The notes under the pieces: model-generated
Database searches by the model: none
The model's input: only the letters and a program-made list of their open reading frames with translations
What the model was told of the DNA's origin: nothing
Position numbers and translations under genes: made by a program
Source: a bacterium
Lineage (GTDB): Bacteria; Bacillota_I; Bacilli_A; RFN20; CAG-826
DNA length: 57,653 nucleotides
Direction of reading: 5' to 3'
Assembly (NCBI GenBank): GCA_963633165.1
Contig: CAVGXP010000029.1
Location: forward strand, 1 to 57,653
Shown here: positions 1 to 57,653 of the stretch, in pieces
How the letters are laid out: every line of letters begins with the position of its first letter
Numbering within the stretch: the stretch's first letter is position 1

Positions 1-1080
1 AGGGATCGTGAAGTCCTTATCGTAATACAACCCGTCAAAACAGCTCAGCATATAACCATCCAATTCGATATCAGAGCCCAAATAATAATTGATAGAACGG
101 CAATGGTAGTCTTCATAAAAGACGTCAACATCCATTTTTACTCCAGTCGCGCTTATCGTATAGGAAGAAAAGTCTTGGAACGTCTTGAAAAGTGACTCAT
201 CAAATCCTTTTTCTAAATTGCATTCAAATAAGCCAGAGCTAGAAGACGTCGTGCCGTTTGGATAATATTCGTCTTCGGTATAAGACACGGTCGTTTTGCA
301 AAGGAACCCGTCCTTAACAACAAACGCATAACTGCCAACAGTCTTCGCAAGATAATAATTGCCACGATCTTCTTGTTCCATCTTAATCGTGAACGTAATT
401 CCTTGTTCTGAGTTGCCGATATCGCAGCCAATCGTCGTTCCAGTTGACCCAATCAAATATTTGACGGCAGCCTCAGCCATTTCAAAACTAGAGGCATTTT
501 CAAAGACATACTCAATGTCGTTAAGGCCCCATTCGCTCATGGCGTCTTCGTAGGCTATGGAATGATAGTATTGATCAACGACATACTTCGTCTTATCTTC
601 GCCTTCCTTTTCGTAATACATATTTTCGCCGTCGACGACACCGACGTAATTGACGTCGTTTTGGAACAAAGTTTCGGTATCGGTCTCTGAATCCACCAAA
701 TAACTATTCCTCTCATTGTAGAAAAGTCCGTTTTCTCTATCGTGCGTGCCTTTTCCCCGAGTTATGGCCTTATAGTTTACGTCTTCATCAACGCCAGACA
801 TCGTCATCTGGCATTCGTAAGTAAGGTTCTGCTCATCCGAAAAGAAAGCATCGAACCCGCTTTTGAATTGCTTATAGAGGGTTTCCTTATCAAGAGTTGT
901 ATCGGATTCTTTTTCGGAAGTATCCTTATCTATCGTCTCGGACGTACTCCCCTCCGTCTTATCTATCGTCTCGGATGAAGTTCCATCCGTCTTATTTGGC
1001 GTGGACTCATTGTCACTAGCCTTATTGCAGCCGACCAAAAGCAAGGGCAGCAAAGAAATCGCCAACAATCTTTTTCTCAT
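1..1080 (-). CDS. Putative secreted lipoprotein; the C-terminal end runs off the window (360 codons visible)
   Basis: The minus-strand frame is open from ATG 1080-1078 to position 1. It is absent from the ORF track because no stop lies in the window. AGGAG sits 8 nt upstream. The N-terminus MRKRLLAISLLPLLLVGCNK is a signal peptide plus an L-V-G-C lipobox. An S/T/E/D-rich linker with an imperfect SETIDK repeat follows. Confidence 0.7.
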   Translation of the reverse strand, partial: MRKRLLAISLLPLLLVGCNKASDNESTPNKTDGTSSETIDKTEGSTSETIDKDTSEKESDTTLDKETLYKQFKSGFDAFFSDEQNLTYECQMTMSGVDEDVNYKAITRGKGTHDRENGLFYNERNSYLVDSETDTETLFQNDVNYVGVVDGENMYYEKEGEDKTKYVVDQYYHSIAYEDAMSEWGLNDIEYVFENASSFEMAEAAVKYLIGSTGTTIGCDIGNSEQGITFTIKMEQEDRGNYYLAKTVGSYAFVVKDGFLCKTTVSYTEDEYYPNGTTSSSSGLFECNLEKGFDESLFKTFQDFSSYTISATGVKMDVDVFYEDYHCRSINYYLGSDIELDGYMLSCFDGLYYDKDFTIP

Positions 1081-1370
1081 ATGCAGTTCTCCTTTCGCAA
1101 TGAGTTATAGAATAATATATATTTACAATAAATTATTCAGTGGCTTTTTGGAAGGGCTTGATGCCGTTGCTAAGCATTGGTTAAGAACGCAATCGTTTGA
1201 ATGCTAAATTGTATTTATCCGTTTTTGTTCGCGTTAACGCGAAAAAGCCTGACTCTAAGATAGCAAGATAACTCCTCAGCAAGATCCTTGCCCATAAACC
1301 GAGAAAGCCGATGAATATCACCGCAAGAGATAGAAATAACCTCCACCCTTCAGAACCAATAAAGCCAGAC

Positions 1371-1408
1371 CAATAGAAAAGCGTAGCCACCAATGACGAT
1401 AGCTACGC
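1371..1408 (-). terminator. Candidate intrinsic terminator after rbfA
   Basis: Minus-strand hairpin GCGTAGC-(14-nt loop)-GCTACGC followed by TTTTCTATT, about 60 nt after the rbfA stop. Confidence 0.4.
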
Positions 1409-1469
1409 GATTTCTTTGCTTTTATAAAACCCTAACGTGCGACTTCTAAGGATTGGGTTTTATCGTAGT

Positions 1470-1831
1470 TTATTTCCCTTTGTTTAAAGAGGCGAGGTCT
1501 TCTTCCTCTTTCTTCAAAGCCTTTTCGATCCTATCGGCCCTATCGAAGGATTCGTCGTAGACGAAGACGATCTTCGGGACTTTGTAGAGGTCCATCTTCT
1601 TGGCTAAGGAGGTTCGGACATAGCCCTCCTTCTTTTTGAGCTGCTCAAAGGCCTGATGAGGGTATTTGGCGCCGAAGAAGGTGACGTAGACCTTGGCTTG
1701 GGTCGAATCGGAATTGACCTCGACCTCATTGACGGAGACCATGCCGATCTTAGGGTCTTTGATCTCGCCACGGACGATGTCCATGACGTTCCTTTCGATA
1801 AGGGCTTTAATGCGCCCAGGACGGTTGGCCA

Positions 1832-1832
<1 letters not shown>
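1470..1832 (-). CDS. rbfA: Ribosome-binding factor A
   Basis: 120-aa ORF with an RbfA-like sequence (KVYVTF..., DLYKVPKIVFVYDES). Its ATG overlaps the infB TGA (ATGA). It occupies the conserved position after infB. Confidence 0.9.
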
Positions 1833-3700
<1,868 letters not shown>

Positions 3701-3704
3701 ATGC

Positions 3705-4001
3705 TCACTCCTTGCTGTTCCATTTTTCAATCAATGCTTTCCCGGCTTTGACGTTAGTGACGCCAACTCCAGACAACGTATCATAGCCTAGCGCTTTGCC
3801 TAGCTCTTCTTGGCTTGCCCCTTCTAGGATGGGGCAAGATAAAGAAGCGGCTAGGGAGCGGAGTTGCTTCTCGCTGTTTTTGGAACAATCGCTAGCGAGC
3901 AGCAACACACTTAGTTTTTTGGCGTTGAGCAAAGCCCCGCCGATGAGCGTGGACTTGCCCCGGTTGAGGATGCCGAGGAAAGAAAGGGCTCTTTCTTTCA
4001 T
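3705..4001 (-). CDS. ylxQ: L7Ae-family RNA-binding protein (YlxQ-like)
   Basis: 98 aa from ATG 4001 with GGAGG 7 nt upstream. The ATG overlaps the ylxR TGA. It holds the conserved slot between ylxR and infB and has an L7Ae-like core (GKSTLIGGALLNAKKLSVLLLASD). Confidence 0.8.
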   Translation of the reverse strand: MKERALSFLGILNRGKSTLIGGALLNAKKLSVLLLASDCSKNSEKQLRSLAASLSCPILEGASQEELGKALGYDTLSGVGVTNVKAGKALIEKWNSKE

Positions 4002-4243
4002 AGTTTTTCCTCCATCTTTGAATACAAATCGGATAAATCGCCACATTTGAAGGCGCGCTCAAGAATCTTCTTTTGCCTTGCCTTTGCAATGGTGGCTTTG
4101 TCTTTGAGGAGGTAGACGCCCCTGCCTAAGAGCGGGCAATCTTCCTCAAGAGAAGGGGAAGGAGAAGCGGCGATGCGGAAAAGCTTATCTTTAGGGTAAC
4201 GCACCCTAGAGCAAGCGTCCATTCGCGTGTTCTCCTTCTTCAT
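3998..4243 (-). CDS. ylxR: YlxR/DUF448 family RNA-binding protein
   Basis: 81-aa ORF directly after nusA with a RYPKDKLFRI...GRGVYL motif typical of YlxR. Confidence 0.8.
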   Translation of the reverse strand: MKKENTRMDACSRVRYPKDKLFRIAASPSPSLEEDCPLLGRGVYLLKDKATIAKARQKKILERAFKCGDLSDLYSKMEEKL

Positions 4244-4252
4244 AATCTCCCC

Positions 4253-6094
4253 TTATTTCTCGTCGTCGTAATATTGATCGTAGTCGGCGTAGTCTTGATC
4301 GATGTCCTCGTCGGATTCGATGTCGCCATCATAACCGTTGGCGGCTTCCTCTTCCTCGATCTTGGCGAGCTCCTCTTCGGTATAGACGGGCATCGCGTTC
4401 TCGTTGGAGACGGGTTTGACGACCTCGCGCTTGACCTCTTCTTCGGTGATCTTGCGGGGGCGTCCTTTCTTGGCGGGACGGGTCTTCTTCTCTTTGGAGG
4501 CTTCGAGTTGGGCCTCAAGGTCGGAAAGGGTCGTCGTGGTCTGAACTTCCCTGCGGATCTCTTCCTTGCCCTCTTCGACGGAGGGGGCGGGGCTTTCTTC
4601 GCTAGTAGAAGCGGCTTTGGCCTCCTCGGCGGCTTTCATCGCGGCAAGGGCGGCAAGAGCCGGGTTGGTGGCCTCGGCCGGGAATTCCTCGGGCTTGGCG
4701 CCGGTTTTGGGAGCCTCAGCCGGGGTGATCGGGGCGATGGAAGGCTTTTTGGCCTCCTTCTCCTCGGCCTCTTCCTTGGCTTTCAATTCGGCTTCTTGCT
4801 TTTCTCTAGCAAGGGCCTCTTCTTCCAAACGGCGGCGGAGGGCCTCTTCTTCAGCGGCTTTCCTGGCGGCCTCTTCCTGGGTCTTCTTCAGATATTCGAG
4901 GCGGGCTTTCTCTTTCTTGAAGTTCTCTTCCTTCAAGCGGAGCTCTTCAATAGGCGTGTATTCGATGCCTTTCTCCTCGGCGGTGGATTGCTCAAGGTAT
5001 TCGATGCTGACGCCGGTGAGTTTGCGGGCGAGGTCGGCGTTGGAGCGGTATTTGCCCATGGCAAGGGGGAAATCGCCGTCATGGATGATGGCGTAGGCAT
5101 GGCGTTTGCCGTATTCGTCTTCATCCTCGAGTTTCACGCCAAGGACCTGGGCGGGGCGGGAGGCTTCGGCGACGAAGAGGGCGAGGTCGTTGCAATAGGC
5201 GATGACATCGATCTTCTCTTTGGCTTTGCCATTGCCGAGTTGAGAGACGATTTTCTGGATGCGGCTGCCGCCTTGCCCGATGCAGGCGCCGGTCGGATCG
5301 ACGTCGTCATTGTTGGAAGAGACGGCGACTTTGGAGCGGACGCCGGCTTTCCTGGCGATGGCTTTGATGACGACGGTGCCGTCGTAGATTTCGTGGATCT
5401 CCTCTTCGAAGAGCCTCTTGAGGAAGCCTTCGGAGGAACGCGTGGCCTCGATCTGAGGTCCGCGGGGCTTTTTGCCAGGCTCGGGGGCGGCTGCGGATTC
5501 GACTTTCTGGATGTAGACCTTGATGGGGTCTCCGCTGCGGAAGAATTCATCGCCGATGAGCTCGTGGCGGGAAAGTTCAACGGTAGTCCTGCCGATGTTG
5601 ACGGAGATGGAGCGATCGTCGGCCCTTTCGACAGTGCCGTTCATCATCTCGCCGATGTGGTCTTTGTAGATCTCGTAGAGGGCGCTTCTTTCGGCCTCGG
5701 CGAGTTTCTGACGGAAAGAGCTCTTGACGGCGATGGTGAAGACTTTGGTCAATTCATCGGGGTCGGCGGGGATGACGAATTCGTCCCCGTCTTTGTATTT
5801 GGGCTCTTCCAAGCCATCATTGGCTTCTTCGGTCTCGATCTCGAGCATGTCGTCCTCGACTTCGTCACGGACGGTTTTGACTTGGCTCAAAGAGATCGGC
5901 GCGGTTTTGTTCTCAACGTCGATTTCGCATCTGACGATGGGGTCTGGCATGTCTTTGACGCCTCCGCCAAGATAGCGGATGTAGGCGGCTTTGACGGCTT
6001 CGGTGAGGGCGTTGAGGACGTCTTCGTCGCTGATGCCTTTGGCTTTGGAGACTTCCTCTTGGGCCGAGATGAATGCTTTGATGTCGATTTTCAT
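4253..6094 (-). CDS. nusA: Transcription termination/antitermination factor NusA with a roughly 225-aa charged C-terminal extension
   Basis: 613 aa. NTD, S1 and two KH regions are recognisable (GACIGQGGSRIQ). The tail from about aa 386 is E/K/A-rich and ends in an acidic D/Y/E run. Confidence 0.95.
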   Translation of the reverse strand: MKIDIKAFISAQEEVSKAKGISDEDVLNALTEAVKAAYIRYLGGGVKDMPDPIVRCEIDVENKTAPISLSQVKTVRDEVEDDMLEIETEEANDGLEEPKYKDGDEFVIPADPDELTKVFTIAVKSSFRQKLAEAERSALYEIYKDHIGEMMNGTVERADDRSISVNIGRTTVELSRHELIGDEFFRSGDPIKVYIQKVESAAAPEPGKKPRGPQIEATRSSEGFLKRLFEEEIHEIYDGTVVIKAIARKAGVRSKVAVSSNNDDVDPTGACIGQGGSRIQKIVSQLGNGKAKEKIDVIAYCNDLALFVAEASRPAQVLGVKLEDEDEYGKRHAYAIIHDGDFPLAMGKYRSNADLARKLTGVSIEYLEQSTAEEKGIEYTPIEELRLKEENFKKEKARLEYLKKTQEEAARKAAEEEALRRRLEEEALAREKQEAELKAKEEAEEKEAKKPSIAPITPAEAPKTGAKPEEFPAEATNPALAALAAMKAAEEAKAASTSEESPAPSVEEGKEEIRREVQTTTTLSDLEAQLEASKEKKTRPAKKGRPRKITEEEVKREVVKPVSNENAMPVYTEEELAKIEEEEAANGYDGDIESDEDIDQDYADYDQYYDDEK

Positions 6095-6118
6095 AAATGT
6101 ATTCCTTTTAAATTGAAA

Positions 6119-6580
6119 TCAGAATTTGATGGCGAGGCGGGCTTTGTCCACGTCTATGACGGGGAAGCTCGCTTCGACTTTTTTGGCTTTGGAGAGGAAG
6201 GATAGGGTCAATTGGCCTTCTTCGAGACTCTCCAACGTGCCTTCGAGGATGTTCTCCCCTTTGTAGGGACGAGAAAGATGAAGGTTGACGTATTTGCCGA
6301 TGTATAGTCCAAGCTTATCCAAGGCAATCGGCTTCTCCGCGCCTAGGGAGCTGACGTCGAGGGTATAGGCCCCTTTGATGGGATCGTTCTCATCAAGGAT
6401 ATCGGAGATGAAGCCCGAGAGGCTGACGATGTCTTCAAGCCCGATGGGCTCGACGCGGTCCACCACAACCTCCAGTTTCATGCCTTCGGCGGAATTGTGG
6501 TAGGCAACCGAAGAAAGGTCATAGCCTTTCTCTTTCAAAGGTTGCTCCAATAAGCTCGTGACTTTGTTTTCTTCTTCCAT
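6119..6580 (-). CDS. rimP: Ribosome maturation factor RimP
   Basis: RimP-like sequence in the first position of the nusA operon. I set the start to ATG 6580, which has AGGAGG 5 nt upstream. Confidence 0.85.
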   Translation of the reverse strand: MEEENKVTSLLEQPLKEKGYDLSSVAYHNSAEGMKLEVVVDRVEPIGLEDIVSLSGFISDILDENDPIKGAYTLDVSSLGAEKPIALDKLGLYIGKYVNLHLSRPYKGENILEGTLESLEEGQLTLSFLSKAKKVEASFPVIDVDKARLAIKF

Positions 6581-6593
6581 TTTGCCCTCCTTC

Positions 6594-6623
6594 AATAAAA
6601 AGGAGCGGTCCGAAGGCCACTCC
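6594..6623 (-). terminator. Intrinsic terminator/attenuator inside the rimP-nusA leader
   Basis: Minus strand GGAGTGGCC-TTCG-GACCGCTCC followed by TTTTTATT. It ends only about 13 nt before the rimP ATG; the AGGAGG Shine-Dalgarno lies between. Confidence 0.55.
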
Positions 6624-6671
6624 GATTATGTTGACGATCGGCGGAACCAATATCTGGGTTTCCGCAAGAGA

Positions 6672-6700
6672 ATATTACCGCCGCTAAGTTCAACGCGCAA
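6672..6700 (-). promoter_or_regulatory. Candidate sigma-70-type promoter of the rimP-nusA-infB operon
   Basis: Minus strand TTGCGC-17 nt-TAATAT, upstream of the leader hairpins. Confidence 0.3.
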
Positions 6701-6718
6701 CCCCCTTCCAAAGGAAGG

Positions 6719-7633
6719 TCACGCGTTTTTGTCTACGAAAAGATAGAACATGAAGGGGCATAAAGGAGTTAACAGCCCAAGGAAGAAAAGGGCATAAGGC
6801 CCGATGAGTTTGGAGGCCATGAAGTCGATGGGGAAATGGGCGGTCATCGAATCGATGATGCAGTTGGGGTTAACAAGCAGAGAAACGCACATCCACGCAA
6901 CCAAGACGACCCCTATTACAAGTTCGACGGTGTAGCCTTTCATTTTCCAAACCTGGAGCTTTGAAGAGGGCAAGAAAGTATAGGCGAGGTCCCTAGCTAA
7001 AAGGCAAAGGGAAGGGAAAAGCATAAGGAGATAAATCGGCAGCGTGAGCCAGAAATTAGCAAGGCTATAATCCATCATCACCGGGAAGAGGAGGAAATCA
7101 CCCAAGAACCCGCAGGCAAAACTCGCGCAGAGGGCGACGCCGACATAGCAAAGAGGGGTCAGCTTCCTCTCTGGCAATCTTGAGGATTCGTCGTAATGGA
7201 AGAGTTTTTTGGTCTGGAAAGCGAAGATGACCACCGCCACAACCGCAGTGAACAGGCAGAAAAGAATCGAGGACAACGGGAATAAAGGTCCGCCTCTATG
7301 CGCGTTTAGCCCAGGATAGAACTTCTTCCCAATATAGAGCACATCAAGGAGAAGGATAAAGATTGAAAGAACGAACAAGACGATGGAATTCCATTTCATC
7401 CACTTCTTCTTGAATACTTGATTATTCGCGTGGCGGATATGATGGATGATGATAGTGAGGTACATCGGAAGCAAACAAGAAAGGTAATATGGAAGCAAAG
7501 GCAGAAGAGAGCTGTCCGTGGAATTGATGTCTTGGATGAAAAGCCAGAGAACTTGGAACAAAGTCACGCCAGAGAGGCAATAAAGCAAGGCCTCCGCGAC
7601 AAGGAGGAGGATTTTTCGGGTCAAGGGTTTCAT
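6719..7633 (-). CDS. Polytopic membrane protein of unknown function (about 8 hydrophobic segments)
   Basis: 304-aa ORF. Its ATG overlaps the stop of the upstream phosphoesterase gene (ATGA). I did not recognise a family. Confidence 0.6.
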   Translation of the reverse strand: MKPLTRKILLLVAEALLYCLSGVTLFQVLWLFIQDINSTDSSLLPLLPYYLSCLLPMYLTIIIHHIRHANNQVFKKKWMKWNSIVLFVLSIFILLLDVLYIGKKFYPGLNAHRGGPLFPLSSILFCLFTAVVAVVIFAFQTKKLFHYDESSRLPERKLTPLCYVGVALCASFACGFLGDFLLFPVMMDYSLANFWLTLPIYLLMLFPSLCLLARDLAYTFLPSSKLQVWKMKGYTVELVIGVVLVAWMCVSLLVNPNCIIDSMTAHFPIDFMASKLIGPYALFFLGLLTPLCPFMFYLFVDKNA

Positions 7634-8736
7634 CAGAACATCTCCTCCTCGGCGTAGCCGTTTCCAGAAGAATAATCAGACTGGTAAGTTTGGAAGCAAC
7701 GGTATAGCTTCGAGGTGCCATCCTCGGATATAACGGCGAGGTTCCCGCCGATCATGTCCCCGTTATAGGTCAATCCAGATCCCGATTTAAGCCCATAGCA
7801 AAGGGCGATGGGCCGAGAGGAAGAGGAAAGGGAATAGGACGCGGCGAAATCATTGACGTGATCATGACCATAGAACATCGCGTGGCAGTTGCCAAGTTCT
7901 TCCGCTTTGGCGAAGAGGGCGCTGCGTTTGTAGCCAGCATACACGGGCGTGCTCCCAAGGCCTTCGATGTCCCACTCCTTCTCGCGGCATTCGCCCGAGG
8001 CCTCAATTAAAACGCCCGGGGCTTCTTTGGCGGAATAAAGATTATAAGCGTAGGCCGTCTCCCATAAAGGGATATGGAAATACATCAGGCTTTGCACGTT
8101 GGCGTATTGGCTTTTGGCAAGCAAAGTCTCTTCTTCATACCAAGCGATCTGCTCGTCGGAGACGACGTCGTAGGAATAAGAGAAGGAAGGGAAGGAATAA
8201 TGCAAAGAGTTGGTGTCTAAAGCGTAAAGCTGCCAAATCGGCTTGCCGGATTTGGTGAGAGAGACGACGTAATTGGATTCCCCGCGGAGATCGTCATCGA
8301 TCTCTTTGTAAAGGGAATGCTTTTTCGAGCTTGCTAGCCTCCCGGGGAAATAGGGATCGAAGAGGCCTTGCTGATCGTGGTTGCCCCAGGTGACGCCATA
8401 ATAGAGGTCGTGGCCAAGGAGTTCGGTAAAGGACTCGAAAAGGTCGAAGAGAGTTTCGAAGTTCTCTTTGCTGGCGGTAAGGATGTTGTCCCCGGTGGTC
8501 ATGATGACGTCGGGATTGGCGTTTTTGACCAAAGCGGAGAGGTAGAGTTTCTCCTTGCTCATATCCGTGGTGAAGTTCCAATGGATGTCGGTGAGCTGAA
8601 GGACGCGCAAAGAGGAAGAGGAATCAAACAAAGGCAAGGAGGAGATGTAATCCTCTTTGCTAGGAGCCCCCTTGGCGCTAGAGCAAGACAGAAGCAAAGG
8701 GAGGAGCAAAAAAGAGGTCAGAGATTTTCTGTTCAT
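7633..8736 (-). CDS. Lipoprotein metallophosphoesterase (calcineurin-like)
   Basis: Start set at ATG 8736 (MNRKSLTSFLLLPLLLSCSS), giving a signal peptide plus an L-L-S-C lipobox. Metallophosphoesterase motifs are LTDIH, TGDN, GNHD and GHDH. The ATG overlaps the DegV stop. Confidence 0.75.
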   Translation of the reverse strand: MNRKSLTSFLLLPLLLSCSSAKGAPSKEDYISSLPLFDSSSSLRVLQLTDIHWNFTTDMSKEKLYLSALVKNANPDVIMTTGDNILTASKENFETLFDLFESFTELLGHDLYYGVTWGNHDQQGLFDPYFPGRLASSKKHSLYKEIDDDLRGESNYVVSLTKSGKPIWQLYALDTNSLHYSFPSFSYSYDVVSDEQIAWYEEETLLAKSQYANVQSLMYFHIPLWETAYAYNLYSAKEAPGVLIEASGECREKEWDIEGLGSTPVYAGYKRSALFAKAEELGNCHAMFYGHDHVNDFAASYSLSSSSRPIALCYGLKSGSGLTYNGDMIGGNLAVISEDGTSKLYRCFQTYQSDYSSGNGYAEEEMF

Positions 8737-9590
8737 GCTTTCTCCCCGTCGTTGAAATAGAGGATCCCAAGGCAATGGGGGCCGCAATAGCAGGAGATCG
8801 TGGCTCCGGCGGTCGTTGGCTCAATGCGTTCGAACCCGGCTTCTTTGAGTTTTTTGATGGCGACCTCCAAGGCTTCGTTGGTCGCGCTTGAATAAGTGAT
8901 GAAAACGAGGGATTTGTCGGGGGTTGGGAATTTTTCAAGGGTCTCGTCGATGTAAGCGGAGACGACCTTATCCATCGGGCCACGATACTTCTTTCCCGGG
9001 AACATCTTGCCGTTTTCGACGTAGATGGAAGGCTTGATTTTGAGCAGATTGGCGCCAAGCATCGCAAGTTTCGAGCACCTTCCGCCTTTGTAGAGATTAT
9101 CGACGGATTCAAGGGAGAAGGAGGCTTGGCAAGAAGGGATGCGGGAGGTTGCTATCTTTAAGGCTTCCTCCAAGGTTTTGCCTTCATCGAGGGTCTTTTT
9201 GCAGGCGATGGCCTGCAAGGCGATGCCGGTAGAAAGAGAAAGGGTGTCGATGACGTCGACTTTCCCTTTGAATTCATCCTCGTTAGCGACCAAGCAGGCG
9301 TTCTCATAGGCTTTGGAGATGCCTGAGGAAAGGGAGAAATGGATGATGTGGTCGCAGCTTTTCAAAACGTCGCGGAAGAATTCCTCATATTGGAAGGGAT
9401 TGACGGCGGAGGTATGGGGAAGAAGGCCGGTTTGCTCGGTGTAGGCGAATTCCTCTTCCGGGGTGATTTCTCCGTCTAATCCCGTTTTCTCCCCCATCGC
9501 GACCATAAAGGGGACGGTGCGGATGGAGAATTCGTTGAGGATCGACTTCGGCAAATCGATGGTGCTTTCGGCGGTGACTGAGATTTTCAT
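8733..9590 (-). CDS. DegV family fatty-acid-binding protein
   Basis: 285 aa with a typical DegV N-terminus (MKISVTAESTIDLP...) and typical length. Confidence 0.85.
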   Translation of the reverse strand: MKISVTAESTIDLPKSILNEFSIRTVPFMVAMGEKTGLDGEITPEEEFAYTEQTGLLPHTSAVNPFQYEEFFRDVLKSCDHIIHFSLSSGISKAYENACLVANEDEFKGKVDVIDTLSLSTGIALQAIACKKTLDEGKTLEEALKIATSRIPSCQASFSLESVDNLYKGGRCSKLAMLGANLLKIKPSIYVENGKMFPGKKYRGPMDKVVSAYIDETLEKFPTPDKSLVFITYSSATNEALEVAIKKLKEAGFERIEPTTAGATISCYCGPHCLGILYFNDGEKA

Positions 9591-9609
9591 GATGGTTTTA
9601 TCCTTTCTT

Positions 9610-10665
9610 TCAGAAGCGAATTTTCTTTTTGGATTGCCACTTCTTCAATATGCGGGGGTAATACTCTCTCCATAAGGAAGCGACGTGCTCTTTGGAATAG
9701 AATTCGGCGATCTTCTCGCTTTCTTTGACGTAGTTTGAATAATAGGATTCGTCGGAGGCGAATTTCTTGATTTGATCAACGAACCCCGCGACGTCGGAGG
9801 CGGCGGCGTAATGATCGAAGAAAATGCCGGGATAGAGGTCGAGGTTGCGTAGCAGCAACGGTTTTTTGCAGTCGCAGGCTTCCAAGATGGACATCGGCAT
9901 GAGTTCGTCGAAGCTAGGCATGAAGAACAGGGAGGCCATGTTGAAGACGACGTTCATCTCTTCCCTTGGCAGCAAGCCGAGGAAATGGGCATTCGATGGG
10001 GCGTCTTCCATGGCTTTTTTGAGTTCTTTGTAGCCATCGGTCATCTTTCCAAAGCTGAATCCCCCCGCCCAGAGGAATTCGACCTCAGGCAAGGCTTTCG
10101 CGGTTTCTAGGAAATCCAAAACGCCTTTCCTTGTCTGCACCTGCCCGCACCCTAAGACGGAGAATTTGCTCGGATCGATGCCGTATTTCTTTTTCGCGTT
10201 AAGCACCTCTTCCTCCCCCAAAGGGTGGAATTCGGTGGAAGAGACGTAATTGGGGATGAAGGTGATGTTTTCCCTAGGAATGCCCATCTTCACCAAAGGA
10301 TCGATGAAAATCGGGTTGACGACGACGATCTCATCGGCTTTTTTGTAGGTTCCTTTAACATAGGATTTGAAGATTTTGAACGAAAGAGGGGGCAATTTGA
10401 TCGAGCCGTTGAGGGTCGTGGGGAGGAAATGAACGTAGATGACGTTGACGTGATGGGAATCCATCTTCATGCGAAAAGAAGGATTGACCGTATGAACGTG
10501 GTTGATTTGGGCCCTGCCCTTTTCCTTGTTCTCATAAACCTTGAAAAGGTCGGTTTGCTCTTTGATTAAGGAGACTTGCTCCATATAGGCGCTGCCGACG
10601 CCCTGACCGGGGACGGAAGTGGCCGCCGAGAGCATGCGGACGCCGATGATGTCTTTGTTTTCCAT
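9610..10665 (-). CDS. GT4-family glycosyltransferase (glycolipid-synthase-like)
   Basis: MLSAATSVPGQGVGSAY N-terminal motif and an E-x7-E motif (DELMPMSILEA). I set the start at ATG 10665 because the track's N-terminal extension runs into tRNA-Thr. Confidence 0.8.
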   Translation of the reverse strand: MENKDIIGVRMLSAATSVPGQGVGSAYMEQVSLIKEQTDLFKVYENKEKGRAQINHVHTVNPSFRMKMDSHHVNVIYVHFLPTTLNGSIKLPPLSFKIFKSYVKGTYKKADEIVVVNPIFIDPLVKMGIPRENITFIPNYVSSTEFHPLGEEEVLNAKKKYGIDPSKFSVLGCGQVQTRKGVLDFLETAKALPEVEFLWAGGFSFGKMTDGYKELKKAMEDAPSNAHFLGLLPREEMNVVFNMASLFFMPSFDELMPMSILEACDCKKPLLLRNLDLYPGIFFDHYAAASDVAGFVDQIKKFASDESYYSNYVKESEKIAEFYSKEHVASLWREYYPRILKKWQSKKKIRF

Positions 10666-10734
10666 GGGTGAAGTATAGCAAAAAGGGGGCGCGATATAAA
10701 GAAAACCCCGGGTCTCCCCGAGGCTAGTTCCCAT

Positions 10735-10808
10735 TGGTGCCCTCACCCTTAGTCGAAAAGAGGTCTGATCCTTACCATGGATCCGTTCTACCGCTGAACT
10801 ATGAGGGC
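10735..10808 (-). tRNA. tRNA-Thr (anticodon GGU)
   Basis: Hand-folded 74-nt cloverleaf: GCCCTCA/TGAGGGC acceptor stem, GTTC-AGCGGTA-GAAC D arm, GATCC-ATGGTAA-GGATC anticodon arm, CTCTT-TTCGACT-AAGGG T arm, and an encoded ACCA 3' end. Confidence 0.85.
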
Positions 10809-10851
10809 GGTAAGCCGTTCGAGCTCGCTACAAACCCTTCCGGCGAGGAAG

Positions 10852-10880
10852 ATTATATGCCCTGCCCCTAGGCACGGCAA
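10852..10880 (-). promoter_or_regulatory. Candidate promoter for tRNA-Thr (and possibly the downstream GT4 operon)
   Basis: Minus strand TTGCCG-17 nt-TATAAT, about 44 nt upstream of the tRNA 5' end. Confidence 0.4.
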
Positions 10881-11264
10881 GGAGTTTTTTCACTTTCATG
10901 AAAACTCGCCTCACGCCGATAAAAATCGACGTTCTGAAATATCGTTTTGCCAAGGAGTTAATGCGACGAAAATGGATTTCCATTCCCCTTCTTCAACTCT
11001 TTCAAAGGCCTTAATAAAACATTGAGACCTTCCTATTTTGCAATGCAAAAACACAAAATTAACTACGGATTAATTCGCTTTTATTCCTTGCTTATTCACT
11101 TCCTTCTATATCGTTAAATAAGAAGAGACCCCCTTTTGTCTACCTATGTTCATTCTTAGATCTCGGCTATAGACGTCTGGTTCCTCTTTTTAGGTTAACT
11201 ATTTACCAACCACGTTCCTTTCTTGTTTAAATACGGATGGCTGAGTTCGCGACGCTAAATAAAG

Positions 11265-11287
11265 AAAAAGGGGCAAGCGCCCCTTTT
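11265..11287 (-). terminator. Intrinsic terminator after rimO (bidirectional shape)
   Basis: AAAAGGGGC-AAGC-GCCCCTTTT. On the minus strand it lies about 20 nt after the rimO stop and is followed by TTTTTCTTTATTT. Confidence 0.7.
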
Positions 11288-11303
11288 ACTAAGAAAACAA
11301 TTA

Positions 11304-12596
11304 TTAGGCAACCCTTTCGCCGATGAGGTCGTAAATGAGGGCGTCAGTGATCTTCACCTTGGCGATGTCGCCTTCTTGCAAAGGTTCGTCGCTACTGAAG
11401 AGAATGCTGCCATCGATGTCGTCAGGGGCGTTCCAATAGCTGCGAAGGAGGTATTTGCCCCCTTGCTTCCCTACCACAAGGCCCTCCATCGTTTCACCGA
11501 TATGCTCCTTGTTTTTGCTGTAGCTGATTTTCGCTTGCAGCTTCATCAGCTCATCCCGGCGTTTCTTCTTCACTTTCTCCGGGATTTGGTCAGGGAATGA
11601 ATAGGAAGCTGTCCCCTCCTCGCGGGAATAGGTGAAGCAGCCCATCTTATCGAAGCCGATGTCCTCTAAGAAGGCAAGGGTTTCCTTTTGATCTTCCTCA
11701 TTCTCCCCGGGGAAGCCGGCGATGAGGGTGGTTCTAAGGATGGCGTCAGGGCAGATAAGGCGGATTTTCTTGAACAAATCGACGGTGGCTTGCTGAAGCG
11801 CGTGGCGTCTCATCAGCTTCAGAAGATGGTCGGAAGCGCATTGGACGGGGATGTCGAAATAATGGGCGATGATCTTGCTTTCAGCGATCTTATGGATCAG
11901 TTCATCGGAGATCTCGCTGGGATAGAGGTAAAGCAAACGGATGGAATAGAAGCCGATTTTTTCCAAATCGTCTAACAAAGAGACGATGTCTTTGCCGTTT
12001 TTGAGGTCCATTCCATACACCGTAGTGTCTTGCGAGATCAAAGAGATTTCCTTGACCCCGGTTTCCTTAAGGTGCTTGGCCTCTTCGATAATCTCTTCGT
12101 AAGGCCTGGATTTGAAACGACCGCGGATATTGGGAATCGCGCAGAAAGAGCAGAAATTGTTGCAGCCGTCGGAAATGCGAAGATAGGCCGAATAGGAAGA
12201 CGTCGCCAAAAGGCGGTTCAGGGGGTTCATCGGGGCGATGCCTTTTTCCCCAAGCAATTCCATGAAAAGGTTGGAAAGCTTGGGATAGTCCTTCAAAGGC
12301 ACGATGAGATCGGCTTCGGGGATTTCTTTCTTGAGCTCCTCAGCGTAGCGGGTGGCAAGGCAGCCGGTGACCACCAGTTTGGCCTTTGGCTTATAGGAAG
12401 CAAGGTCGAGGATGGTCTGAATGGATTCTTTTTTGGCGCTGGAGATGAAACCGCATGTGTTGACGATGATGAGATCGGCCCCTTTGGGATCGCCGGATAA
12501 CTCAAAGCGGTCGGAAGGGAACATGGCGAGCATTTCTTCCGAATCAACGAGGTTTTTGGCGCACCCTAGGCTGACGAGGCAAACTTTTTTCTTCAT
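11304..12596 (-). CDS. rimO: Radical-SAM methylthiotransferase, RimO-like
   Basis: N-terminal LVSLGCAKNLVDSE, radical-SAM CNNFCSFC, and a C-terminal TRAM-like region. ATG 12596 overlaps the malQ TGA. Confidence 0.8.
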   Translation of the reverse strand: MKKKVCLVSLGCAKNLVDSEEMLAMFPSDRFELSGDPKGADLIIVNTCGFISSAKKESIQTILDLASYKPKAKLVVTGCLATRYAEELKKEIPEADLIVPLKDYPKLSNLFMELLGEKGIAPMNPLNRLLATSSYSAYLRISDGCNNFCSFCAIPNIRGRFKSRPYEEIIEEAKHLKETGVKEISLISQDTTVYGMDLKNGKDIVSLLDDLEKIGFYSIRLLYLYPSEISDELIHKIAESKIIAHYFDIPVQCASDHLLKLMRRHALQQATVDLFKKIRLICPDAILRTTLIAGFPGENEEDQKETLAFLEDIGFDKMGCFTYSREEGTASYSFPDQIPEKVKKKRRDELMKLQAKISYSKNKEHIGETMEGLVVGKQGGKYLLRSYWNAPDDIDGSILFSSDEPLQEGDIAKVKITDALIYDLIGERVA

Positions 12597-14071
12597 CAAT
12601 TCCCCCTTCCTTCTTCTTTGAGGAAAGAAGAAAGCTTGGGGAGCAGGCTTTCGAATTCATCGAAGGAAGACATTTTCCAAGTCCAGTTCCTATCATCCAC
12701 CGTCCCCGGGACGTTGGTGCGGGCATAGCTATCCAAGCCGAGGATATCCTGCATGGAAAGCAAGACATAGTCGGCCTTTTTCTTCAAGGAATAGCGGATG
12801 AGCCTTTCGCAGATGGTGCCCTCGCTGATGCCGAGGTTTTCCAAAGCAAGGACCCATCGGGCTTGTTCCTCTTCGCTTTGAGAATAGAAGAAAGAAAGGA
12901 TCGTGTCGTTATCGTGGGTGCCAAGATACACCACGGAATTCTCCTCGTCCCACTTCCCTTTATGCTCGATTTCGTAATCGTGGAAGGTGAATTGGACGAC
13001 GTTCATCCCAGGGAAGGAATAATGATCGCGGAGGGTGAGGACTTCCGGACGCAAATCGCCAAGGTCTTCGGCGATGATTTTGAGGTTGGGGTATTTGCTG
13101 AAGAGTTTGTCGAACAAGGCATAGCCCGGGGCCTCTACCCAAGCCCCTTCCACCGCGGTTGGGCAGGAAGAGGGAATCTTCCAATAGGTGTCGAAGGCGC
13201 GGAAATGGTCGAGGCGGAGGATATCGTAGATCTTCGCGTTGAGGGCGATGCGGTTGATGATGAAGGCGAATTCCTCTTTCTGGAGTTTGTCCCAATCATA
13301 GATGGGGTTGCCCCATCTTTGCCCGGTCGCGGAGAAATAATCCGGGGGCACGCCGGCGATGAAAGAGGGCTGTTTGCTGGAGGGGTCGAGGAGGAAATCC
13401 TCTTGATCGGTCCACACATCGCAGGAATCAAAGCCCACGTAGAAAGGGAGGTCCCCGATGATTTGGATGCCTTTGCCATTGGCGTATTCGTGCAATGCAT
13501 CCCATTGCTGATAGAGCTTGTATTGGAGATAAAGTCGGTAATCGGCCTGCTTTTTAATCTCACCGCGAAGAGGCGTGCGCTTAACGACCCAGTCTCTTCT
13601 TTTGGCGTCCCATTTGTCCCAGCTTTCCTTTTTCTCCTCATGGAAGGCGCTGAAGACGGAATAGTCTTTCGCCCAAGGGTGGGCGAGGCAAAATTTCTTA
13701 AGGCAGGACGGGGATTTCTTGAGTTCGGCTTCGAAGGCCAACCTTAGGAAAGGCTCTTTGAAGGCGCGAACGTCTTCGTAGGCGATTTTCTCGCCAACGG
13801 GATTGAAATCGGGGGCTTTTTCGATCAGTCCTTCTTCATGAAGGGCATCCAAATCGATGTAGAGCTCATCCATGGCGAAGCTGCTGTAAGGCTGATAAGG
13901 GGAATGGCCATAGCCAAGCGGAGCCAAAGGCAATATCTGCCACAATGAGAACCCCGAATCGGAAAGGAGGTCCACGAAATGGTAGGCCTGCTTTCCAAAA
14001 TCCCCGATGCCGAAGCGGCTAGGGAGGGAATTGACGCCGATGAGAACACCGGCTTTGCGTTTATCGTTCAT
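12596..14071 (-). CDS. malQ: 4-alpha-glucanotransferase (amylomaltase, GH77)
   Basis: GIGDFG...WQILPL...SPYQPYSSFA N-terminal signature. Start set at ATG 14071 with GAGG 7 nt upstream. Confidence 0.9.
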   Translation of the reverse strand: MNDKRKAGVLIGVNSLPSRFGIGDFGKQAYHFVDLLSDSGFSLWQILPLAPLGYGHSPYQPYSSFAMDELYIDLDALHEEGLIEKAPDFNPVGEKIAYEDVRAFKEPFLRLAFEAELKKSPSCLKKFCLAHPWAKDYSVFSAFHEEKKESWDKWDAKRRDWVVKRTPLRGEIKKQADYRLYLQYKLYQQWDALHEYANGKGIQIIGDLPFYVGFDSCDVWTDQEDFLLDPSSKQPSFIAGVPPDYFSATGQRWGNPIYDWDKLQKEEFAFIINRIALNAKIYDILRLDHFRAFDTYWKIPSSCPTAVEGAWVEAPGYALFDKLFSKYPNLKIIAEDLGDLRPEVLTLRDHYSFPGMNVVQFTFHDYEIEHKGKWDEENSVVYLGTHDNDTILSFFYSQSEEEQARWVLALENLGISEGTICERLIRYSLKKKADYVLLSMQDILGLDSYARTNVPGTVDDRNWTWKMSSFDEFESLLPKLSSFLKEEGRGN

Positions 14072-14093
14072 TTTCTTACCTCGTAAAGAAATA

Positions 14094-15269
14094 TCAATCT
14101 TCTTCAATCAGGGCCGGGCCGCCTTTGTAGAAACAATCGTCGATGACGTTTTCTTTGCCATAGACGCTAGAAAGCGCATCGATGAATTCCTGCTTTCTGC
14201 TTGGGACGGGGAAGCAAAGGATGCTTCCGGCGAAGCCTCCGCCCATGATGCGGCATTTCCCATCGGTGAGGAAGCGCCTAGCGACGTCGATGGCCTCTTG
14301 GGGGGAATCCTTATAATGGCCGGGGACCATGGTGTTTTGCAGCATGGCCCTGCTGCTTTCTCCCGAAAGCTCAACGCAGCGGAGGAAAGTGGCCTCATCC
14401 CTTTCTAGGATGGCTTTCCTGGCGTCAAGGACGCGTCTATTCTCGTCGAAGAAATGCGTGGCGCGGAGCTTGGCGATTTCGCTGACGCCAACCGTCGGAT
14501 TGGTGATTCGCTGATAGAAGTCCTCCGGAGCGACTTCGCGCAGACATTTCTTGCCGAAGACGTTGCAGGCGACTTCTTTCATGTCTTTGCCAATGGATGC
14601 ATAAAGGGAGGTCAACCCATCATGGCTAGAGGGGGTGATCACCAAAACGGGGGTCAAGGGGAAATTGAATTCCAAGGGCTCGACGATCGGGTCTTCGGGG
14701 TTTTTGAAATCGACGTAATTCACCCCACCATAGCAGCAGCCGATCTGATCGAGGATTCCGCAGGGCTTTCCGAAGAAGACCACTTCGGCGTATTGGCAGG
14801 CAAAGGCCAAATCCTTTTGGGGGATCTTGCCTTCGTTGAAGAGGTCATTGATGATCTCGCCAATCAAAGATTCAAAGCAAGCCGAGGAAGAAACCCCGCT
14901 GCCAGAGGGGATGTCGCTATAGCAAGAGGCGAAGAAGCCCCCGATTTTATAGCCAAGTTTCCGCAAAGCGAATAGCACCCCTTTAACCAAAGCCAAGGAA
15001 GTCCCCTTCTCTTCCTCTTTGGGCGCAAGGTCGCTTAGATGGGCCTCAAAAGGGCGGAAGCCATAAGAGGACAAACGCACCAAATCCAGGGAATTCGGGC
15101 AGCAGGCGCAGGTGATGCCTAGTGAGCTTCCTGCAACTAGGGCAAGGCCGTTATTATGATCGGTGTGATTGCCTAAGATTTCGATGCGCCCGTGGGCGAA
15201 ATAATGCTTGCGTTTGATGTCGCCGAATTCTTTGTAGAAAATGGCGTCGGTTTCTTCGATTTTGATCAT
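14094..15269 (-). CDS. galK: Galactokinase
   Basis: GRIEILGNHTDHNNG galactokinase signature and the GHMP motif PSGSGVSSSA. The ATG overlaps the galT stop. Confidence 0.9.
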   Translation of the reverse strand: MIKIEETDAIFYKEFGDIKRKHYFAHGRIEILGNHTDHNNGLALVAGSSLGITCACCPNSLDLVRLSSYGFRPFEAHLSDLAPKEEEKGTSLALVKGVLFALRKLGYKIGGFFASCYSDIPSGSGVSSSACFESLIGEIINDLFNEGKIPQKDLAFACQYAEVVFFGKPCGILDQIGCCYGGVNYVDFKNPEDPIVEPLEFNFPLTPVLVITPSSHDGLTSLYASIGKDMKEVACNVFGKKCLREVAPEDFYQRITNPTVGVSEIAKLRATHFFDENRRVLDARKAILERDEATFLRCVELSGESSRAMLQNTMVPGHYKDSPQEAIDVARRFLTDGKCRIMGGGFAGSILCFPVPSRKQEFIDALSSVYGKENVIDDCFYKGGPALIEED

Positions 15270-16768
15270 AATTCAACACTGTGGAGGAACTTCTCCAACC
15301 CTTTCTCCCCTTCGGGGGTTGCTTTGTAAACGGCGACGTTGCAAAGGATGTTCTTGCAGACTTCACCATAATACTCTTGCGTGGTCACGCCGCGGCGAAG
15401 AGCTTCCATCATGGGCACGAAATCCGCTAAATCGGGATTTTCCGTGATGATTTGCTCATTGGATTTGCCTTCTTTGATGCCGTCTTCAATCGCCTTGCCT
15501 TGACGAACCAAACGAGCTGGCAAGATGAAGCGCCCCGCCGCTTCGATGAGTCCGATGCCTTCTTTTTTGATGTGGAAGTATTCCGGATGGGCATGGAAGA
15601 TGCCATCGGGATAGGCTTCGTCGCAGCGGTTGTTCCTTAAGATGAGGTAGAAGCAATAATCCTTGCCTTGGCGGTCAAGGATCGGGGTAACGGTGCTATG
15701 AAGCCCCGCTTCATCGCGGCAAATGATGTTATTGCTAGGATCGTCGTAGCCTCTCCAAGCCGTCGTGATTTTATCGGCGAGATCGAGAATTTCTTCCTTG
15801 TCTTCGCCTTTGATCCTAAGTGCCGTGTCGTAGAAATCGACGACTTCAAGGCTGCAGTGAGGATGCTTTGGAGAAGAGATTTCCTTCTTCGTTTTTGCTT
15901 TAAGTAGCGGCAATTTATGGAGCCCGCCTTGGAAATGCTCGTGGTTGAGGATCGAGCCTCCGACGATGGGAAGGTCGCTATTGCTGCCGATGAAATAATG
16001 GGGGAAGAGCGCGTTGAAGGCGAACAGCTGAGAGAAAATGCGACGGGAGATTTCCATCCTCTCATGCTTTTGATAGAAGAGGATGCAATGCTCGCTGTAA
16101 TAGCCATAAGGCGAGAACTGGAGATACCATTTCTCCGAATTATCTAAGCGCAAGGGGATGAAACGGATGTTCTCCCTCGGTGCGTGGCCGTTTATTCCGG
16201 GATAGCCGAGGTTTTCTTGGCAAAGGGCGCAAAGCGGGTACTTATCTTTCCCAACTTCGGGACTAGAAACAAGTTTAGCGATGTCTTTGTTGTTCTTCTC
16301 GGGCTTAGAGAGGTTGATGGTGATCTCCAAAGAGGGGGAAGAGGGGAAATTGGCGTCGAAGCAAATATTCTTATCGACCTTGGATTTGGCGATGTAATTG
16401 TTGGCGACGCCCAGCTTGTAAAGGTAAGAGGTCGCCGCAATTGGGGACTCAGACTCATAAAGGGCATCGAATTCCTCATTGACTTGGCTCGGGCGCGGGG
16501 AAAGGATTCCCAGAACGTAAGAGGAGGCGTCGGCGGCCTCTTCTTGGCTCATGCCCCTTTCAACGAAGCAGGCCTCCAAAGAGGAAACGATTTCATCAGG
16601 CACCTCCATCGCCTCGATCTCGCTTTCATCGATATCCCCGCTATAAGGCGGGAAGCAGTTGAATTTGGCCAAGAGGAGGTTCTCGAAATAGATGACGTCC
16701 TCTTCGTTTAGATGCAAATGCTTGGTGGCGTAGCAAATAGCCTCGGCGATGCTTTTTTGAATATTCAT
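15266..16768 (-). CDS. galT: Galactose-1-phosphate uridylyltransferase, type 2 (Firmicutes-type, about 500 aa)
   Basis: Length and internal sequence (WYLQFSPYGYYSEHCILF...) match family-2 GalT. It sits between galM and galK with 4-nt overlaps. Confidence 0.9.
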   Translation of the reverse strand: MNIQKSIAEAICYATKHLHLNEEDVIYFENLLLAKFNCFPPYSGDIDESEIEAMEVPDEIVSSLEACFVERGMSQEEAADASSYVLGILSPRPSQVNEEFDALYESESPIAATSYLYKLGVANNYIAKSKVDKNICFDANFPSSPSLEITINLSKPEKNNKDIAKLVSSPEVGKDKYPLCALCQENLGYPGINGHAPRENIRFIPLRLDNSEKWYLQFSPYGYYSEHCILFYQKHERMEISRRIFSQLFAFNALFPHYFIGSNSDLPIVGGSILNHEHFQGGLHKLPLLKAKTKKEISSPKHPHCSLEVVDFYDTALRIKGEDKEEILDLADKITTAWRGYDDPSNNIICRDEAGLHSTVTPILDRQGKDYCFYLILRNNRCDEAYPDGIFHAHPEYFHIKKEGIGLIEAAGRFILPARLVRQGKAIEDGIKEGKSNEQIITENPDLADFVPMMEALRRGVTTQEYYGEVCKNILCNVAVYKATPEGEKGLEKFLHSVEL

Positions 16769-17754
16769 TCTTCCTCTCCTTTTCTTTTGAAGGAAAATAC
16801 GACGTTGCGAATTTCTTTAGCGTTTTTATCGCACATCAAGGTTTCATCCATCCTAGAGACAGGCTCGAAGGTTATCCCAGAACCCTTGGAATCCTCATTT
16901 CCTAGCAGCATCTTTTGCCCACTCACAGGATAGTTCGTCGCATAGATTTGGAAACAGGGTGCATCGGTGGTGACTTCTAAGACGTAATCTTTCCCGATGA
17001 GGGTTGCCTGAGGGGCTTCCCCTTCCTTGAGTAAGAAGGCGTGGTCCAACCCTCCGACGCTACTCACCAAAGAGGGGGCGAGGATATCCTTCCCCACCGT
17101 TTTGCCTTTTGAGAAGTCAAGCTCTTCGGTTGGCTTTTCAAAGCGAGATAAGAGCATCCCCTCCCGATAAACGGCGACTTCCTTTTGCCTTAATTTGAGC
17201 AAGCAAGGATAGATGCTTTCTTGCCCTAGGCAGAAATAAGCGTGGTTAGTGAGGTTGATGGGGGCGGCGATGTCTGGGATGGCTGACATCACAATCGAAA
17301 TTGTATCGTTTTCCTGGTCTAGAGTATAGGAAATGGAGGCATCGACATTTGCATTGTATTGCCCAAAGCAAGAAGGGAATTTCTTAAAGAAGATAACCGT
17401 GGTAGAAACATCACTTTCCTTTATTTCGTACTCAAACGGAGAGAAAGCATAGCAAAGCGAGCCACTATGGAGGGAATTGTTCCCCTCGTTGATAGGCAGG
17501 CAGCAGGGTTTCTCCCCCACCACGATATTTCCGTTTTCGACCCTTCCCGCGATGGGGCCGACGAATTTGCCATAATAGCTTTTTGAATGCGCGTAGGTCA
17601 GACAATCCTTAGGCGCGGCGAGCATTTGTTTCCCTTCGATTAGGAAAGAATACATTCCAGCCCCGAATTGGCTTAAGGTCAGGACGCTGCCTTTTCTAGA
17701 GACGACTTCGATAAGATCGTAGCCATCGCTTTGTTTATGAACGGAAACGCTCAT
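16765..17754 (-). CDS. galM: Aldose 1-epimerase (galactose mutarotase)
   Basis: 329 aa with NSLHSG and NHAYF motifs, in a Leloir-pathway context. Confidence 0.85.
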   Translation of the reverse strand: MSVSVHKQSDGYDLIEVVSRKGSVLTLSQFGAGMYSFLIEGKQMLAAPKDCLTYAHSKSYYGKFVGPIAGRVENGNIVVGEKPCCLPINEGNNSLHSGSLCYAFSPFEYEIKESDVSTTVIFFKKFPSCFGQYNANVDASISYTLDQENDTISIVMSAIPDIAAPINLTNHAYFCLGQESIYPCLLKLRQKEVAVYREGMLLSRFEKPTEELDFSKGKTVGKDILAPSLVSSVGGLDHAFLLKEGEAPQATLIGKDYVLEVTTDAPCFQIYATNYPVSGQKMLLGNEDSKGSGITFEPVSRMDETLMCDKNAKEIRNVVFSFKRKGEEE

Positions 17755-18959
17755 TGCTTTGCCTCCGAAAGAAGAATCGAAAGTTCATGCTTATCCATTA
17801 ATTTAGGAACCGGGTAAAGGGGATTGGCTTCTTTATCGGCGTGGACGGATAAAGCAGGGATATCCTCATCCTTGATGAGATTATCAAAGCCCGCCGGTAT
17901 GCCCATGGCAGTGTTTAAGCCTTTCACCCAATCGATGAAAGAAGTCGCCTGCTCGTGAACGTTCTTCGAATTCGAAAGACCTAGAAAGATAGAGGCCTGG
18001 GCAAGTTTTCTTTCCGCTTTCTTGCCATACCCTTTTAGGACGATAGGCAAAAGCACCGCGTTAGCGTAGCCGTGGGCGACGCCATAATATCCGCCTAGGG
18101 CATGAGCCAAGGCATGGACGTAGCCAACATATCCCCTAGTGAAGCTCACTCCGGCGTAAAAAGCGGCTTTTTGCATGGCTTCGGCGTGGGTTTTATCCTT
18201 GGGATTTTGATAGAAGCCCACCAAATGGTCGCGAATCAAGGCCATGGATTTAAGCGACATGTCTTTGGTCAGCTTACTCCTGGCCCCGCCGATAAAGCTT
18301 TCGATGGCGTGGGTCAAAGCATCCATCCCCGTCGAAGCGATCAAAGAAGGCGGCAAAGAGGTCAGCAATTCAGGGTCAAGCACAGCCAAGGAGGGGATCA
18401 GATGAGGGTCGTTGATCGCGAATTTGTCTTTCTTCTCCTCATCGACGACAACCGAGGCTATCGTCGCTTCCGAGCCCGATCCTGCGGTCGTTGGGATGGC
18501 GATAAGCAAAGGGATCTTCTTATGCACCTTTAAGACGCCTTTGTAGCAAGAGAGTTTTTTCTTGGGATTTATCGATTTAACCCCGACGGCTTTGGCGGCG
18601 TCGATGGCGCTTCCCCCGCCTAGGGCGAGCAAGCAATCGCATCCATTTTCAGCATAGGCGCCATAGGCTTCGTCAACGACTTTGAAGGGAGGATTGGGGA
18701 CGATGCCGGTAAAAAGGGCGTACCCTACCCCTTCTTTCTCCAGCGGATCGGTGAGCAATTTGATCGAGCCGTTGCGGAGGGAAGAAGGCGTCGCCAAAAT
18801 CAACGGTTTATGGACGTTTTTGCCCTTGAGGTAAGAGGGGATGCGTTTGAGGGAATCTTGACCCGAATAGACTTCAGGAACCCTGAAACGAATGAACTTT
18901 TGGGCTACAAAAAGGGATTTTTGATAGGCTCTGCAAAAGAAAGCGCGGAAGGGATTCAT
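17751..18959 (-). CDS. Iron-containing (group III) alcohol dehydrogenase
   Basis: GGGSAIDAAKA and downstream His-rich metal motifs. Start set at ATG 18959 with GAGGA 7 nt upstream; the track start is a TTG. Confidence 0.85.
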   Translation of the reverse strand: MNPFRAFFCRAYQKSLFVAQKFIRFRVPEVYSGQDSLKRIPSYLKGKNVHKPLILATPSSLRNGSIKLLTDPLEKEGVGYALFTGIVPNPPFKVVDEAYGAYAENGCDCLLALGGGSAIDAAKAVGVKSINPKKKLSCYKGVLKVHKKIPLLIAIPTTAGSGSEATIASVVVDEEKKDKFAINDPHLIPSLAVLDPELLTSLPPSLIASTGMDALTHAIESFIGGARSKLTKDMSLKSMALIRDHLVGFYQNPKDKTHAEAMQKAAFYAGVSFTRGYVGYVHALAHALGGYYGVAHGYANAVLLPIVLKGYGKKAERKLAQASIFLGLSNSKNVHEQATSFIDWVKGLNTAMGIPAGFDNLIKDEDIPALSVHADKEANPLYPVPKLMDKHELSILLSEAKQ

Positions 18960-18969
18960 CTTGTTTTCC

Positions 18970-20541
18970 TCATAAAAGCGGGTCAATGACCCTAAGCATG
19001 GACCAATAGCCTTGGTTCCTTATTCTCCAACGTTCCCACTCGCTTAGACTCACCTCGTGGCAAAGGGCGAAAGTGTCGTCGAAGTCCCTTTTCATGCTGC
19101 TGATCGATGGCACTCCCATAAGGAGGGTTCCGCATTCAAGATGGAGATAAAGTGAGCGATAATCGAGGTTGATGGTGCCGCAGGTGGCGTATTTGCCATC
19201 CACGAGAAAGGTCTTCTCATGGACGAAGCCCGGAGTGTATTCATAAACGCGGACTCCCGCTTTCAAAAGCTTGCCGTAATAAGACCGGGTGAGATTGAAA
19301 ACGGCTTTCTTATCGGGGATATGCGGGGTGATGAGCCTGACGTCGATGCCGCTTTTGGCAGTGCGGCAAAGGGCATTTTCCATTTCATTGTCCAAAATGA
19401 GATAGGGCGTGGTGATATAGCAATATTTCTCGGCTTTCTGCAAAAGGGAAAGGTAAACGGACTCCCCGACTTCCTCATGGCTGAAAGGAAGGTCGCCATA
19501 AGGCTGGACGAAGCCTTCAGTTTTAGGAAACCCGCCGACCTCATCGATGTAGGTTTCGGGCAAATATTGGGTTTTATCGATGTTTTCTTTATGGACGGAA
19601 GCCCAGGTGGAAAGAAAAAGCAAAGTCAAGGAATAGACGGCTTCGCCCCTAAGCATGATCGCGTTGTCCTTCCAATGGCCGAAACGTTCCAGGCGGTTGA
19701 CGTATTCATCGGCGAGGTTGAATCCCCCCGTGAATCCGGTGTGGCCGTCGATGACGAGGATTTTGCGGTGGTCGCGATTGTTCTGTCTGACGTCTAAAAT
19801 CGGGCGGAAGGGATTATAAGCAATGGCCTTGATGCCCATTTTTCTAAGTTTCAGGTCGTAACCTGAAGGAAGGGTGGAAAGAGAGCCGACGCTATCGTAA
19901 ATCACCCTGACGTCGACCCCCTCCTTCACTTTCTCAACTAGAATCTCGAGTATCGAATCCCAGAAAACGCCGGGAGCGATAATGAAGAATTCCATGAAGA
20001 TGTAGTGCTTGGCTTTTTTCAGTTCCCTTAGAATCGGCTCAAAGGCAAAATCCACCAGTCCGAAATATTCGACTTCGGTCCTTCCGTGCGCCCCCATTTT
20101 CCCGATGTTGACGAGGAAATCAGAGAGCGGGATCGCGGCGGGAAGCTGTTTGCGAATTTCGGAATGGGTCAGCTGATCGGTGGGGTGTTCCAAAATCGGG
20201 TAGCATTCTTTGGCCAGCTTTTTCCGGTTATGGCGGGAATCGGCTTTGTTGGCGAGGAAAACATACAGGAGGATGCCCCCGATCGGAAAGGCGAAGACGA
20301 AGAACATCCAAGCGATTTTGTAGGAGGCTGCGGAACCGCTGTTAATGATGTAAACGCTCAAGATGACATCAAGGGTGAAAATGAGCGCGATGAAATAAAG
20401 GATGAAGGTCGCCCCTTTCGCCGAATCGGTGACCACGCCCAAAAGGTAAAGCACTCCGAAAGCAACGAGCACCATTTGGGCAAGAATCAACAGCCCACAC
20501 AAAAGTTTTGGCAGAAAAGCAGGCGCGAAGAGTTTCTTCAT
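18970..20541 (-). CDS. cls: Cardiolipin synthase (PLD superfamily)
   Basis: Two N-terminal TM segments and two HKD motifs (HRKILVIDG, HEKTFLVDG). Confidence 0.9.
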   Translation of the reverse strand: MKKLFAPAFLPKLLCGLLILAQMVLVAFGVLYLLGVVTDSAKGATFILYFIALIFTLDVILSVYIINSGSAASYKIAWMFFVFAFPIGGILLYVFLANKADSRHNRKKLAKECYPILEHPTDQLTHSEIRKQLPAAIPLSDFLVNIGKMGAHGRTEVEYFGLVDFAFEPILRELKKAKHYIFMEFFIIAPGVFWDSILEILVEKVKEGVDVRVIYDSVGSLSTLPSGYDLKLRKMGIKAIAYNPFRPILDVRQNNRDHRKILVIDGHTGFTGGFNLADEYVNRLERFGHWKDNAIMLRGEAVYSLTLLFLSTWASVHKENIDKTQYLPETYIDEVGGFPKTEGFVQPYGDLPFSHEEVGESVYLSLLQKAEKYCYITTPYLILDNEMENALCRTAKSGIDVRLITPHIPDKKAVFNLTRSYYGKLLKAGVRVYEYTPGFVHEKTFLVDGKYATCGTINLDYRSLYLHLECGTLLMGVPSISSMKRDFDDTFALCHEVSLSEWERWRIRNQGYWSMLRVIDPLL

Positions 20542-20542
20542 T

Positions 20543-21202
20543 TTATCTTGAGGGGTGATTGCGGCGGTAGGAAAGCAAATCGAGGTATTCGTTGAGGTCT
20601 AAGCCATACAACTTCAAAAGCCAGTAATAGGCTTTGCGAATCTCCACAATCGTGGAATCGCAGCGGATGAGCATCGAGAAATCGCTGATTTCCTTAGCGG
20701 GAAGAGAGCCGCGGAAATAGAAGAGGGAGTCCAAATAGAAACGAGCCTCCTCTTTTTCCTTAGGCGAAAGCGCGGCGAGGCGTTTTTTGTAAGCGTAGAT
20801 GGGGTAATAAAGAGAGACTTTTTCGGCGAGCACTTTGTCCAAAGGATCGATGTAGAGGGACACGAGGTTGGAGAAATCGCTGTAGATGTATTCGAAATTG
20901 GCGCTTGGGTAGTGCAAAGGGGTCAAGGCTTCGCAGAAAAAGCCGTAGAGGACCTCTTTCTTGCCGTTGCTAACCCTTGCCATCGGGGTGATGGAATCAA
21001 CGATTTTTATTCTGGCGCCGTATTTCTTCGCGATGGCCCTAGCCAAATCGTCTTTGGCGCTTTCTTGGCTATGGCATCTTCCGCCGGGGAAATGGTAACC
21101 GGTCAACGGGAAATCGTCTTTTCCCAGTTCGCGGAGCAAAAGCATGTGCTTTCCTTCCACGATGACGGCGCAGGCGTAATTTTCAACATTGTTCTTCGCC
21201 AT
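20543..21202 (-). CDS. Nudix-fold protein with a degenerate Nudix box plus a helical C-terminal domain
   Basis: G-x5-E-x7-R spacing is present (GRCHSQESAKDDLARAIAKKYGA), but REUxEE reads RAIAKK. Confidence 0.6.
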   Translation of the reverse strand: MAKNNVENYACAVIVEGKHMLLLRELGKDDFPLTGYHFPGGRCHSQESAKDDLARAIAKKYGARIKIVDSITPMARVSNGKKEVLYGFFCEALTPLHYPSANFEYIYSDFSNLVSLYIDPLDKVLAEKVSLYYPIYAYKKRLAALSPKEKEEARFYLDSLFYFRGSLPAKEISDFSMLIRCDSTIVEIRKAYYWLLKLYGLDLNEYLDLLSYRRNHPSR

Positions 21203-21249
21203 AGTTAGACCCCACTTGAAACTAGAGCATTATAAGGCGGATTGTCTTA

Positions 21250-21277
21250 AAAGAAAACGTCCCCTTCTTAGAAGGGG
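21250..21277 (-). terminator. Candidate terminator at the end of the PLC-like gene
   Basis: Minus strand CCCCTTC-TAA-GAAGGGG with the stop codon in the loop, followed by ACGTTTTCTTTT. Confidence 0.4.
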
Positions 21278-22191
21278 GAGTTTTCGTCGCGATAGATTTT
21301 CTTGCTCGAAAATGGGCTCCCGTCATGGTCGATGCCCTCTTCAAAGGCGAGGAGGGAGGCGGCTATTTGGCTAACGTCGCAGTTTTGCTTAAGCAAGGCA
21401 TCGCCTTTTTCAAACAAAGCGCGGGCTTCATCAAAAAGGTCACTTATATTTTGACGGCTTTCCCGTCCGGAGACAGGGTCCTTCCACGTCATCTTTCTTA
21501 GGTTTTCGACGTCATGTTCCTCGTATTTTTTGCCTGAGCCAGGATAAGTGAAACCATACATGTCCCCTTCTTTTCCTAGCAATTTCCAAAGAGGCCTTTT
21601 CCATCCGGTGCGGCTTTGGAGAAAATTCTCGATGGTTATGTAATCTGAATAGGCGTGAAAGAAAGTATCTTCGTTCAGCCCGCGGATAGAAGAACCCTCC
21701 CAAAGTTTGGAGATGGCTTTGGCGTCGTCCTTTCTTATCTTCATGGCTTTAGAAGGATTTCGGGATGCGCCATAGCGTTCGACGACCTTCAAATCCAGCA
21801 AGGCCTCAAAGACTTTGTGAGCGAAGGAGTAATGGAGGGTGAGCGCGCCGTTTTCATCAAACCCAGAGCGATAAAAGATGTATGGGTGGCAAATCCGATC
21901 GAGGCAATAATGCGCTAAAAGTCCGCGGACGTAATCGCAAAGAAAGTTCTTTGCCTTTGGGTCTTCCTCTTGGTTTGCTTTAGCCCACATTCTCGCGTAG
22001 AAAAGGGAGAAATCGCTTTTGTGCAAGGCTTCTCCCACGTTTTGTATTTCCGCCTTGTCTTGCCTCTTTTTCCAAGGGATCATGCCATAGAAAAAGAAGG
22101 GATCCGGCCCTTGGGTCCCTAAACGAAAGGCGTCGGAGAGCTCAGTCTCCAACGTCATGGCGAAGCAATAATGCGTCAATGCTGCGGGCAT
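21268..22191 (-). CDS. Zinc-dependent phospholipase C-like family protein
   Basis: The N-terminal MPAALTHYCFA...GTQGPDPFFF pattern resembles the Zn-dependent PLC family. This is recognised by eye only. Confidence 0.5.
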   Translation of the reverse strand: MPAALTHYCFAMTLETELSDAFRLGTQGPDPFFFYGMIPWKKRQDKAEIQNVGEALHKSDFSLFYARMWAKANQEEDPKAKNFLCDYVRGLLAHYCLDRICHPYIFYRSGFDENGALTLHYSFAHKVFEALLDLKVVERYGASRNPSKAMKIRKDDAKAISKLWEGSSIRGLNEDTFFHAYSDYITIENFLQSRTGWKRPLWKLLGKEGDMYGFTYPGSGKKYEEHDVENLRKMTWKDPVSGRESRQNISDLFDEARALFEKGDALLKQNCDVSQIAASLLAFEEGIDHDGSPFSSKKIYRDENSPF

Positions 22192-22194
22192 CGA

Positions 22195-23655
22195 TTAGTC
22201 ATCCCCTTCCCCTATCCCTTCTAGTCCGACCTTGAAGGAGGTTTTCTTGTTCTTCACGTTTTTGACGAAAGCGAAGGCGATCAAACTCGCGGCGAGGCAA
22301 GAAACGGCGTAAACCGGGAGGTATTTCCAGGAATCATTGGTCTGAAGGACGAAGAGCAAGGAGCCTAGCGCTACCGGGGTAATGGTCTGAGCGGCCATGG
22401 AAGAGGCGTAGTAATAGCCTGTGTAGGCGCCGATCTTCTTGCCCGTGCAAAGCTCGACGACCATGGGGTAGGAATTGACGTGGACAAGCGACATTCCAAA
22501 ACCTTTAAAGCCCCAGATGATGAAGATGTACCAAGGGAAGGCGTTGTAGGTTCCTTCCGCAGGGATTTGAACCGGGAGAGCGAAGGTGAGGATTGCCCAC
22601 AGGGCAAGGCAAAGCCCGGTGATGGAAAGTCCGGTGAAAATCGTCCATTTGCGGCCGATCTTCGAAGCGATGAGACCGCCGATGGCAAACCCAAGGACGG
22701 AGCCAAGGCCGCCGATGATGGTGTTGATGAGGTTGGAGCTGGTTTTGCAATGAAGGTAATAAAGGGTGTAATTGCCCATGAAGGTCCCGATGCCGTTATC
22801 GGCCATGAACCAGAAGAATTCGGCCAGGAGGATGAGGATGAGCATCGTTTTGTTGGCTTTGCTCAAAGGGGCTTCGTCGGTGACGGCGTCCGCGGTCTCA
22901 GAAAGCAATTCGCCGCGTTTCATCTCCGGCTCCATTTCCTTGGCGATCTTGTTTTCCTTAACGGTGAAGAACAGCACGACGGCGCTTACAAGCATCAAAA
23001 TAGAAGCGATGAGGAAAGGGACTTCGATAAGCCAAATGTTGCTATGAGAAGGACCCAAGGCCCAATGGGGATCGGCGGAAGTCCCTAGATAATCGGACAA
23101 AACAAAGACGACACCAACCAAAGTTCCACAGGCTCCGCCGATGTAACCCATGATGTTGATGATTCCGTTGGCTTTCGAGCGAAGCGGTTTGGGGGTCATG
23201 TCGGGCATCAAGGAGACGGCGGGGTTGCGGTACATCATGGAGAAGGTCACCACCACCGCCATCATAGCGATGACCCCGGCGAGGTTATGATAATGGAACA
23301 AGACGGGGATGAAGGGGAAGGCGACGGCGCAAACAAACGTCCCGACGAGAATATAAGGCATGCGTTTTCCAATTTTGGTGTGAGTTTTGTCGGAAAGGTG
23401 CCCGAAAATAGGAAGCAGGATCAAGGCGGCGAGGTTATCCAAGGCCATCATAATGCCGACGAGATACTGGACCTCGGTTTGGTTCTTCGCCCCAAGAGCC
23501 TCAGTGAAAAGCTCAGTCAAGAAGGTCGGGCACCAAGAATCGTAGACCTGCCACAAAAGCAAGATGCCGAAGAAGGCGAAGCCGATGAGCATCGTCCTTT
23601 TGTAGTTAAGCTTAAAGGAGGCAGTCGAAGGCGTCGAAGCAGATTTAGTTTCCAT
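22195..23655 (-). CDS. MFS-type transporter (sugar/cation symporter-like, 12 TM)
   Basis: Polytopic hydrophobic profile. Start set at ATG 23655 (METKSAS) with GAGGA 7 nt upstream. Confidence 0.75.
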   Translation of the reverse strand: METKSASTPSTASFKLNYKRTMLIGFAFFGILLLWQVYDSWCPTFLTELFTEALGAKNQTEVQYLVGIMMALDNLAALILLPIFGHLSDKTHTKIGKRMPYILVGTFVCAVAFPFIPVLFHYHNLAGVIAMMAVVVTFSMMYRNPAVSLMPDMTPKPLRSKANGIINIMGYIGGACGTLVGVVFVLSDYLGTSADPHWALGPSHSNIWLIEVPFLIASILMLVSAVVLFFTVKENKIAKEMEPEMKRGELLSETADAVTDEAPLSKANKTMLILILLAEFFWFMADNGIGTFMGNYTLYYLHCKTSSNLINTIIGGLGSVLGFAIGGLIASKIGRKWTIFTGLSITGLCLALWAILTFALPVQIPAEGTYNAFPWYIFIIWGFKGFGMSLVHVNSYPMVVELCTGKKIGAYTGYYYASSMAAQTITPVALGSLLFVLQTNDSWKYLPVYAVSCLAASLIAFAFVKNVKNKKTSFKVGLEGIGEGDD

Positions 23656-23728
23656 TGTTTTTCCTCGATGGTTGGTACCATTTAAACACCTAGGGAGGCA
23701 AAAGGAAACGAAAAAGAATGAAAAGAGA

Positions 23729-23757
23729 TTGATTCTAAAGTTAATCTTTCTTAATAT
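23729..23757 (+). promoter_or_regulatory. Candidate promoter for the HMA/ABC/xth plus-strand genes
   Basis: TTGATT-17 nt-TAATAT, about 20 nt upstream of the HMA gene ATG. Confidence 0.45.
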
Positions 23758-23777
23758 AAATCCGAAAAGAGGCTCCC

Positions 23778-24059
23778 ATGTATCAAACAAGAATCGGAAT
23801 AGACGGAATGCGCTGCGGACAATGCGAAAGCCACGTGGCCGAACTGCTAAGCAAAATCGAAGGGGCGCTCCTCGTCAAAGCTTCTCACCTCAAAAATAGC
23901 GCCACAATCCTCTCCCCCATCCTCATAAGCGAGGAGCAAGTAGACAAAGCCCTCTACAGCTCGGGCTACCGCGTTCTGAGCTTCGAATCCACGACGTCTA
24001 TAAAGGAGCCGTTTGTCTATAAAATAAAGAAACGTTCCTACGACAAAAAACACGGCTGA
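23778..24059 (+). CDS. Heavy-metal-associated (HMA) domain protein, CopZ-like
   Basis: GMRCGQC (GMxCxxC) motif at the N-terminus; AAGAGG Shine-Dalgarno. Confidence 0.8.
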   Translation: MYQTRIGIDGMRCGQCESHVAELLSKIEGALLVKASHLKNSATILSPILISEEQVDKALYSSGYRVLSFESTTSIKEPFVYKIKKRSYDKKHG

Positions 24060-24072
24060 TATGCCGTTTTTT
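24052..24072 (+). terminator. Weak candidate terminator after the HMA gene
   Basis: ACGGC-TGATAT-GCCGT followed by TTTTTT; the stop codon lies in the loop. Confidence 0.35.
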
Positions 24073-24203
24073 ATTCTTTTATCCCTTTTCATCACCCGCC
24101 AATTTTCGGTTAGGTTTTTGGATTCAAAAAACAGGCTTAGAATTTCATTGTTTTTTTGCCCTCCTTTGATAAAATCCCCCCGTTTATTCAAGGAGGAAAC
24201 GCC

Positions 24204-25946
24204 ATGATAAAAATCATGAAATACCTGCGAAAAATCGATTGGTTTTTGATCGTTGCCATCATGGGGCTGACCGTTGTGCAGGTCTATTGCACGATGAGCC
24301 TGACGGATGCGATCGGAGGTTTGACCCGAACCATCATGGAAGTCCAAGCCCATCAAGCCGGGGAAGCCGACATTTGGTGGGGGGCGGGAATGATGGTCGC
24401 CTACGCTTCGGGAAGCATGGCCTGCCAGATGGTCATCGCCTTGTGCGCGTCGGTCATATCCGCTTCTTTGTCCACGAATCTAAGGCAGAGATTAAATGAC
24501 AAAATCACCTCCCTTTCGATGGGGCAAATCGAGCGTTTTTCCACCGCTTCCTTGATCACCAGGGCGACCAACGACATTCAGAACATCGGTTTCACTTTCG
24601 TCTTGGCGGCGAGGATGCTTTTCTCGGCCCCCGCGACAACCATCTGGGCGATATGCAAAATCCAAGCCGTTTCCGGCGAACTGACTTTTGTCACGGCCGG
24701 GGGCATCGCTTTGCTCGTCCTTTTCTTGATTTTGATGTTCGTCTTCCTAATGCCGAGGTTCAAGAAAACCCAGAAGCTCATCGACAAAATGAACCTCGTC
24801 GCGCAGGAAAATCTCTCTGGCATTCGCGTTATCCACGCCTTCAACGCCGAAGATTATCAAGAGGAAAAATTTAACGGGGTCAACAAAGACCTTACCAAGA
24901 TCCAGATTTTCACCAGCAGGCTCACGGCTTTGATGAATCCCTTCCTCACGTTGATCATGAATGGGATTTCCCTAGGCATCTACTGGTTGGGCGCTTATTT
25001 AATTAATAAAGGGACGACCGACTATCCGACGTTGGTCTCTTTCTCCACCTTGTCTTCCATCATCATCATGTCCTTCATGATGCTGATGTTCATGTTCATC
25101 ATGATTCCACGTTCTCAGATTTCCGCCAACAGGGTCAACGAAATCCTCGACAGCACCCCTTCTATCGTCGATCCAAAGGTTGAAACCGAAGCCAAAGAAG
25201 TTGGCACGGTCGAATTCTCTCACGTTAATTTTGCATACGACGAAAACGGCGGGGACGTTATTAGCGACATCAGCTTCCGCATCGAAAAAGGGCAGACGTT
25301 AGCGATTATCGGCCCTACGGGAAGCGGCAAAACGACGATCCTTTCCCTCTTGGCCCGTTTCTATGATCCAAGCTCTGGGGAAGTCAAAATCGACGGGGTC
25401 GACGTGAAGGAGATGAAAGAAGCCACTTTGCGTAAAAAGCTGGCCTTGGTGCCTCAAAAAGGCGTGCTGTTCTCCGGCACGGTTGAAAGCAACATCAAAT
25501 TCTCTTCCGAGGATTTAAGCGACGAGACCATGGTCAAAGCCGCCCAAATCGCGATGGCCGACGACTTCATAAGCAAAATGGAGGATGGCTATAAATCCCG
25601 CATCGCCAGGGGCGGCTCCAACGTATCAGGGGGCCAAAAGCAACGGCTTTGCATCGCCAGGGCCATCGCTTCTTCCCCGGAAATCTGCGTCTTCGACGAC
25701 TCTTTCTCGGCCCTGGACTTCAAAACGGATCTGCAAGTCCGCAAAAACCTCAAAGCCAATTTAAAAGACACGACGAAGATCATCGTCGCCCAGCGCATCG
25801 GCACCATCATGGACGCCGATGAGATCCTCGTTTTGAACGAAGGCAAAATCGTCGGGAGGGGGAAACACGAAACCCTGCTCCAGGAATGCGAGGAATACCG
25901 CGAAATCGCTTTATCTCAGCTTAGCAAGGAGGAACTCGGTCTATGA
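24204..25946 (+). CDS. ABC exporter half-transporter (TMD-NBD) carrying the degenerate-site Walker B
   Basis: Walker A GPTGSGKTT and signature VSGGQKQ. Walker B is VFDDS, with Asp in place of the catalytic Glu. Start at ATG 24204 with AGGAGG upstream. Confidence 0.9.
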   Translation: MIKIMKYLRKIDWFLIVAIMGLTVVQVYCTMSLTDAIGGLTRTIMEVQAHQAGEADIWWGAGMMVAYASGSMACQMVIALCASVISASLSTNLRQRLNDKITSLSMGQIERFSTASLITRATNDIQNIGFTFVLAARMLFSAPATTIWAICKIQAVSGELTFVTAGGIALLVLFLILMFVFLMPRFKKTQKLIDKMNLVAQENLSGIRVIHAFNAEDYQEEKFNGVNKDLTKIQIFTSRLTALMNPFLTLIMNGISLGIYWLGAYLINKGTTDYPTLVSFSTLSSIIIMSFMMLMFMFIMIPRSQISANRVNEILDSTPSIVDPKVETEAKEVGTVEFSHVNFAYDENGGDVISDISFRIEKGQTLAIIGPTGSGKTTILSLLARFYDPSSGEVKIDGVDVKEMKEATLRKKLALVPQKGVLFSGTVESNIKFSSEDLSDETMVKAAQIAMADDFISKMEDGYKSRIARGGSNVSGGQKQRLCIARAIASSPEICVFDDSFSALDFKTDLQVRKNLKANLKDTTKIIVAQRIGTIMDADEILVLNEGKIVGRGKHETLLQECEEYREIALSQLSKEELGL

Positions 25947-27763
25947 AAGGTCGCGTCCAAGATAACGAAAGGAGAAAATTCTCCGCCAAAAGCGTCAAAA
26001 AGGCATTCACGGGTCTTTCCAAAGACCACCTGCCCTACTTGATTTGGTTTATTGTCGCCTTGATTTTCCTGTTTGGGTCCGTTTTGCTTTCCATCTTCGC
26101 TCCAGGGAGGCTTTCCGATCTCACCAACATCATCGCCGACGCGGTTACTAAATCCACTGTGACGGGGATGCCGGTTTCCATTTCCATGAACGAGCTTGGA
26201 AGCGTGGCTTTAGGGCTTGTTTTCTTCTACGTCGCCGGAGGCTTCTGCTCTTTCGCCTCGGGGTTCATCCTAAACACGATTTCTAATCTTTACGCCAAAG
26301 ATCTCCGTGAGGCGATCGGGAAAAAGATCAACGTGTTGCCTCTTTCCTACTTCGATTCCCACGCTTATGGGGACATTCTCTCGCGCATCACCAACGACGT
26401 GGATAATATCGCCCAGAACTTCACCACCTCCATCGCCACCCTTTTGCAGAGCGTCACGATGCTTGTGGGCGTGTTGATCATGATGTTCATCAAGAGTTGG
26501 CAGCTTGCTCTCACCTGCGTCGCCTCCTTGCCGATTTTGCTTGTCGTCGTCTTGTTGATGGCTAAGCTCGCCTTCCCCCAGTTCCAGGCCAGGCAAAGGG
26601 TTTTGGGCGATTTGAACGGGGTGATCGAGGAGAATTATTCCGGTCAGGCCGTCATCAAGGCCTTCGGAAATCAGGAGATGGAGAAAAAGCAGTTCAACGA
26701 GGTCAATTTCTCTTTGGGCAAGACGATGTTCAAAAGCGAAGTCTACATGGGGATGCTCCAGCCCGCGATGAATTTCGTTTCCTATTTGGCGTATGCCGGG
26801 GTACTTCTTGTGGGCGGGCTATTGCTCTGCAAAGGGGATGCCGGGGTCGATTATGGGCGATTGACCGAATTCTTGGTCTACGTCAACCTTTTCCAAAGCC
26901 CCCTATCCTCAATCTCCCAATCGATGAATTCTCTCTCTAGCGCTTCCGCGGCGTCTTCGAGGGTCTATGAGTTCCTTGGCGAGGCCGAACTTTCTGATGA
27001 GTCGGGCAAAACAGAGCTTTTCCCTTTGCCTTTGAAAGGGGAGGTTGAATTCGAACACGTCTGCTTCTCCTATGATAGCAGTCGAGAGATCATTCATGAC
27101 TTCTCTGCTAAAGTCGCCCCAGGGAGCAAAATCGCGATCGTCGGGCCTACGGGAGCGGGGAAAACGACGATGGTCAACCTTTTGATGCGCTTCTATGAGA
27201 CTAATTCCGGCCGCATTCTGATCGATGGGGTGCCGATTACGGAAATGAGCAGGGAGGAGGTCCACAAAACCTTCGGGATGGTCCTTCAGGACACTTGGGT
27301 TTTCCAAGGGAGTTTAAGGGAGAACCTTGTCTACAACACCCCTAACGTCTCCGAAGAGGACATAGAAAAAGTGCTTAAGGCGACCCATCTTTCCCATTAT
27401 GTGAAAACTCTTCCCGGCGGATTGGATTACCAAATCAAAGACGGGGCTTCCCTCTCTTCTGGCGAAAAGCAGCTTTTGACCATCGCTAGGGCCATGATCC
27501 GCAACAGCCCCCTCCTGATTCTCGACGAGGCGACTTCAAACGTCGACACCCGGACCGAGGAGAGGATTCAAAAAGCCATGGACGCCTTGACCGAAGGAAG
27601 GACGAGCTTCGTTATCGCTCACCGCCTCTCCACGATCAAAAACGCGGATTTGATTCTCGTCATGAAAGATGGGAATATCATTGAGCAAGGCAACCACGAG
27701 GAATTGATGGAGCAAAATGGCTTCTACGCCTCTTTGTACAATTCCCAATTTGCCTTCGAATGA
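25943..27763 (+). CDS. ABC exporter half-transporter (TMD-NBD), consensus Walker B with a degenerate signature
   Basis: Walker A GPTGAGKTT, Walker B LILDEAT, signature LSSGEKQ. ATGA overlap with the upstream partner gene. Confidence 0.9.
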   Translation: MKGRVQDNERRKFSAKSVKKAFTGLSKDHLPYLIWFIVALIFLFGSVLLSIFAPGRLSDLTNIIADAVTKSTVTGMPVSISMNELGSVALGLVFFYVAGGFCSFASGFILNTISNLYAKDLREAIGKKINVLPLSYFDSHAYGDILSRITNDVDNIAQNFTTSIATLLQSVTMLVGVLIMMFIKSWQLALTCVASLPILLVVVLLMAKLAFPQFQARQRVLGDLNGVIEENYSGQAVIKAFGNQEMEKKQFNEVNFSLGKTMFKSEVYMGMLQPAMNFVSYLAYAGVLLVGGLLLCKGDAGVDYGRLTEFLVYVNLFQSPLSSISQSMNSLSSASAASSRVYEFLGEAELSDESGKTELFPLPLKGEVEFEHVCFSYDSSREIIHDFSAKVAPGSKIAIVGPTGAGKTTMVNLLMRFYETNSGRILIDGVPITEMSREEVHKTFGMVLQDTWVFQGSLRENLVYNTPNVSEEDIEKVLKATHLSHYVKTLPGGLDYQIKDGASLSSGEKQLLTIARAMIRNSPLLILDEATSNVDTRTEERIQKAMDALTEGRTSFVIAHRLSTIKNADLILVMKDGNIIEQGNHEELMEQNGFYASLYNSQFAFE

Positions 27764-27772
27764 GGTGAGCAT

Positions 27773-28531
27773 ATGAAGATTGTCTCTTGGAACGTCAACG
27801 GAATAAGGGCTTGCTTAGGCAAAGGGCTTAAGGAAAGCCTCCTTTCCCTTGATCCCGATGTTATTTTCCTTCAGGAAACGAAGCTTAGCGATGACGCCCC
27901 TCTCCCACTTCAAATCGAGGGCATGAAGGTGTATTCCACGAATTCGAAGGTCAAAAAAGGCTATTCGGGAGTCGCTTTTTTAACCAAAAGCGAACCCCTT
28001 TCCGTCCATTATGGGCTGGATGATGGAGCATATGACGAAGAGGGAAGGACCATCACTTTGGAATTCCCCTCCTTCTATCTGGTCGGTGCATACGTCCCTA
28101 ATTCCGGGGAGGACCTCAAACGCCTCACCTTCCGTCTTGAATACGAGAAAAGGCTTGGGGATTATTTGGATTCTTTGAAGGCGAAAAAAGAGGTCGTTTA
28201 CACCGGAGATTTAAACGTCGCCCATGAGGAAATCGACCTCAAAAACCCTTCCTCCAACCACCATAACGCCGGCTTCACCGACGAGGAAAGAGAGGCTTTC
28301 TCCTGCTTGCTTTCTAGAGGCTACGTCGACACTTTCAGGCGTCTGCATCCCTCTAGCCACGACTACTCTTGGTGGAGTTACCGCTTCAAGGCGAGAGAAA
28401 GGGACGCGGGTTGGCGAATTGACTATTTCCTCGTCAGCGAACCTTTCTTTGACAAGGTCGTCTCCAGCTCAATCCACAAGGAGATCCTTGGGTCAGACCA
28501 CTGCCCCATCGAACTCAACTTGGCGATTTAA
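27773..28531 (+). CDS. xth: Exodeoxyribonuclease III (AP endonuclease)
   Basis: MKIVSWNVNGIRA N-terminus and a C-terminal SDHCP motif. Confidence 0.9.
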   Translation: MKIVSWNVNGIRACLGKGLKESLLSLDPDVIFLQETKLSDDAPLPLQIEGMKVYSTNSKVKKGYSGVAFLTKSEPLSVHYGLDDGAYDEEGRTITLEFPSFYLVGAYVPNSGEDLKRLTFRLEYEKRLGDYLDSLKAKKEVVYTGDLNVAHEEIDLKNPSSNHHNAGFTDEEREAFSCLLSRGYVDTFRRLHPSSHDYSWWSYRFKARERDAGWRIDYFLVSEPFFDKVVSSSIHKEILGSDHCPIELNLAI

Positions 28532-28553
28532 AAAGCGGCAACCGCCGCTTTTT
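28531..28553. terminator. Bidirectional intrinsic terminator between xth and the convergent trpF-like gene
   Basis: AAAAGCGGC-AACC-GCCGCTTTTT, with A and T runs on both sides. Confidence 0.7.
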
Positions 28554-28555
28554 CT

Positions 28556-29257
28556 TTATTCTTTTTCAGACAGTTCTTCGAAGGCCCGTTTCGCTTCTTT
28601 GATGAAAGCCTTGGTCTTGGCCTCGTCTTTCCCTAGCAGGACGCCATTTTCTTTGATCGAGGTTTTACTGAAGGAGTCCACGCCGTAAGGATGAACTTTC
28701 TTAATCGCTTCATAGACGTTATCCGGTCCTAGCCCCCCGGCGATGATGATCTTGGTTTTGGGGAAGGCATCGACAATTTCTTTGTCGCTATTCCAATCGT
28801 GCGTCGTCCCGGCGACCCCGATGGAGGTGAGAGCGGGGTTGATGGAGTCGAGGATGAGATATTCGCAGAAAGAGGCGAAATGGGCGGCTTTCTCCATGTA
28901 ATCGCGTGAAGGCAAACCGATGGCTTGCATAAGTTCGATATGGGGGTCAATCTCCTTTAGGTGTTTGGATAAAGAAGGCGTGGCTTCGTAATAATTTCCG
29001 CAGATATGGACGATATCGGGATGGAGGGTTTTGACGTAAGAAAGGACTTCGTCTTCATCTTGCGAAACGACAATAAGGACCTTTTTGGCCTTTTTCCCAA
29101 TCGTTTTGAAGATGGCTTTGATTTCGTCTAAAGGGGCTTCTCTTGGGCAATCGTAGCCGTTGGCGATGGCGACTCCGATATGGTCGGCGCCGGCATTTAG
29201 GCACATGGTGGCCTCAGCAACGTCATGGATGGAATAAATTTGTGTGATCATGGCCAT
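28556..29257 (-). CDS. Phosphoribosylanthranilate isomerase (TrpF)-like TIM-barrel protein, stand-alone
   Basis: NAGADHIGV..., TTHDWN..., IIAGGLGPDNV..., PYGVDSF pattern is like PRAI. No other trp genes are in the window. Confidence 0.6.
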   Translation of the reverse strand: MAMITQIYSIHDVAEATMCLNAGADHIGVAIANGYDCPREAPLDEIKAIFKTIGKKAKKVLIVVSQDEDEVLSYVKTLHPDIVHICGNYYEATPSLSKHLKEIDPHIELMQAIGLPSRDYMEKAAHFASFCEYLILDSINPALTSIGVAGTTHDWNSDKEIVDAFPKTKIIIAGGLGPDNVYEAIKKVHPYGVDSFSKTSIKENGVLLGKDEAKTKAFIKEAKRAFEELSEKE

Positions 29258-29304
29258 ATCTTAAACCAAACTCCCTATAATAGGGCCGAAGGAAAAAAGA
29301 ACAA

Positions 29305-29868
29305 ATGAAAGAATATTCCAAGAAAAATCTTTTCTTCCCCGAACCTGTTTTGATTTTGGGGAGTTATGACGAAGCCGGGCGACCCGACGCGATGAACGCG
29401 GCTTGGGGAGGAAGGGCGGACTACGAATTGATCGCCATCAGCCTCGCCGACCACAAATCAACGCGCAATTTCCTTTCCAAAAAAGTTTTGACGATCGCCT
29501 TCGCCGACGAAAAACACGTCTCCAGTTGCGATTACGTTGGAATCGTCTCCCAAGACAAAGAGATGAAGAAAATGGAGAAATCGCTTTTGAAAACCGAAAA
29601 AGCGCCCCATATTGACGCCCCACTTTTCACCGATTTGCCAATTAACCTCGAATGCTCACTCGAAAAATGGATTCCTGACGAAGAGGGCGGAGGGATATTG
29701 ATTGCCAAAATCCTCCATAGTTTCGTCAATGAGGAAGCTTTAGACGAAGAAGGCAAGCTCGATATCGAAAAAGCAGGTCTAATTTGCCTTGATGAAGAAG
29801 CTCATTTATACAGAAAAATCGGCAGCCCCATCGCGAAAGCTTTCTCCGTCGGTTTAGAACTTAAATAA
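29305..29868 (+). CDS. Flavin reductase-like (FMN-binding split-barrel) protein
   Basis: PVLILGSYDEAGRPDAMNAAWGG motif, typical of the flavin reductase domain family. Confidence 0.65.
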   Translation: MKEYSKKNLFFPEPVLILGSYDEAGRPDAMNAAWGGRADYELIAISLADHKSTRNFLSKKVLTIAFADEKHVSSCDYVGIVSQDKEMKKMEKSLLKTEKAPHIDAPLFTDLPINLECSLEKWIPDEEGGGILIAKILHSFVNEEALDEEGKLDIEKAGLICLDEEAHLYRKIGSPIAKAFSVGLELK

Positions 29869-29907
29869 ATAACAAAAAACGGGAGAGTCTACATATGAAG
29901 TAACCCG

Positions 29908-29933
29908 CCTTCTATAAATAGAAGGTTTTGTTA
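29908..29933 (+). terminator. Intrinsic terminator after the flavin reductase gene
   Basis: CCTTCTA-TAAA-TAGAAGG followed by TTTTGTT. Confidence 0.6.
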
Positions 29934-29972
29934 GGAAAACAATGGTCGCTGGGGTAAAATGAGCCCCGTATC

Positions 29973-31349
29973 ATGGAAATTATTTACCAGTTCTTCGAAG
30001 GGCTGAATTACGTTGCCATCATCATCGCATCCTTGGGGCTGCTGCCCCAGCTGATTTTCATTATCTTCGGGTCGATAAAGCCACGCGTTTTCTCTCCGGC
30101 TAAGAAATATCGGAAAATCGCCGTGATCATTCCCGCCCACAACGAAGAAGACGTCATCGGCGCGACCGTCAGGGATATTTTGGAGAACCAGAATTACCCA
30201 AAAGACAAATTCGACGTTTTCGTTTGCGCGGACAACTGCACCGACGCCACTTTCGAAAAAGCCAAACGGGCGGGCGCTTATGCCATTTCGCGCTTTTGCG
30301 ATGATCCGAAAAAGAAGATGGCCTCCTACCCGACGAAATTATTGATGGATACCGTCATCAAAGAACACCCCGGGGAATACGACCTTTTCATCCGCTTCGA
30401 CGCCGACAATAGGCCAGGACCCGATTATCTTAGAAAAATGAACGACGCCGCCGAAGAAGGCGTTGAGGTGGCTAGGGGCTATGAGGCCGCGACCAACCCA
30501 AAGCAGAATCGTTGGGCGCAGGTTTCCAGCGCCTATTACATCCGCGATTCCAGGCTTGCCTGCAACTTCAGGGAAAGGGTCGGAGGGAGCTCCATGCTCA
30601 CCGGAGCGGGAATGATGGTCTCCGTTGCCTGCATTGAACGCATCGGAGGATGGGACGCGATGGGCGGAAGCGAAGACGCCGAGTTCACCATCAACCGTTT
30701 GCTTGACGGAACGGGCGTTCATTACGTCCCTGGCGCCGTCGTTTACGAAGACCAGCCTTCCACTTGGAAGGACAACTACCACCGCATCACCCGCATGGGG
30801 CATTCGCTTCATTCTCTTTTTTGGAGAAAGGGATGGAAATTGTTTTTCCATGGGCTGACTCATTTCTCTTTGTCGGACCTGGACATGTTTTATCAATTGT
30901 TCTTCATCCCCATTGGCGTATTGGCGTGTCTATGGTTCCCGGCTTATTACATCGTTTATTGCGTTCTTCATCTAGTCAACGGCTTCTCCTCGCCAATTCT
31001 TAATGGAATCTCAAACCTTGAAGGTACGTTATTCACGCCAGAGGCTTCTAGAGCGGCTATCTTATCCGATTTGCTCCCGATGGTCGGCTACGTTCTAGGT
31101 TCGATGTACGTGATTTATTCTTTCCAGTCGTATCTTTCGATACGTTTATCGAGAGAAGAACTGAGAGAAAAGAACGAAAAAGGGTGGGGTGCGGGCATTT
31201 TCCTTTCCGCGCCTTACATGATTCTTTATGATATCGCCGTCACCATCGGGGTTTTGACCAACCCTGGATGGAAAAAGATAAACAGGAACAGTCAAAGTAA
31301 CGTCGAGGATGTCCATGAAAAAGAAGAACCTAGCCAAGGAGACGAATAA
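29973..31349 (+). CDS. Membrane-bound GT2-family glycosyltransferase
   Basis: N-terminal TM segment, VIIPAHNEE, CADNCTD, FDADN (DxD) and SEDAEF motifs, and C-terminal TM segments. Confidence 0.8.
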   Translation: MEIIYQFFEGLNYVAIIIASLGLLPQLIFIIFGSIKPRVFSPAKKYRKIAVIIPAHNEEDVIGATVRDILENQNYPKDKFDVFVCADNCTDATFEKAKRAGAYAISRFCDDPKKKMASYPTKLLMDTVIKEHPGEYDLFIRFDADNRPGPDYLRKMNDAAEEGVEVARGYEAATNPKQNRWAQVSSAYYIRDSRLACNFRERVGGSSMLTGAGMMVSVACIERIGGWDAMGGSEDAEFTINRLLDGTGVHYVPGAVVYEDQPSTWKDNYHRITRMGHSLHSLFWRKGWKLFFHGLTHFSLSDLDMFYQLFFIPIGVLACLWFPAYYIVYCVLHLVNGFSSPILNGISNLEGTLFTPEASRAAILSDLLPMVGYVLGSMYVIYSFQSYLSIRLSREELREKNEKGWGAGIFLSAPYMILYDIAVTIGVLTNPGWKKINRNSQSNVEDVHEKEEPSQGDE

Positions 31350-33867
31350 GGATTACCTGTCCACTTCCCCCACCATGGGGCTCTCTGAACAAGAAGTCTT
31401 GGAAAGAAAGGAAGAGGGACTTGCGAATGTATGTCAGCAAAAATCCGGCAAAGGATATGGCGACATCATCAAGAACAACGTTTGCAACTTCTTCACCATT
31501 TTCCTTTACGTACTCGCTATCGTTTTCATGATATTCGGGAGCGTTTTGAAGGCTTTTGGATATGGGCCTGAGGCGGAGAAGTATTTTGGCTTCTCCAAAT
31601 TCGGTTACCTCATCCCTCTAACCTCGAATGTTGTCATTGGGACGATCACCGAAATCCGATCCAAACGCGCATTGGACAAGATGAAGCTCGTCAACGCGGC
31701 AACGACAAGCGTCTTGCGCGATGGCAAATTCGTTAAAGCCAGAGGCGAGGAACTCGTCTTGGGCGATGTTATTTTAATCAGTAGCGGCACCCAGATTCTC
31801 GCCGATGGCATCTTGCTAGAAGGGGATATCGAAGTCGACGAATCCTTGCTTACAGGCGAATCGAATCCGATAAGAAAATCGAAAAAAGGCGACGAGCTTT
31901 TCTCCGGTTCTTTCGTGGTTTCCGGAACAGCGAGAATGATTTTGACGAAAGTCGGCGATGACACCTACGCCAATCAGTTATCAAGCAAAGTAAAAAAGAT
32001 TCATACGGAAAAATCCGAATTGATGCGGAACATCTACGGACTGTTGAATATCTTTTCTTTCGTTTTAATTGGCGTCGTCGTCTTGGTCACCGTGACGATG
32101 TGCGTCAAAATATCGATGTATGGGCAAGACGCCACCGTCTTCCCCACCCCAATCTCCTTAGACGACCCTTTGGCTTGGGCGCAAATCGTTTCCACCGCTT
32201 CCGCTTTCGCCATCGGCGTCATCCCAACGGGCTTGGTTTTGGTGACTTCGATGTCCTTGGCCGTTTCCATCGTCACGCTTTCTAAACAGCAGACTTTGGT
32301 CCAAGACCTCTTCTCCTTGGAAAATTTAGCCAGGGTTGACGTCATCTGTCTTGATAAAACGGGGACTTTAACCGACGGGACGATGGAATTGGTCGATTCT
32401 AAATACTACGTTTCCAAAGAAGACGCCGATTCTTATTTGGGAATCCTTTTGGGGAGCAGCAAATCGAGTAACGCAACTTCTGACGCTCTTAAAGCCGCGA
32501 TAAAGCCCGTTCCGACCGTGATAAGAGAAGAGATCCCCTTCTCCAGCGCCAGAAAGTTCTCTGGCGTCGTCTTGAAGTCAGGCAAAGAGATTCTTCTAGG
32601 CGCGCCCGAATATCTTTGCAAGGCCTTCCCCTCCATTTTAAAAGAGGCGGAGGCTAAGCAGAAAGAGGGCTTAAGGGCATTGGCCTTGGTTTTTGAAGGA
32701 ACCCCTTTAGCGCTTTATTTCCTCTCCGATAGAGTCCGTCCTTCGGCGAAAGACACGATTTCGTATTTCTACGAGAACGGGGTTGATGTGAAGATCATCT
32801 CTGGGGATTCGCCGTTAACCGTATCCAAGATCGCCTCAATTTGCGGCGTTAAAAACGCAGATAAAGTCATTTCTTTGGAAGGCAAGACAAAAGAGGAGAC
32901 GGAGGCGCTCGTCGATGATTACGTGATCTTCGCTAGGGTCAGCCCTGAACAAAAGGAAATCCTCATTTCCGCCTTGCAGGCAAGAGGCCACAAAGTGGCG
33001 ATGACCGGAGACGGAGTAAACGATGCCTTGGCTTTGCGTAAAGCGAACGCCTCCATCACTTTCGCCCGCGCCACCGATGCGGCGAAAGCTTGCAGCGATG
33101 TCGTGCTGATGGATAACGATTTCTCCCACTTGGAGGAAGTCGTCACTCAGGGAAGAAGAGTCGTCAACAACATCCAAAGATCGGCTATCCTCTTTTTGAC
33201 GAAAACGGTCTTCATCATGAATTTGGCGCTTTTCACGATACCTTTCAAAGCGGGTCAAATGCTTTTCACAATCGAGAACGTTTACCTTTTCGAGCAGGCC
33301 ATAATTGGAATCGGCGGTTTCTTCCTTTCCTTGGAGAACTCCAAAAACCCCATCGAAGGCAGCTTCAAAGAAAAAGTCATCCCTTCCGCTATCGCGGGTG
33401 GTTTCCTGCTTTTATTTGTTACGATGATCCCTTTGGCGTTGAATCAAATCGGTTTGTTATCGCAAGAGAACACCGCTACTAGCATCTCCGTTTTGACTCT
33501 GATTTCAAGCTTGGCGATCATGGGGGTGCTTTCTTTCCCTTTTACCAAATACCGCGTCGTCGTCTTCTTTATTTCCCTGGCGTCCGCTTTGCTTATGGCT
33601 TTGGCGGCGCCCAGATCTTATTTAGGTGGAGCCCCGACGACAATCAACATGATTTTTGGCTCGGATCATCTCTTCTGGAAGGAGTTCTTCCAGCCTTGGA
33701 ACAGCTCGGTATTCGTAAATATCGAAGAGCAATCATGGATCGTCTGGATTTTCATCGCGACGGCGTTCCTTTCATCGCCTTTATATTGGTTGGTTGGTTT
33801 CCTGGCGAAAAAGATTTTTAAGTCTATCGAGGACGCGAAAACAAAACAGGAAAAAGGAAGCGCATAA
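31315..33867 (+). CDS. P-type ATPase of uncertain substrate (atypical TM4/TM6)
   Basis: TGES, DKTGTLT (from 32353) and MTGDGVNDALAL motifs. TM4 reads IPTGL (32221-32235) instead of PEGL. Start ATG 31315 has GAGGA 5 nt upstream. It overlaps the GT2 3' end by 35 nt. Confidence 0.9.
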   Translation: MKKKNLAKETNKDYLSTSPTMGLSEQEVLERKEEGLANVCQQKSGKGYGDIIKNNVCNFFTIFLYVLAIVFMIFGSVLKAFGYGPEAEKYFGFSKFGYLIPLTSNVVIGTITEIRSKRALDKMKLVNAATTSVLRDGKFVKARGEELVLGDVILISSGTQILADGILLEGDIEVDESLLTGESNPIRKSKKGDELFSGSFVVSGTARMILTKVGDDTYANQLSSKVKKIHTEKSELMRNIYGLLNIFSFVLIGVVVLVTVTMCVKISMYGQDATVFPTPISLDDPLAWAQIVSTASAFAIGVIPTGLVLVTSMSLAVSIVTLSKQQTLVQDLFSLENLARVDVICLDKTGTLTDGTMELVDSKYYVSKEDADSYLGILLGSSKSSNATSDALKAAIKPVPTVIREEIPFSSARKFSGVVLKSGKEILLGAPEYLCKAFPSILKEAEAKQKEGLRALALVFEGTPLALYFLSDRVRPSAKDTISYFYENGVDVKIISGDSPLTVSKIASICGVKNADKVISLEGKTKEETEALVDDYVIFARVSPEQKEILISALQARGHKVAMTGDGVNDALALRKANASITFARATDAAKACSDVVLMDNDFSHLEEVVTQGRRVVNNIQRSAILFLTKTVFIMNLALFTIPFKAGQMLFTIENVYLFEQAIIGIGGFFLSLENSKNPIEGSFKEKVIPSAIAGGFLLLFVTMIPLALNQIGLLSQENTATSISVLTLISSLAIMGVLSFPFTKYRVVVFFISLASALLMALAAPRSYLGGAPTTINMIFGSDHLFWKEFFQPWNSSVFVNIEEQSWIVWIFIATAFLSSPLYWLVGFLAKKIFKSIEDAKTKQEKGSA

Positions 33868-33884
33868 CGGCTTCTTTGCAATCC

Positions 33885-35150
33885 TTATCTTAATTTTGAT
33901 GGGATTTCATCTATCACGCCGGATTTTTTGAGTTTAGTAAAAATCTTTTTTTGACGTTTGATGTCTTTTCTAAGAGGATGAGCGGTTGGAAAATCAAGGC
34001 CATTTTTCTTGTCTTCCACCGCTTCTTTGAACATCTCCTCTATGGCGCTGACCTGCAAAGAAAGGGCGAATTTAGGCGCGTAGAGAGCATAGGCGGATTT
34101 TAGTTCAGCAACCTCGGTTGGATGTTCGATCAGCCACTCGATTTTCTTTCTGAGGTCTTTGTAGGATCCGTGCCTGAAAAGGCAGCGTTCAGAATTCAAG
34201 GAGAAAGCATTTGTGGCGGAAAGCTTGGAATCGGAAATTAGAGGCAAAGCGCCACATGTGATGGCCTCAATCGCGGAGATGCCTTCGGTCTCGAAATCGG
34301 AAGCATGAACGTAAACGTCGGTGTAGCAAAGGATGTTGCGAAGTTCCTCTGGGTTACAAAAGCGAATGTCAATTGGATTGGCAAGGCCACGTTTTTCGGC
34401 CAATTTTTCGTAAGAACGTTGATTCGGGCCCTTGCCGCAGAGAATAACTTGGATGCGATCGTTGTATTTGCTTGAAGCCACAGCCTTTATGATGAGATCT
34501 TGCCGTTTTTCTGAAGCAAGCCTTCCAGACATTGTAATAACGATTTTGTCCGCATATGCATCGGGTTTTTTCGATTCAACAGGATGAAAGAAAGGAATGA
34601 CACCATTGGATATCGTGTGGATAACGTTTTCTTTGTAATGGTGTTTTTTCAGTTCGTTGGCAATCATCGGCGATGGGCAATGCACCCTTTTAATCGAGCG
34701 GTAAATATACGTTTTAAAACCAGCGTAAAGCGCGTCGTTGAGTATTTTCGAATGGCCCAAATGAATAGCGGATGAAATATTTTGAGGCTGCAAATGATAG
34801 GCCGTGGTGACGGGAATATCGAGGCCATCAGCGATAGCTTCGGCCGTTTTTCCGAATTTCATCGGCAAAAAAACGTGAACCAAGTCGGCGTCTTTAATGC
34901 AGGAATACATGGTTGCCACGTCGCATTTAGCGAACATAAAGCCTTCTTTGCGAATCAAAGGTTCAAACAAAGGGAATTTAAAATGAGGCGTACCAACGTA
35001 ATACGGGTGTTCTTTTCCATCTTGGAAATCGCAGCCAAGGATCGTTACTTCATGACCTTTTTTCCGGAGTTCATCGGCAAAACGGTTGCAGGTAGCTGTG
35101 GTTCCGTTGTTGAGTTGGTTTGCGCATTCAAGTACAAAGACGAGTTTCAT
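33885..35150 (-). CDS. GT4-family glycosyltransferase
   Basis: GT-B fold pattern and an E-x7-E motif (ETEGISAIE). There is no Shine-Dalgarno; a TATAAT lies 13 nt upstream of the ATG. Confidence 0.8.
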   Translation of the reverse strand: MKLVFVLECANQLNNGTTATCNRFADELRKKGHEVTILGCDFQDGKEHPYYVGTPHFKFPLFEPLIRKEGFMFAKCDVATMYSCIKDADLVHVFLPMKFGKTAEAIADGLDIPVTTAYHLQPQNISSAIHLGHSKILNDALYAGFKTYIYRSIKRVHCPSPMIANELKKHHYKENVIHTISNGVIPFFHPVESKKPDAYADKIVITMSGRLASEKRQDLIIKAVASSKYNDRIQVILCGKGPNQRSYEKLAEKRGLANPIDIRFCNPEELRNILCYTDVYVHASDFETEGISAIEAITCGALPLISDSKLSATNAFSLNSERCLFRHGSYKDLRKKIEWLIEHPTEVAELKSAYALYAPKFALSLQVSAIEEMFKEAVEDKKNGLDFPTAHPLRKDIKRQKKIFTKLKKSGVIDEIPSKLR

Positions 35151-35216
35151 AATTGGCCTGCAAATTATACTCGTCTTGCCAAAATAAACAATTTTAAAGG
35201 TTTTGCTAGTAGTTTT

Positions 35217-36029
35217 TTAGTCTTTTCGTTGCTTGCTTTTTAAAGTAGATTTTTGCAATGGGATTCTTTGGTTTATAAACATCAAATTCGCATCCATCCC
35301 TATCCACTTGAGCCTTAGCCAATGAAGTTTTGGATCGCTGACGCCCCACTTTTTCGACGTTTGCTGATAGGGCCTTATATGCAAGGGGCCGATATGCGGG
35401 TTTCGGATGAAATCCATATCCACGATTCGAAAAGCCCAAACCGCCACTTGGCGTCGGGATACCCAAAGCCCAGAGGACAACGAACCATGATAAAGGAAAC
35501 TGGCGGATGGAACGCCTGGGCAATTTCCTCTGAAAAGGCAAAGATCGAGACAATCCTGGATGAAATGTCTGTTCGAATTAACCTCTCGATTGAAATCCTT
35601 TATTCTGGGGGCAAGGCGGAAAAGAGTTTCCTCATGCGTCCATTTTTCGCCACCGCTGCCATCGGTCGTTCCGTCGCGATATAGATAAAGAAGAAGGGCG
35701 TCGATAGAAGATTCGCTGATACCCCAGGACGTTAAATAAGAGACGAACTTATCAATTGGTGAAGAATGGACGATGTCTCCGCTAGCGCTTTTAAGGGAAA
35801 TCTCCGCGCGTCCCACCTCGGAAAAAATGGAAACGTCGCTTTTGCCCCGAGGATCGGCTTTCTGTGCGAGGATCAAGCTTTCGTTAGAGAGCTTAGGAAA
35901 AATGGTCTCAACAAAGGACGTAATATTCGGATTCAAATCGTTCTTCGACTTTCCGTTTATCGCCGTTACGAAATCTGTTTCGAAATCAAGGCCGGCTTGC
36001 CCTCTAGGTTTGCGGTAATAATATCCCAT
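35217..36029 (-). CDS. Hypothetical protein with a PD-(D/E)xK-like motif (possible orphan restriction-endonuclease-like nuclease)
   Basis: 271 aa from ATG 36029 with GGAGG 7 nt upstream. The KSDVSIF...(9 aa)...EISLK arrangement resembles the D...ExK catalytic core. I recognised no methyltransferase nearby. The region is AT-richer than the core genes. Confidence 0.45.
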   Translation of the reverse strand: MGYYYRKPRGQAGLDFETDFVTAINGKSKNDLNPNITSFVETIFPKLSNESLILAQKADPRGKSDVSIFSEVGRAEISLKSASGDIVHSSPIDKFVSYLTSWGISESSIDALLLYLYRDGTTDGSGGEKWTHEETLFRLAPRIKDFNREVNSNRHFIQDCLDLCLFRGNCPGVPSASFLYHGSLSSGLWVSRRQVAVWAFRIVDMDFIRNPHIGPLHIRPYQQTSKKWGVSDPKLHWLRLKWIGMDANLMFINQRIPLQKSTLKSKQRKD

Positions 36030-36175
36030 AAGTATGCCTCCACTTATGAGTAAAGAAGAAAACGTCATTTCACTACAAAAAAGAGCGTAGATTGAATACA
36101 AACGTCGCGGTCAGGCACGAAAATGACGGTGTCTAGGTGAGATCAGCAAGCTTGCTTGCGTCCGCCAGGGCCACG

Positions 36176-36196
36176 AAAAAAAGCGCCGAAGCGCTT
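36176..36196 (-). terminator. Intrinsic terminator of the tRNA-Asp/tRNA-Phe operon
   Basis: Minus strand AAGCGC-TTCG-GCGCTT followed by a run of about 7 T, 10 nt after the tRNA-Phe 3' end. Confidence 0.7.
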
Positions 36197-36206
36197 ATTT
36201 TCGAGT

Positions 36207-36282
36207 TGGTGGCCCAAGGCGGGGTCGAACCGCCGACACCGGCATTTTCAGTGCCGTGCTCTACCAGCTGAGCTATCGGGCC
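36207..36282 (-). tRNA. tRNA-Phe (anticodon GAA)
   Basis: 76-nt cloverleaf: GGCCCGA acceptor stem, GCTC-AGCTGGTA-GAGC D arm, CGGCA-CTGAAAA-TGCCG anticodon arm, GGCGG-TTCGACC-CCGCC T arm, encoded CCA. Confidence 0.95.
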
Positions 36283-36294
36283 AAGCGAAGCGAC

Positions 36295-36323
36295 GGCCGG
36301 CTCAGCAAGAGCACGGCACTGAA
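36295..36323. repeat. Inverted partial copy of the tRNA-Phe 5' half, located in the tRNA-Asp/tRNA-Phe spacer
   Basis: Plus-strand AGAGCACGGCACTGAA (36308-36323) is the exact reverse complement of 36247-36262, which is the tRNA-Phe D-stem through anticodon. The flanking GCTGAGC and GGCC blocks extend the complementarity to tRNA-Phe positions 1-16. Confidence 0.8.
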
Positions 36324-36345
36324 TCGTTTCTATGTTCTCGAATTT

Positions 36346-36422
36346 TGGCGGACCATACGAGATTCGAACTCGTGATCTTCTCCGTGACAGGGAGACATGT
36401 TAGGCCGCTACACCAATGGTCC
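36346..36422 (-). tRNA. tRNA-Asp (anticodon GUC)
   Basis: 77-nt cloverleaf: GGACCAT acceptor stem, TCTCC-CTGTCAC-GGAGA anticodon arm, ACGAG-TTCGAAT-CTCGT T arm, GCCA 3' end. Confidence 0.95.
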
Positions 36423-36446
36423 GTCCTGCGCTTTCGCGCGAGAAAC

Positions 36447-36475
36447 ATTATCAAGACTTCAGGAAAACTTTTCAA
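36447..36475 (-). promoter_or_regulatory. Candidate promoter of the tRNA-Asp/tRNA-Phe operon
   Basis: Minus strand TTGAAA-17 nt-GATAAT, about 25 nt upstream of tRNA-Asp. Confidence 0.5.
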
Positions 36476-36590
36476 GCATTAATTACGAATTTCACGCACA
36501 TTTTAGAAAACCCCAAAAAGGCCCTTTTAAAAGCGATTTGCTTAAGCGTTGAGATGATTGGCCGTCTAAGCTTTGGGCGCGCTCTAAAAT

Positions 36591-36623
36591 CAGAAAAACC
36601 CAAGGCTAGCCGTGCCTTGGGTT
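36591..36623 (-). terminator. Intrinsic terminator after the rubrerythrin gene
   Basis: Minus strand AACCCAAGGC-(7-nt loop)-GCCTTGGGTT followed by TTTTCTGATTTT. Confidence 0.7.
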
Positions 36624-36640
36624 TCGTGTTTAGCTTCGAA

Positions 36641-37180
36641 TCAATAGTTGACGACGGAAAGTTCGAAATAGGATTGAGGATGGTTGCAGACCGGGCAAAC
36701 CTTCGGCGCGAATTTGCCGACGACGATGTGCCCGCAATTGCGGCACTTCCAGACGGCAACGTCATTAGAGACGAACACCACTCCACCTTTGACGTTCTCC
36801 AAAAGCTTTTTGTAGCGTTCTTCGTGATGCTTCTCGATTTCACCGACCATACGGAATTTCGCGGCGATCTCATGGAAACCTTCTTCATCGGCGATTTTGG
36901 CGAAGCTAGGATACATGGAAGTCCATTCATAGCTTTCGCCATTAGCGGCTTCGTCAAGGTTGTCGACGGTGGATTTGATTTCTCCGCCTTCGAGGTACTT
37001 GAACCACATCTTGGCGTGTTCTTTTTCGTTGTCGGCAGTCTCTAAGAAGAGGGCGGCAATCTGCTCGTACCCTTCTTTTTTGGCCTTTGAGGCGAAGAAG
37101 GTGTACTTGTTGCGGGCCTGTGATTCACCCGCGAAGGCCTCTTGGAGGCATTTTTCGGTTTTTGATCCTTTTAGTTCCAT
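36641..37180 (-). CDS. rbr: Rubrerythrin
   Basis: Di-iron four-helix motifs ([21 protein letters not shown]) plus a C-terminal rubredoxin CRNCG...CPVCN. Start at ATG 37180 with AAGGAG upstream. Confidence 0.9.
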
Positions 37181-37209
37181 TGCTTTGAATCTCCTTTTCA
37201 AGCAAGTGG

Positions 37210-37218
37210 ATTATAACA
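37210..37218 (-). promoter_or_regulatory. Candidate extended -10 promoter for rubrerythrin
   Basis: Minus strand TGTTATAAT, about 30 nt upstream of the rbr ATG. Confidence 0.35.
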
Positions 37219-37223
37219 AAGAC

Positions 37224-38039
37224 TCAATTGGCTTTGTTGTTAGATGCTTCTTTTTCTTTTGGGAGGTAGGCGATGTATTCCTCGTTTTCTTCTTCGGCGG
37301 AATAATCGAGCATGAATTCATAAACCGCATCGCGAAGAAGCTTTTTCCTTTCGGGGATGGATTTGGTCATATCTGGGTATAAAGGGCGAGAGATGTGGAC
37401 GGTCATCTTGGGTTTGCGGTATTTGCCGAAAAAGAAAGCTTTCCTATAGGTCGTGCAGAAGGCGACGACAGGAGCTCCTAAGGTTGCTGGATAGATAAAA
37501 GAATCGTCCGGGAAAGGGCGAATATGAGTGGAATAAGGCCAAATATGCCTTTCGGGGTAAATGGCGATGGCGCGTTTTTGCTTATAACGATATTTAACGG
37601 CCTCTTCAAAGGCTTCCTTATGCTCCAAATCTGGAATGGGCAAGCAGCCAAGCATCATCACGATTTGTTTCAAAAAAGGGATGGAGATGGCGTCGCTGTC
37701 GGCGAGGACATAGCTTCTCTTGGGGCTGGTTAAGAAGCATTGAACAAGCCAACCATCGCAAATCTGGGTATGGTTGCCATAGAAAAAGACGCCTCTGCGG
37801 AACAAGGGCCGAAGATTTCTCTTCCCTTTCACTTTCACCCCATAGCCAATTTTCCCGACAAGCCAAAGGACGGGGAAGGCTACGAAATAATAAAGAAAGA
37901 AGGATAGGACGGACCAAAAGATGTTGTGTTTATGCACGTAACGGAATCTTTTTGGGAAGCTTTTCTTCTTTATCGACGTTCCTGCGAAGTCGTCGTTTAG
38001 AGGGTCTTCGTAATATACGATTTTGGGTTTGCGTTTCAT
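37224..38039 (-). CDS. Lysophospholipid (1-acyl-glycerol-3-phosphate) acyltransferase family protein
   Basis: N-terminal TM segment and an HX4D motif (NHTQICD), as in PlsC-type acyltransferases. Confidence 0.75.
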   Translation of the reverse strand: MKRKPKIVYYEDPLNDDFAGTSIKKKSFPKRFRYVHKHNIFWSVLSFFLYYFVAFPVLWLVGKIGYGVKVKGKRNLRPLFRRGVFFYGNHTQICDGWLVQCFLTSPKRSYVLADSDAISIPFLKQIVMMLGCLPIPDLEHKEAFEEAVKYRYKQKRAIAIYPERHIWPYSTHIRPFPDDSFIYPATLGAPVVAFCTTYRKAFFFGKYRKPKMTVHISRPLYPDMTKSIPERKKLLRDAVYEFMLDYSAEEENEEYIAYLPKEKEASNNKAN

Positions 38040-38201
38040 AATCGGTGCTCGTCTATTTTAGATTTTTAATAAGGAAGAGGGAAGAAAATGAAATAAGCGA
38101 TGCCCCGCCGCAACTACCCTTACTGTTTTTTGGGCTCCAGGTCTAACAAGCAAAATCCTTGATTTTACGGCTTAATATGCGAGGAAGAGGGGTCTTAACG
38201 C

Positions 38202-38233
38202 AAAAAAAGCAGCATCGAATGAATCGATGCTGC
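38202..38233 (-). terminator. Intrinsic terminator after the initiator tRNA
   Basis: Minus strand GCAGCATCGA-(5-nt loop)-TCGATGCTGC followed by TTTTTTT. Confidence 0.75.
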
Positions 38234-38243
38234 TAAATATTAT

Positions 38244-38320
38244 TGGTTGCGGGGGATGGCTTCGATCCATCGACCTCCAGGTTATGGGCCTGGCGAGCTA
38301 CCGGGCTGCTCTACCCCGCG
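38244..38320 (-). tRNA. Initiator tRNA-fMet (anticodon CAU) with unconventional anticodon arm and T-loop
   Basis: CGCGGGG...CCCCGCAACCA acceptor with the C1xA72 mismatch. Anticodon arm is CCAGG-CCCATAA-CCTGG and T arm is GATGG-ATCGAAG-CCATC. Confidence 0.9.
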
Positions 38321-38347
38321 ATGTACACCGCTTTAGCGGCGAGAAGT

Positions 38348-38376
38348 AATATAGCCTCCCTTGGGGTTTTTGTCAA
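38348..38376 (-). promoter_or_regulatory. Strong candidate promoter of the initiator tRNA
   Basis: Minus strand TTGACA-17 nt-TATATT, about 28 nt upstream of the tRNA 5' end. Confidence 0.6.
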
Positions 38377-38396
38377 AAGATTTTGGAAGCAATTCG

Positions 38397-40700
38397 CTAC
38401 TCGTCGCCATTTTCAGCGATTTTTTCGAAGCGATAAAGCCTGGCCCCGAAATCGAGGACGATGGCGATGTCATCGCCAATGCCGGTGCCATTCCATTCTT
38501 GCGGAAGAGGAAGGGCTCCTTCAAGCAAGCCTTTCCCAGAAATGTTCCCGCTCCACTTTTCGTTGTCCAATCCTTTTCTAGAAGCAATAAGATTAATAAT
38601 GGTCCCCTCTTCTTTGATATGGACTGGGGAAACGGCGTTCACCAGCGCGCCCATTTTACGCAGGTCGATGCTTTCCTTTCTTACCGAGTAGGCATAGGAG
38701 GCTGATGGGTCGGCGTAGAGTTTGGGTAAACGACGAAAACCGGGATTAGGGATTTGAAGGCTTCTGACATAATTGACGAGAATCCTATTTTCATCTCTCA
38801 TTTCTTGGAACAGCCCGTTGTCGAGCGAAAAATCCTCCAGCAGGGAATAGACGCCAAATTGGGCGGTATTGCGCACTTCTTTGTAATAGGAGACTTCGGA
38901 GATGATTTCCTTTTCCTCCAAAGGAGAGAGGTCAAGCACGTTCAATTCATAGCCAAGCACCCCGAAGCAAGCAACATTGAATTTGGTTCCAAAGCTCGTT
39001 TTCCTCAAGGTTTGATGGGATGTTTTCGCGGCGACGTGGTTGGACAGCAAACTGGGCGGATAACCTTTTATCATGCCTTTTTGGATAAAGCACCTCGAGA
39101 AGGAGTCGGTATTGTCGGAGACCCATCCTGTGTCGAAATAGGAGAACATACCAAGATCGTTTCTAGAGCCGCCTGATGCGCAGTTTTCCATCCATAAGGT
39201 CGGGAAGCGCCCACGGAGTTTAGCCAAAAGCGAATACAGAGAAAGAATGTAGGCATGGGCAAAATTGCCTTCCGGGGGCATGACGTCGGAGAAAACGCGG
39301 TTGTAATCCCATTTAATGAAATCAACCGCGCCTTCTTCGATCGTCTTGACAAGGTTTTCGTAAAGGTAATCGCACACTTCCTTTTTCGTTAAATCCAAAA
39401 GAAGCTGATTCCTGCCTAACGAGGGCTCGATTCCCGGGCTCGCGATGGCCCAATCAGGGTGAGAGGAATAAAGCTCGCTATCGATCGAAACGCTCTCAGG
39501 CTCAAACCAAAGCCCGAAAAGCATGCCTTCTTTATGAGCGTAAGAAGAAAGTGCGCGGATGCCATGGGGCAGCTTTTTGGAATTGATCGAATAATCGCCT
39601 AAGGATGAGCGATCATCGTCGCGATGCCCAAACCAACCGTCATCCAGCACGAAGGCTTCGATGCCTAAAGATTTCGCTTTCTTGATAAGGGAATGGAGTT
39701 TCGATTCGTTGAAGGAGAAATACGTCGCTTCCCAGTTGTTCAAGAGGATGGGGCGCGGTTTATGGCGATTCGATTTTGGGAGAACGCAATCGTTGACGAA
39801 ATCGTGAAAAGATTTTGTCATTTCATTTTCGTTTCTTCCATAACTCAGCACGGCAATCGGAGAGGAGAAGGATTCCCCTTCTTTGACTTCCCAAGCGAAG
39901 AAAGAAGAATCGATTCCCGTAAGAATATGCGTAAAGCCCACGGAAGTTTGTTCAACGATTTCTTCGTGGTTTCCTGAATAAATGAGGTTGAAGCCATAGC
40001 ATTCCCCATCTTCTCCTTTCAGATAGAAAAAGGGGTTATGGAGGTCGCTTGAGGAGCCGGTGGCGGAATGGCGTTCAAGCCTGGAGGAAGAGACGGGAAT
40101 AGCCTCTTCGTGGAATTCGTCAATCCAACCTCCGCGGTAGCTAATGCAGGAAAGATTCGTTTTTTCCAAATCCAAGCAAACGGAGGCAAGTCGCTTGATT
40201 TTGAGAGTGTTTCCACCCTTGTTGATGAGTTTGCTGTAACGGGCGATGACATTCTGTTTGGCGAAAAGAAGGTAATGGAGCTCAAGAATCAAAGAATTTT
40301 GCTTATCTTCAAGCACCAAGACCAATTCTTGTTCGACGTTATCGGGCATTGGATAGCCTTCATGGGGGTCGGGAGCCCCGATTCTCTCTTCTTTGAAGCA
40401 GAAATCCAAAGGCTTCAGCCCTTCTCCTTCCAAAGCAAGGGAAGGGGTCGCGAAATAGCCTTTCCCGTTGCTTGAACATTCCAAAGGTAGGCAAGAAAGG
40501 GAAATGCCAGGATGATCTTTGTCGTAAACGATGCTTCTTCCCGGAGCCAAAGATGGGGAACGGTGGCAAAAAGGAACATCAAGAGGATCGATTTTACCGC
40601 CATAGAAATCCAGCACGGGCTTTCCTATTTCGTTTATGGAGATGCAATAGGAGGAATGCTCCGCTTGCAAAAGGAAGGTATTTTTATTTTTGCTGATCAT
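38397..40700 (-). CDS. Alpha-galactosidase (GH36)
   Basis: DDGWFGHRDDDRSSLGDY, KWDYNR and CASGGSR motifs. Start set at ATG 40700 (MISKNKN), giving about 767 aa, the usual GH36 size. The track start would overlap the divergent gene. Confidence 0.9.
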   Translation of the reverse strand: MISKNKNTFLLQAEHSSYCISINEIGKPVLDFYGGKIDPLDVPFCHRSPSLAPGRSIVYDKDHPGISLSCLPLECSSNGKGYFATPSLALEGEGLKPLDFCFKEERIGAPDPHEGYPMPDNVEQELVLVLEDKQNSLILELHYLLFAKQNVIARYSKLINKGGNTLKIKRLASVCLDLEKTNLSCISYRGGWIDEFHEEAIPVSSSRLERHSATGSSSDLHNPFFYLKGEDGECYGFNLIYSGNHEEIVEQTSVGFTHILTGIDSSFFAWEVKEGESFSSPIAVLSYGRNENEMTKSFHDFVNDCVLPKSNRHKPRPILLNNWEATYFSFNESKLHSLIKKAKSLGIEAFVLDDGWFGHRDDDRSSLGDYSINSKKLPHGIRALSSYAHKEGMLFGLWFEPESVSIDSELYSSHPDWAIASPGIEPSLGRNQLLLDLTKKEVCDYLYENLVKTIEEGAVDFIKWDYNRVFSDVMPPEGNFAHAYILSLYSLLAKLRGRFPTLWMENCASGGSRNDLGMFSYFDTGWVSDNTDSFSRCFIQKGMIKGYPPSLLSNHVAAKTSHQTLRKTSFGTKFNVACFGVLGYELNVLDLSPLEEKEIISEVSYYKEVRNTAQFGVYSLLEDFSLDNGLFQEMRDENRILVNYVRSLQIPNPGFRRLPKLYADPSASYAYSVRKESIDLRKMGALVNAVSPVHIKEEGTIINLIASRKGLDNEKWSGNISGKGLLEGALPLPQEWNGTGIGDDIAIVLDFGARLYRFEKIAENGDE

Positions 40701-40706
40701 GAGGCT

Positions 40707-40715
40707 AGTGTAGCA
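40707..40715 (-). promoter_or_regulatory. Candidate extended -10 element 6 nt from the alpha-galactosidase ATG (possible leaderless mRNA)
   Basis: Minus strand TGCTACACT-AGCCTC-ATG; no Shine-Dalgarno is present. Confidence 0.3.
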
Positions 40716-40849
40716 TTTTTCTTTTCTTCCGAATGAAACGATTGTATTAGACGGGGAAGAAATAACGGATTTTGTTGAACTAGAGGAAGAATCGAGGCAA
40801 AGGGACGCCCACAACCCCTTTCTTTCTATGAAAGAAAACGAAATCATTC

Positions 40850-40855
40850 TAGAAT
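40850..40855 (+). promoter_or_regulatory. Candidate -10 element 6 nt from the GH2 ATG (possible leaderless mRNA)
   Basis: TAGAAT-AAGCCC-ATG; no Shine-Dalgarno is present, and the -35 is poor. Confidence 0.25.
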
Positions 40856-40861
40856 AAGCCC

Positions 40862-43180
40862 ATGGCAAAGAAACAATTCATTAACTTCGGATGGACTTTC
40901 GTGGAGGGCTTCGAGGAAAGTTACCTCGATAAGATGCCCGAAGGTGCACTCCCAATCGACATCCCCCACACGGTCAAGATGCTCCCATATCACTATTTCG
41001 ACGAATCGGAGTATCAAGGCTTATATACCTACGAGAAAATCTTCGATGACGAGAACCCTTCTCTACCCGTGAAATTCCTCCATTTTGATGGGGTCATGCT
41101 CCAGATGCAGGTCTATTTAAACGGGATGAACCTCGGGCATTTCGTTTCGGGGTACCTCCCGGTGGATATCGAGGTCGGGAAGCTTTTGAAAGAAAAAGAC
41201 AACCGCCTTGTCGTCGTCGTCGATACGCGAGAAGACAAAACCACCCCCCCCTTCGGCAACATCGTCGATTACCTGACTTTTGGGGGGATCTATAGGAAGG
41301 TCAGCATCGTCGCTCACCCTTCTTCCTACATCGCCGATCTTTCCATCAAAGCGGACATGGACGGCCATTTGGAAGTGAAGACCGACCTCGTCAACCCCAA
41401 TCCCGAACTCAAAGTTTCCCATATCCTCTACCGCGATGGCAAAGTCGCCGCGGAATTCCTTGGTGAGGTCCTCGATTTGTCCTCACCCCACCTTTGGAGT
41501 TTGGACGACCCTTACCTCTATACCCTGAAGACAATCTATGGCGAGGACGAAAGGGAAGACAAAGTCGGCTTCAGAAGCGTTTCTTTCACCCCCGAAGGCT
41601 TCTACCTCAACCGGGTCAAGACGAAAATCCTCGGGGTCAACCGCCATCAGACTTACCCCTATTTCGGAGCAGCGGCGCCGGAGGCATTGCAAAAAGACGA
41701 TGCGCGGATCATAAAATACGGGCTTGGGGCGAACTTGGTGAGGACGTCCCACTACCCCGACGACGAGTCCTTCCTTGACGAATGCGATAGACTCGGTTTG
41801 CTGCTAATCGATGAGATTCCTGGTTGGCAGCATATCTCCAAGGAAAAGAAATGGCGCGCCCAGCTGCGCGATTTCACCACGCGCATGATCCGCAAAGAGA
41901 GGAACCACCCCTGCTTGGTCGCCTATGGCCTAAGGATAGACGAAAGCAAAGACGACCATGAGCTTTACGCCTCCTTAGAACAAATCAAAAGAACCTTAGA
42001 CCCCTCTAGGCAATCCTTGGGCGTGCGCTGCTTCAAAGGCTCCGAATTGCTCGAAGACGTCTACGCCTACAACGATTTCGTTTGCTGCGATTTAAGCAAA
42101 GGCCTAGACGACCCGAGGACCTACGTCAAAGGCAAGCATCCGCTGCTGGTCAGCGAGAACAACGGCCATATGTTCCCCACCAAATCCACGGACACTCAGG
42201 CGAAGCGCTTAGAGCACGCCCTCCGCCACGCTAGAGTCATCGACGATTCCTTCGGTTATCCTAATCTCTGCGGCACGGTCGCTTGGTGCGCTTTCGATTA
42301 CAATACGCATAAGGACTTCGGATCCGGGGACAGGATTTGCTACCATGGCCTCTCCGATATCTTCCGCCTTCCTAAATACGCCTCCTACCTTTACGCCTCC
42401 CAGACATTAGAGAACACCTTCTTCGTCGCAAGCAATCTCGATTTAGGGGACGAAAACGGCATGTTCTTAATTCCCCCTGTCGTTTTCACCGACGCCGATT
42501 ACGTCGAGGTTTACCATGGCGAGAATTTTGTCGGAAGGTATTTCCCCGATCGCCAAACCTACCCCCATATGCCCCACCCGCCCATCGAAATCGACGATTT
42601 GCTTGGGGCTTCGATCCTAAGCCTTGGCTTTACGGAGAAGGAAGCCGCCGCGCTAAGAGGGCCGGTGATGAAATACGCCTCAAAAGGCGCTTCATCCCTC
42701 TCCGTTAAGGAATCTTTGACCCTTTACCATCTCATCAAAAAGCATTTCAAGAGCTTCGACGATGGAGCGGAGGCGATTCAAAACCTCTTGCTTGGAAGGG
42801 GCGAGCACATGCGCCCGTTCCTTCTCAAGGCCTATAAAGGGAAGGAGTGCTTCGCAAGCAAGACCATCAGCCCTTCCACTTCCTTCCATTACGAGATCTC
42901 CTCCTCGAAAACCTCCCTTCATAACGGAGAAAGCTACGACGCTTTGAGAATCTCCATCAGGAAGCTTGACCAAAACAACACCTTGATGGCCTACGCTAAC
43001 GATTGCATGCTCATCCAAACTAGCGGCCCCATCTCCCTTATGGGCCCTAGCCAAGTCTGCTTGGTCGGCGGAGGCATCTCACTTTACGTTGCATCCAAAA
43101 AGGTCAACTCCAAACAAAAAGCCGCCGTCGACATTTACGTCGAAGGGCAGCATCTGAAGTTTGATATCGACGTTGATTGA
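40862..43180 (+). CDS. Glycoside hydrolase family 2 (beta-galactosidase-like)
   Basis: 772 aa with a GH2 sugar-binding N-terminus and the TIM-barrel motif NLVRTSHYP. It is divergent from the alpha-galactosidase gene. Confidence 0.85.
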   Translation: MAKKQFINFGWTFVEGFEESYLDKMPEGALPIDIPHTVKMLPYHYFDESEYQGLYTYEKIFDDENPSLPVKFLHFDGVMLQMQVYLNGMNLGHFVSGYLPVDIEVGKLLKEKDNRLVVVVDTREDKTTPPFGNIVDYLTFGGIYRKVSIVAHPSSYIADLSIKADMDGHLEVKTDLVNPNPELKVSHILYRDGKVAAEFLGEVLDLSSPHLWSLDDPYLYTLKTIYGEDEREDKVGFRSVSFTPEGFYLNRVKTKILGVNRHQTYPYFGAAAPEALQKDDARIIKYGLGANLVRTSHYPDDESFLDECDRLGLLLIDEIPGWQHISKEKKWRAQLRDFTTRMIRKERNHPCLVAYGLRIDESKDDHELYASLEQIKRTLDPSRQSLGVRCFKGSELLEDVYAYNDFVCCDLSKGLDDPRTYVKGKHPLLVSENNGHMFPTKSTDTQAKRLEHALRHARVIDDSFGYPNLCGTVAWCAFDYNTHKDFGSGDRICYHGLSDIFRLPKYASYLYASQTLENTFFVASNLDLGDENGMFLIPPVVFTDADYVEVYHGENFVGRYFPDRQTYPHMPHPPIEIDDLLGASILSLGFTEKEAAALRGPVMKYASKGASSLSVKESLTLYHLIKKHFKSFDDGAEAIQNLLLGRGEHMRPFLLKAYKGKECFASKTISPSTSFHYEISSSKTSLHNGESYDALRISIRKLDQNNTLMAYANDCMLIQTSGPISLMGPSQVCLVGGGISLYVASKKVNSKQKAAVDIYVEGQHLKFDIDVD

Positions 43181-43186
43181 ATAAAT

Positions 43187-43229
43187 AACCACGGATAGAC
43201 CGATTTTGTATCTCTATCCGTGGTTTTTT
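43187..43229 (+). terminator. Intrinsic terminator after the GH2 gene
   Basis: AACCACGGATAGA-(13-nt loop)-TCTATCCGTGGTT followed by TTTT. Confidence 0.75.
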
Positions 43230-43246
43230 AAATGGATGAAACATAA

Positions 43247-43293
43247 TGAAAAAAGGCTGCAGGAAACCCTGTAAGAAGGTTCCTAGCAGCCTT
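43247..43293 (-). terminator. Intrinsic terminator after the GPH permease gene
   Basis: Minus-strand long stem (AAGGCTGC/GCAGCCTT plus AGGAA/TTCCT) followed by a run of 6 T, 5 nt after the stop. Confidence 0.65.
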
Positions 43294-43297
43294 TTGT

Positions 43298-44932
43298 TTA
43301 GGCCTCGATTGACGCGTGGGCTTCGTCTTCTTTGTGGCGAAGCTCAAGTTCTTTGACGATCTTCTCCTCCATCTCTTCGTCGATCTTAAAGCCAAAGCGA
43401 AGCAAGCAATAAGACGCGATCATGGTCGCAAGAATCGTCCCGATGATGATAACGCCGAACAAAGTCAGTTGATTGGGGGAGATTTTCGCCCCTTCGATGG
43501 CGATTTGGGCGTTCCTTTCCGCCTCGGTGATGGTGCCTGAATTGTAATCGCCTTCAGCGTTTGAGATGGCGTTGATGAAGACGGACGTCCCCGTCGCGGC
43601 GTAGACGATCCATTGCAATCCGCGGTTTAAGCCTGAGCCAAGCTTGACGTCAAGGGGACGCCAGGCGAAACAGATGGATTCCTTTCTCTGGCCGAATTTG
43701 TATTCGTTGTAATCGATGGCGTTCTGCATCATGACTAGCAATGCCAAATAGAAGATGCCCGACGCCCCAAAGAAGAAGAAACAAGAGACGTAATACATCC
43801 ACATGCTTCCGCCCAAAATCCAAAAGATGTTGCTTTCATCAGGCGTGTTGTAGGCTAAAGGCTTCTCGCCGAACAAAGGGAAGGCGATGAAGAAGAAGAC
43901 AATGTAGCCGATGGTGATGATGAGGGCCATGCTCGAAAGGAGGGTCTTCTGCTTCATTTTTTTGCGTAGCCAAGGGTAGCAAAGCTGGGAAAGCACGGTG
44001 GAGAGAATATAGATGGCTAGCACGGCCGTAGCCACCAAGCCGCCTTTGTTCCCGCCGTATCCAAAGACCATGTAGAAATAATTCTGCCCGATTCCAGTGA
44101 GGATGAATTCACCGAACTGGAATAGCAGCAAGGCGATGACGACGAACAGCAGCTGACGGTTTTTCCCGACGACTTTGAACAGATCAAGAATCGAGGAGGA
44201 TTCGGAGATTTGCTCCTGAACGCTGTCGCGCTGCTTTTCTTTGCAAAGGAAATAGACGAGCAATTGGGAAACAAGGAACACGAAGGCGATGATCGAGCCG
44301 ATGAGGGCGTAGATGGCGGCGGTCGAAAGCGGGACGAGACCGGGGAGAAGGAACATGCACAAGGTCATCACGGCGGTGCCGATGGAGGCGGCGACGGTGA
44401 CGTCGGTGGTGATTCTCGCCCTTTGCTTTGGGTCGTTGGTCAAAGAAGGAAGCATCGACCAATAGCCGATGTCGTTCATCGTGAAGCAAGCGTCCCAAAG
44501 GACATAGCAGACGATCATGAAGGCGACGTACCCCCAACCGCTTCCTCCGACCATGAACAAAGGGATGAGGAACATCAAGGCGACGGTCAAGGCGTTGCCG
44601 ATAGCCCCAATTGCAATCCACGGCCGATATTTGCCGCTTTTGAGCCTCACCTTCTCGATGATAAAGCCCATGATGGGGTCGTTGAGGCCATCCCAGACCA
44701 AAGCGATCATCATCGCGACCGTGATGATGCCGTATTGGGCGCGGAAGGTCGCCGGGTCGCTAGAAAGGACCCCGGCGGTGATCGCGTATTGCATCAAAAA
44801 AGTCCCGATCATCGTGTAGCAGGCGTCGCGGAAAATGCCTGACCACGGATAAATGATCCGGGTGAGTTTGGGGACGTTGTCCCCTTGGAAGGTCTTCTCT
44901 TGCAGAAGCCCCCCGCTTTTCTTTTCTTTCAT
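43298..44932 (-). CDS. Glycoside-pentoside-hexuronide (GPH) family sugar:cation symporter
   Basis: DGLNDPIMGFIIEKVRLKSGKYRPW GPH signature, 12 TM segments plus a hydrophilic tail. AAGGAG 5 nt upstream of the ATG. Confidence 0.85.
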   Translation of the reverse strand: MKEKKSGGLLQEKTFQGDNVPKLTRIIYPWSGIFRDACYTMIGTFLMQYAITAGVLSSDPATFRAQYGIITVAMMIALVWDGLNDPIMGFIIEKVRLKSGKYRPWIAIGAIGNALTVALMFLIPLFMVGGSGWGYVAFMIVCYVLWDACFTMNDIGYWSMLPSLTNDPKQRARITTDVTVAASIGTAVMTLCMFLLPGLVPLSTAAIYALIGSIIAFVFLVSQLLVYFLCKEKQRDSVQEQISESSSILDLFKVVGKNRQLLFVVIALLLFQFGEFILTGIGQNYFYMVFGYGGNKGGLVATAVLAIYILSTVLSQLCYPWLRKKMKQKTLLSSMALIITIGYIVFFFIAFPLFGEKPLAYNTPDESNIFWILGGSMWMYYVSCFFFFGASGIFYLALLVMMQNAIDYNEYKFGQRKESICFAWRPLDVKLGSGLNRGLQWIVYAATGTSVFINAISNAEGDYNSGTITEAERNAQIAIEGAKISPNQLTLFGVIIIGTILATMIASYCLLRFGFKIDEEMEEKIVKELELRHKEDEAHASIEA

Positions 44933-44958
44933 ACGAACTCCTTGATTAAGTTGCTTAA

Positions 44959-44986
44959 ATTATAGGTTTTAAGCGCTTACATTCAA
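44959..44986 (-). promoter_or_regulatory. Candidate promoter of the GPH permease gene
   Basis: Minus strand TTGAAT-16 nt-TATAAT, about 27 nt upstream of the ATG. Confidence 0.55.
44968..44981. promoter_or_regulatory. Candidate catabolite-responsive element (cre) inside the permease promoter spacer
   Basis: TGTAAGCGCTTAAA (minus strand) matches 13 of 14 positions of TGWAANCGNTNWCA. Confidence 0.5.
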
Positions 44987-45002
44987 GGCGCATCGAAACT
45001 TT

Positions 45003-46043
45003 TTACCACTTATTGAACACTTTTTCGGCAAAGCCGGGGACGTCGGAGAAAGAGAAAGGACCCGATTCTGTCAAATACGAACCGCTGAAGGTGCCGAAGA
45101 CTTGATGCTGGTTGGAGCGAAGCAGCAAGGCGTTGGTATCGCTGTGGCGGTCATAGAGGGGGTGAAAACGGAGCTCGAAGCTATCTTCGGGGAAGCGAAA
45201 CAGCCAGTCCTTCATGAAGTCGTCGCTGCCGGATTTAGACAAAGGGATGTCGAAGATGACCCTGCCTAGCTTATGGGCTATTCCATCGATATAGATGACG
45301 TTTTCGGTGGCGTTAGAAGTATCGCCGAACCCATATCCAAGGTTCCATCCCAAGCGATGGCCATCGAATTCGGCGGAGACGGAACTCCAATACCAGGTGT
45401 TTTTATACGTCCAAACGCCCCTCCCCCAATCAAGGACGCCATAGGAGGATTTGTTGAAATCAAGGGTTCGCTCGCCGAGTTTGGCATAGCCATGGGCAAG
45501 GAGGCAATTGATCTTCTGATTGTAATAGAAATGGCCCTTCTTATTAAAAGGCGTGGCGATGACCAAGGAATCTTTGCAGGTTTCCTCCAAGGTTATGTCG
45601 CAATGGAAGGGAGTCTGCAGCTTATCGACGGATTTAATAAAGGCGACGAGCCTTCTTTTGCCGTTGCCTTGGTTTAGGAAAGAAAAAGAATAGCCTTTCT
45701 TTTCGTCCTTGACGATGACGTCTCCCTCTTTCGAGGATTCGGGGAGTTTGATCTTGTCGCCAGGAAAAGGGAGCATGATCGATTTGGTGAGGTCGAACTT
45801 GCTTTTGAAATCAAGGACGGAAAGGGAAATCAGACCCATATAGGAGTTGTTGGCAAGGGTCAGCGCGACGCCGTAATCGCTGTTTCCGACGTAATAATAA
45901 TCCCATTCCTTGAGGCGGTAGAGGAAGCTTTTCGCGCTTTTTCTCGAATATTCCTTCACTAAAGAGAAGGCATATCCGGCCTCTAGCAGGTCGCCTTTTT
46001 TGCTTAGCAAAGGGCCGGGGGTTAGGAGCTTTTGGTTATCCAT
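45003..46043 (-). CDS. DUF2804-like protein of unknown function
   Basis: 346 aa with KEWDYYYV, LDWGRGVW, TWYWSS and GFAEKVFNKW blocks that I associate with DUF2804. GAGGA Shine-Dalgarno; 28 nt after the hydrogenase stop. Confidence 0.5.
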   Translation of the reverse strand: MDNQKLLTPGPLLSKKGDLLEAGYAFSLVKEYSRKSAKSFLYRLKEWDYYYVGNSDYGVALTLANNSYMGLISLSVLDFKSKFDLTKSIMLPFPGDKIKLPESSKEGDVIVKDEKKGYSFSFLNQGNGKRRLVAFIKSVDKLQTPFHCDITLEETCKDSLVIATPFNKKGHFYYNQKINCLLAHGYAKLGERTLDFNKSSYGVLDWGRGVWTYKNTWYWSSVSAEFDGHRLGWNLGYGFGDTSNATENVIYIDGIAHKLGRVIFDIPLSKSGSDDFMKDWLFRFPEDSFELRFHPLYDRHSDTNALLLRSNQHQVFGTFSGSYLTESGPFSFSDVPGFAEKVFNKW

Positions 46044-46071
46044 ATGTCCTCATTATAGCCCAAAATCAAAT

Positions 46072-47532
46072 TTATTCGCCTTTGGATGCGATTGAAGGGT
46101 CGGCCATGACGGTCGTAACGGCTTCCACGATACTCGTTTCCTTGGATTCGCGGCCGTATTTATCGACGTCGGCGGCGTCGCGGACTTCGTGGGTCAAGCA
46201 GCTAGGGCCGCCGATGCATCCGCCGGGGCAAGCCATGCCTTCGATGAAATTGCCTTCAAGGCGCCCCGCTTTGTATTTGGTGAGGGCCATTTTGCATTGA
46301 TCGAGGCCAGAGCATTTCACGGGCTTGACCTCAAAGTCGATGTTTTGCTCTTTCAAGGCCTCGTTGACGGCATCGGAAAGCCCGCCGCTTCTAGCGAAGA
46401 TCCTGCCGAAATAGGAGGCGTTGTCCAAAGGCTGGCCTTCAAGTTTGGAAAGATCGATGCCTCTAGAGTCGATGAGGGCTTGGAGCTCTTCGAAGGTGAT
46501 GACGCAGTCGACGTAAGGGGAAACTTCTTCCCTCTTGGCTTCCATCTTTTTGGCGATGCAAGGTCCGACGAAGACCGTTTTGCAGGTCGGGTCGATGGAT
46601 TTGAGGTATTTGCAGATCGCGCCCATCGGGGAGAGGTTGGTGGAGATTTTCTCCTTAAGCTCAGGGAAGGCGATTTCGATGTAGCGGAGGAAGGCCGGGC
46701 AGCAAGAGGAAGTGCAATCGCCCTTCTCAGCTAGCTCTTTGGCTTCGTTTAAAGCGACCATGTCCGCGCCTAGGGCGGCTTCGATGACGTCGGTGAAGCC
46801 AAGCTGCTTGATGCCGGAAACGACTTGAGGCAAGGTGGCGTAATGGAATTGGCTGGAGATTGAAGGGGCGACGACCATATAGGCCTTGTAGTTCTTTCCA
46901 CCCTCGGATCCCTTCAGGATGTCGATCAAAGGAAGAATGGCGCCTTTGTCCATGATGGCGCCGAAAGGGCAAGCGTAGGAGCATTGGCCGCAGCGGGTGC
47001 ACTTCTCCTCGATGATGTTGGTGATGCCGTCCTCGCCGCTTTTGATGGCGCCGACTTTGCAAGCGGATTCGCAGGGCCTCTTGCGGTTTAAGATAGCCCC
47101 AAAGGAGCAGGCTTTGGCGCACATCCCGCAGTTGACGCATTTATTTTTGTCGATGTGGGCGCGGTGATCCTCGCTGAAGCTTATCGCGTTGAGGCGGCAA
47201 GCCTGGGCGCAGCGATGGGCCAAGCAGCCCCTGCATAGATCGGTGACTTCCATCCCGCCGAAGGGGCATTGGTCGCAGGCTTCGGGGATGACCTCCAAGA
47301 TATTGGGGTTGTTCTTATCGCCCCCCATGGCGAGTTTGATTCGCGAAGAAGCGATGGCCCTTTCTTTATAAACGCAGCAGCGCATCGTCGCTTTCGGGCC
47401 CGGGGAGATGATGTAGGGAATCTGGTCTTTCTTTTCCATAAGATCCCCATCCCAATAAGCCGTCGCGACTTCTTTCAAGACGCGGTATTTGAGCTGTTGG
47501 ACAAGGGTGTCGAATTTTAAGGGCGTTGCCAT
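46072..47532 (-). CDS. [FeFe]-hydrogenase, monomeric multi-[4Fe-4S] type (HfsD-like position)
   Basis: At least three Cys-rich ferredoxin-type motifs (CRGCLAHRCAQAC, CVNCGMCAKAC, CTRCGQCSYAC). H-cluster motifs TSSCCPAF, VGPCIAKK and EGMACPGGCIGGP. AAGGAG Shine-Dalgarno. Confidence 0.85.
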   Translation of the reverse strand: MATPLKFDTLVQQLKYRVLKEVATAYWDGDLMEKKDQIPYIISPGPKATMRCCVYKERAIASSRIKLAMGGDKNNPNILEVIPEACDQCPFGGMEVTDLCRGCLAHRCAQACRLNAISFSEDHRAHIDKNKCVNCGMCAKACSFGAILNRKRPCESACKVGAIKSGEDGITNIIEEKCTRCGQCSYACPFGAIMDKGAILPLIDILKGSEGGKNYKAYMVVAPSISSQFHYATLPQVVSGIKQLGFTDVIEAALGADMVALNEAKELAEKGDCTSSCCPAFLRYIEIAFPELKEKISTNLSPMGAICKYLKSIDPTCKTVFVGPCIAKKMEAKREEVSPYVDCVITFEELQALIDSRGIDLSKLEGQPLDNASYFGRIFARSGGLSDAVNEALKEQNIDFEVKPVKCSGLDQCKMALTKYKAGRLEGNFIEGMACPGGCIGGPSCLTHEVRDAADVDKYGRESKETSIVEAVTTVMADPSIASKGE

Positions 47533-47545
47533 GGTGATATTCTCC

Positions 47546-48733
47546 TTAGAAATAATGGATTTGGACGTTTTTCCCGAGTGCCTTCAAACTTTGCGAAAGG
47601 CGCTCGATGATCTGCATCTTCATTTTGAAGGTGATGGGGCTATCGGGGGATTGATGGGCGGGATTGACCGCGCAGCCACAGTCGATGAGGATGTCGCTAG
47701 ATTCCTCAAGCAAGGATTTGGCGAGCAGGCTCGCCCCGTCTTGCCGATAGCTCCAGGTGAAATAGAGGTGATTTGAGGAGGCGTAATCCTCGACGTAAGA
47801 GAGGACTTTGTTGAGGGTGATGATGCCTTCGGTGGCGAGGTCGACGCCTTTGATAATCGAATAAGGGGGGACTTCTGGATCTTCTGAGTCAAGCCTCCCC
47901 TCCACCTCGCTTCCTAGATAAGAGGCGACGAGGCGACATGTCGTGCCTCCGCAGACGATGTGCTTGCCGCTACTAGCGAAGAAGGAAGAGAGGATTTGCT
48001 CATCCTCCTCTTTCCGGCTTGGCGGCCCGACGAGGAGGTTCGTCTTCATCCTTCCCCTTTTCTTAAGCACTAGGGCGGTGCAATCATCGCCAGGGTTGCG
48101 GTTATAGAGTTCGTCGGCTTTCTCTAATAGCACCGTGGCCAGGCTTTTGGAGGAGAGAAGGGAGGAATCGTTTCGCTCTAAGAAGGCATCTATTTCCTCC
48201 TCCCCCCAGCCGAAGTTCAGGCTCTCGCCGATCCCAGCGTGGACGACGCCATCGCTATATAGGCATAAGGTGGAGTCTAGGCCAAGATAGAAGGAGGCTT
48301 TCTTTATCGTCTTGCCCCCGACTAGAGAGGTCTCGTAAGCAAGAGGCACTTTCTTCCCCTGCCTAAGAAAAGCGGGCTCGGGGTTATCGAAGTTATAGAT
48401 GAGCCCGGTGTCGTCAGGGTTGATTTTCACCAAAGTAAAGGTGCTGTAGGCGACGTTCCCGCGGCTTTTGGATACGGGCAGGGTTTTGGCTAGGCTGAGG
48501 ACGCCTTCTTCTATCCCCACCCCTCCTTCGATCATTTGGCAAAGCATAGTGGAGGTGAGGGTGGACAAAATGCTCGCCTCAACCCCCGACCCGATGCCAT
48601 CGGCAAGGACGAGGGTCAATGACCCATCCTTGCCTTGGACCATCTTGACATGGTCGCCGCAGAGCTCTTCGCCTTTGTGATTGAGGGAAAGATAGCCAAC
48701 CTCAAGATAGCCCTCCTGCTCATTTGGCTCCAT
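47546..48733 (-). CDS. SpoIIE/PP2C-family serine phosphatase with an uncharacterised roughly 180-aa C-terminal domain (HfsC-like position)
   Basis: N-terminal GDHV...LADGIGSGVEASILS...GDDCTALVLK PP2C pattern. The ATG overlaps the HydS 3' end by 14 nt. Confidence 0.8.
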   Translation of the reverse strand: MEPNEQEGYLEVGYLSLNHKGEELCGDHVKMVQGKDGSLTLVLADGIGSGVEASILSTLTSTMLCQMIEGGVGIEEGVLSLAKTLPVSKSRGNVAYSTFTLVKINPDDTGLIYNFDNPEPAFLRQGKKVPLAYETSLVGGKTIKKASFYLGLDSTLCLYSDGVVHAGIGESLNFGWGEEEIDAFLERNDSSLLSSKSLATVLLEKADELYNRNPGDDCTALVLKKRGRMKTNLLVGPPSRKEEDEQILSSFFASSGKHIVCGGTTCRLVASYLGSEVEGRLDSEDPEVPPYSIIKGVDLATEGIITLNKVLSYVEDYASSNHLYFTWSYRQDGASLLAKSLLEESSDILIDCGCAVNPAHQSPDSPITFKMKMQIIERLSQSLKALGKNVQIHYF

Positions 48734-50411
48734 CTCCGCCCCCTTTCTTCTCCTTGAGGGCGTTAGAGAGGGCGGTCAGGGCTATTTTGGTGCTGGCGGC
48801 GGATTCCCCAAGCAACTGGGCGATCTGCTGGACGGTCTCCATGTTCTTCTCGATGACCTCGGAAGTGACTTTAGCGGTCCTTTCAGCGTCTTCGAGGTGC
48901 CTTTTCTTCCTCATCTCATGGTCGGTGACGTCGCGCAAGGAGGCGATGATGATGTGATATTTCTGATCGTAATGGATGGTGGCCTCGGCGATCCTGCCGT
49001 TGCTTAGTTCCATTTTCCTAAGATGCGTGCTTTGTCCCGACAAAGCCAAACAGAATAATTCGGGATCGATGAAATCGGAGACGTTATGCCCGATTAAGGC
49101 GCTGGGAGAGCCAACTTTTAGCAGCCCCGCCATCGCCGGGTTGGAAAGCTGGATGATGCAATCCTCGTTCAAGACGAGGATCCCATTTGGTGAATATTCC
49201 ACCACATCGCTTCCTAAGCTTACGGCTTTCTCGCTTAGATAAGGCAGGCACATCTCTAGGTTGGCTTTCCCTAGAATCACGGCTTTGGCCTTTTCCCGGC
49301 AGGAGGGATATCCGCAGCAAGAGCAGTTGAGCTCGTCTTTTTTGCTGGCTTTTCCGATCTGCCTAAGCACCTCTTCTATCTCTTCTTCGGAGATTTGCCT
49401 GCTCTCCCTATGGAGGTTAGGGAAATCCTTGATCAAATCTTTAGAAGATAAAGCCGCGGTTTGGAAATCCTCGTTTCCAGCGAAGTTCCTAAGATCGACC
49501 AGGCTTTGCAAAGGGCCGCAATGGCCCTTGCTTGCAGCAGGGCCGCCCAAGCAAGAGCCCGGGCACATGCTTAGTTCGAGGAATGCCCGGTGGATCTTCC
49601 CCGAAGAGGCTTCTTCCAAAGCCTCCATGCAATGCGTAGATCCCGACAAAGCGAGGTAGGAATAGCCCTCTTTCCTGCGCTTCATGGAGGAGATGATGCC
49701 TCCTTCGCTAGGGAAGAGGCGAGTCAAGGAATGGCTCTGCTTTTTCTCGCCGAGGGGCGAAAGAGAAACCTTATGGCGTGAAAGAAGCTCCTCAAGCTCT
49801 AAGAAAGTCAGCACGCAATCGGGGCCATTAGAATCCGTATCGGCTTCGACTTTTTTGGCGATGCAGGGGCCGATGAAGATGACTTTGCATCCTGGATGCT
49901 CTTTTTTAAGCATCCTGGCGTGGGCCTCCATGGGGGAAGGCACTTTGGCTAGATAAGGCAAAAGCGAAGGAAAGCGTTTCTGAATCAAAAGATTAAGACT
50001 GGGGCAGCAACTCGAGATGAGGATGTCTGGAGACTCCTCAAGGAGGCGTTCGTATTCCTCTTTGACAGTTTTAGCGCCCCTAGCGGTCTCCTCCACCCCT
50101 ATAAAGCCAAGCTTTCTTAGCCCTTCTTCCATCCCTTCTAATCCGACGCCAGGGAAAGAAGAGATGAAACTAGGGGCCAAGGAGGCGTAGCAATTCCCCT
50201 CTTTCAATAAGGACGAGGCCAAGGAGGTGTCGTCTCTGATCTTCTTGCATCCCTGCGGGCAAATGGAAAAGCAACGTCCGCAATAGACGCAGTCTTCAGG
50301 GATGATTGAAGCCCTTCCATCGGAAAAAGCGATGGCTTTGTTGGGGCAGGCGCGGATGCATTTGTAGCAGCTGCGGCAATCGTTGGTGAGGCTTAGCAAG
50401 GCATCGTTCAT
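48720..50411 (-). CDS. hydS: Putative sensory [FeFe]-hydrogenase homologue with PAS domain (HydS/HfsB-like)
   Basis: Two ferredoxin motifs (CRSCYKCIRAC, CVYCGRCFSIC). H-domain motifs SSCCPS, IGPCIAKK and ELSMCPGSCLGGP. A Cx2Cx4Cx16C motif (NCSCCGYPSC...C) and then a PAS-like C-terminus. Start at ATG 50411 with GGAGG 9 nt upstream. Confidence 0.8.
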   Translation of the reverse strand: MNDALLSLTNDCRSCYKCIRACPNKAIAFSDGRASIIPEDCVYCGRCFSICPQGCKKIRDDTSLASSLLKEGNCYASLAPSFISSFPGVGLEGMEEGLRKLGFIGVEETARGAKTVKEEYERLLEESPDILISSCCPSLNLLIQKRFPSLLPYLAKVPSPMEAHARMLKKEHPGCKVIFIGPCIAKKVEADTDSNGPDCVLTFLELEELLSRHKVSLSPLGEKKQSHSLTRLFPSEGGIISSMKRRKEGYSYLALSGSTHCMEALEEASSGKIHRAFLELSMCPGSCLGGPAASKGHCGPLQSLVDLRNFAGNEDFQTAALSSKDLIKDFPNLHRESRQISEEEIEEVLRQIGKASKKDELNCSCCGYPSCREKAKAVILGKANLEMCLPYLSEKAVSLGSDVVEYSPNGILVLNEDCIIQLSNPAMAGLLKVGSPSALIGHNVSDFIDPELFCLALSGQSTHLRKMELSNGRIAEATIHYDQKYHIIIASLRDVTDHEMRKKRHLEDAERTAKVTSEVIEKNMETVQQIAQLLGESAASTKIALTALSNALKEKKGGGDGAK

Positions 50412-50433
50412 AGGGGTGAACCTCCAAGGTGTC

Positions 50434-50456
50434 AAAAAGGGCCTGCACGCAGGCCC
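50434..50456 (-). terminator. Intra-cluster intrinsic terminator/attenuator between the [2Fe-2S] gene and hydS
   Basis: Minus strand GGGCCTG-CGTG-CAGGCCC followed by TTTTTGA. It lies 8 nt after the upstream stop and just before the hydS Shine-Dalgarno. Confidence 0.55.
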
Positions 50457-50463
50457 GATCGGA

Positions 50464-50721
50464 CTAGCCTAAAAGCGGAAGGACTTCCTCTTCAATGAAG
50501 CTCTTGGCCTTTTCGGGGGTGAGTCCGGAGACCACCTTGCCCCCTACTTTGACCGAAACGCCATCGCAGGCACAAGGACCGAGGCAAAAAGCGGCTTTGA
50601 GCTCGATCTTCTCCTGCAAATGGGCGTCCTCGATCTGTTGGCGCAGAGCGTCGATGAGTTGCCGGGAGCCCTTGAGGTGGCAAGAGCTCCCGACGCAGAC
50701 GGCAAGTTCGATTTTATCCAT
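50464..50721 (-). CDS. Thioredoxin-like [2Fe-2S] ferredoxin (NuoE/HfsA-like)
   Basis: 85 aa with cysteines in VCVGSSCHLKG and FCLGPCACDG. The ATG shares one nucleotide with the adhE TAA (TAATG). Confidence 0.7.
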   Translation of the reverse strand: MDKIELAVCVGSSCHLKGSRQLIDALRQQIEDAHLQEKIELKAAFCLGPCACDGVSVKVGGKVVSGLTPEKAKSFIEEEVLPLLG

Positions 50722-53366
50722 TAGTTCCCTTTGTAGGCGTCTTTCATGATCTGGATCATGTCCTCGACCATGGGCTCACGGGGGTTGCACGGGGTGCATT
50801 GGTCTTCGTAAGCCAAATACGCCAGCTCCTCTAGATGCTCATTATAGTTCTTTTCGTCGGGAATGATGGACTGGAAGTTCATATCGATGCCGATTTCCTT
50901 GCCAAGGTCCAAAACGGCTTTGGCGAGGTTGGCGGTGCCTTCCTCCGGCGTATCGGCTTTGATGCCAAGGACGCGGCAGATGTTCTGGTACTTCTTATCG
51001 GCTTGGTATTCCTCATACTTTGGCCAAAGAGCGAGCTTAGTCGGCTGAGTACCGTTGTATCTGATGACGTGAGGCAGCAAGATGCCGCAGGTCTGGCCGT
51101 GGATGGTGTGGAATTCTCCGCCCATCTTATGGGCTAAGGAGTGAACCAAACCAAGGAAGGAATTGGCGAAGGCCATGCCGGCGATGGTCGCGGCATTATG
51201 CATCTTCTCCCTGGCTTTGAGGTCGTTCTTCCCGTCTTTGACGGCGCGGGGGAGGTACTCGAAGACCAACTTAATGGCCTCAAGGCAGAGCCCATCGGTG
51301 AAGTCGCTGGCCATGACGGAGGTATAGGCTTCGATGGCGTGGGTGAGGACGTCCATGCCGGTGTAGGCCGTGGAGCGAGGAGGAATGTTGGTGGTGAATT
51401 CGGGATCGACGATGGCCACGGAGGGGGTCAAGGAATAGTCGGTAAGAGGATATTTCTTGAGGTTGGCCTTGTCGGAGATGACGGCGAAGGGCGAGACTTC
51501 GCTGCCGGTGCCCGAGGTGGTCGGGATGCAGATAAGTTTGCTCTTCCTGCCGAGTTCTGGATATTTGAAGGCCCTCTTGCGGATGTCCATGAACTTCTGC
51601 TTGAGGTCGTTGAAGTCGACTTCGGGGTGCTCATAGAAGATCCACATGCCTTTGGCGGCGTCCATGGCGGAGCCTCCACCAAGAGCGATGATGGTGTCGG
51701 GCTGGAATTCCTTCATGAGGGCGACGCCGCGGTTAACGGTGGAAAGATCGGGATCGGGTTCGACCTCATCGAAGAGTTGGTAGGTGACCGGGTTGCGGCG
51801 AAGAGCCAATTGGTCGGTGACTTTCTTAAGGAAGCCGAGCTGGACCATCGAATGGTCGGTGACGATGAAGACCTTATCGACGTCTTTGGCGGATTTGAGG
51901 TATTGGATCGAATTGCGTTCGAAATAGATCTTCTGCGGAACCTTGAACCACTGCATAGTATTTCTCCTCTTGCCTACTTTCTTGATATTGAGCAAATTGA
52001 TGGCCGAGATGTTGCCGGCGACCGAGTTGTGGCCATAAGAGCCGCATCCCAAGGTCAAAGAAGGGAGGAAGGAATTGTAGACGTTGCCGATGCCGCCGAA
52101 GGTGGAAGGCGAATTCCAAACGATGCGGATGGCTTTGACTTTGTCGCCGAAAGCATCAGACATCGCCTGCTCTTTGCAGTGGATGGCCGCGGTGTGGCCC
52201 AAACCGCCGAATTCGAGCATCTGCTCGCACATGGCGAAGCCTTCTTCGGCCCCTTTGACTTTATAGACGGCGAGGACTGGGGAGAGCTTTTCTCTAGAAA
52301 GGGGCTCAGCGGGGCCGACTTTGCTGCATTCTGCAGCGATGATCTGGCACCCTTCGGGGATTTCGAATCCCGCGTTTTTGGCGATGTTTTTGGCGCTCAT
52401 CCCCGCGACGGCGGGGTTGAGTTTGGCGGATTCGACGTCTTTGTCGCCTTTGCTGACGCCGAACATGAATTTCTCAAGGGCGCGGGCTTCTTTCTCGGAA
52501 GCGAAATAGACGCGGTATTTCTCTAGCATCGCCTTGGTCTCGGCATAGATTGCCTCGTCGACGAAGATGGCGGATTCGGAGGCGCAGATCATGCCGTTGT
52601 CGAAGGATTTGGACAAAACGACGTCATTGACGGTCTGGGGGATGTCGGCGGAGCGATCGATGTAGCAAGGCACGTTTCCGGCCCCGACGCCCAAAGCGGG
52701 TTTGCCGCAGCTATAGGCGGCTTTGACCATGGCGTTGCCACCGGTGGCGAGGATGGTCGCCACGCCAGGATGGTTCATCAAAGCGCTGGTGGCCTCCATG
52801 GAGCCGTGTTCGATCCACTGGATGCAGTTCTTCGGAGCCCCGGCGGAAACGGCGGCGTTTAGCATGACGGTCGCGGCTTCTTTGGAGCAATGGAAGGAAG
52901 AGGGATGGAAAGAGAAGATGATTGGGTTGCGTGTCTTGATGGCGATCAAAGACTTGAAGATGACGGTCGAGGTCGGGTTGGTGACCGGGGTGATGCCGGC
53001 GACGACGCCGACGGGCTCGGCGATCTCGGTGATGCCGGTGACGGGATCGTCGGAGATGATGCCGACGGTCTTGGTGTGGCGCATGTTGTTGACGACGTAT
53101 TCGCAGGCGAAGAGGTTCTTGGTGGCTTTGTCCTCAAAGACGCCGCGCTTGGTCTCTTCGATGGCCATCCTGGCTAAAGAGCCGTGATGATCGAGTCCGG
53201 CGACGGACATTTTGGCAACGATAAAATCGATTTTCTCCTGATCGTAGGTGGCGAATTCGTCGAGGGCCTTCAAGCCTTTCTTGACGAGCTCATCGACTTC
53301 CTTCTGGGCCGCTTCCTTTTTGGCGGCGAGCTCTTCCGGGGTCGGAAGCTTTTTCGTTTCTGCCAT
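50721..53366 (-). CDS. adhE: Bifunctional acetaldehyde-CoA/alcohol dehydrogenase
   Basis: 881 aa with an N-terminal ALDH domain and a C-terminal Fe-ADH domain (GGGSAMDAAK). The Shine-Dalgarno AAGGAGG lies in the last codons of rex. Confidence 0.95.
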   Translation of the reverse strand: MAETKKLPTPEELAAKKEAAQKEVDELVKKGLKALDEFATYDQEKIDFIVAKMSVAGLDHHGSLARMAIEETKRGVFEDKATKNLFACEYVVNNMRHTKTVGIISDDPVTGITEIAEPVGVVAGITPVTNPTSTVIFKSLIAIKTRNPIIFSFHPSSFHCSKEAATVMLNAAVSAGAPKNCIQWIEHGSMEATSALMNHPGVATILATGGNAMVKAAYSCGKPALGVGAGNVPCYIDRSADIPQTVNDVVLSKSFDNGMICASESAIFVDEAIYAETKAMLEKYRVYFASEKEARALEKFMFGVSKGDKDVESAKLNPAVAGMSAKNIAKNAGFEIPEGCQIIAAECSKVGPAEPLSREKLSPVLAVYKVKGAEEGFAMCEQMLEFGGLGHTAAIHCKEQAMSDAFGDKVKAIRIVWNSPSTFGGIGNVYNSFLPSLTLGCGSYGHNSVAGNISAINLLNIKKVGKRRNTMQWFKVPQKIYFERNSIQYLKSAKDVDKVFIVTDHSMVQLGFLKKVTDQLALRRNPVTYQLFDEVEPDPDLSTVNRGVALMKEFQPDTIIALGGGSAMDAAKGMWIFYEHPEVDFNDLKQKFMDIRKRAFKYPELGRKSKLICIPTTSGTGSEVSPFAVISDKANLKKYPLTDYSLTPSVAIVDPEFTTNIPPRSTAYTGMDVLTHAIEAYTSVMASDFTDGLCLEAIKLVFEYLPRAVKDGKNDLKAREKMHNAATIAGMAFANSFLGLVHSLAHKMGGEFHTIHGQTCGILLPHVIRYNGTQPTKLALWPKYEEYQADKKYQNICRVLGIKADTPEEGTANLAKAVLDLGKEIGIDMNFQSIIPDEKNYNEHLEELAYLAYEDQCTPCNPREPMVEDMIQIMKDAYKGN

Positions 53367-53368
53367 TG

Positions 53369-54013
53369 TTATTTTTCCTCCTTGGCAAGTTCGACGTTGA
53401 GGCGGTGGCTAAGCACCGCTAGTGACGAAGCGAGATTGACGTTTTCGACGACCACTCCTTCCTTCACCTCCAATTGGACGGGGGCGAAGTTCCAGATGGC
53501 CTTGGCGCCAGAAGCGATGGCGAGATCGCACACGCCTTGGGCGTAGCTGGCGGGGACGGTGAGGATGGCGATGTTGGCTTTCAATTGGCCCATGAGTTCG
53601 GGGAGCCTGTCCACGGGGAAGACCATCTTGCCCCCGAGCGTCTTGTTGACGAGCTCAGGGTTGGAGTCGAATCCCGCAAGGATCTGAAGGCCCATTTCCT
53701 CGAATGCGGGGAAATTGAGCAAGGCGCCTCCAAGGTGGCCGCAACCGATGAGAACGGCGCTGGCGGCTTCGTGGTAGCCCAGGAATGATTCGAGATCTTC
53801 CACCAGCTGCTTGACGCTTCTACCTTTCTTCGGCCTTCCGGCTTCTAGAGATACGGCTTGAAGGTCTTTGCGGACCTGTTCCTCGCTGTAGCCTAGCTTT
53901 GCGGCGATGCGCGGAGAGGAAACAAATTCCACTCCCTCGCTCAGCAGTTCCTTAAAATATTTAAGGTATATAGGGTAACGGCCGAGTTGATTGTTTGAGA
54001 ACTTATTAGTCAT
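53369..54013 (-). CDS. rex: Redox-sensing transcriptional repressor Rex
   Basis: Winged-helix N-terminus (YPIYLKYFKELL...VSS..IA) and the Rossmann motif LIGCGHLGGALLN. Start at ATG 54013 with AAGGAGAG upstream. Confidence 0.9.
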   Translation of the reverse strand: MTNKFSNNQLGRYPIYLKYFKELLSEGVEFVSSPRIAAKLGYSEEQVRKDLQAVSLEAGRPKKGRSVKQLVEDLESFLGYHEAASAVLIGCGHLGGALLNFPAFEEMGLQILAGFDSNPELVNKTLGGKMVFPVDRLPELMGQLKANIAILTVPASYAQGVCDLAIASGAKAIWNFAPVQLEVKEGVVVENVNLASSLAVLSHRLNVELAKEEK

Positions 54014-54403
54014 GGTCTCTCCTTTCGCTAATCCTTTACCGAAAAGAATACTATGCGCATGAATGTATAAAATCAATGAAAAAGTATTTTTTTACCGTTA
54101 TACTCATTATAGAAATCAGTAATTTTCAGTCGGTATAACGTTAATTGCGAATTGTTGCCTTTTCATCGATGGTTTTTGTAAGGGGTTTCAATGAAAATGG
54201 AAGCGCTTACTACTGCATTTTCAAGTCAAGATAGATGCCTAAAATATTTTTTATTGACGTTTTTTACGCATTCGTTTTTATTTCATGTCTTTTTTATTTT
54301 CCCCGTTTTATCGATATGTTTTTGTTTCAACTGTTATACATTTCCTCTGAAAGAAATAACGATATTACCGGTATCACTTTCCAAACCGCCTTTATATCGG
54401 TAA

Positions 54404-54443
54404 AGAAAAAAACGCGTTAGGTAGAACGAGGTTCCTAACGCGT
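54404..54443 (-). terminator. Intrinsic terminator after the surface-protein gene
   Basis: Minus strand ACGCGTTAGG-(12-nt loop)-CCTAACGCGT followed by TTTTTTTCTTT, 25 nt after the stop. Confidence 0.7.
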
Positions 54444-54468
54444 CTTTGTCATTTCCAGCAAAAGAGGC

Positions 54469-56148
54469 TTATTCAGCTTTCTTCTTGTTAACGAAGACCA
54501 ATCCAGCGACAACCACTCCTCCGAGGGCAAGGAAGCCAAGGGAAGACATCGAAGCCCAATCCGCGGTTTTGACGGCGGACAAAGGAGATCCTTTGCCGTT
54601 GGTCGGATTGATGCTTGCATCCCAATAGTCATAGACGGCCTTGGCTTCAGCGTATTTAGTATGGATGTTGAAGAGCTGCTGGGCTTTATCGCTCAATTCA
54701 TCGTAAGCGGTCGCGGCGTACTCATATTTGGTTTTGCAGCTGTCCCCTTCTTCCGGATCGCCAGAATAGGGAGTGATCCAGGTGGCGACGAAGTTATCGA
54801 CTTCGGTGAAGAGGGAATCGCTGATTTCCGAAATGGAATACGTCATGGAAATAAGCTTAACGCCTTTAGCAATGTTACTAATCTCAAAGGAAATCGAATC
54901 GGCAAAGACGGAAGAAGAGGAGGAAACGGTGACGTTGTTACTGCTGTTCAATGCACCGGTTCCAATAACGGTTGAGCCGGCTTTAATAACGATGTCGCCG
55001 GCGGCGCTGCTGTTACCGCTAAAGTTAGCAACGACGGAATCGACGGAATAAAAATCGTTCAGAGCGCCTTTTACCAAAATCGAAGAAGCGGGCTTGTCTT
55101 TTGAGCCAATTTGAGAAAAATTCGGATTAGCGGTAAAGGAAGTTGTCCCAGTAGCGGCACCCGTCCAAACAATCCCCTCCGAGTCTTCGAAAGTCGCGGA
55201 TGCAGTTTTGAAGTTCCACGAACCATTAGCGCTTCCAAAAGAAATGGTCACGGGTTCATTAGATTTATCAGCGACGGTGATAACTCCATCGAAGGAGGCG
55301 ACGACCGAGCCTGAGGAGTCTTTTACGGACACCGTGTAGGCAGTGCTACCAATAGATTTGGCGGATACGTTAAGTGTGGTCTTGTCTTCTGTGATAGAAA
55401 CCTCAGCAACGGAAGAATCGACAACCGACGCTTCATAGCTACAGTCGGTAGGCAAATTCGAAGTAACCAAAGAATAAGACGCGGTTTTATTGGGCCTGAG
55501 GTCAATCTCAGAGCCGTCAGTGACCGTAACGCTAGGCTTTGGCTCTTCAGACGTCGTCTTATAGGTGATTTTAAACTGAACCTGAGAATTATTGGCATTT
55601 GTGACTTGATACCAGAAATACTTCGCGCCTTCCGGGAGTTTGGGGGTCAAATCATAGACAGAATCTAGTTTTGAAAGCGTTCCGGTGTACTGAGCCAATT
55701 TGGAAGGGTATTCAGAAATAAGGTCGCTACTAAAATAAACACCAATAGAAACTGCGGTGCTCGCTCCTTTGTTGGCGTAAATCTCAAAGGATTCGATTCC
55801 GCTTCCAAAAGGCGTTGTATTGTAAATGTAAGCACCTTTCTTGCCGATAAGAACCGCGGACTTGTCCTTCGCAAGCTTATTTGAACCGCTTGACCCCTGC
55901 TTTTTCGCCCCTTTTGAGAATACATACTCAATCTCATCATCCGATGTGATGGTAGTGTCTTTCGTTGTTGCGGTGTCCGAAAGACCGTCCATATCCCCAT
56001 GAACATAGCTGGTTTGGACATCGGATTCAGCTTTCACCGCCACCGCTGCGTTATTGCCAAGCGAGGACATTCCTGCGCCAACGGCGAAGGAAGAGATGGA
56101 GACGGCTAAGGCCAACAGGCCTAAAGCGAGGATGGAATTCTTTTTCAT
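54469..56148 (-). CDS. Secreted/surface protein with an N-terminal signal peptide and a C-terminal TM anchor
   Basis: Start at ATG 56148 with AAGGAG 7 nt upstream. MKKNSILALGLLALAVS signal peptide, an S/T/V-rich beta-type body, and a C-terminal LGFLALGGVVVAGLVFVNKKKAE anchor. There is no LPXTG. Confidence 0.6.
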   Translation of the reverse strand: MKKNSILALGLLALAVSISSFAVGAGMSSLGNNAAVAVKAESDVQTSYVHGDMDGLSDTATTKDTTITSDDEIEYVFSKGAKKQGSSGSNKLAKDKSAVLIGKKGAYIYNTTPFGSGIESFEIYANKGASTAVSIGVYFSSDLISEYPSKLAQYTGTLSKLDSVYDLTPKLPEGAKYFWYQVTNANNSQVQFKITYKTTSEEPKPSVTVTDGSEIDLRPNKTASYSLVTSNLPTDCSYEASVVDSSVAEVSITEDKTTLNVSAKSIGSTAYTVSVKDSSGSVVASFDGVITVADKSNEPVTISFGSANGSWNFKTASATFEDSEGIVWTGAATGTTSFTANPNFSQIGSKDKPASSILVKGALNDFYSVDSVVANFSGNSSAAGDIVIKAGSTVIGTGALNSSNNVTVSSSSSVFADSISFEISNIAKGVKLISMTYSISEISDSLFTEVDNFVATWITPYSGDPEEGDSCKTKYEYAATAYDELSDKAQQLFNIHTKYAEAKAVYDYWDASINPTNGKGSPLSAVKTADWASMSSLGFLALGGVVVAGLVFVNKKKAE

Positions 56149-56311
56149 TCTTTTACTCCTTTTGGGCAAAGGGTTTCGAAGAAAAACGCCGAAAAGGGGA
56201 TATTTACCCTTTTGCTGATGTCTGACTTTTTCCTTTGGAAACCAAAATTCACGGCCCTTTTATAACAAAGCTGAATACTTTTTTCCACCCTGCTTTAGAT
56301 TGATAAATGCC

Positions 56312-56368
56312 ATAAAAAGAAAACCGCCCTTTGTATCGGTATTTTTCACCGATTGTAGAAAGCGGTTT
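56312..56368 (-). terminator. Candidate terminator after the nuclease gene
   Basis: Minus-strand nested hairpins (AAACCGC...GCGGTTT enclosing ATCGGT...ACCGAT) followed by TCTTTTTAT. Confidence 0.45.
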
Positions 56369-56402
56369 CATTATTTTCGTAAAAACTAAGAGGCGGAAAG
56401 GC

Positions 56403-57653
56403 TTAGCTACGAACCCCTGTGTCGCTCCAAATGGCGTCGGCGAAGGAGGGGCTATCGACGAAGGGGTTACGGCCATAACCGTTTTTGCATAGGTAGTTGT
56501 TGATCTGCTTTTCGATGGCGTTAGGAGCGTATTCCCTGTTCCATTTCAAGAGGGTTGAGAGCCTGCCCATGGTTTTGTTGGAGGCGTCGTCGGTATTCTT
56601 ATCGACAAGCTCAAAGTTATAACTGCCCCCATAATAGGCCGTCGCGGCATAGAGGATGACCCTAGCGGCCTCCCCCCTGGCTCCTTCGAACCCGCAGGAA
56701 GCAGGATCCCAAGTGCCGGAAGACCCATCGCCATAGAAGTTGTTTCCTCTGCTAGAATTCTCCGCATTCAGCGTAGGACGAATGATGAAGGGATCGGCGC
56801 CAGGCCCGGATTTTCCAGAACCTCTGGAATTGGGCCAGGTGTGCTCCCTGTTGCAAGAACTCGTCGTGGTTGTCAAAGCACCGCTTCCGCCGACTTCGGG
56901 CGAGCAATGATAGAACGGAACGAAAGTCGAGGAGCCTTCGGGATATCTCGCGGCATCCGCCCCGACGCTGAGGCAGGCGCTGTAGCTGCAGGTTTTGGTC
57001 TTGTATTTCAAAATCGCGGTCTGCAGATCGGCGCGGAGGGAATTCCCGATTTTGGTAAGATCGATGTTGGCCCAAGCTTCGCTAGGAGTAACATCTGGAA
57101 TACTGGTGTCCGTTGAAGAGGAGGAGGAACCATCGTCGGTTTTCTCAACATAGGCGGGGACGGCGAAATAGACGATGCACTTATCTTTATTGTCGTAACC
57201 GCAGAAAGAGCCGTTGTAATACTCGACATAGACCCCGTCTTCGCCTTCGATGTGGAATTCAGTCTCGGTGTCGGAGGTGACGTTGAAATATGTCGCGGTG
57301 TCTTTGGTGCCGATGTTGTTGTGGGTGCCAACTTTCCCCGACCAGAGATACCCTGCCCCGTTAGGCAAAGCGATGGAGAAGGAAGAATCGGAATTCCAAT
57401 CCAAGGTCAAAAGGGCGACCGAGGAATTCAAAGCGACGGAGGTTGAATTGATGGTCTCCATGTCCACGCCGACGTGGTACCAGGAATAATTCTCTTTGGC
57501 CTGGCCGGTGTAGCCCATAAACGTCGAACCGTTTTTGGCGAGCATAACGACGTTCTTGTGGTTCCTAAGCTGTTCGACGTTGTTTATCAAAACATAGGCA
57601 TTAGGTTCGTGGTCAAGGGAGTCCGAGGAGCTTTGAGCGGAAGATTGACTAGA
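56403..57653 (-). CDS. Secreted Endonuclease-I-family-like nuclease with an extra N-terminal domain; the 5' end lies outside the window
   Basis: The frame stays open upstream of the track's TTG start all the way to the window edge. The C-terminal CNREHTWPNSRG...NSSRGNNFYG pattern resembles the EHxWP/N..RGN core of extracellular Endonuclease I. Confidence 0.55.
   Translation of the reverse strand, partial: SSQSSAQSSSDSLDHEPNAYVLINNVEQLRNHKNVVMLAKNGSTFMGYTGQAKENYSWYHVGVDMETINSTSVALNSSVALLTLDWNSDSSFSIALPNGAGYLWSGKVGTHNNIGTKDTATYFNVTSDTETEFHIEGEDGVYVEYYNGSFCGYDNKDKCIVYFAVPAYVEKTDDGSSSSSTDTSIPDVTPSEAWANIDLTKIGNSLRADLQTAILKYKTKTCSYSACLSVGADAARYPEGSSTFVPFYHCSPEVGGSGALTTTTSSCNREHTWPNSRGSGKSGPGADPFIIRPTLNAENSSRGNNFYGDGSSGTWDPASCGFEGARGEAARVILYAATAYYGGSYNFELVDKNTDDASNKTMGRLSTLLKWNREYAPNAIEKQINNYLCKNGYGRNPFVDSPSFADAIWSDTGVRS

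Follow-up and report, generated by a model that had tools for sequence, protein, structure and literature searches.

Ruminococcus albus 7 carries on its megaplasmid pRUMAL01 a gene cluster arranged as rex-adhE-phosphotransferase-fdx-fdx-hydS-SpoIIE-hydA2, whose co-transcription was reportedly demonstrated by Zheng et al. in 2014. Greening et al. (2019, PMC6776011) reported that this eight-gene cluster is expressed 111-fold less when an H2-consuming partner is grown alongside, and proposed that the group C enzyme senses H2. In Thermoanaerobacterium saccharolyticum, the hfsABCD operon follows the same order, with HfsB as a PAS hydrogenase, HfsC as a Ser phosphatase and HfsD as a HydA2-like ferredoxin-linked hydrogenase; one paper describes HfsA otherwise than as a 2Fe-2S protein (PMC11837493). 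The operon is also genetically linked to adhE expression, since in strains deleted for hfsA or hfsB the ethanol yield is up by about 1.8-fold and the adhE transcript by 2-3-fold (PMC5707799), although adhE (tsac_0416) and rex lie outside it. TmHydS, the group C (M2f) enzyme of Thermotoga maritima and a putative sensory [FeFe]-hydrogenase, has very low activity (PMC10055695). The concept of a low-activity hydrogenase as H2 sensor with a phosphorylation-dependent output is shared with the [NiFe] HoxBC-HoxJ-HoxA system of Ralstonia eutropha, but the proteins are unrelated, and Ralstonia uses a histidine kinase and a response regulator where the locus studied here has PAS and PP2C.

We analysed a 57.6-kb stretch of DNA (the window, 57,653 nt) whose host, unlike R. 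albus, is not a member of the Oscillospiraceae but comes from an uncultured lineage of gut Bacilli. Open reading frames and family profiles recovered the six genes first described there, all on the minus strand: rex (53369-54013), adhE (50721-53366), a gene for an 85-aa [2Fe-2S] protein (fdx, 50464-50721), hydS (48720-50411, 563 aa), a PP2C phosphatase gene (47546-48733, 395 aa) and a hydrogenase gene (46072-47532, 486 aa). All six have orthologues in the R. albus 7 cluster, in the same order and orientation, with identities of 41% for Rex, 45% for AdhE, 42-44% for the ferredoxin, 42% for HydS, 44% for PP2C and 60% for the hydrogenase, which is the orthologue of HydA2. In the window, the 249-aa APH/RIO-like kinase of R. 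albus is missing and a single ferredoxin gene stands in place of two. The window cluster is chromosomal, as indicated by IF2 and NusA genes in the same window, whereas that of R. albus is on a megaplasmid. The preliminary description had presented the joining of rex-adhE to an H2-sensing module as a new fusion, with H2 and ethanol as alternative electron sinks. Comparison supports its anatomy and the sink reading, with an H2 sensor, a PP2C phosphatase and a ferredoxin-dependent hydrogenase placed behind Rex and AdhE; the novelty of the fusion is lost to the orthologous, published R. albus cluster. We consider it reasonably probable that this is the 'high-hydrogen fermentation' operon of the R. 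albus type in a six-gene form. To the published cluster it adds a TCGGTAA box upstream of rex, a hairpin between fdx and hydS, and a private C-terminal domain in the phosphatase.

AdhE (881 aa) is a bifunctional acetaldehyde-CoA/alcohol dehydrogenase (NF010378, 1371 bits against a cutoff of 951) with Aldedh, Fe-ADH and ADH_Fe_C domains. The 85-aa product is a thioredoxin-like [2Fe-2S] ferredoxin (2Fe-2S_thioredx, PF01257, 36.5 bits against 24.8), which matches the C-terminal half of NuoE/HydC and carries Cx4C and Cx3C in its translation. The downstream hydrogenase belongs, like that of R. albus 7, to TIGR04105, 'monomeric [FeFe] hydrogenase B1' (551 bits against 450), and is thus a group-B enzyme.

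HydS matches Fe_hyd_lg_C (152 bits) and FeS (PF04060, 35.8 bits), and is organized as two [4Fe-4S] sites, with two Cx2Cx2Cx3C motifs at the N-terminus, an H-domain, a C-terminal four-cysteine cluster, a PAS module and a 60-aa C-terminal helix. The H-cluster motifs claimed earlier are present (SSCCPS at residue 133, GPCIAKK at 181, ELSMCPGSC at 279), as is the Cx2Cx4Cx16C cluster (C363-x2-C366-x4-C371-x16-C388), and the cysteine ligands are invariant or nearly so among the 120 closest homologues. The proposed Met-to-Ser change was also confirmed: ELSMC aligns opposite EVMAC of solved hydrogenases, which places the serine at the CpI M497 position, corresponding to S267 in TmHydS (PMC10055695). 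Glycine occupies the CpI M353 position. PAS_9 gave only 21 bits, under its cutoff of 27; PF00989 was matched by 35 of 40 homologues, and in the AlphaFold model residues 410-494 fold into an alpha/beta module with five strands (mean pLDDT 85.7), in agreement with the PAS fold previously suggested. Judged by sequence, HydS thus shows every feature that defines group C (PMC13104023, PMC10055695), namely the four H-cluster cysteines, the G and S substitutions, the C-terminal four-cysteine cluster and the PAS domain, and is a putative sensory hydrogenase. It has in common with TmHydS the N-terminal 4Fe-4S motifs, the H-domain, the C-terminal cluster, PAS and both substitutions; unlike TmHydS, which has Ala131, it keeps the proton-relay cysteine (C135, in SSCCPS).

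This retained cysteine is compatible with a different reading, in which the four genes after adhE would specify a catalytic hydrogenase of Hfs type with several subunits, HydS and the [2Fe-2S] protein being electron-transfer subunits and PP2C tuning hydrogenase or AdhE post-translationally rather than through transcription. Deletion of the whole hfsABCD operon does lower hydrogenase activity and H2 production in T. saccharolyticum (PMC5707799), where NADH-ADH activity also increases while ALDH activity does not keep pace, indicating post-transcriptional control. However, deletion of hfsB alone raises hydrogenase activity, so HfsB is dispensable for catalysis. A relative with rex-adhE-hydrogenase and without fdx, hydS and PP2C (L045) indicates that the group-B enzyme stands alone, and HydS conserves the G and S substitutions of the weakly active TmHydS. 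We therefore regard a catalytic role as unlikely and favour HydS as a sensor.

The putative output of this sensor is a 395-aa Ser/Thr phosphatase (SpoIIE, 64.6 bits), whose residues 1-227 form a PP2C fold with invariant catalytic Asp residues. Its model matches the structures of SpoIIE, RsbU and RsbX (E = 1e-13 to 1e-10), with which it shares this fold and the metal-binding Asp residues. It differs from these partner-switching phosphatases in residues 228-395 (47549-48052), an unclassified alpha/beta domain of about 165 aa found only in this phosphatase family, and in its surroundings. As initially noted, the window holds no kinase or STAS partner, and neither a STAS substrate nor a HATPase_c kinase was found near the PP2C gene. 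Since no kinase is encoded at the locus, this would be a phosphatase-based relay without a visible counterpart.

The genes are co-directional as described, but the gaps of 0-28 nt given for them were not recovered; the real values are 2, -1 (overlap), 52, -14 (overlap) and 13 nt. The fdx-hydS gap would be 28 nt only with an alternative TTG start of hydS at 50435, and a GGAGG ribosome-binding site lies at about 50421-50425. Within this 52-nt gap, a terminator- or attenuator-like hairpin (50434..50456, minus strand) reads GGGCCTG-CGTG-CAGGCCC followed by TTTTT, with -19.4 kcal/mol over the surrounding 46 nt and a z-score of -2.66. A hairpin with a T-run but a different stem occupies the equivalent position in eight loci (L001, L002, L004, L005, L009, L010, L011 and L028), and in another (L012) a hairpin was recovered by fold only. 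Its structure is conserved and its sequence is not; R. albus has a 10-nt gap before hydS instead. Because this conserved element separates rex-adhE-fdx from hydS-PP2C-hyd, the locus can be called a tight six-gene operon only with reservation. Should termination at the hairpin be efficient, the latter half would require an internal promoter, and none was found for it. At the far end, a DUF2804 gene (45003..46043, minus strand; PF10974, 378 bits) follows the hydrogenase gene by 28 nt in the same direction, and no terminator was found between them. It adjoins the cluster in L001, L002 and L012, is nearby in L004, L005, L009 and L011, and may be a seventh cluster member, in the window clade only.

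The locus order is not unique to this genome. Among 38 species-representative loci found with HydS, 23 have the six-gene order (at least 23 species-level genomes, from uncultured gut Bacilli and Ruminococcus), which together with R. albus 7 is far beyond chance. Parts of the cluster also occur separately, as rex-adhE without the sensor (L043), as rex-adhE-hydrogenase in L045, and as fdx-hydS-PP2C-hyd without rex or adhE (L021, L022, L040). These partial loci, and the hairpin that divides the cluster in the window clade, are what would be expected if the linkage reflected shared Rex control only, with the sensor regulating the adjacent hydrogenase, AdhE following solely NADH/NAD+ via Rex, and H2 and ethanol not being integrated. 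We regard this as distinctly improbable, since hfsB deletion shifts adhE expression where the loci are unlinked (PMC5707799), the R. albus cluster changes its expression as a whole (PMC6776011), and the adjacency of rex-adhE and sensor is maintained across two bacterial classes.

The product of the first gene is a 214-aa redox-sensing repressor of the Rex family (NF003994, 242 bits against a cutoff of 130; the same family as in R. albus 7). As in canonical Rex regulons, a winged-helix and Rossmann repressor precedes adhE, but the wing, which reads KDLSYFGxxGxxGxGY in solved Rex proteins, here reads KDLQAVSLEAGRPKKGRS, the canonical SYFG..G..GxGY being remodelled to AVS...GRPKKGR. Upstream, an intrinsic-terminator-like hairpin with a T-run (54405..54443, minus strand; GACGCGTTAGG...CCTAACGCGT then TTTTTTT), as read from the sequence, closes the preceding 566-aa gene and insulates the rex promoter region. 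A putative sigma-70 promoter of the cluster lies at 54048..54076 (minus strand), with -35 TTGATT (54076-54071), a 17-nt spacer and -10 TAGTAT (54053-54048). It matches 8 of 12 consensus positions, under the scan threshold used; L020, L025, L032 and L016 have an equal layout before the box described below and better hexamers (TTGACx-17-TATAAT).

Five nucleotides past the -10 element begins the palindrome TCGGTAAAGGATTAGCGA (54025..54042, minus strand; TCGGTAA-N4-TTACCGA), which stops 11 nt short of the rex ATG and is the sole match in the whole window. In the 38 loci, 40 of 46 matches to its consensus TCGRTAA-N4-TTAYCGA (up to two mismatches) lie no more than 200 nt ahead of rex or hydS, against 0.12 expected in shuffled upstream windows. 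Every rex-containing locus has at least one (28/28), loci without rex have none, and in many the box is directly 3' of the -10 element. It is likewise found before rex in L041-L048, some of which have no hydS; L043, L044 and L045 retain it although the sensor module is absent, and in L041, where rex and adhE are apart, it precedes adhE too. Its 7-4-7 geometry and its overlap with a promoter are those of Rex operators, whereas the half-site differs from those of the canonical operators, TTGTGAA-N4-TTCACAA or, in Clostridia, TTGTTAA-N4-TTAACAA. A sequence scan found no canonical Rex box anywhere near the window locus, so the case for Rex control is carried wholly by the new box, the probable operator for Rex proteins of this subfamily. 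In R. albus 7 there is no more than a related palindrome, its spacer longer by one base, some 85 nt ahead of rex.

In Ruminococcus-type loci the TCGRTAA box is accompanied by canonical Rex boxes, so two regulators may be involved and the pairing of box and protein could be reversed. The palindrome might be the binding site of a regulator whose gene lies elsewhere, or of the LysR protein present in some loci; a LysR gene lies beside the cluster in R. albus and in L023, L024, L027 and L035, and in each of these last four the distance from the palindrome to a canonical Rex box is precisely 53 nt. Bacilli-type loci, however, have the box without a LysR gene, and LysR-containing Erysipelotrichaceae loci without rex lack it. 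The box also stays with rex in L043 and L044, where the rest of the cluster is gone, and has the 7-nt half-sites and 4-nt A/T-rich spacer of Rex operators. Binding by such a regulator seems doubtful to us.

Taken together, we favour, with some confidence, a Rex-gated operon combined with an H2 relay through HydS and PP2C. A single promoter upstream of rex would be guarded by Rex, the product of the first gene, at TCGGTAA-N4-TTACCGA, overlapping the transcription start. As H2 builds up, NADH could no longer be disposed of as H2, and the rising NADH/NAD+ ratio would release Rex from its operator and allow expression, consistent by analogy with the H2-dependent expression of the R. albus orthologues. 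AdhE would then drain NADH to ethanol, while the group-B hydrogenase would go on re-oxidising ferredoxin to H2. HydS would itself detect H2, through its H-cluster, with the small [2Fe-2S] protein as its probable redox partner, and the signal may pass from the C-terminal [4Fe-4S] cluster via the PAS module and then the long helix at the C-terminus to PP2C, which would change how far a target is phosphorylated; an orthologous parallel is that hfsB affects adhE in Thermoanaerobacterium. Past the ferredoxin gene, a leaky terminator would hold the dosage of the genes for sensor, phosphatase and hydrogenase below that of adhE. If this reading is true, the cell would choose between H2 and ethanol as electron sink through one locus.

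The six open reading frames of the minus-strand cluster at 46072-54013 (rex, adhE, the gene of an 85-aa [2Fe-2S] protein, here fdx, hydS, a PP2C phosphatase gene and a group B hydrogenase gene) were recovered by ORF calls where the preliminary description had placed them, and its family assignments were upheld by Pfam and NCBIfam profile scores. Rex matches NF003994 with 242 bits (cutoff 130) as well as PF06971 and PF02629, and comprises a winged-helix DNA-binding N-terminus and a Rossmann NAD(H) domain with GxGxxG; the motifs GCGHLG and FD are found, and its nearest solved relative is 3wg9 (E = 1e-35). AdhE matches NF010378 with 1371 bits, and the thioredoxin-like [2Fe-2S] protein PF01257 with 36.5 bits. 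The 486-aa downstream hydrogenase reaches 551 bits against TIGR04105, the model of monomeric group B1 [FeFe]-hydrogenases (cutoff 450), and its translation shows TSSCCP, GPCIAKK and EGMACPGGC, the canonical L1-L3. Spacing is close as claimed (0-28 nt) with one exception, the gaps actually being 2, -1, 52, -14 and 13 nt. The genes for IF2 and NusA lie at the opposite end of the window, indicating that the locus is chromosomal.

Several neighbouring genes deserve mention. A DUF2804 gene (45003-46043, minus strand) begins 28 nt 3' of the hydrogenase gene; no terminator was detected in the interval, and the gene also adjoins the cluster in the nearest relatives L001, L002 and L012; it may be a clade-specific seventh cluster gene. 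The MFS transporter gene that follows has a good promoter match of its own (44959-44986). Directly upstream of the rex promoter, a gene with its own terminator (54469-56169, minus strand) encodes a 566-aa protein whose N-terminus resembles a signal peptide and whose C-terminus carries a hydrophobic anchor; it has no Pfam match. A second, 411-aa iron-containing alcohol dehydrogenase (17751-18986, minus strand) is unrelated to the cluster and is encoded within a Leloir-pathway row with aldose epimerase, galT and galK.

The 563-aa HydS scores 152 bits against Fe_hyd_lg_C and 35.8 bits against the FeS family PF04060, and the motifs reported for it, SSCCPS, GPCIAKK, ELSMCPGSC and Cx2Cx4Cx16C, are all present. 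Its H-cluster cysteines C136, C183, C283 and C287, which lie in the first three of these motifs, are invariant in 119-120 of 120 homologues, and the alignment with solved hydrogenases agrees on them. Two Cx2Cx2Cx3C motifs stand near the N-terminus, at residues 12 and 41, and a four-cysteine cluster (C363, C366, C371, C388) lies inside the PF04060 region; N-terminal [4Fe-4S] clusters and an atypical C-terminal four-cysteine cluster are part of the definition of group C (PMC13104023). The Met-to-Ser change likened to that of the Thermotoga maritima sensory hydrogenase (TmHydS) was confirmed, since ELSMC aligns opposite E-V-M-A-C and a serine thereby replaces the methionine equivalent to M497 of the reference hydrogenase CpI. 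That serine (S281) and G181, at the position of CpI M353, are each kept in 119 of the 120 nearest homologues, and TmHydS has Ser267 and Gly177 at the same two positions (PMC10055695). The proton-relay cysteine is retained in the window HydS, whereas TmHydS has Ala131 there.

A PAS module after the C-terminal cluster had also been proposed, and it holds despite a weak Pfam score (PAS_9, 21 bits, below cutoff): PF00989 (PAS) matches 35 of 40 HydS homologues, and the AlphaFold model (AF2, pLDDT 85.7) places a five-strand alpha/beta module at residues 410-494. This module is followed by a strikingly conserved 60-residue helix (residues 496-556; 48744-48926, minus strand), with M524, V527, Q528, I530, A531 and L533-G535 among its invariant residues, which is likely a docking or signalling helix. 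With its H-cluster cysteines, Fe-S clusters, PAS module and Gly and Ser substitutions, the window HydS carries the sequence features of group C (M2f). It shares 42% identity, across 97% of the protein, with the HydS of Ruminococcus albus, which Greening et al. 2019 placed in group C (PMC6776011).

The preliminary description had presented the joining of rex-adhE to a sensor module as new. This was not borne out. A protein search of plasmid records identified an orthologous cluster on pRUMAL01 of R. albus 7, where a LysR gene is followed by Rex, AdhE, a phosphotransferase, two (2Fe-2S) ferredoxins, HydS, a SpoIIE phosphatase and a 478-aa hydrogenase. The genes shared with the window have the same order on a single strand, their products are 41-60% identical, and R. 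albus HydA2 passes the group B1 model with 577 bits. The two clusters differ in that the R. albus genes lie on a 420-kb megaplasmid and include a kinase and two ferredoxin genes, whereas the window version is chromosomal, has six genes with one ferredoxin gene and no kinase, and belongs to a different bacterial class. The R. albus genes are said to have been found by Zheng et al. in 2014 to form one transcription unit, and the annotation of that cluster also points this way.

The eight-gene R. albus cluster was 111-fold down when the organism was grown with an H2 consumer, and Greening et al. 2019 ascribe this to the co-transcribed group C hydrogenase, with its phosphatase, as a sensor of H2 (PMC6776011). 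The same idea appears in Eminoglu et al. 2017, with Zheng et al. 2014 as its source (PMC5707799). Since the R. albus cluster is already published, the supposed fusion is an operon type already described. Likewise, the reading that the locus integrates H2 and NADH signals is sensible, but it had been published for the orthologous cluster and is not new. Induction at high H2 and co-transcription are published for R. albus only, whereas the window cluster is interrupted by a hairpin with a T-run. What is new here amounts to three modest leads: a candidate operator, a conserved internal hairpin and a private phosphatase domain.

The gene order is not peculiar to this genome. A HydS search restricted to one genome per species returned 38 loci, and 23 of them show the order rex-adhE-(kinase)-fdx-hydS-PP2C-hydrogenase. 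These fall into two groups, one of MAGs labelled Candidatus Enteromonas, Bacilli, Bacillales or 'Mollicutes', the other labelled Ruminococcus, Ruminococcaceae or Eubacterium sp. CAG:180. In the seven Ruminococcus-type loci, adhE and fdx are separated by an additional gene for a 249-aa APH/RIO/Pkinase-like protein, and the cluster kinase occurs only in these seven and in R. albus. The closest public relative, L002 (CAVJMG010000003.1), encodes Rex and AdhE 98% identical to those of the window and has the same flanking DUF2804 and MFS genes; its label 'uncultured Bacteroidales bacterium' looks like a binning or annotation error, as all other relatives are Bacilli-type MAGs.

Upstream of rex lies an 18-bp palindrome, TCGGTAAAGGATTAGCGA (54025-54042, minus strand; consensus TCGRTAA-N4-TTAYCGA), hereafter the box, which starts 5 nt past a -10-like TAGTAT and ends 11 nt ahead of the rex ATG. 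It has the geometry of the canonical Rex operator but a different sequence, and canonical Rex boxes (TTGTGAA-N4-TTCACAA or TTGTTAA-N4-TTAACAA, up to three mismatches) were absent near the locus, with no excess over chance. Across the 38 loci, the box was matched 46 times with at most two mismatches, and 40 of these matches lie in the 200 nt preceding rex or hydS, a zone that makes up 1% of the sequence. At least one match was found in all 28 rex-containing loci, often as two copies 56-60 bp apart, against 0.12 matches expected in shuffled upstream regions, counts to be read with the relatedness of the loci to one another in mind. In many loci the box begins 3-5 nt after a good TATAAT. By contrast, the hydS loci without rex (L021, L022, L029-L031, L040) have no box, and L040 has a canonical Rex box instead; Ruminococcus-type loci carry canonical Rex boxes alongside the box. 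Upstream of its cluster, the R. albus 7 plasmid has the palindrome TCGATAA-AGATA-ATATCGA (L039, about 3262-3280), with one spacer base beyond the consensus, and the 17.6-kb stretch analysed held no canonical Rex box at up to two mismatches. Another Rex of R. albus, encoded on the chromosome, is unresponsive to co-culture.

A follow-on sample was picked by Rex similarity rather than HydS similarity. In L043 (10001-13286), rex-adhE occurs with no sensor module and is followed by a LytTR/HATPase_c_5 pair; L044 (2574-3489) retains only rex and an adhE remnant; and L045 (10001-14806) has rex-adhE and the group B hydrogenase gene without fdx, hydS or PP2C. The box lies upstream of rex in all three, and also in L041, where 224 nt separate rex from adhE and two more copies precede adhE. 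The box therefore tracks the cluster-type Rex and adhE, not the sensor. The Rex proteins of these loci have a remodelled wing in common, KDLQAVS..G.PKKGR, whereas solved Rex proteins have KDLSYFG..G..GxGY. Binding of the box by a protein other than the cluster Rex is a rival explanation; nevertheless, the most economical reading of the occurrence pattern is that the box is probably the operator of this Rex subfamily. Searching the literature for text that pairs the box sequence with Rex gave no relevant result. A cre (CcpA) site was also considered and rejected by inspection, as the box lacks the central CG of cre and has an A/T-rich spacer.

Four Oscillospiraceae-type loci show a different arrangement upstream of hydS, the palindrome TCGATA-N6-TATCGA together with a canonical Rex box at a spacing of exactly 53 nt in every case (L023, 9861/9914; L024, 5462/5515; L027, 1255/1308; L035, 7718/7771). 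Here hydS-PP2C is linked to a bifurcating hydrogenase of the HydABC type; fdx and adhE lie on the downstream side and a LysR gene on the upstream side.

The wing serine was considered as a possible target of the phosphatase or a kinase. Among the 120 nearest Rex homologues (P0389-P0508), KDLQA[VI] is followed by Ser in 103 proteins, by Cys in 15 and by Ala in 2; forms other than Ser are found where the sensor module is present and where it is missing. Three Cys or Ala variants (P0497, P0452, P0477) lie in complete sensor clusters, showing that the serine is not required, and this candidate was dropped.

Together, the surveyed loci comprise four natural variants: rex-adhE, rex-adhE-hydrogenase, the full cluster, and fdx-hydS-PP2C-hydrogenase alone. 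The sensor module thus appears to be an optional insert in an adhE/hydrogenase unit under Rex control. A rival explanation holds that rex-adhE and the sensor module are merely co-regulated; each does occur without the other, and the full order recurs in both groups of loci described.

Within the cluster, a G+C-rich, terminator-like hairpin followed by TTTTT (50434-50456, minus strand) lies between fdx and hydS. The 46 nt around it fold with -19.4 kcal/mol (z-score -2.66), and in the closest relatives this position is likewise occupied by a hairpin and T-run, whose stems have four different sequences, the structure being kept and the sequence not. Farther loci, R. albus included, have short fdx-hydS gaps and no hairpin. 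The stretch from the T-run to the hydS ribosome-binding site is too short to hold a promoter, and neither the 5' region nor the internal gap matched Rfam at E <= 1. We infer that the element may be a leaky terminator or may stabilise an mRNA end, setting adhE expression above that of the sensor genes.

The 395-aa SpoIIE/PP2C phosphatase matches PF07228 with 64.6 bits and shows the PPM fold, its metal-binding catalytic aspartates D27, D45, D161, D216 and D217 being invariant in 38 sequences. In the model (pLDDT 86.9) the N-terminal half resembles the structures of SpoIIE, RsbU and RsbX, and Foldseek with the whole model returned PP2C structures only (5mqh, 3pu9, 3ke6; E = 1e-13 to 1e-12). Residues 228-395 (47549-48052, minus strand) form a separate alpha/beta domain, modelled with confidence, in which the motifs GGT, D..EG and N.AHQ are invariant. 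It gave zero Pfam matches even at E = 10, and a profile search against PDB sequences yielded at best a marginal SIS-like match (GmhA 3trj, E = 0.31). It was found in 918 cluster representatives, spanning residues 224-390 in nearly every case, in proteins about 390 aa long, and because of this near-constant position it seems to be restricted to HfsC-type phosphatases.

The window was said to lack a kinase or STAS partner for the phosphatase, and the searches agree. Pfam scans of 38 of its ORFs detected no protein kinase, STAS or HATPase_c domain, tblastn with the L016 kinase gave nothing better than E = 1.8, and tblastn found no LysR homologue in the window. A partner-switching STAS substrate with a HATPase_c kinase was likewise absent from the window and from the related loci examined.

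The claimed resemblance to the hfs operon stands for three genes, the PAS hydrogenase, Ser phosphatase and ferredoxin-linked hydrogenase following one another as do HfsB, HfsC and HfsD (PMC11837493); HfsA, the claimed counterpart of the 85-aa protein, is described differently in that paper. In Thermoanaerobacterium saccharolyticum, deletion of hfsA or hfsB raises both ethanol yield and adhE expression (Eminoglu et al. 2017, PMC5707799). In a less likely alternative, the products would form a catalytic Hfs complex rather than a sensor relay.

We favour, with a fair degree of confidence, a model combining Rex-controlled induction of adhE and the group B hydrogenase with an H2 relay from HydS to the PP2C phosphatase. 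High H2 would block NADH-dependent H2 formation, NADH would rise, and Rex would leave its operator, so that AdhE as a sink for NADH and the group B hydrogenase as a sink for ferredoxin would be co-induced. HydS, with the small 2Fe-2S protein as its likely redox partner, would signal the presence of H2 to the phosphatase by way of its C-terminal cluster, PAS module and helix, and the phosphatase would act on some phosphoprotein. We regard a more specific version as unlikely. In it, Rex would represent a separate subfamily, marked by the remodelled wing and by an operator of its own (TCGGTAA-N4-TTACCGA), and the HydS-PP2C pair of the kinase-less Bacilli version would be a self-contained H2 switch, aided by the C-terminal domain of the phosphatase, whose output converges with NADH sensing on that operator or acts directly on AdhE. 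If true, such a switch would fill in the output step that is missing from [FeFe]-hydrogenase H2 sensing.

The choice between H2 and ethanol in fermenters underlies interspecies hydrogen transfer in guts and rumens as well as the engineering of ethanol yield. The question of how sensory [FeFe]-hydrogenases pass on their signal was raised already by the R. albus cluster, not by the window locus. The present analysis shows that the arrangement reaches abundant uncultured gut Bacilli in a minimal, kinase-less form. It also offers two handles, a conserved candidate operator that tracks the cluster Rex and a set of modular natural variants (rex-adhE alone, rex-adhE-hydrogenase, and each of the two with the sensor module added), which together make the regulatory wiring directly testable.
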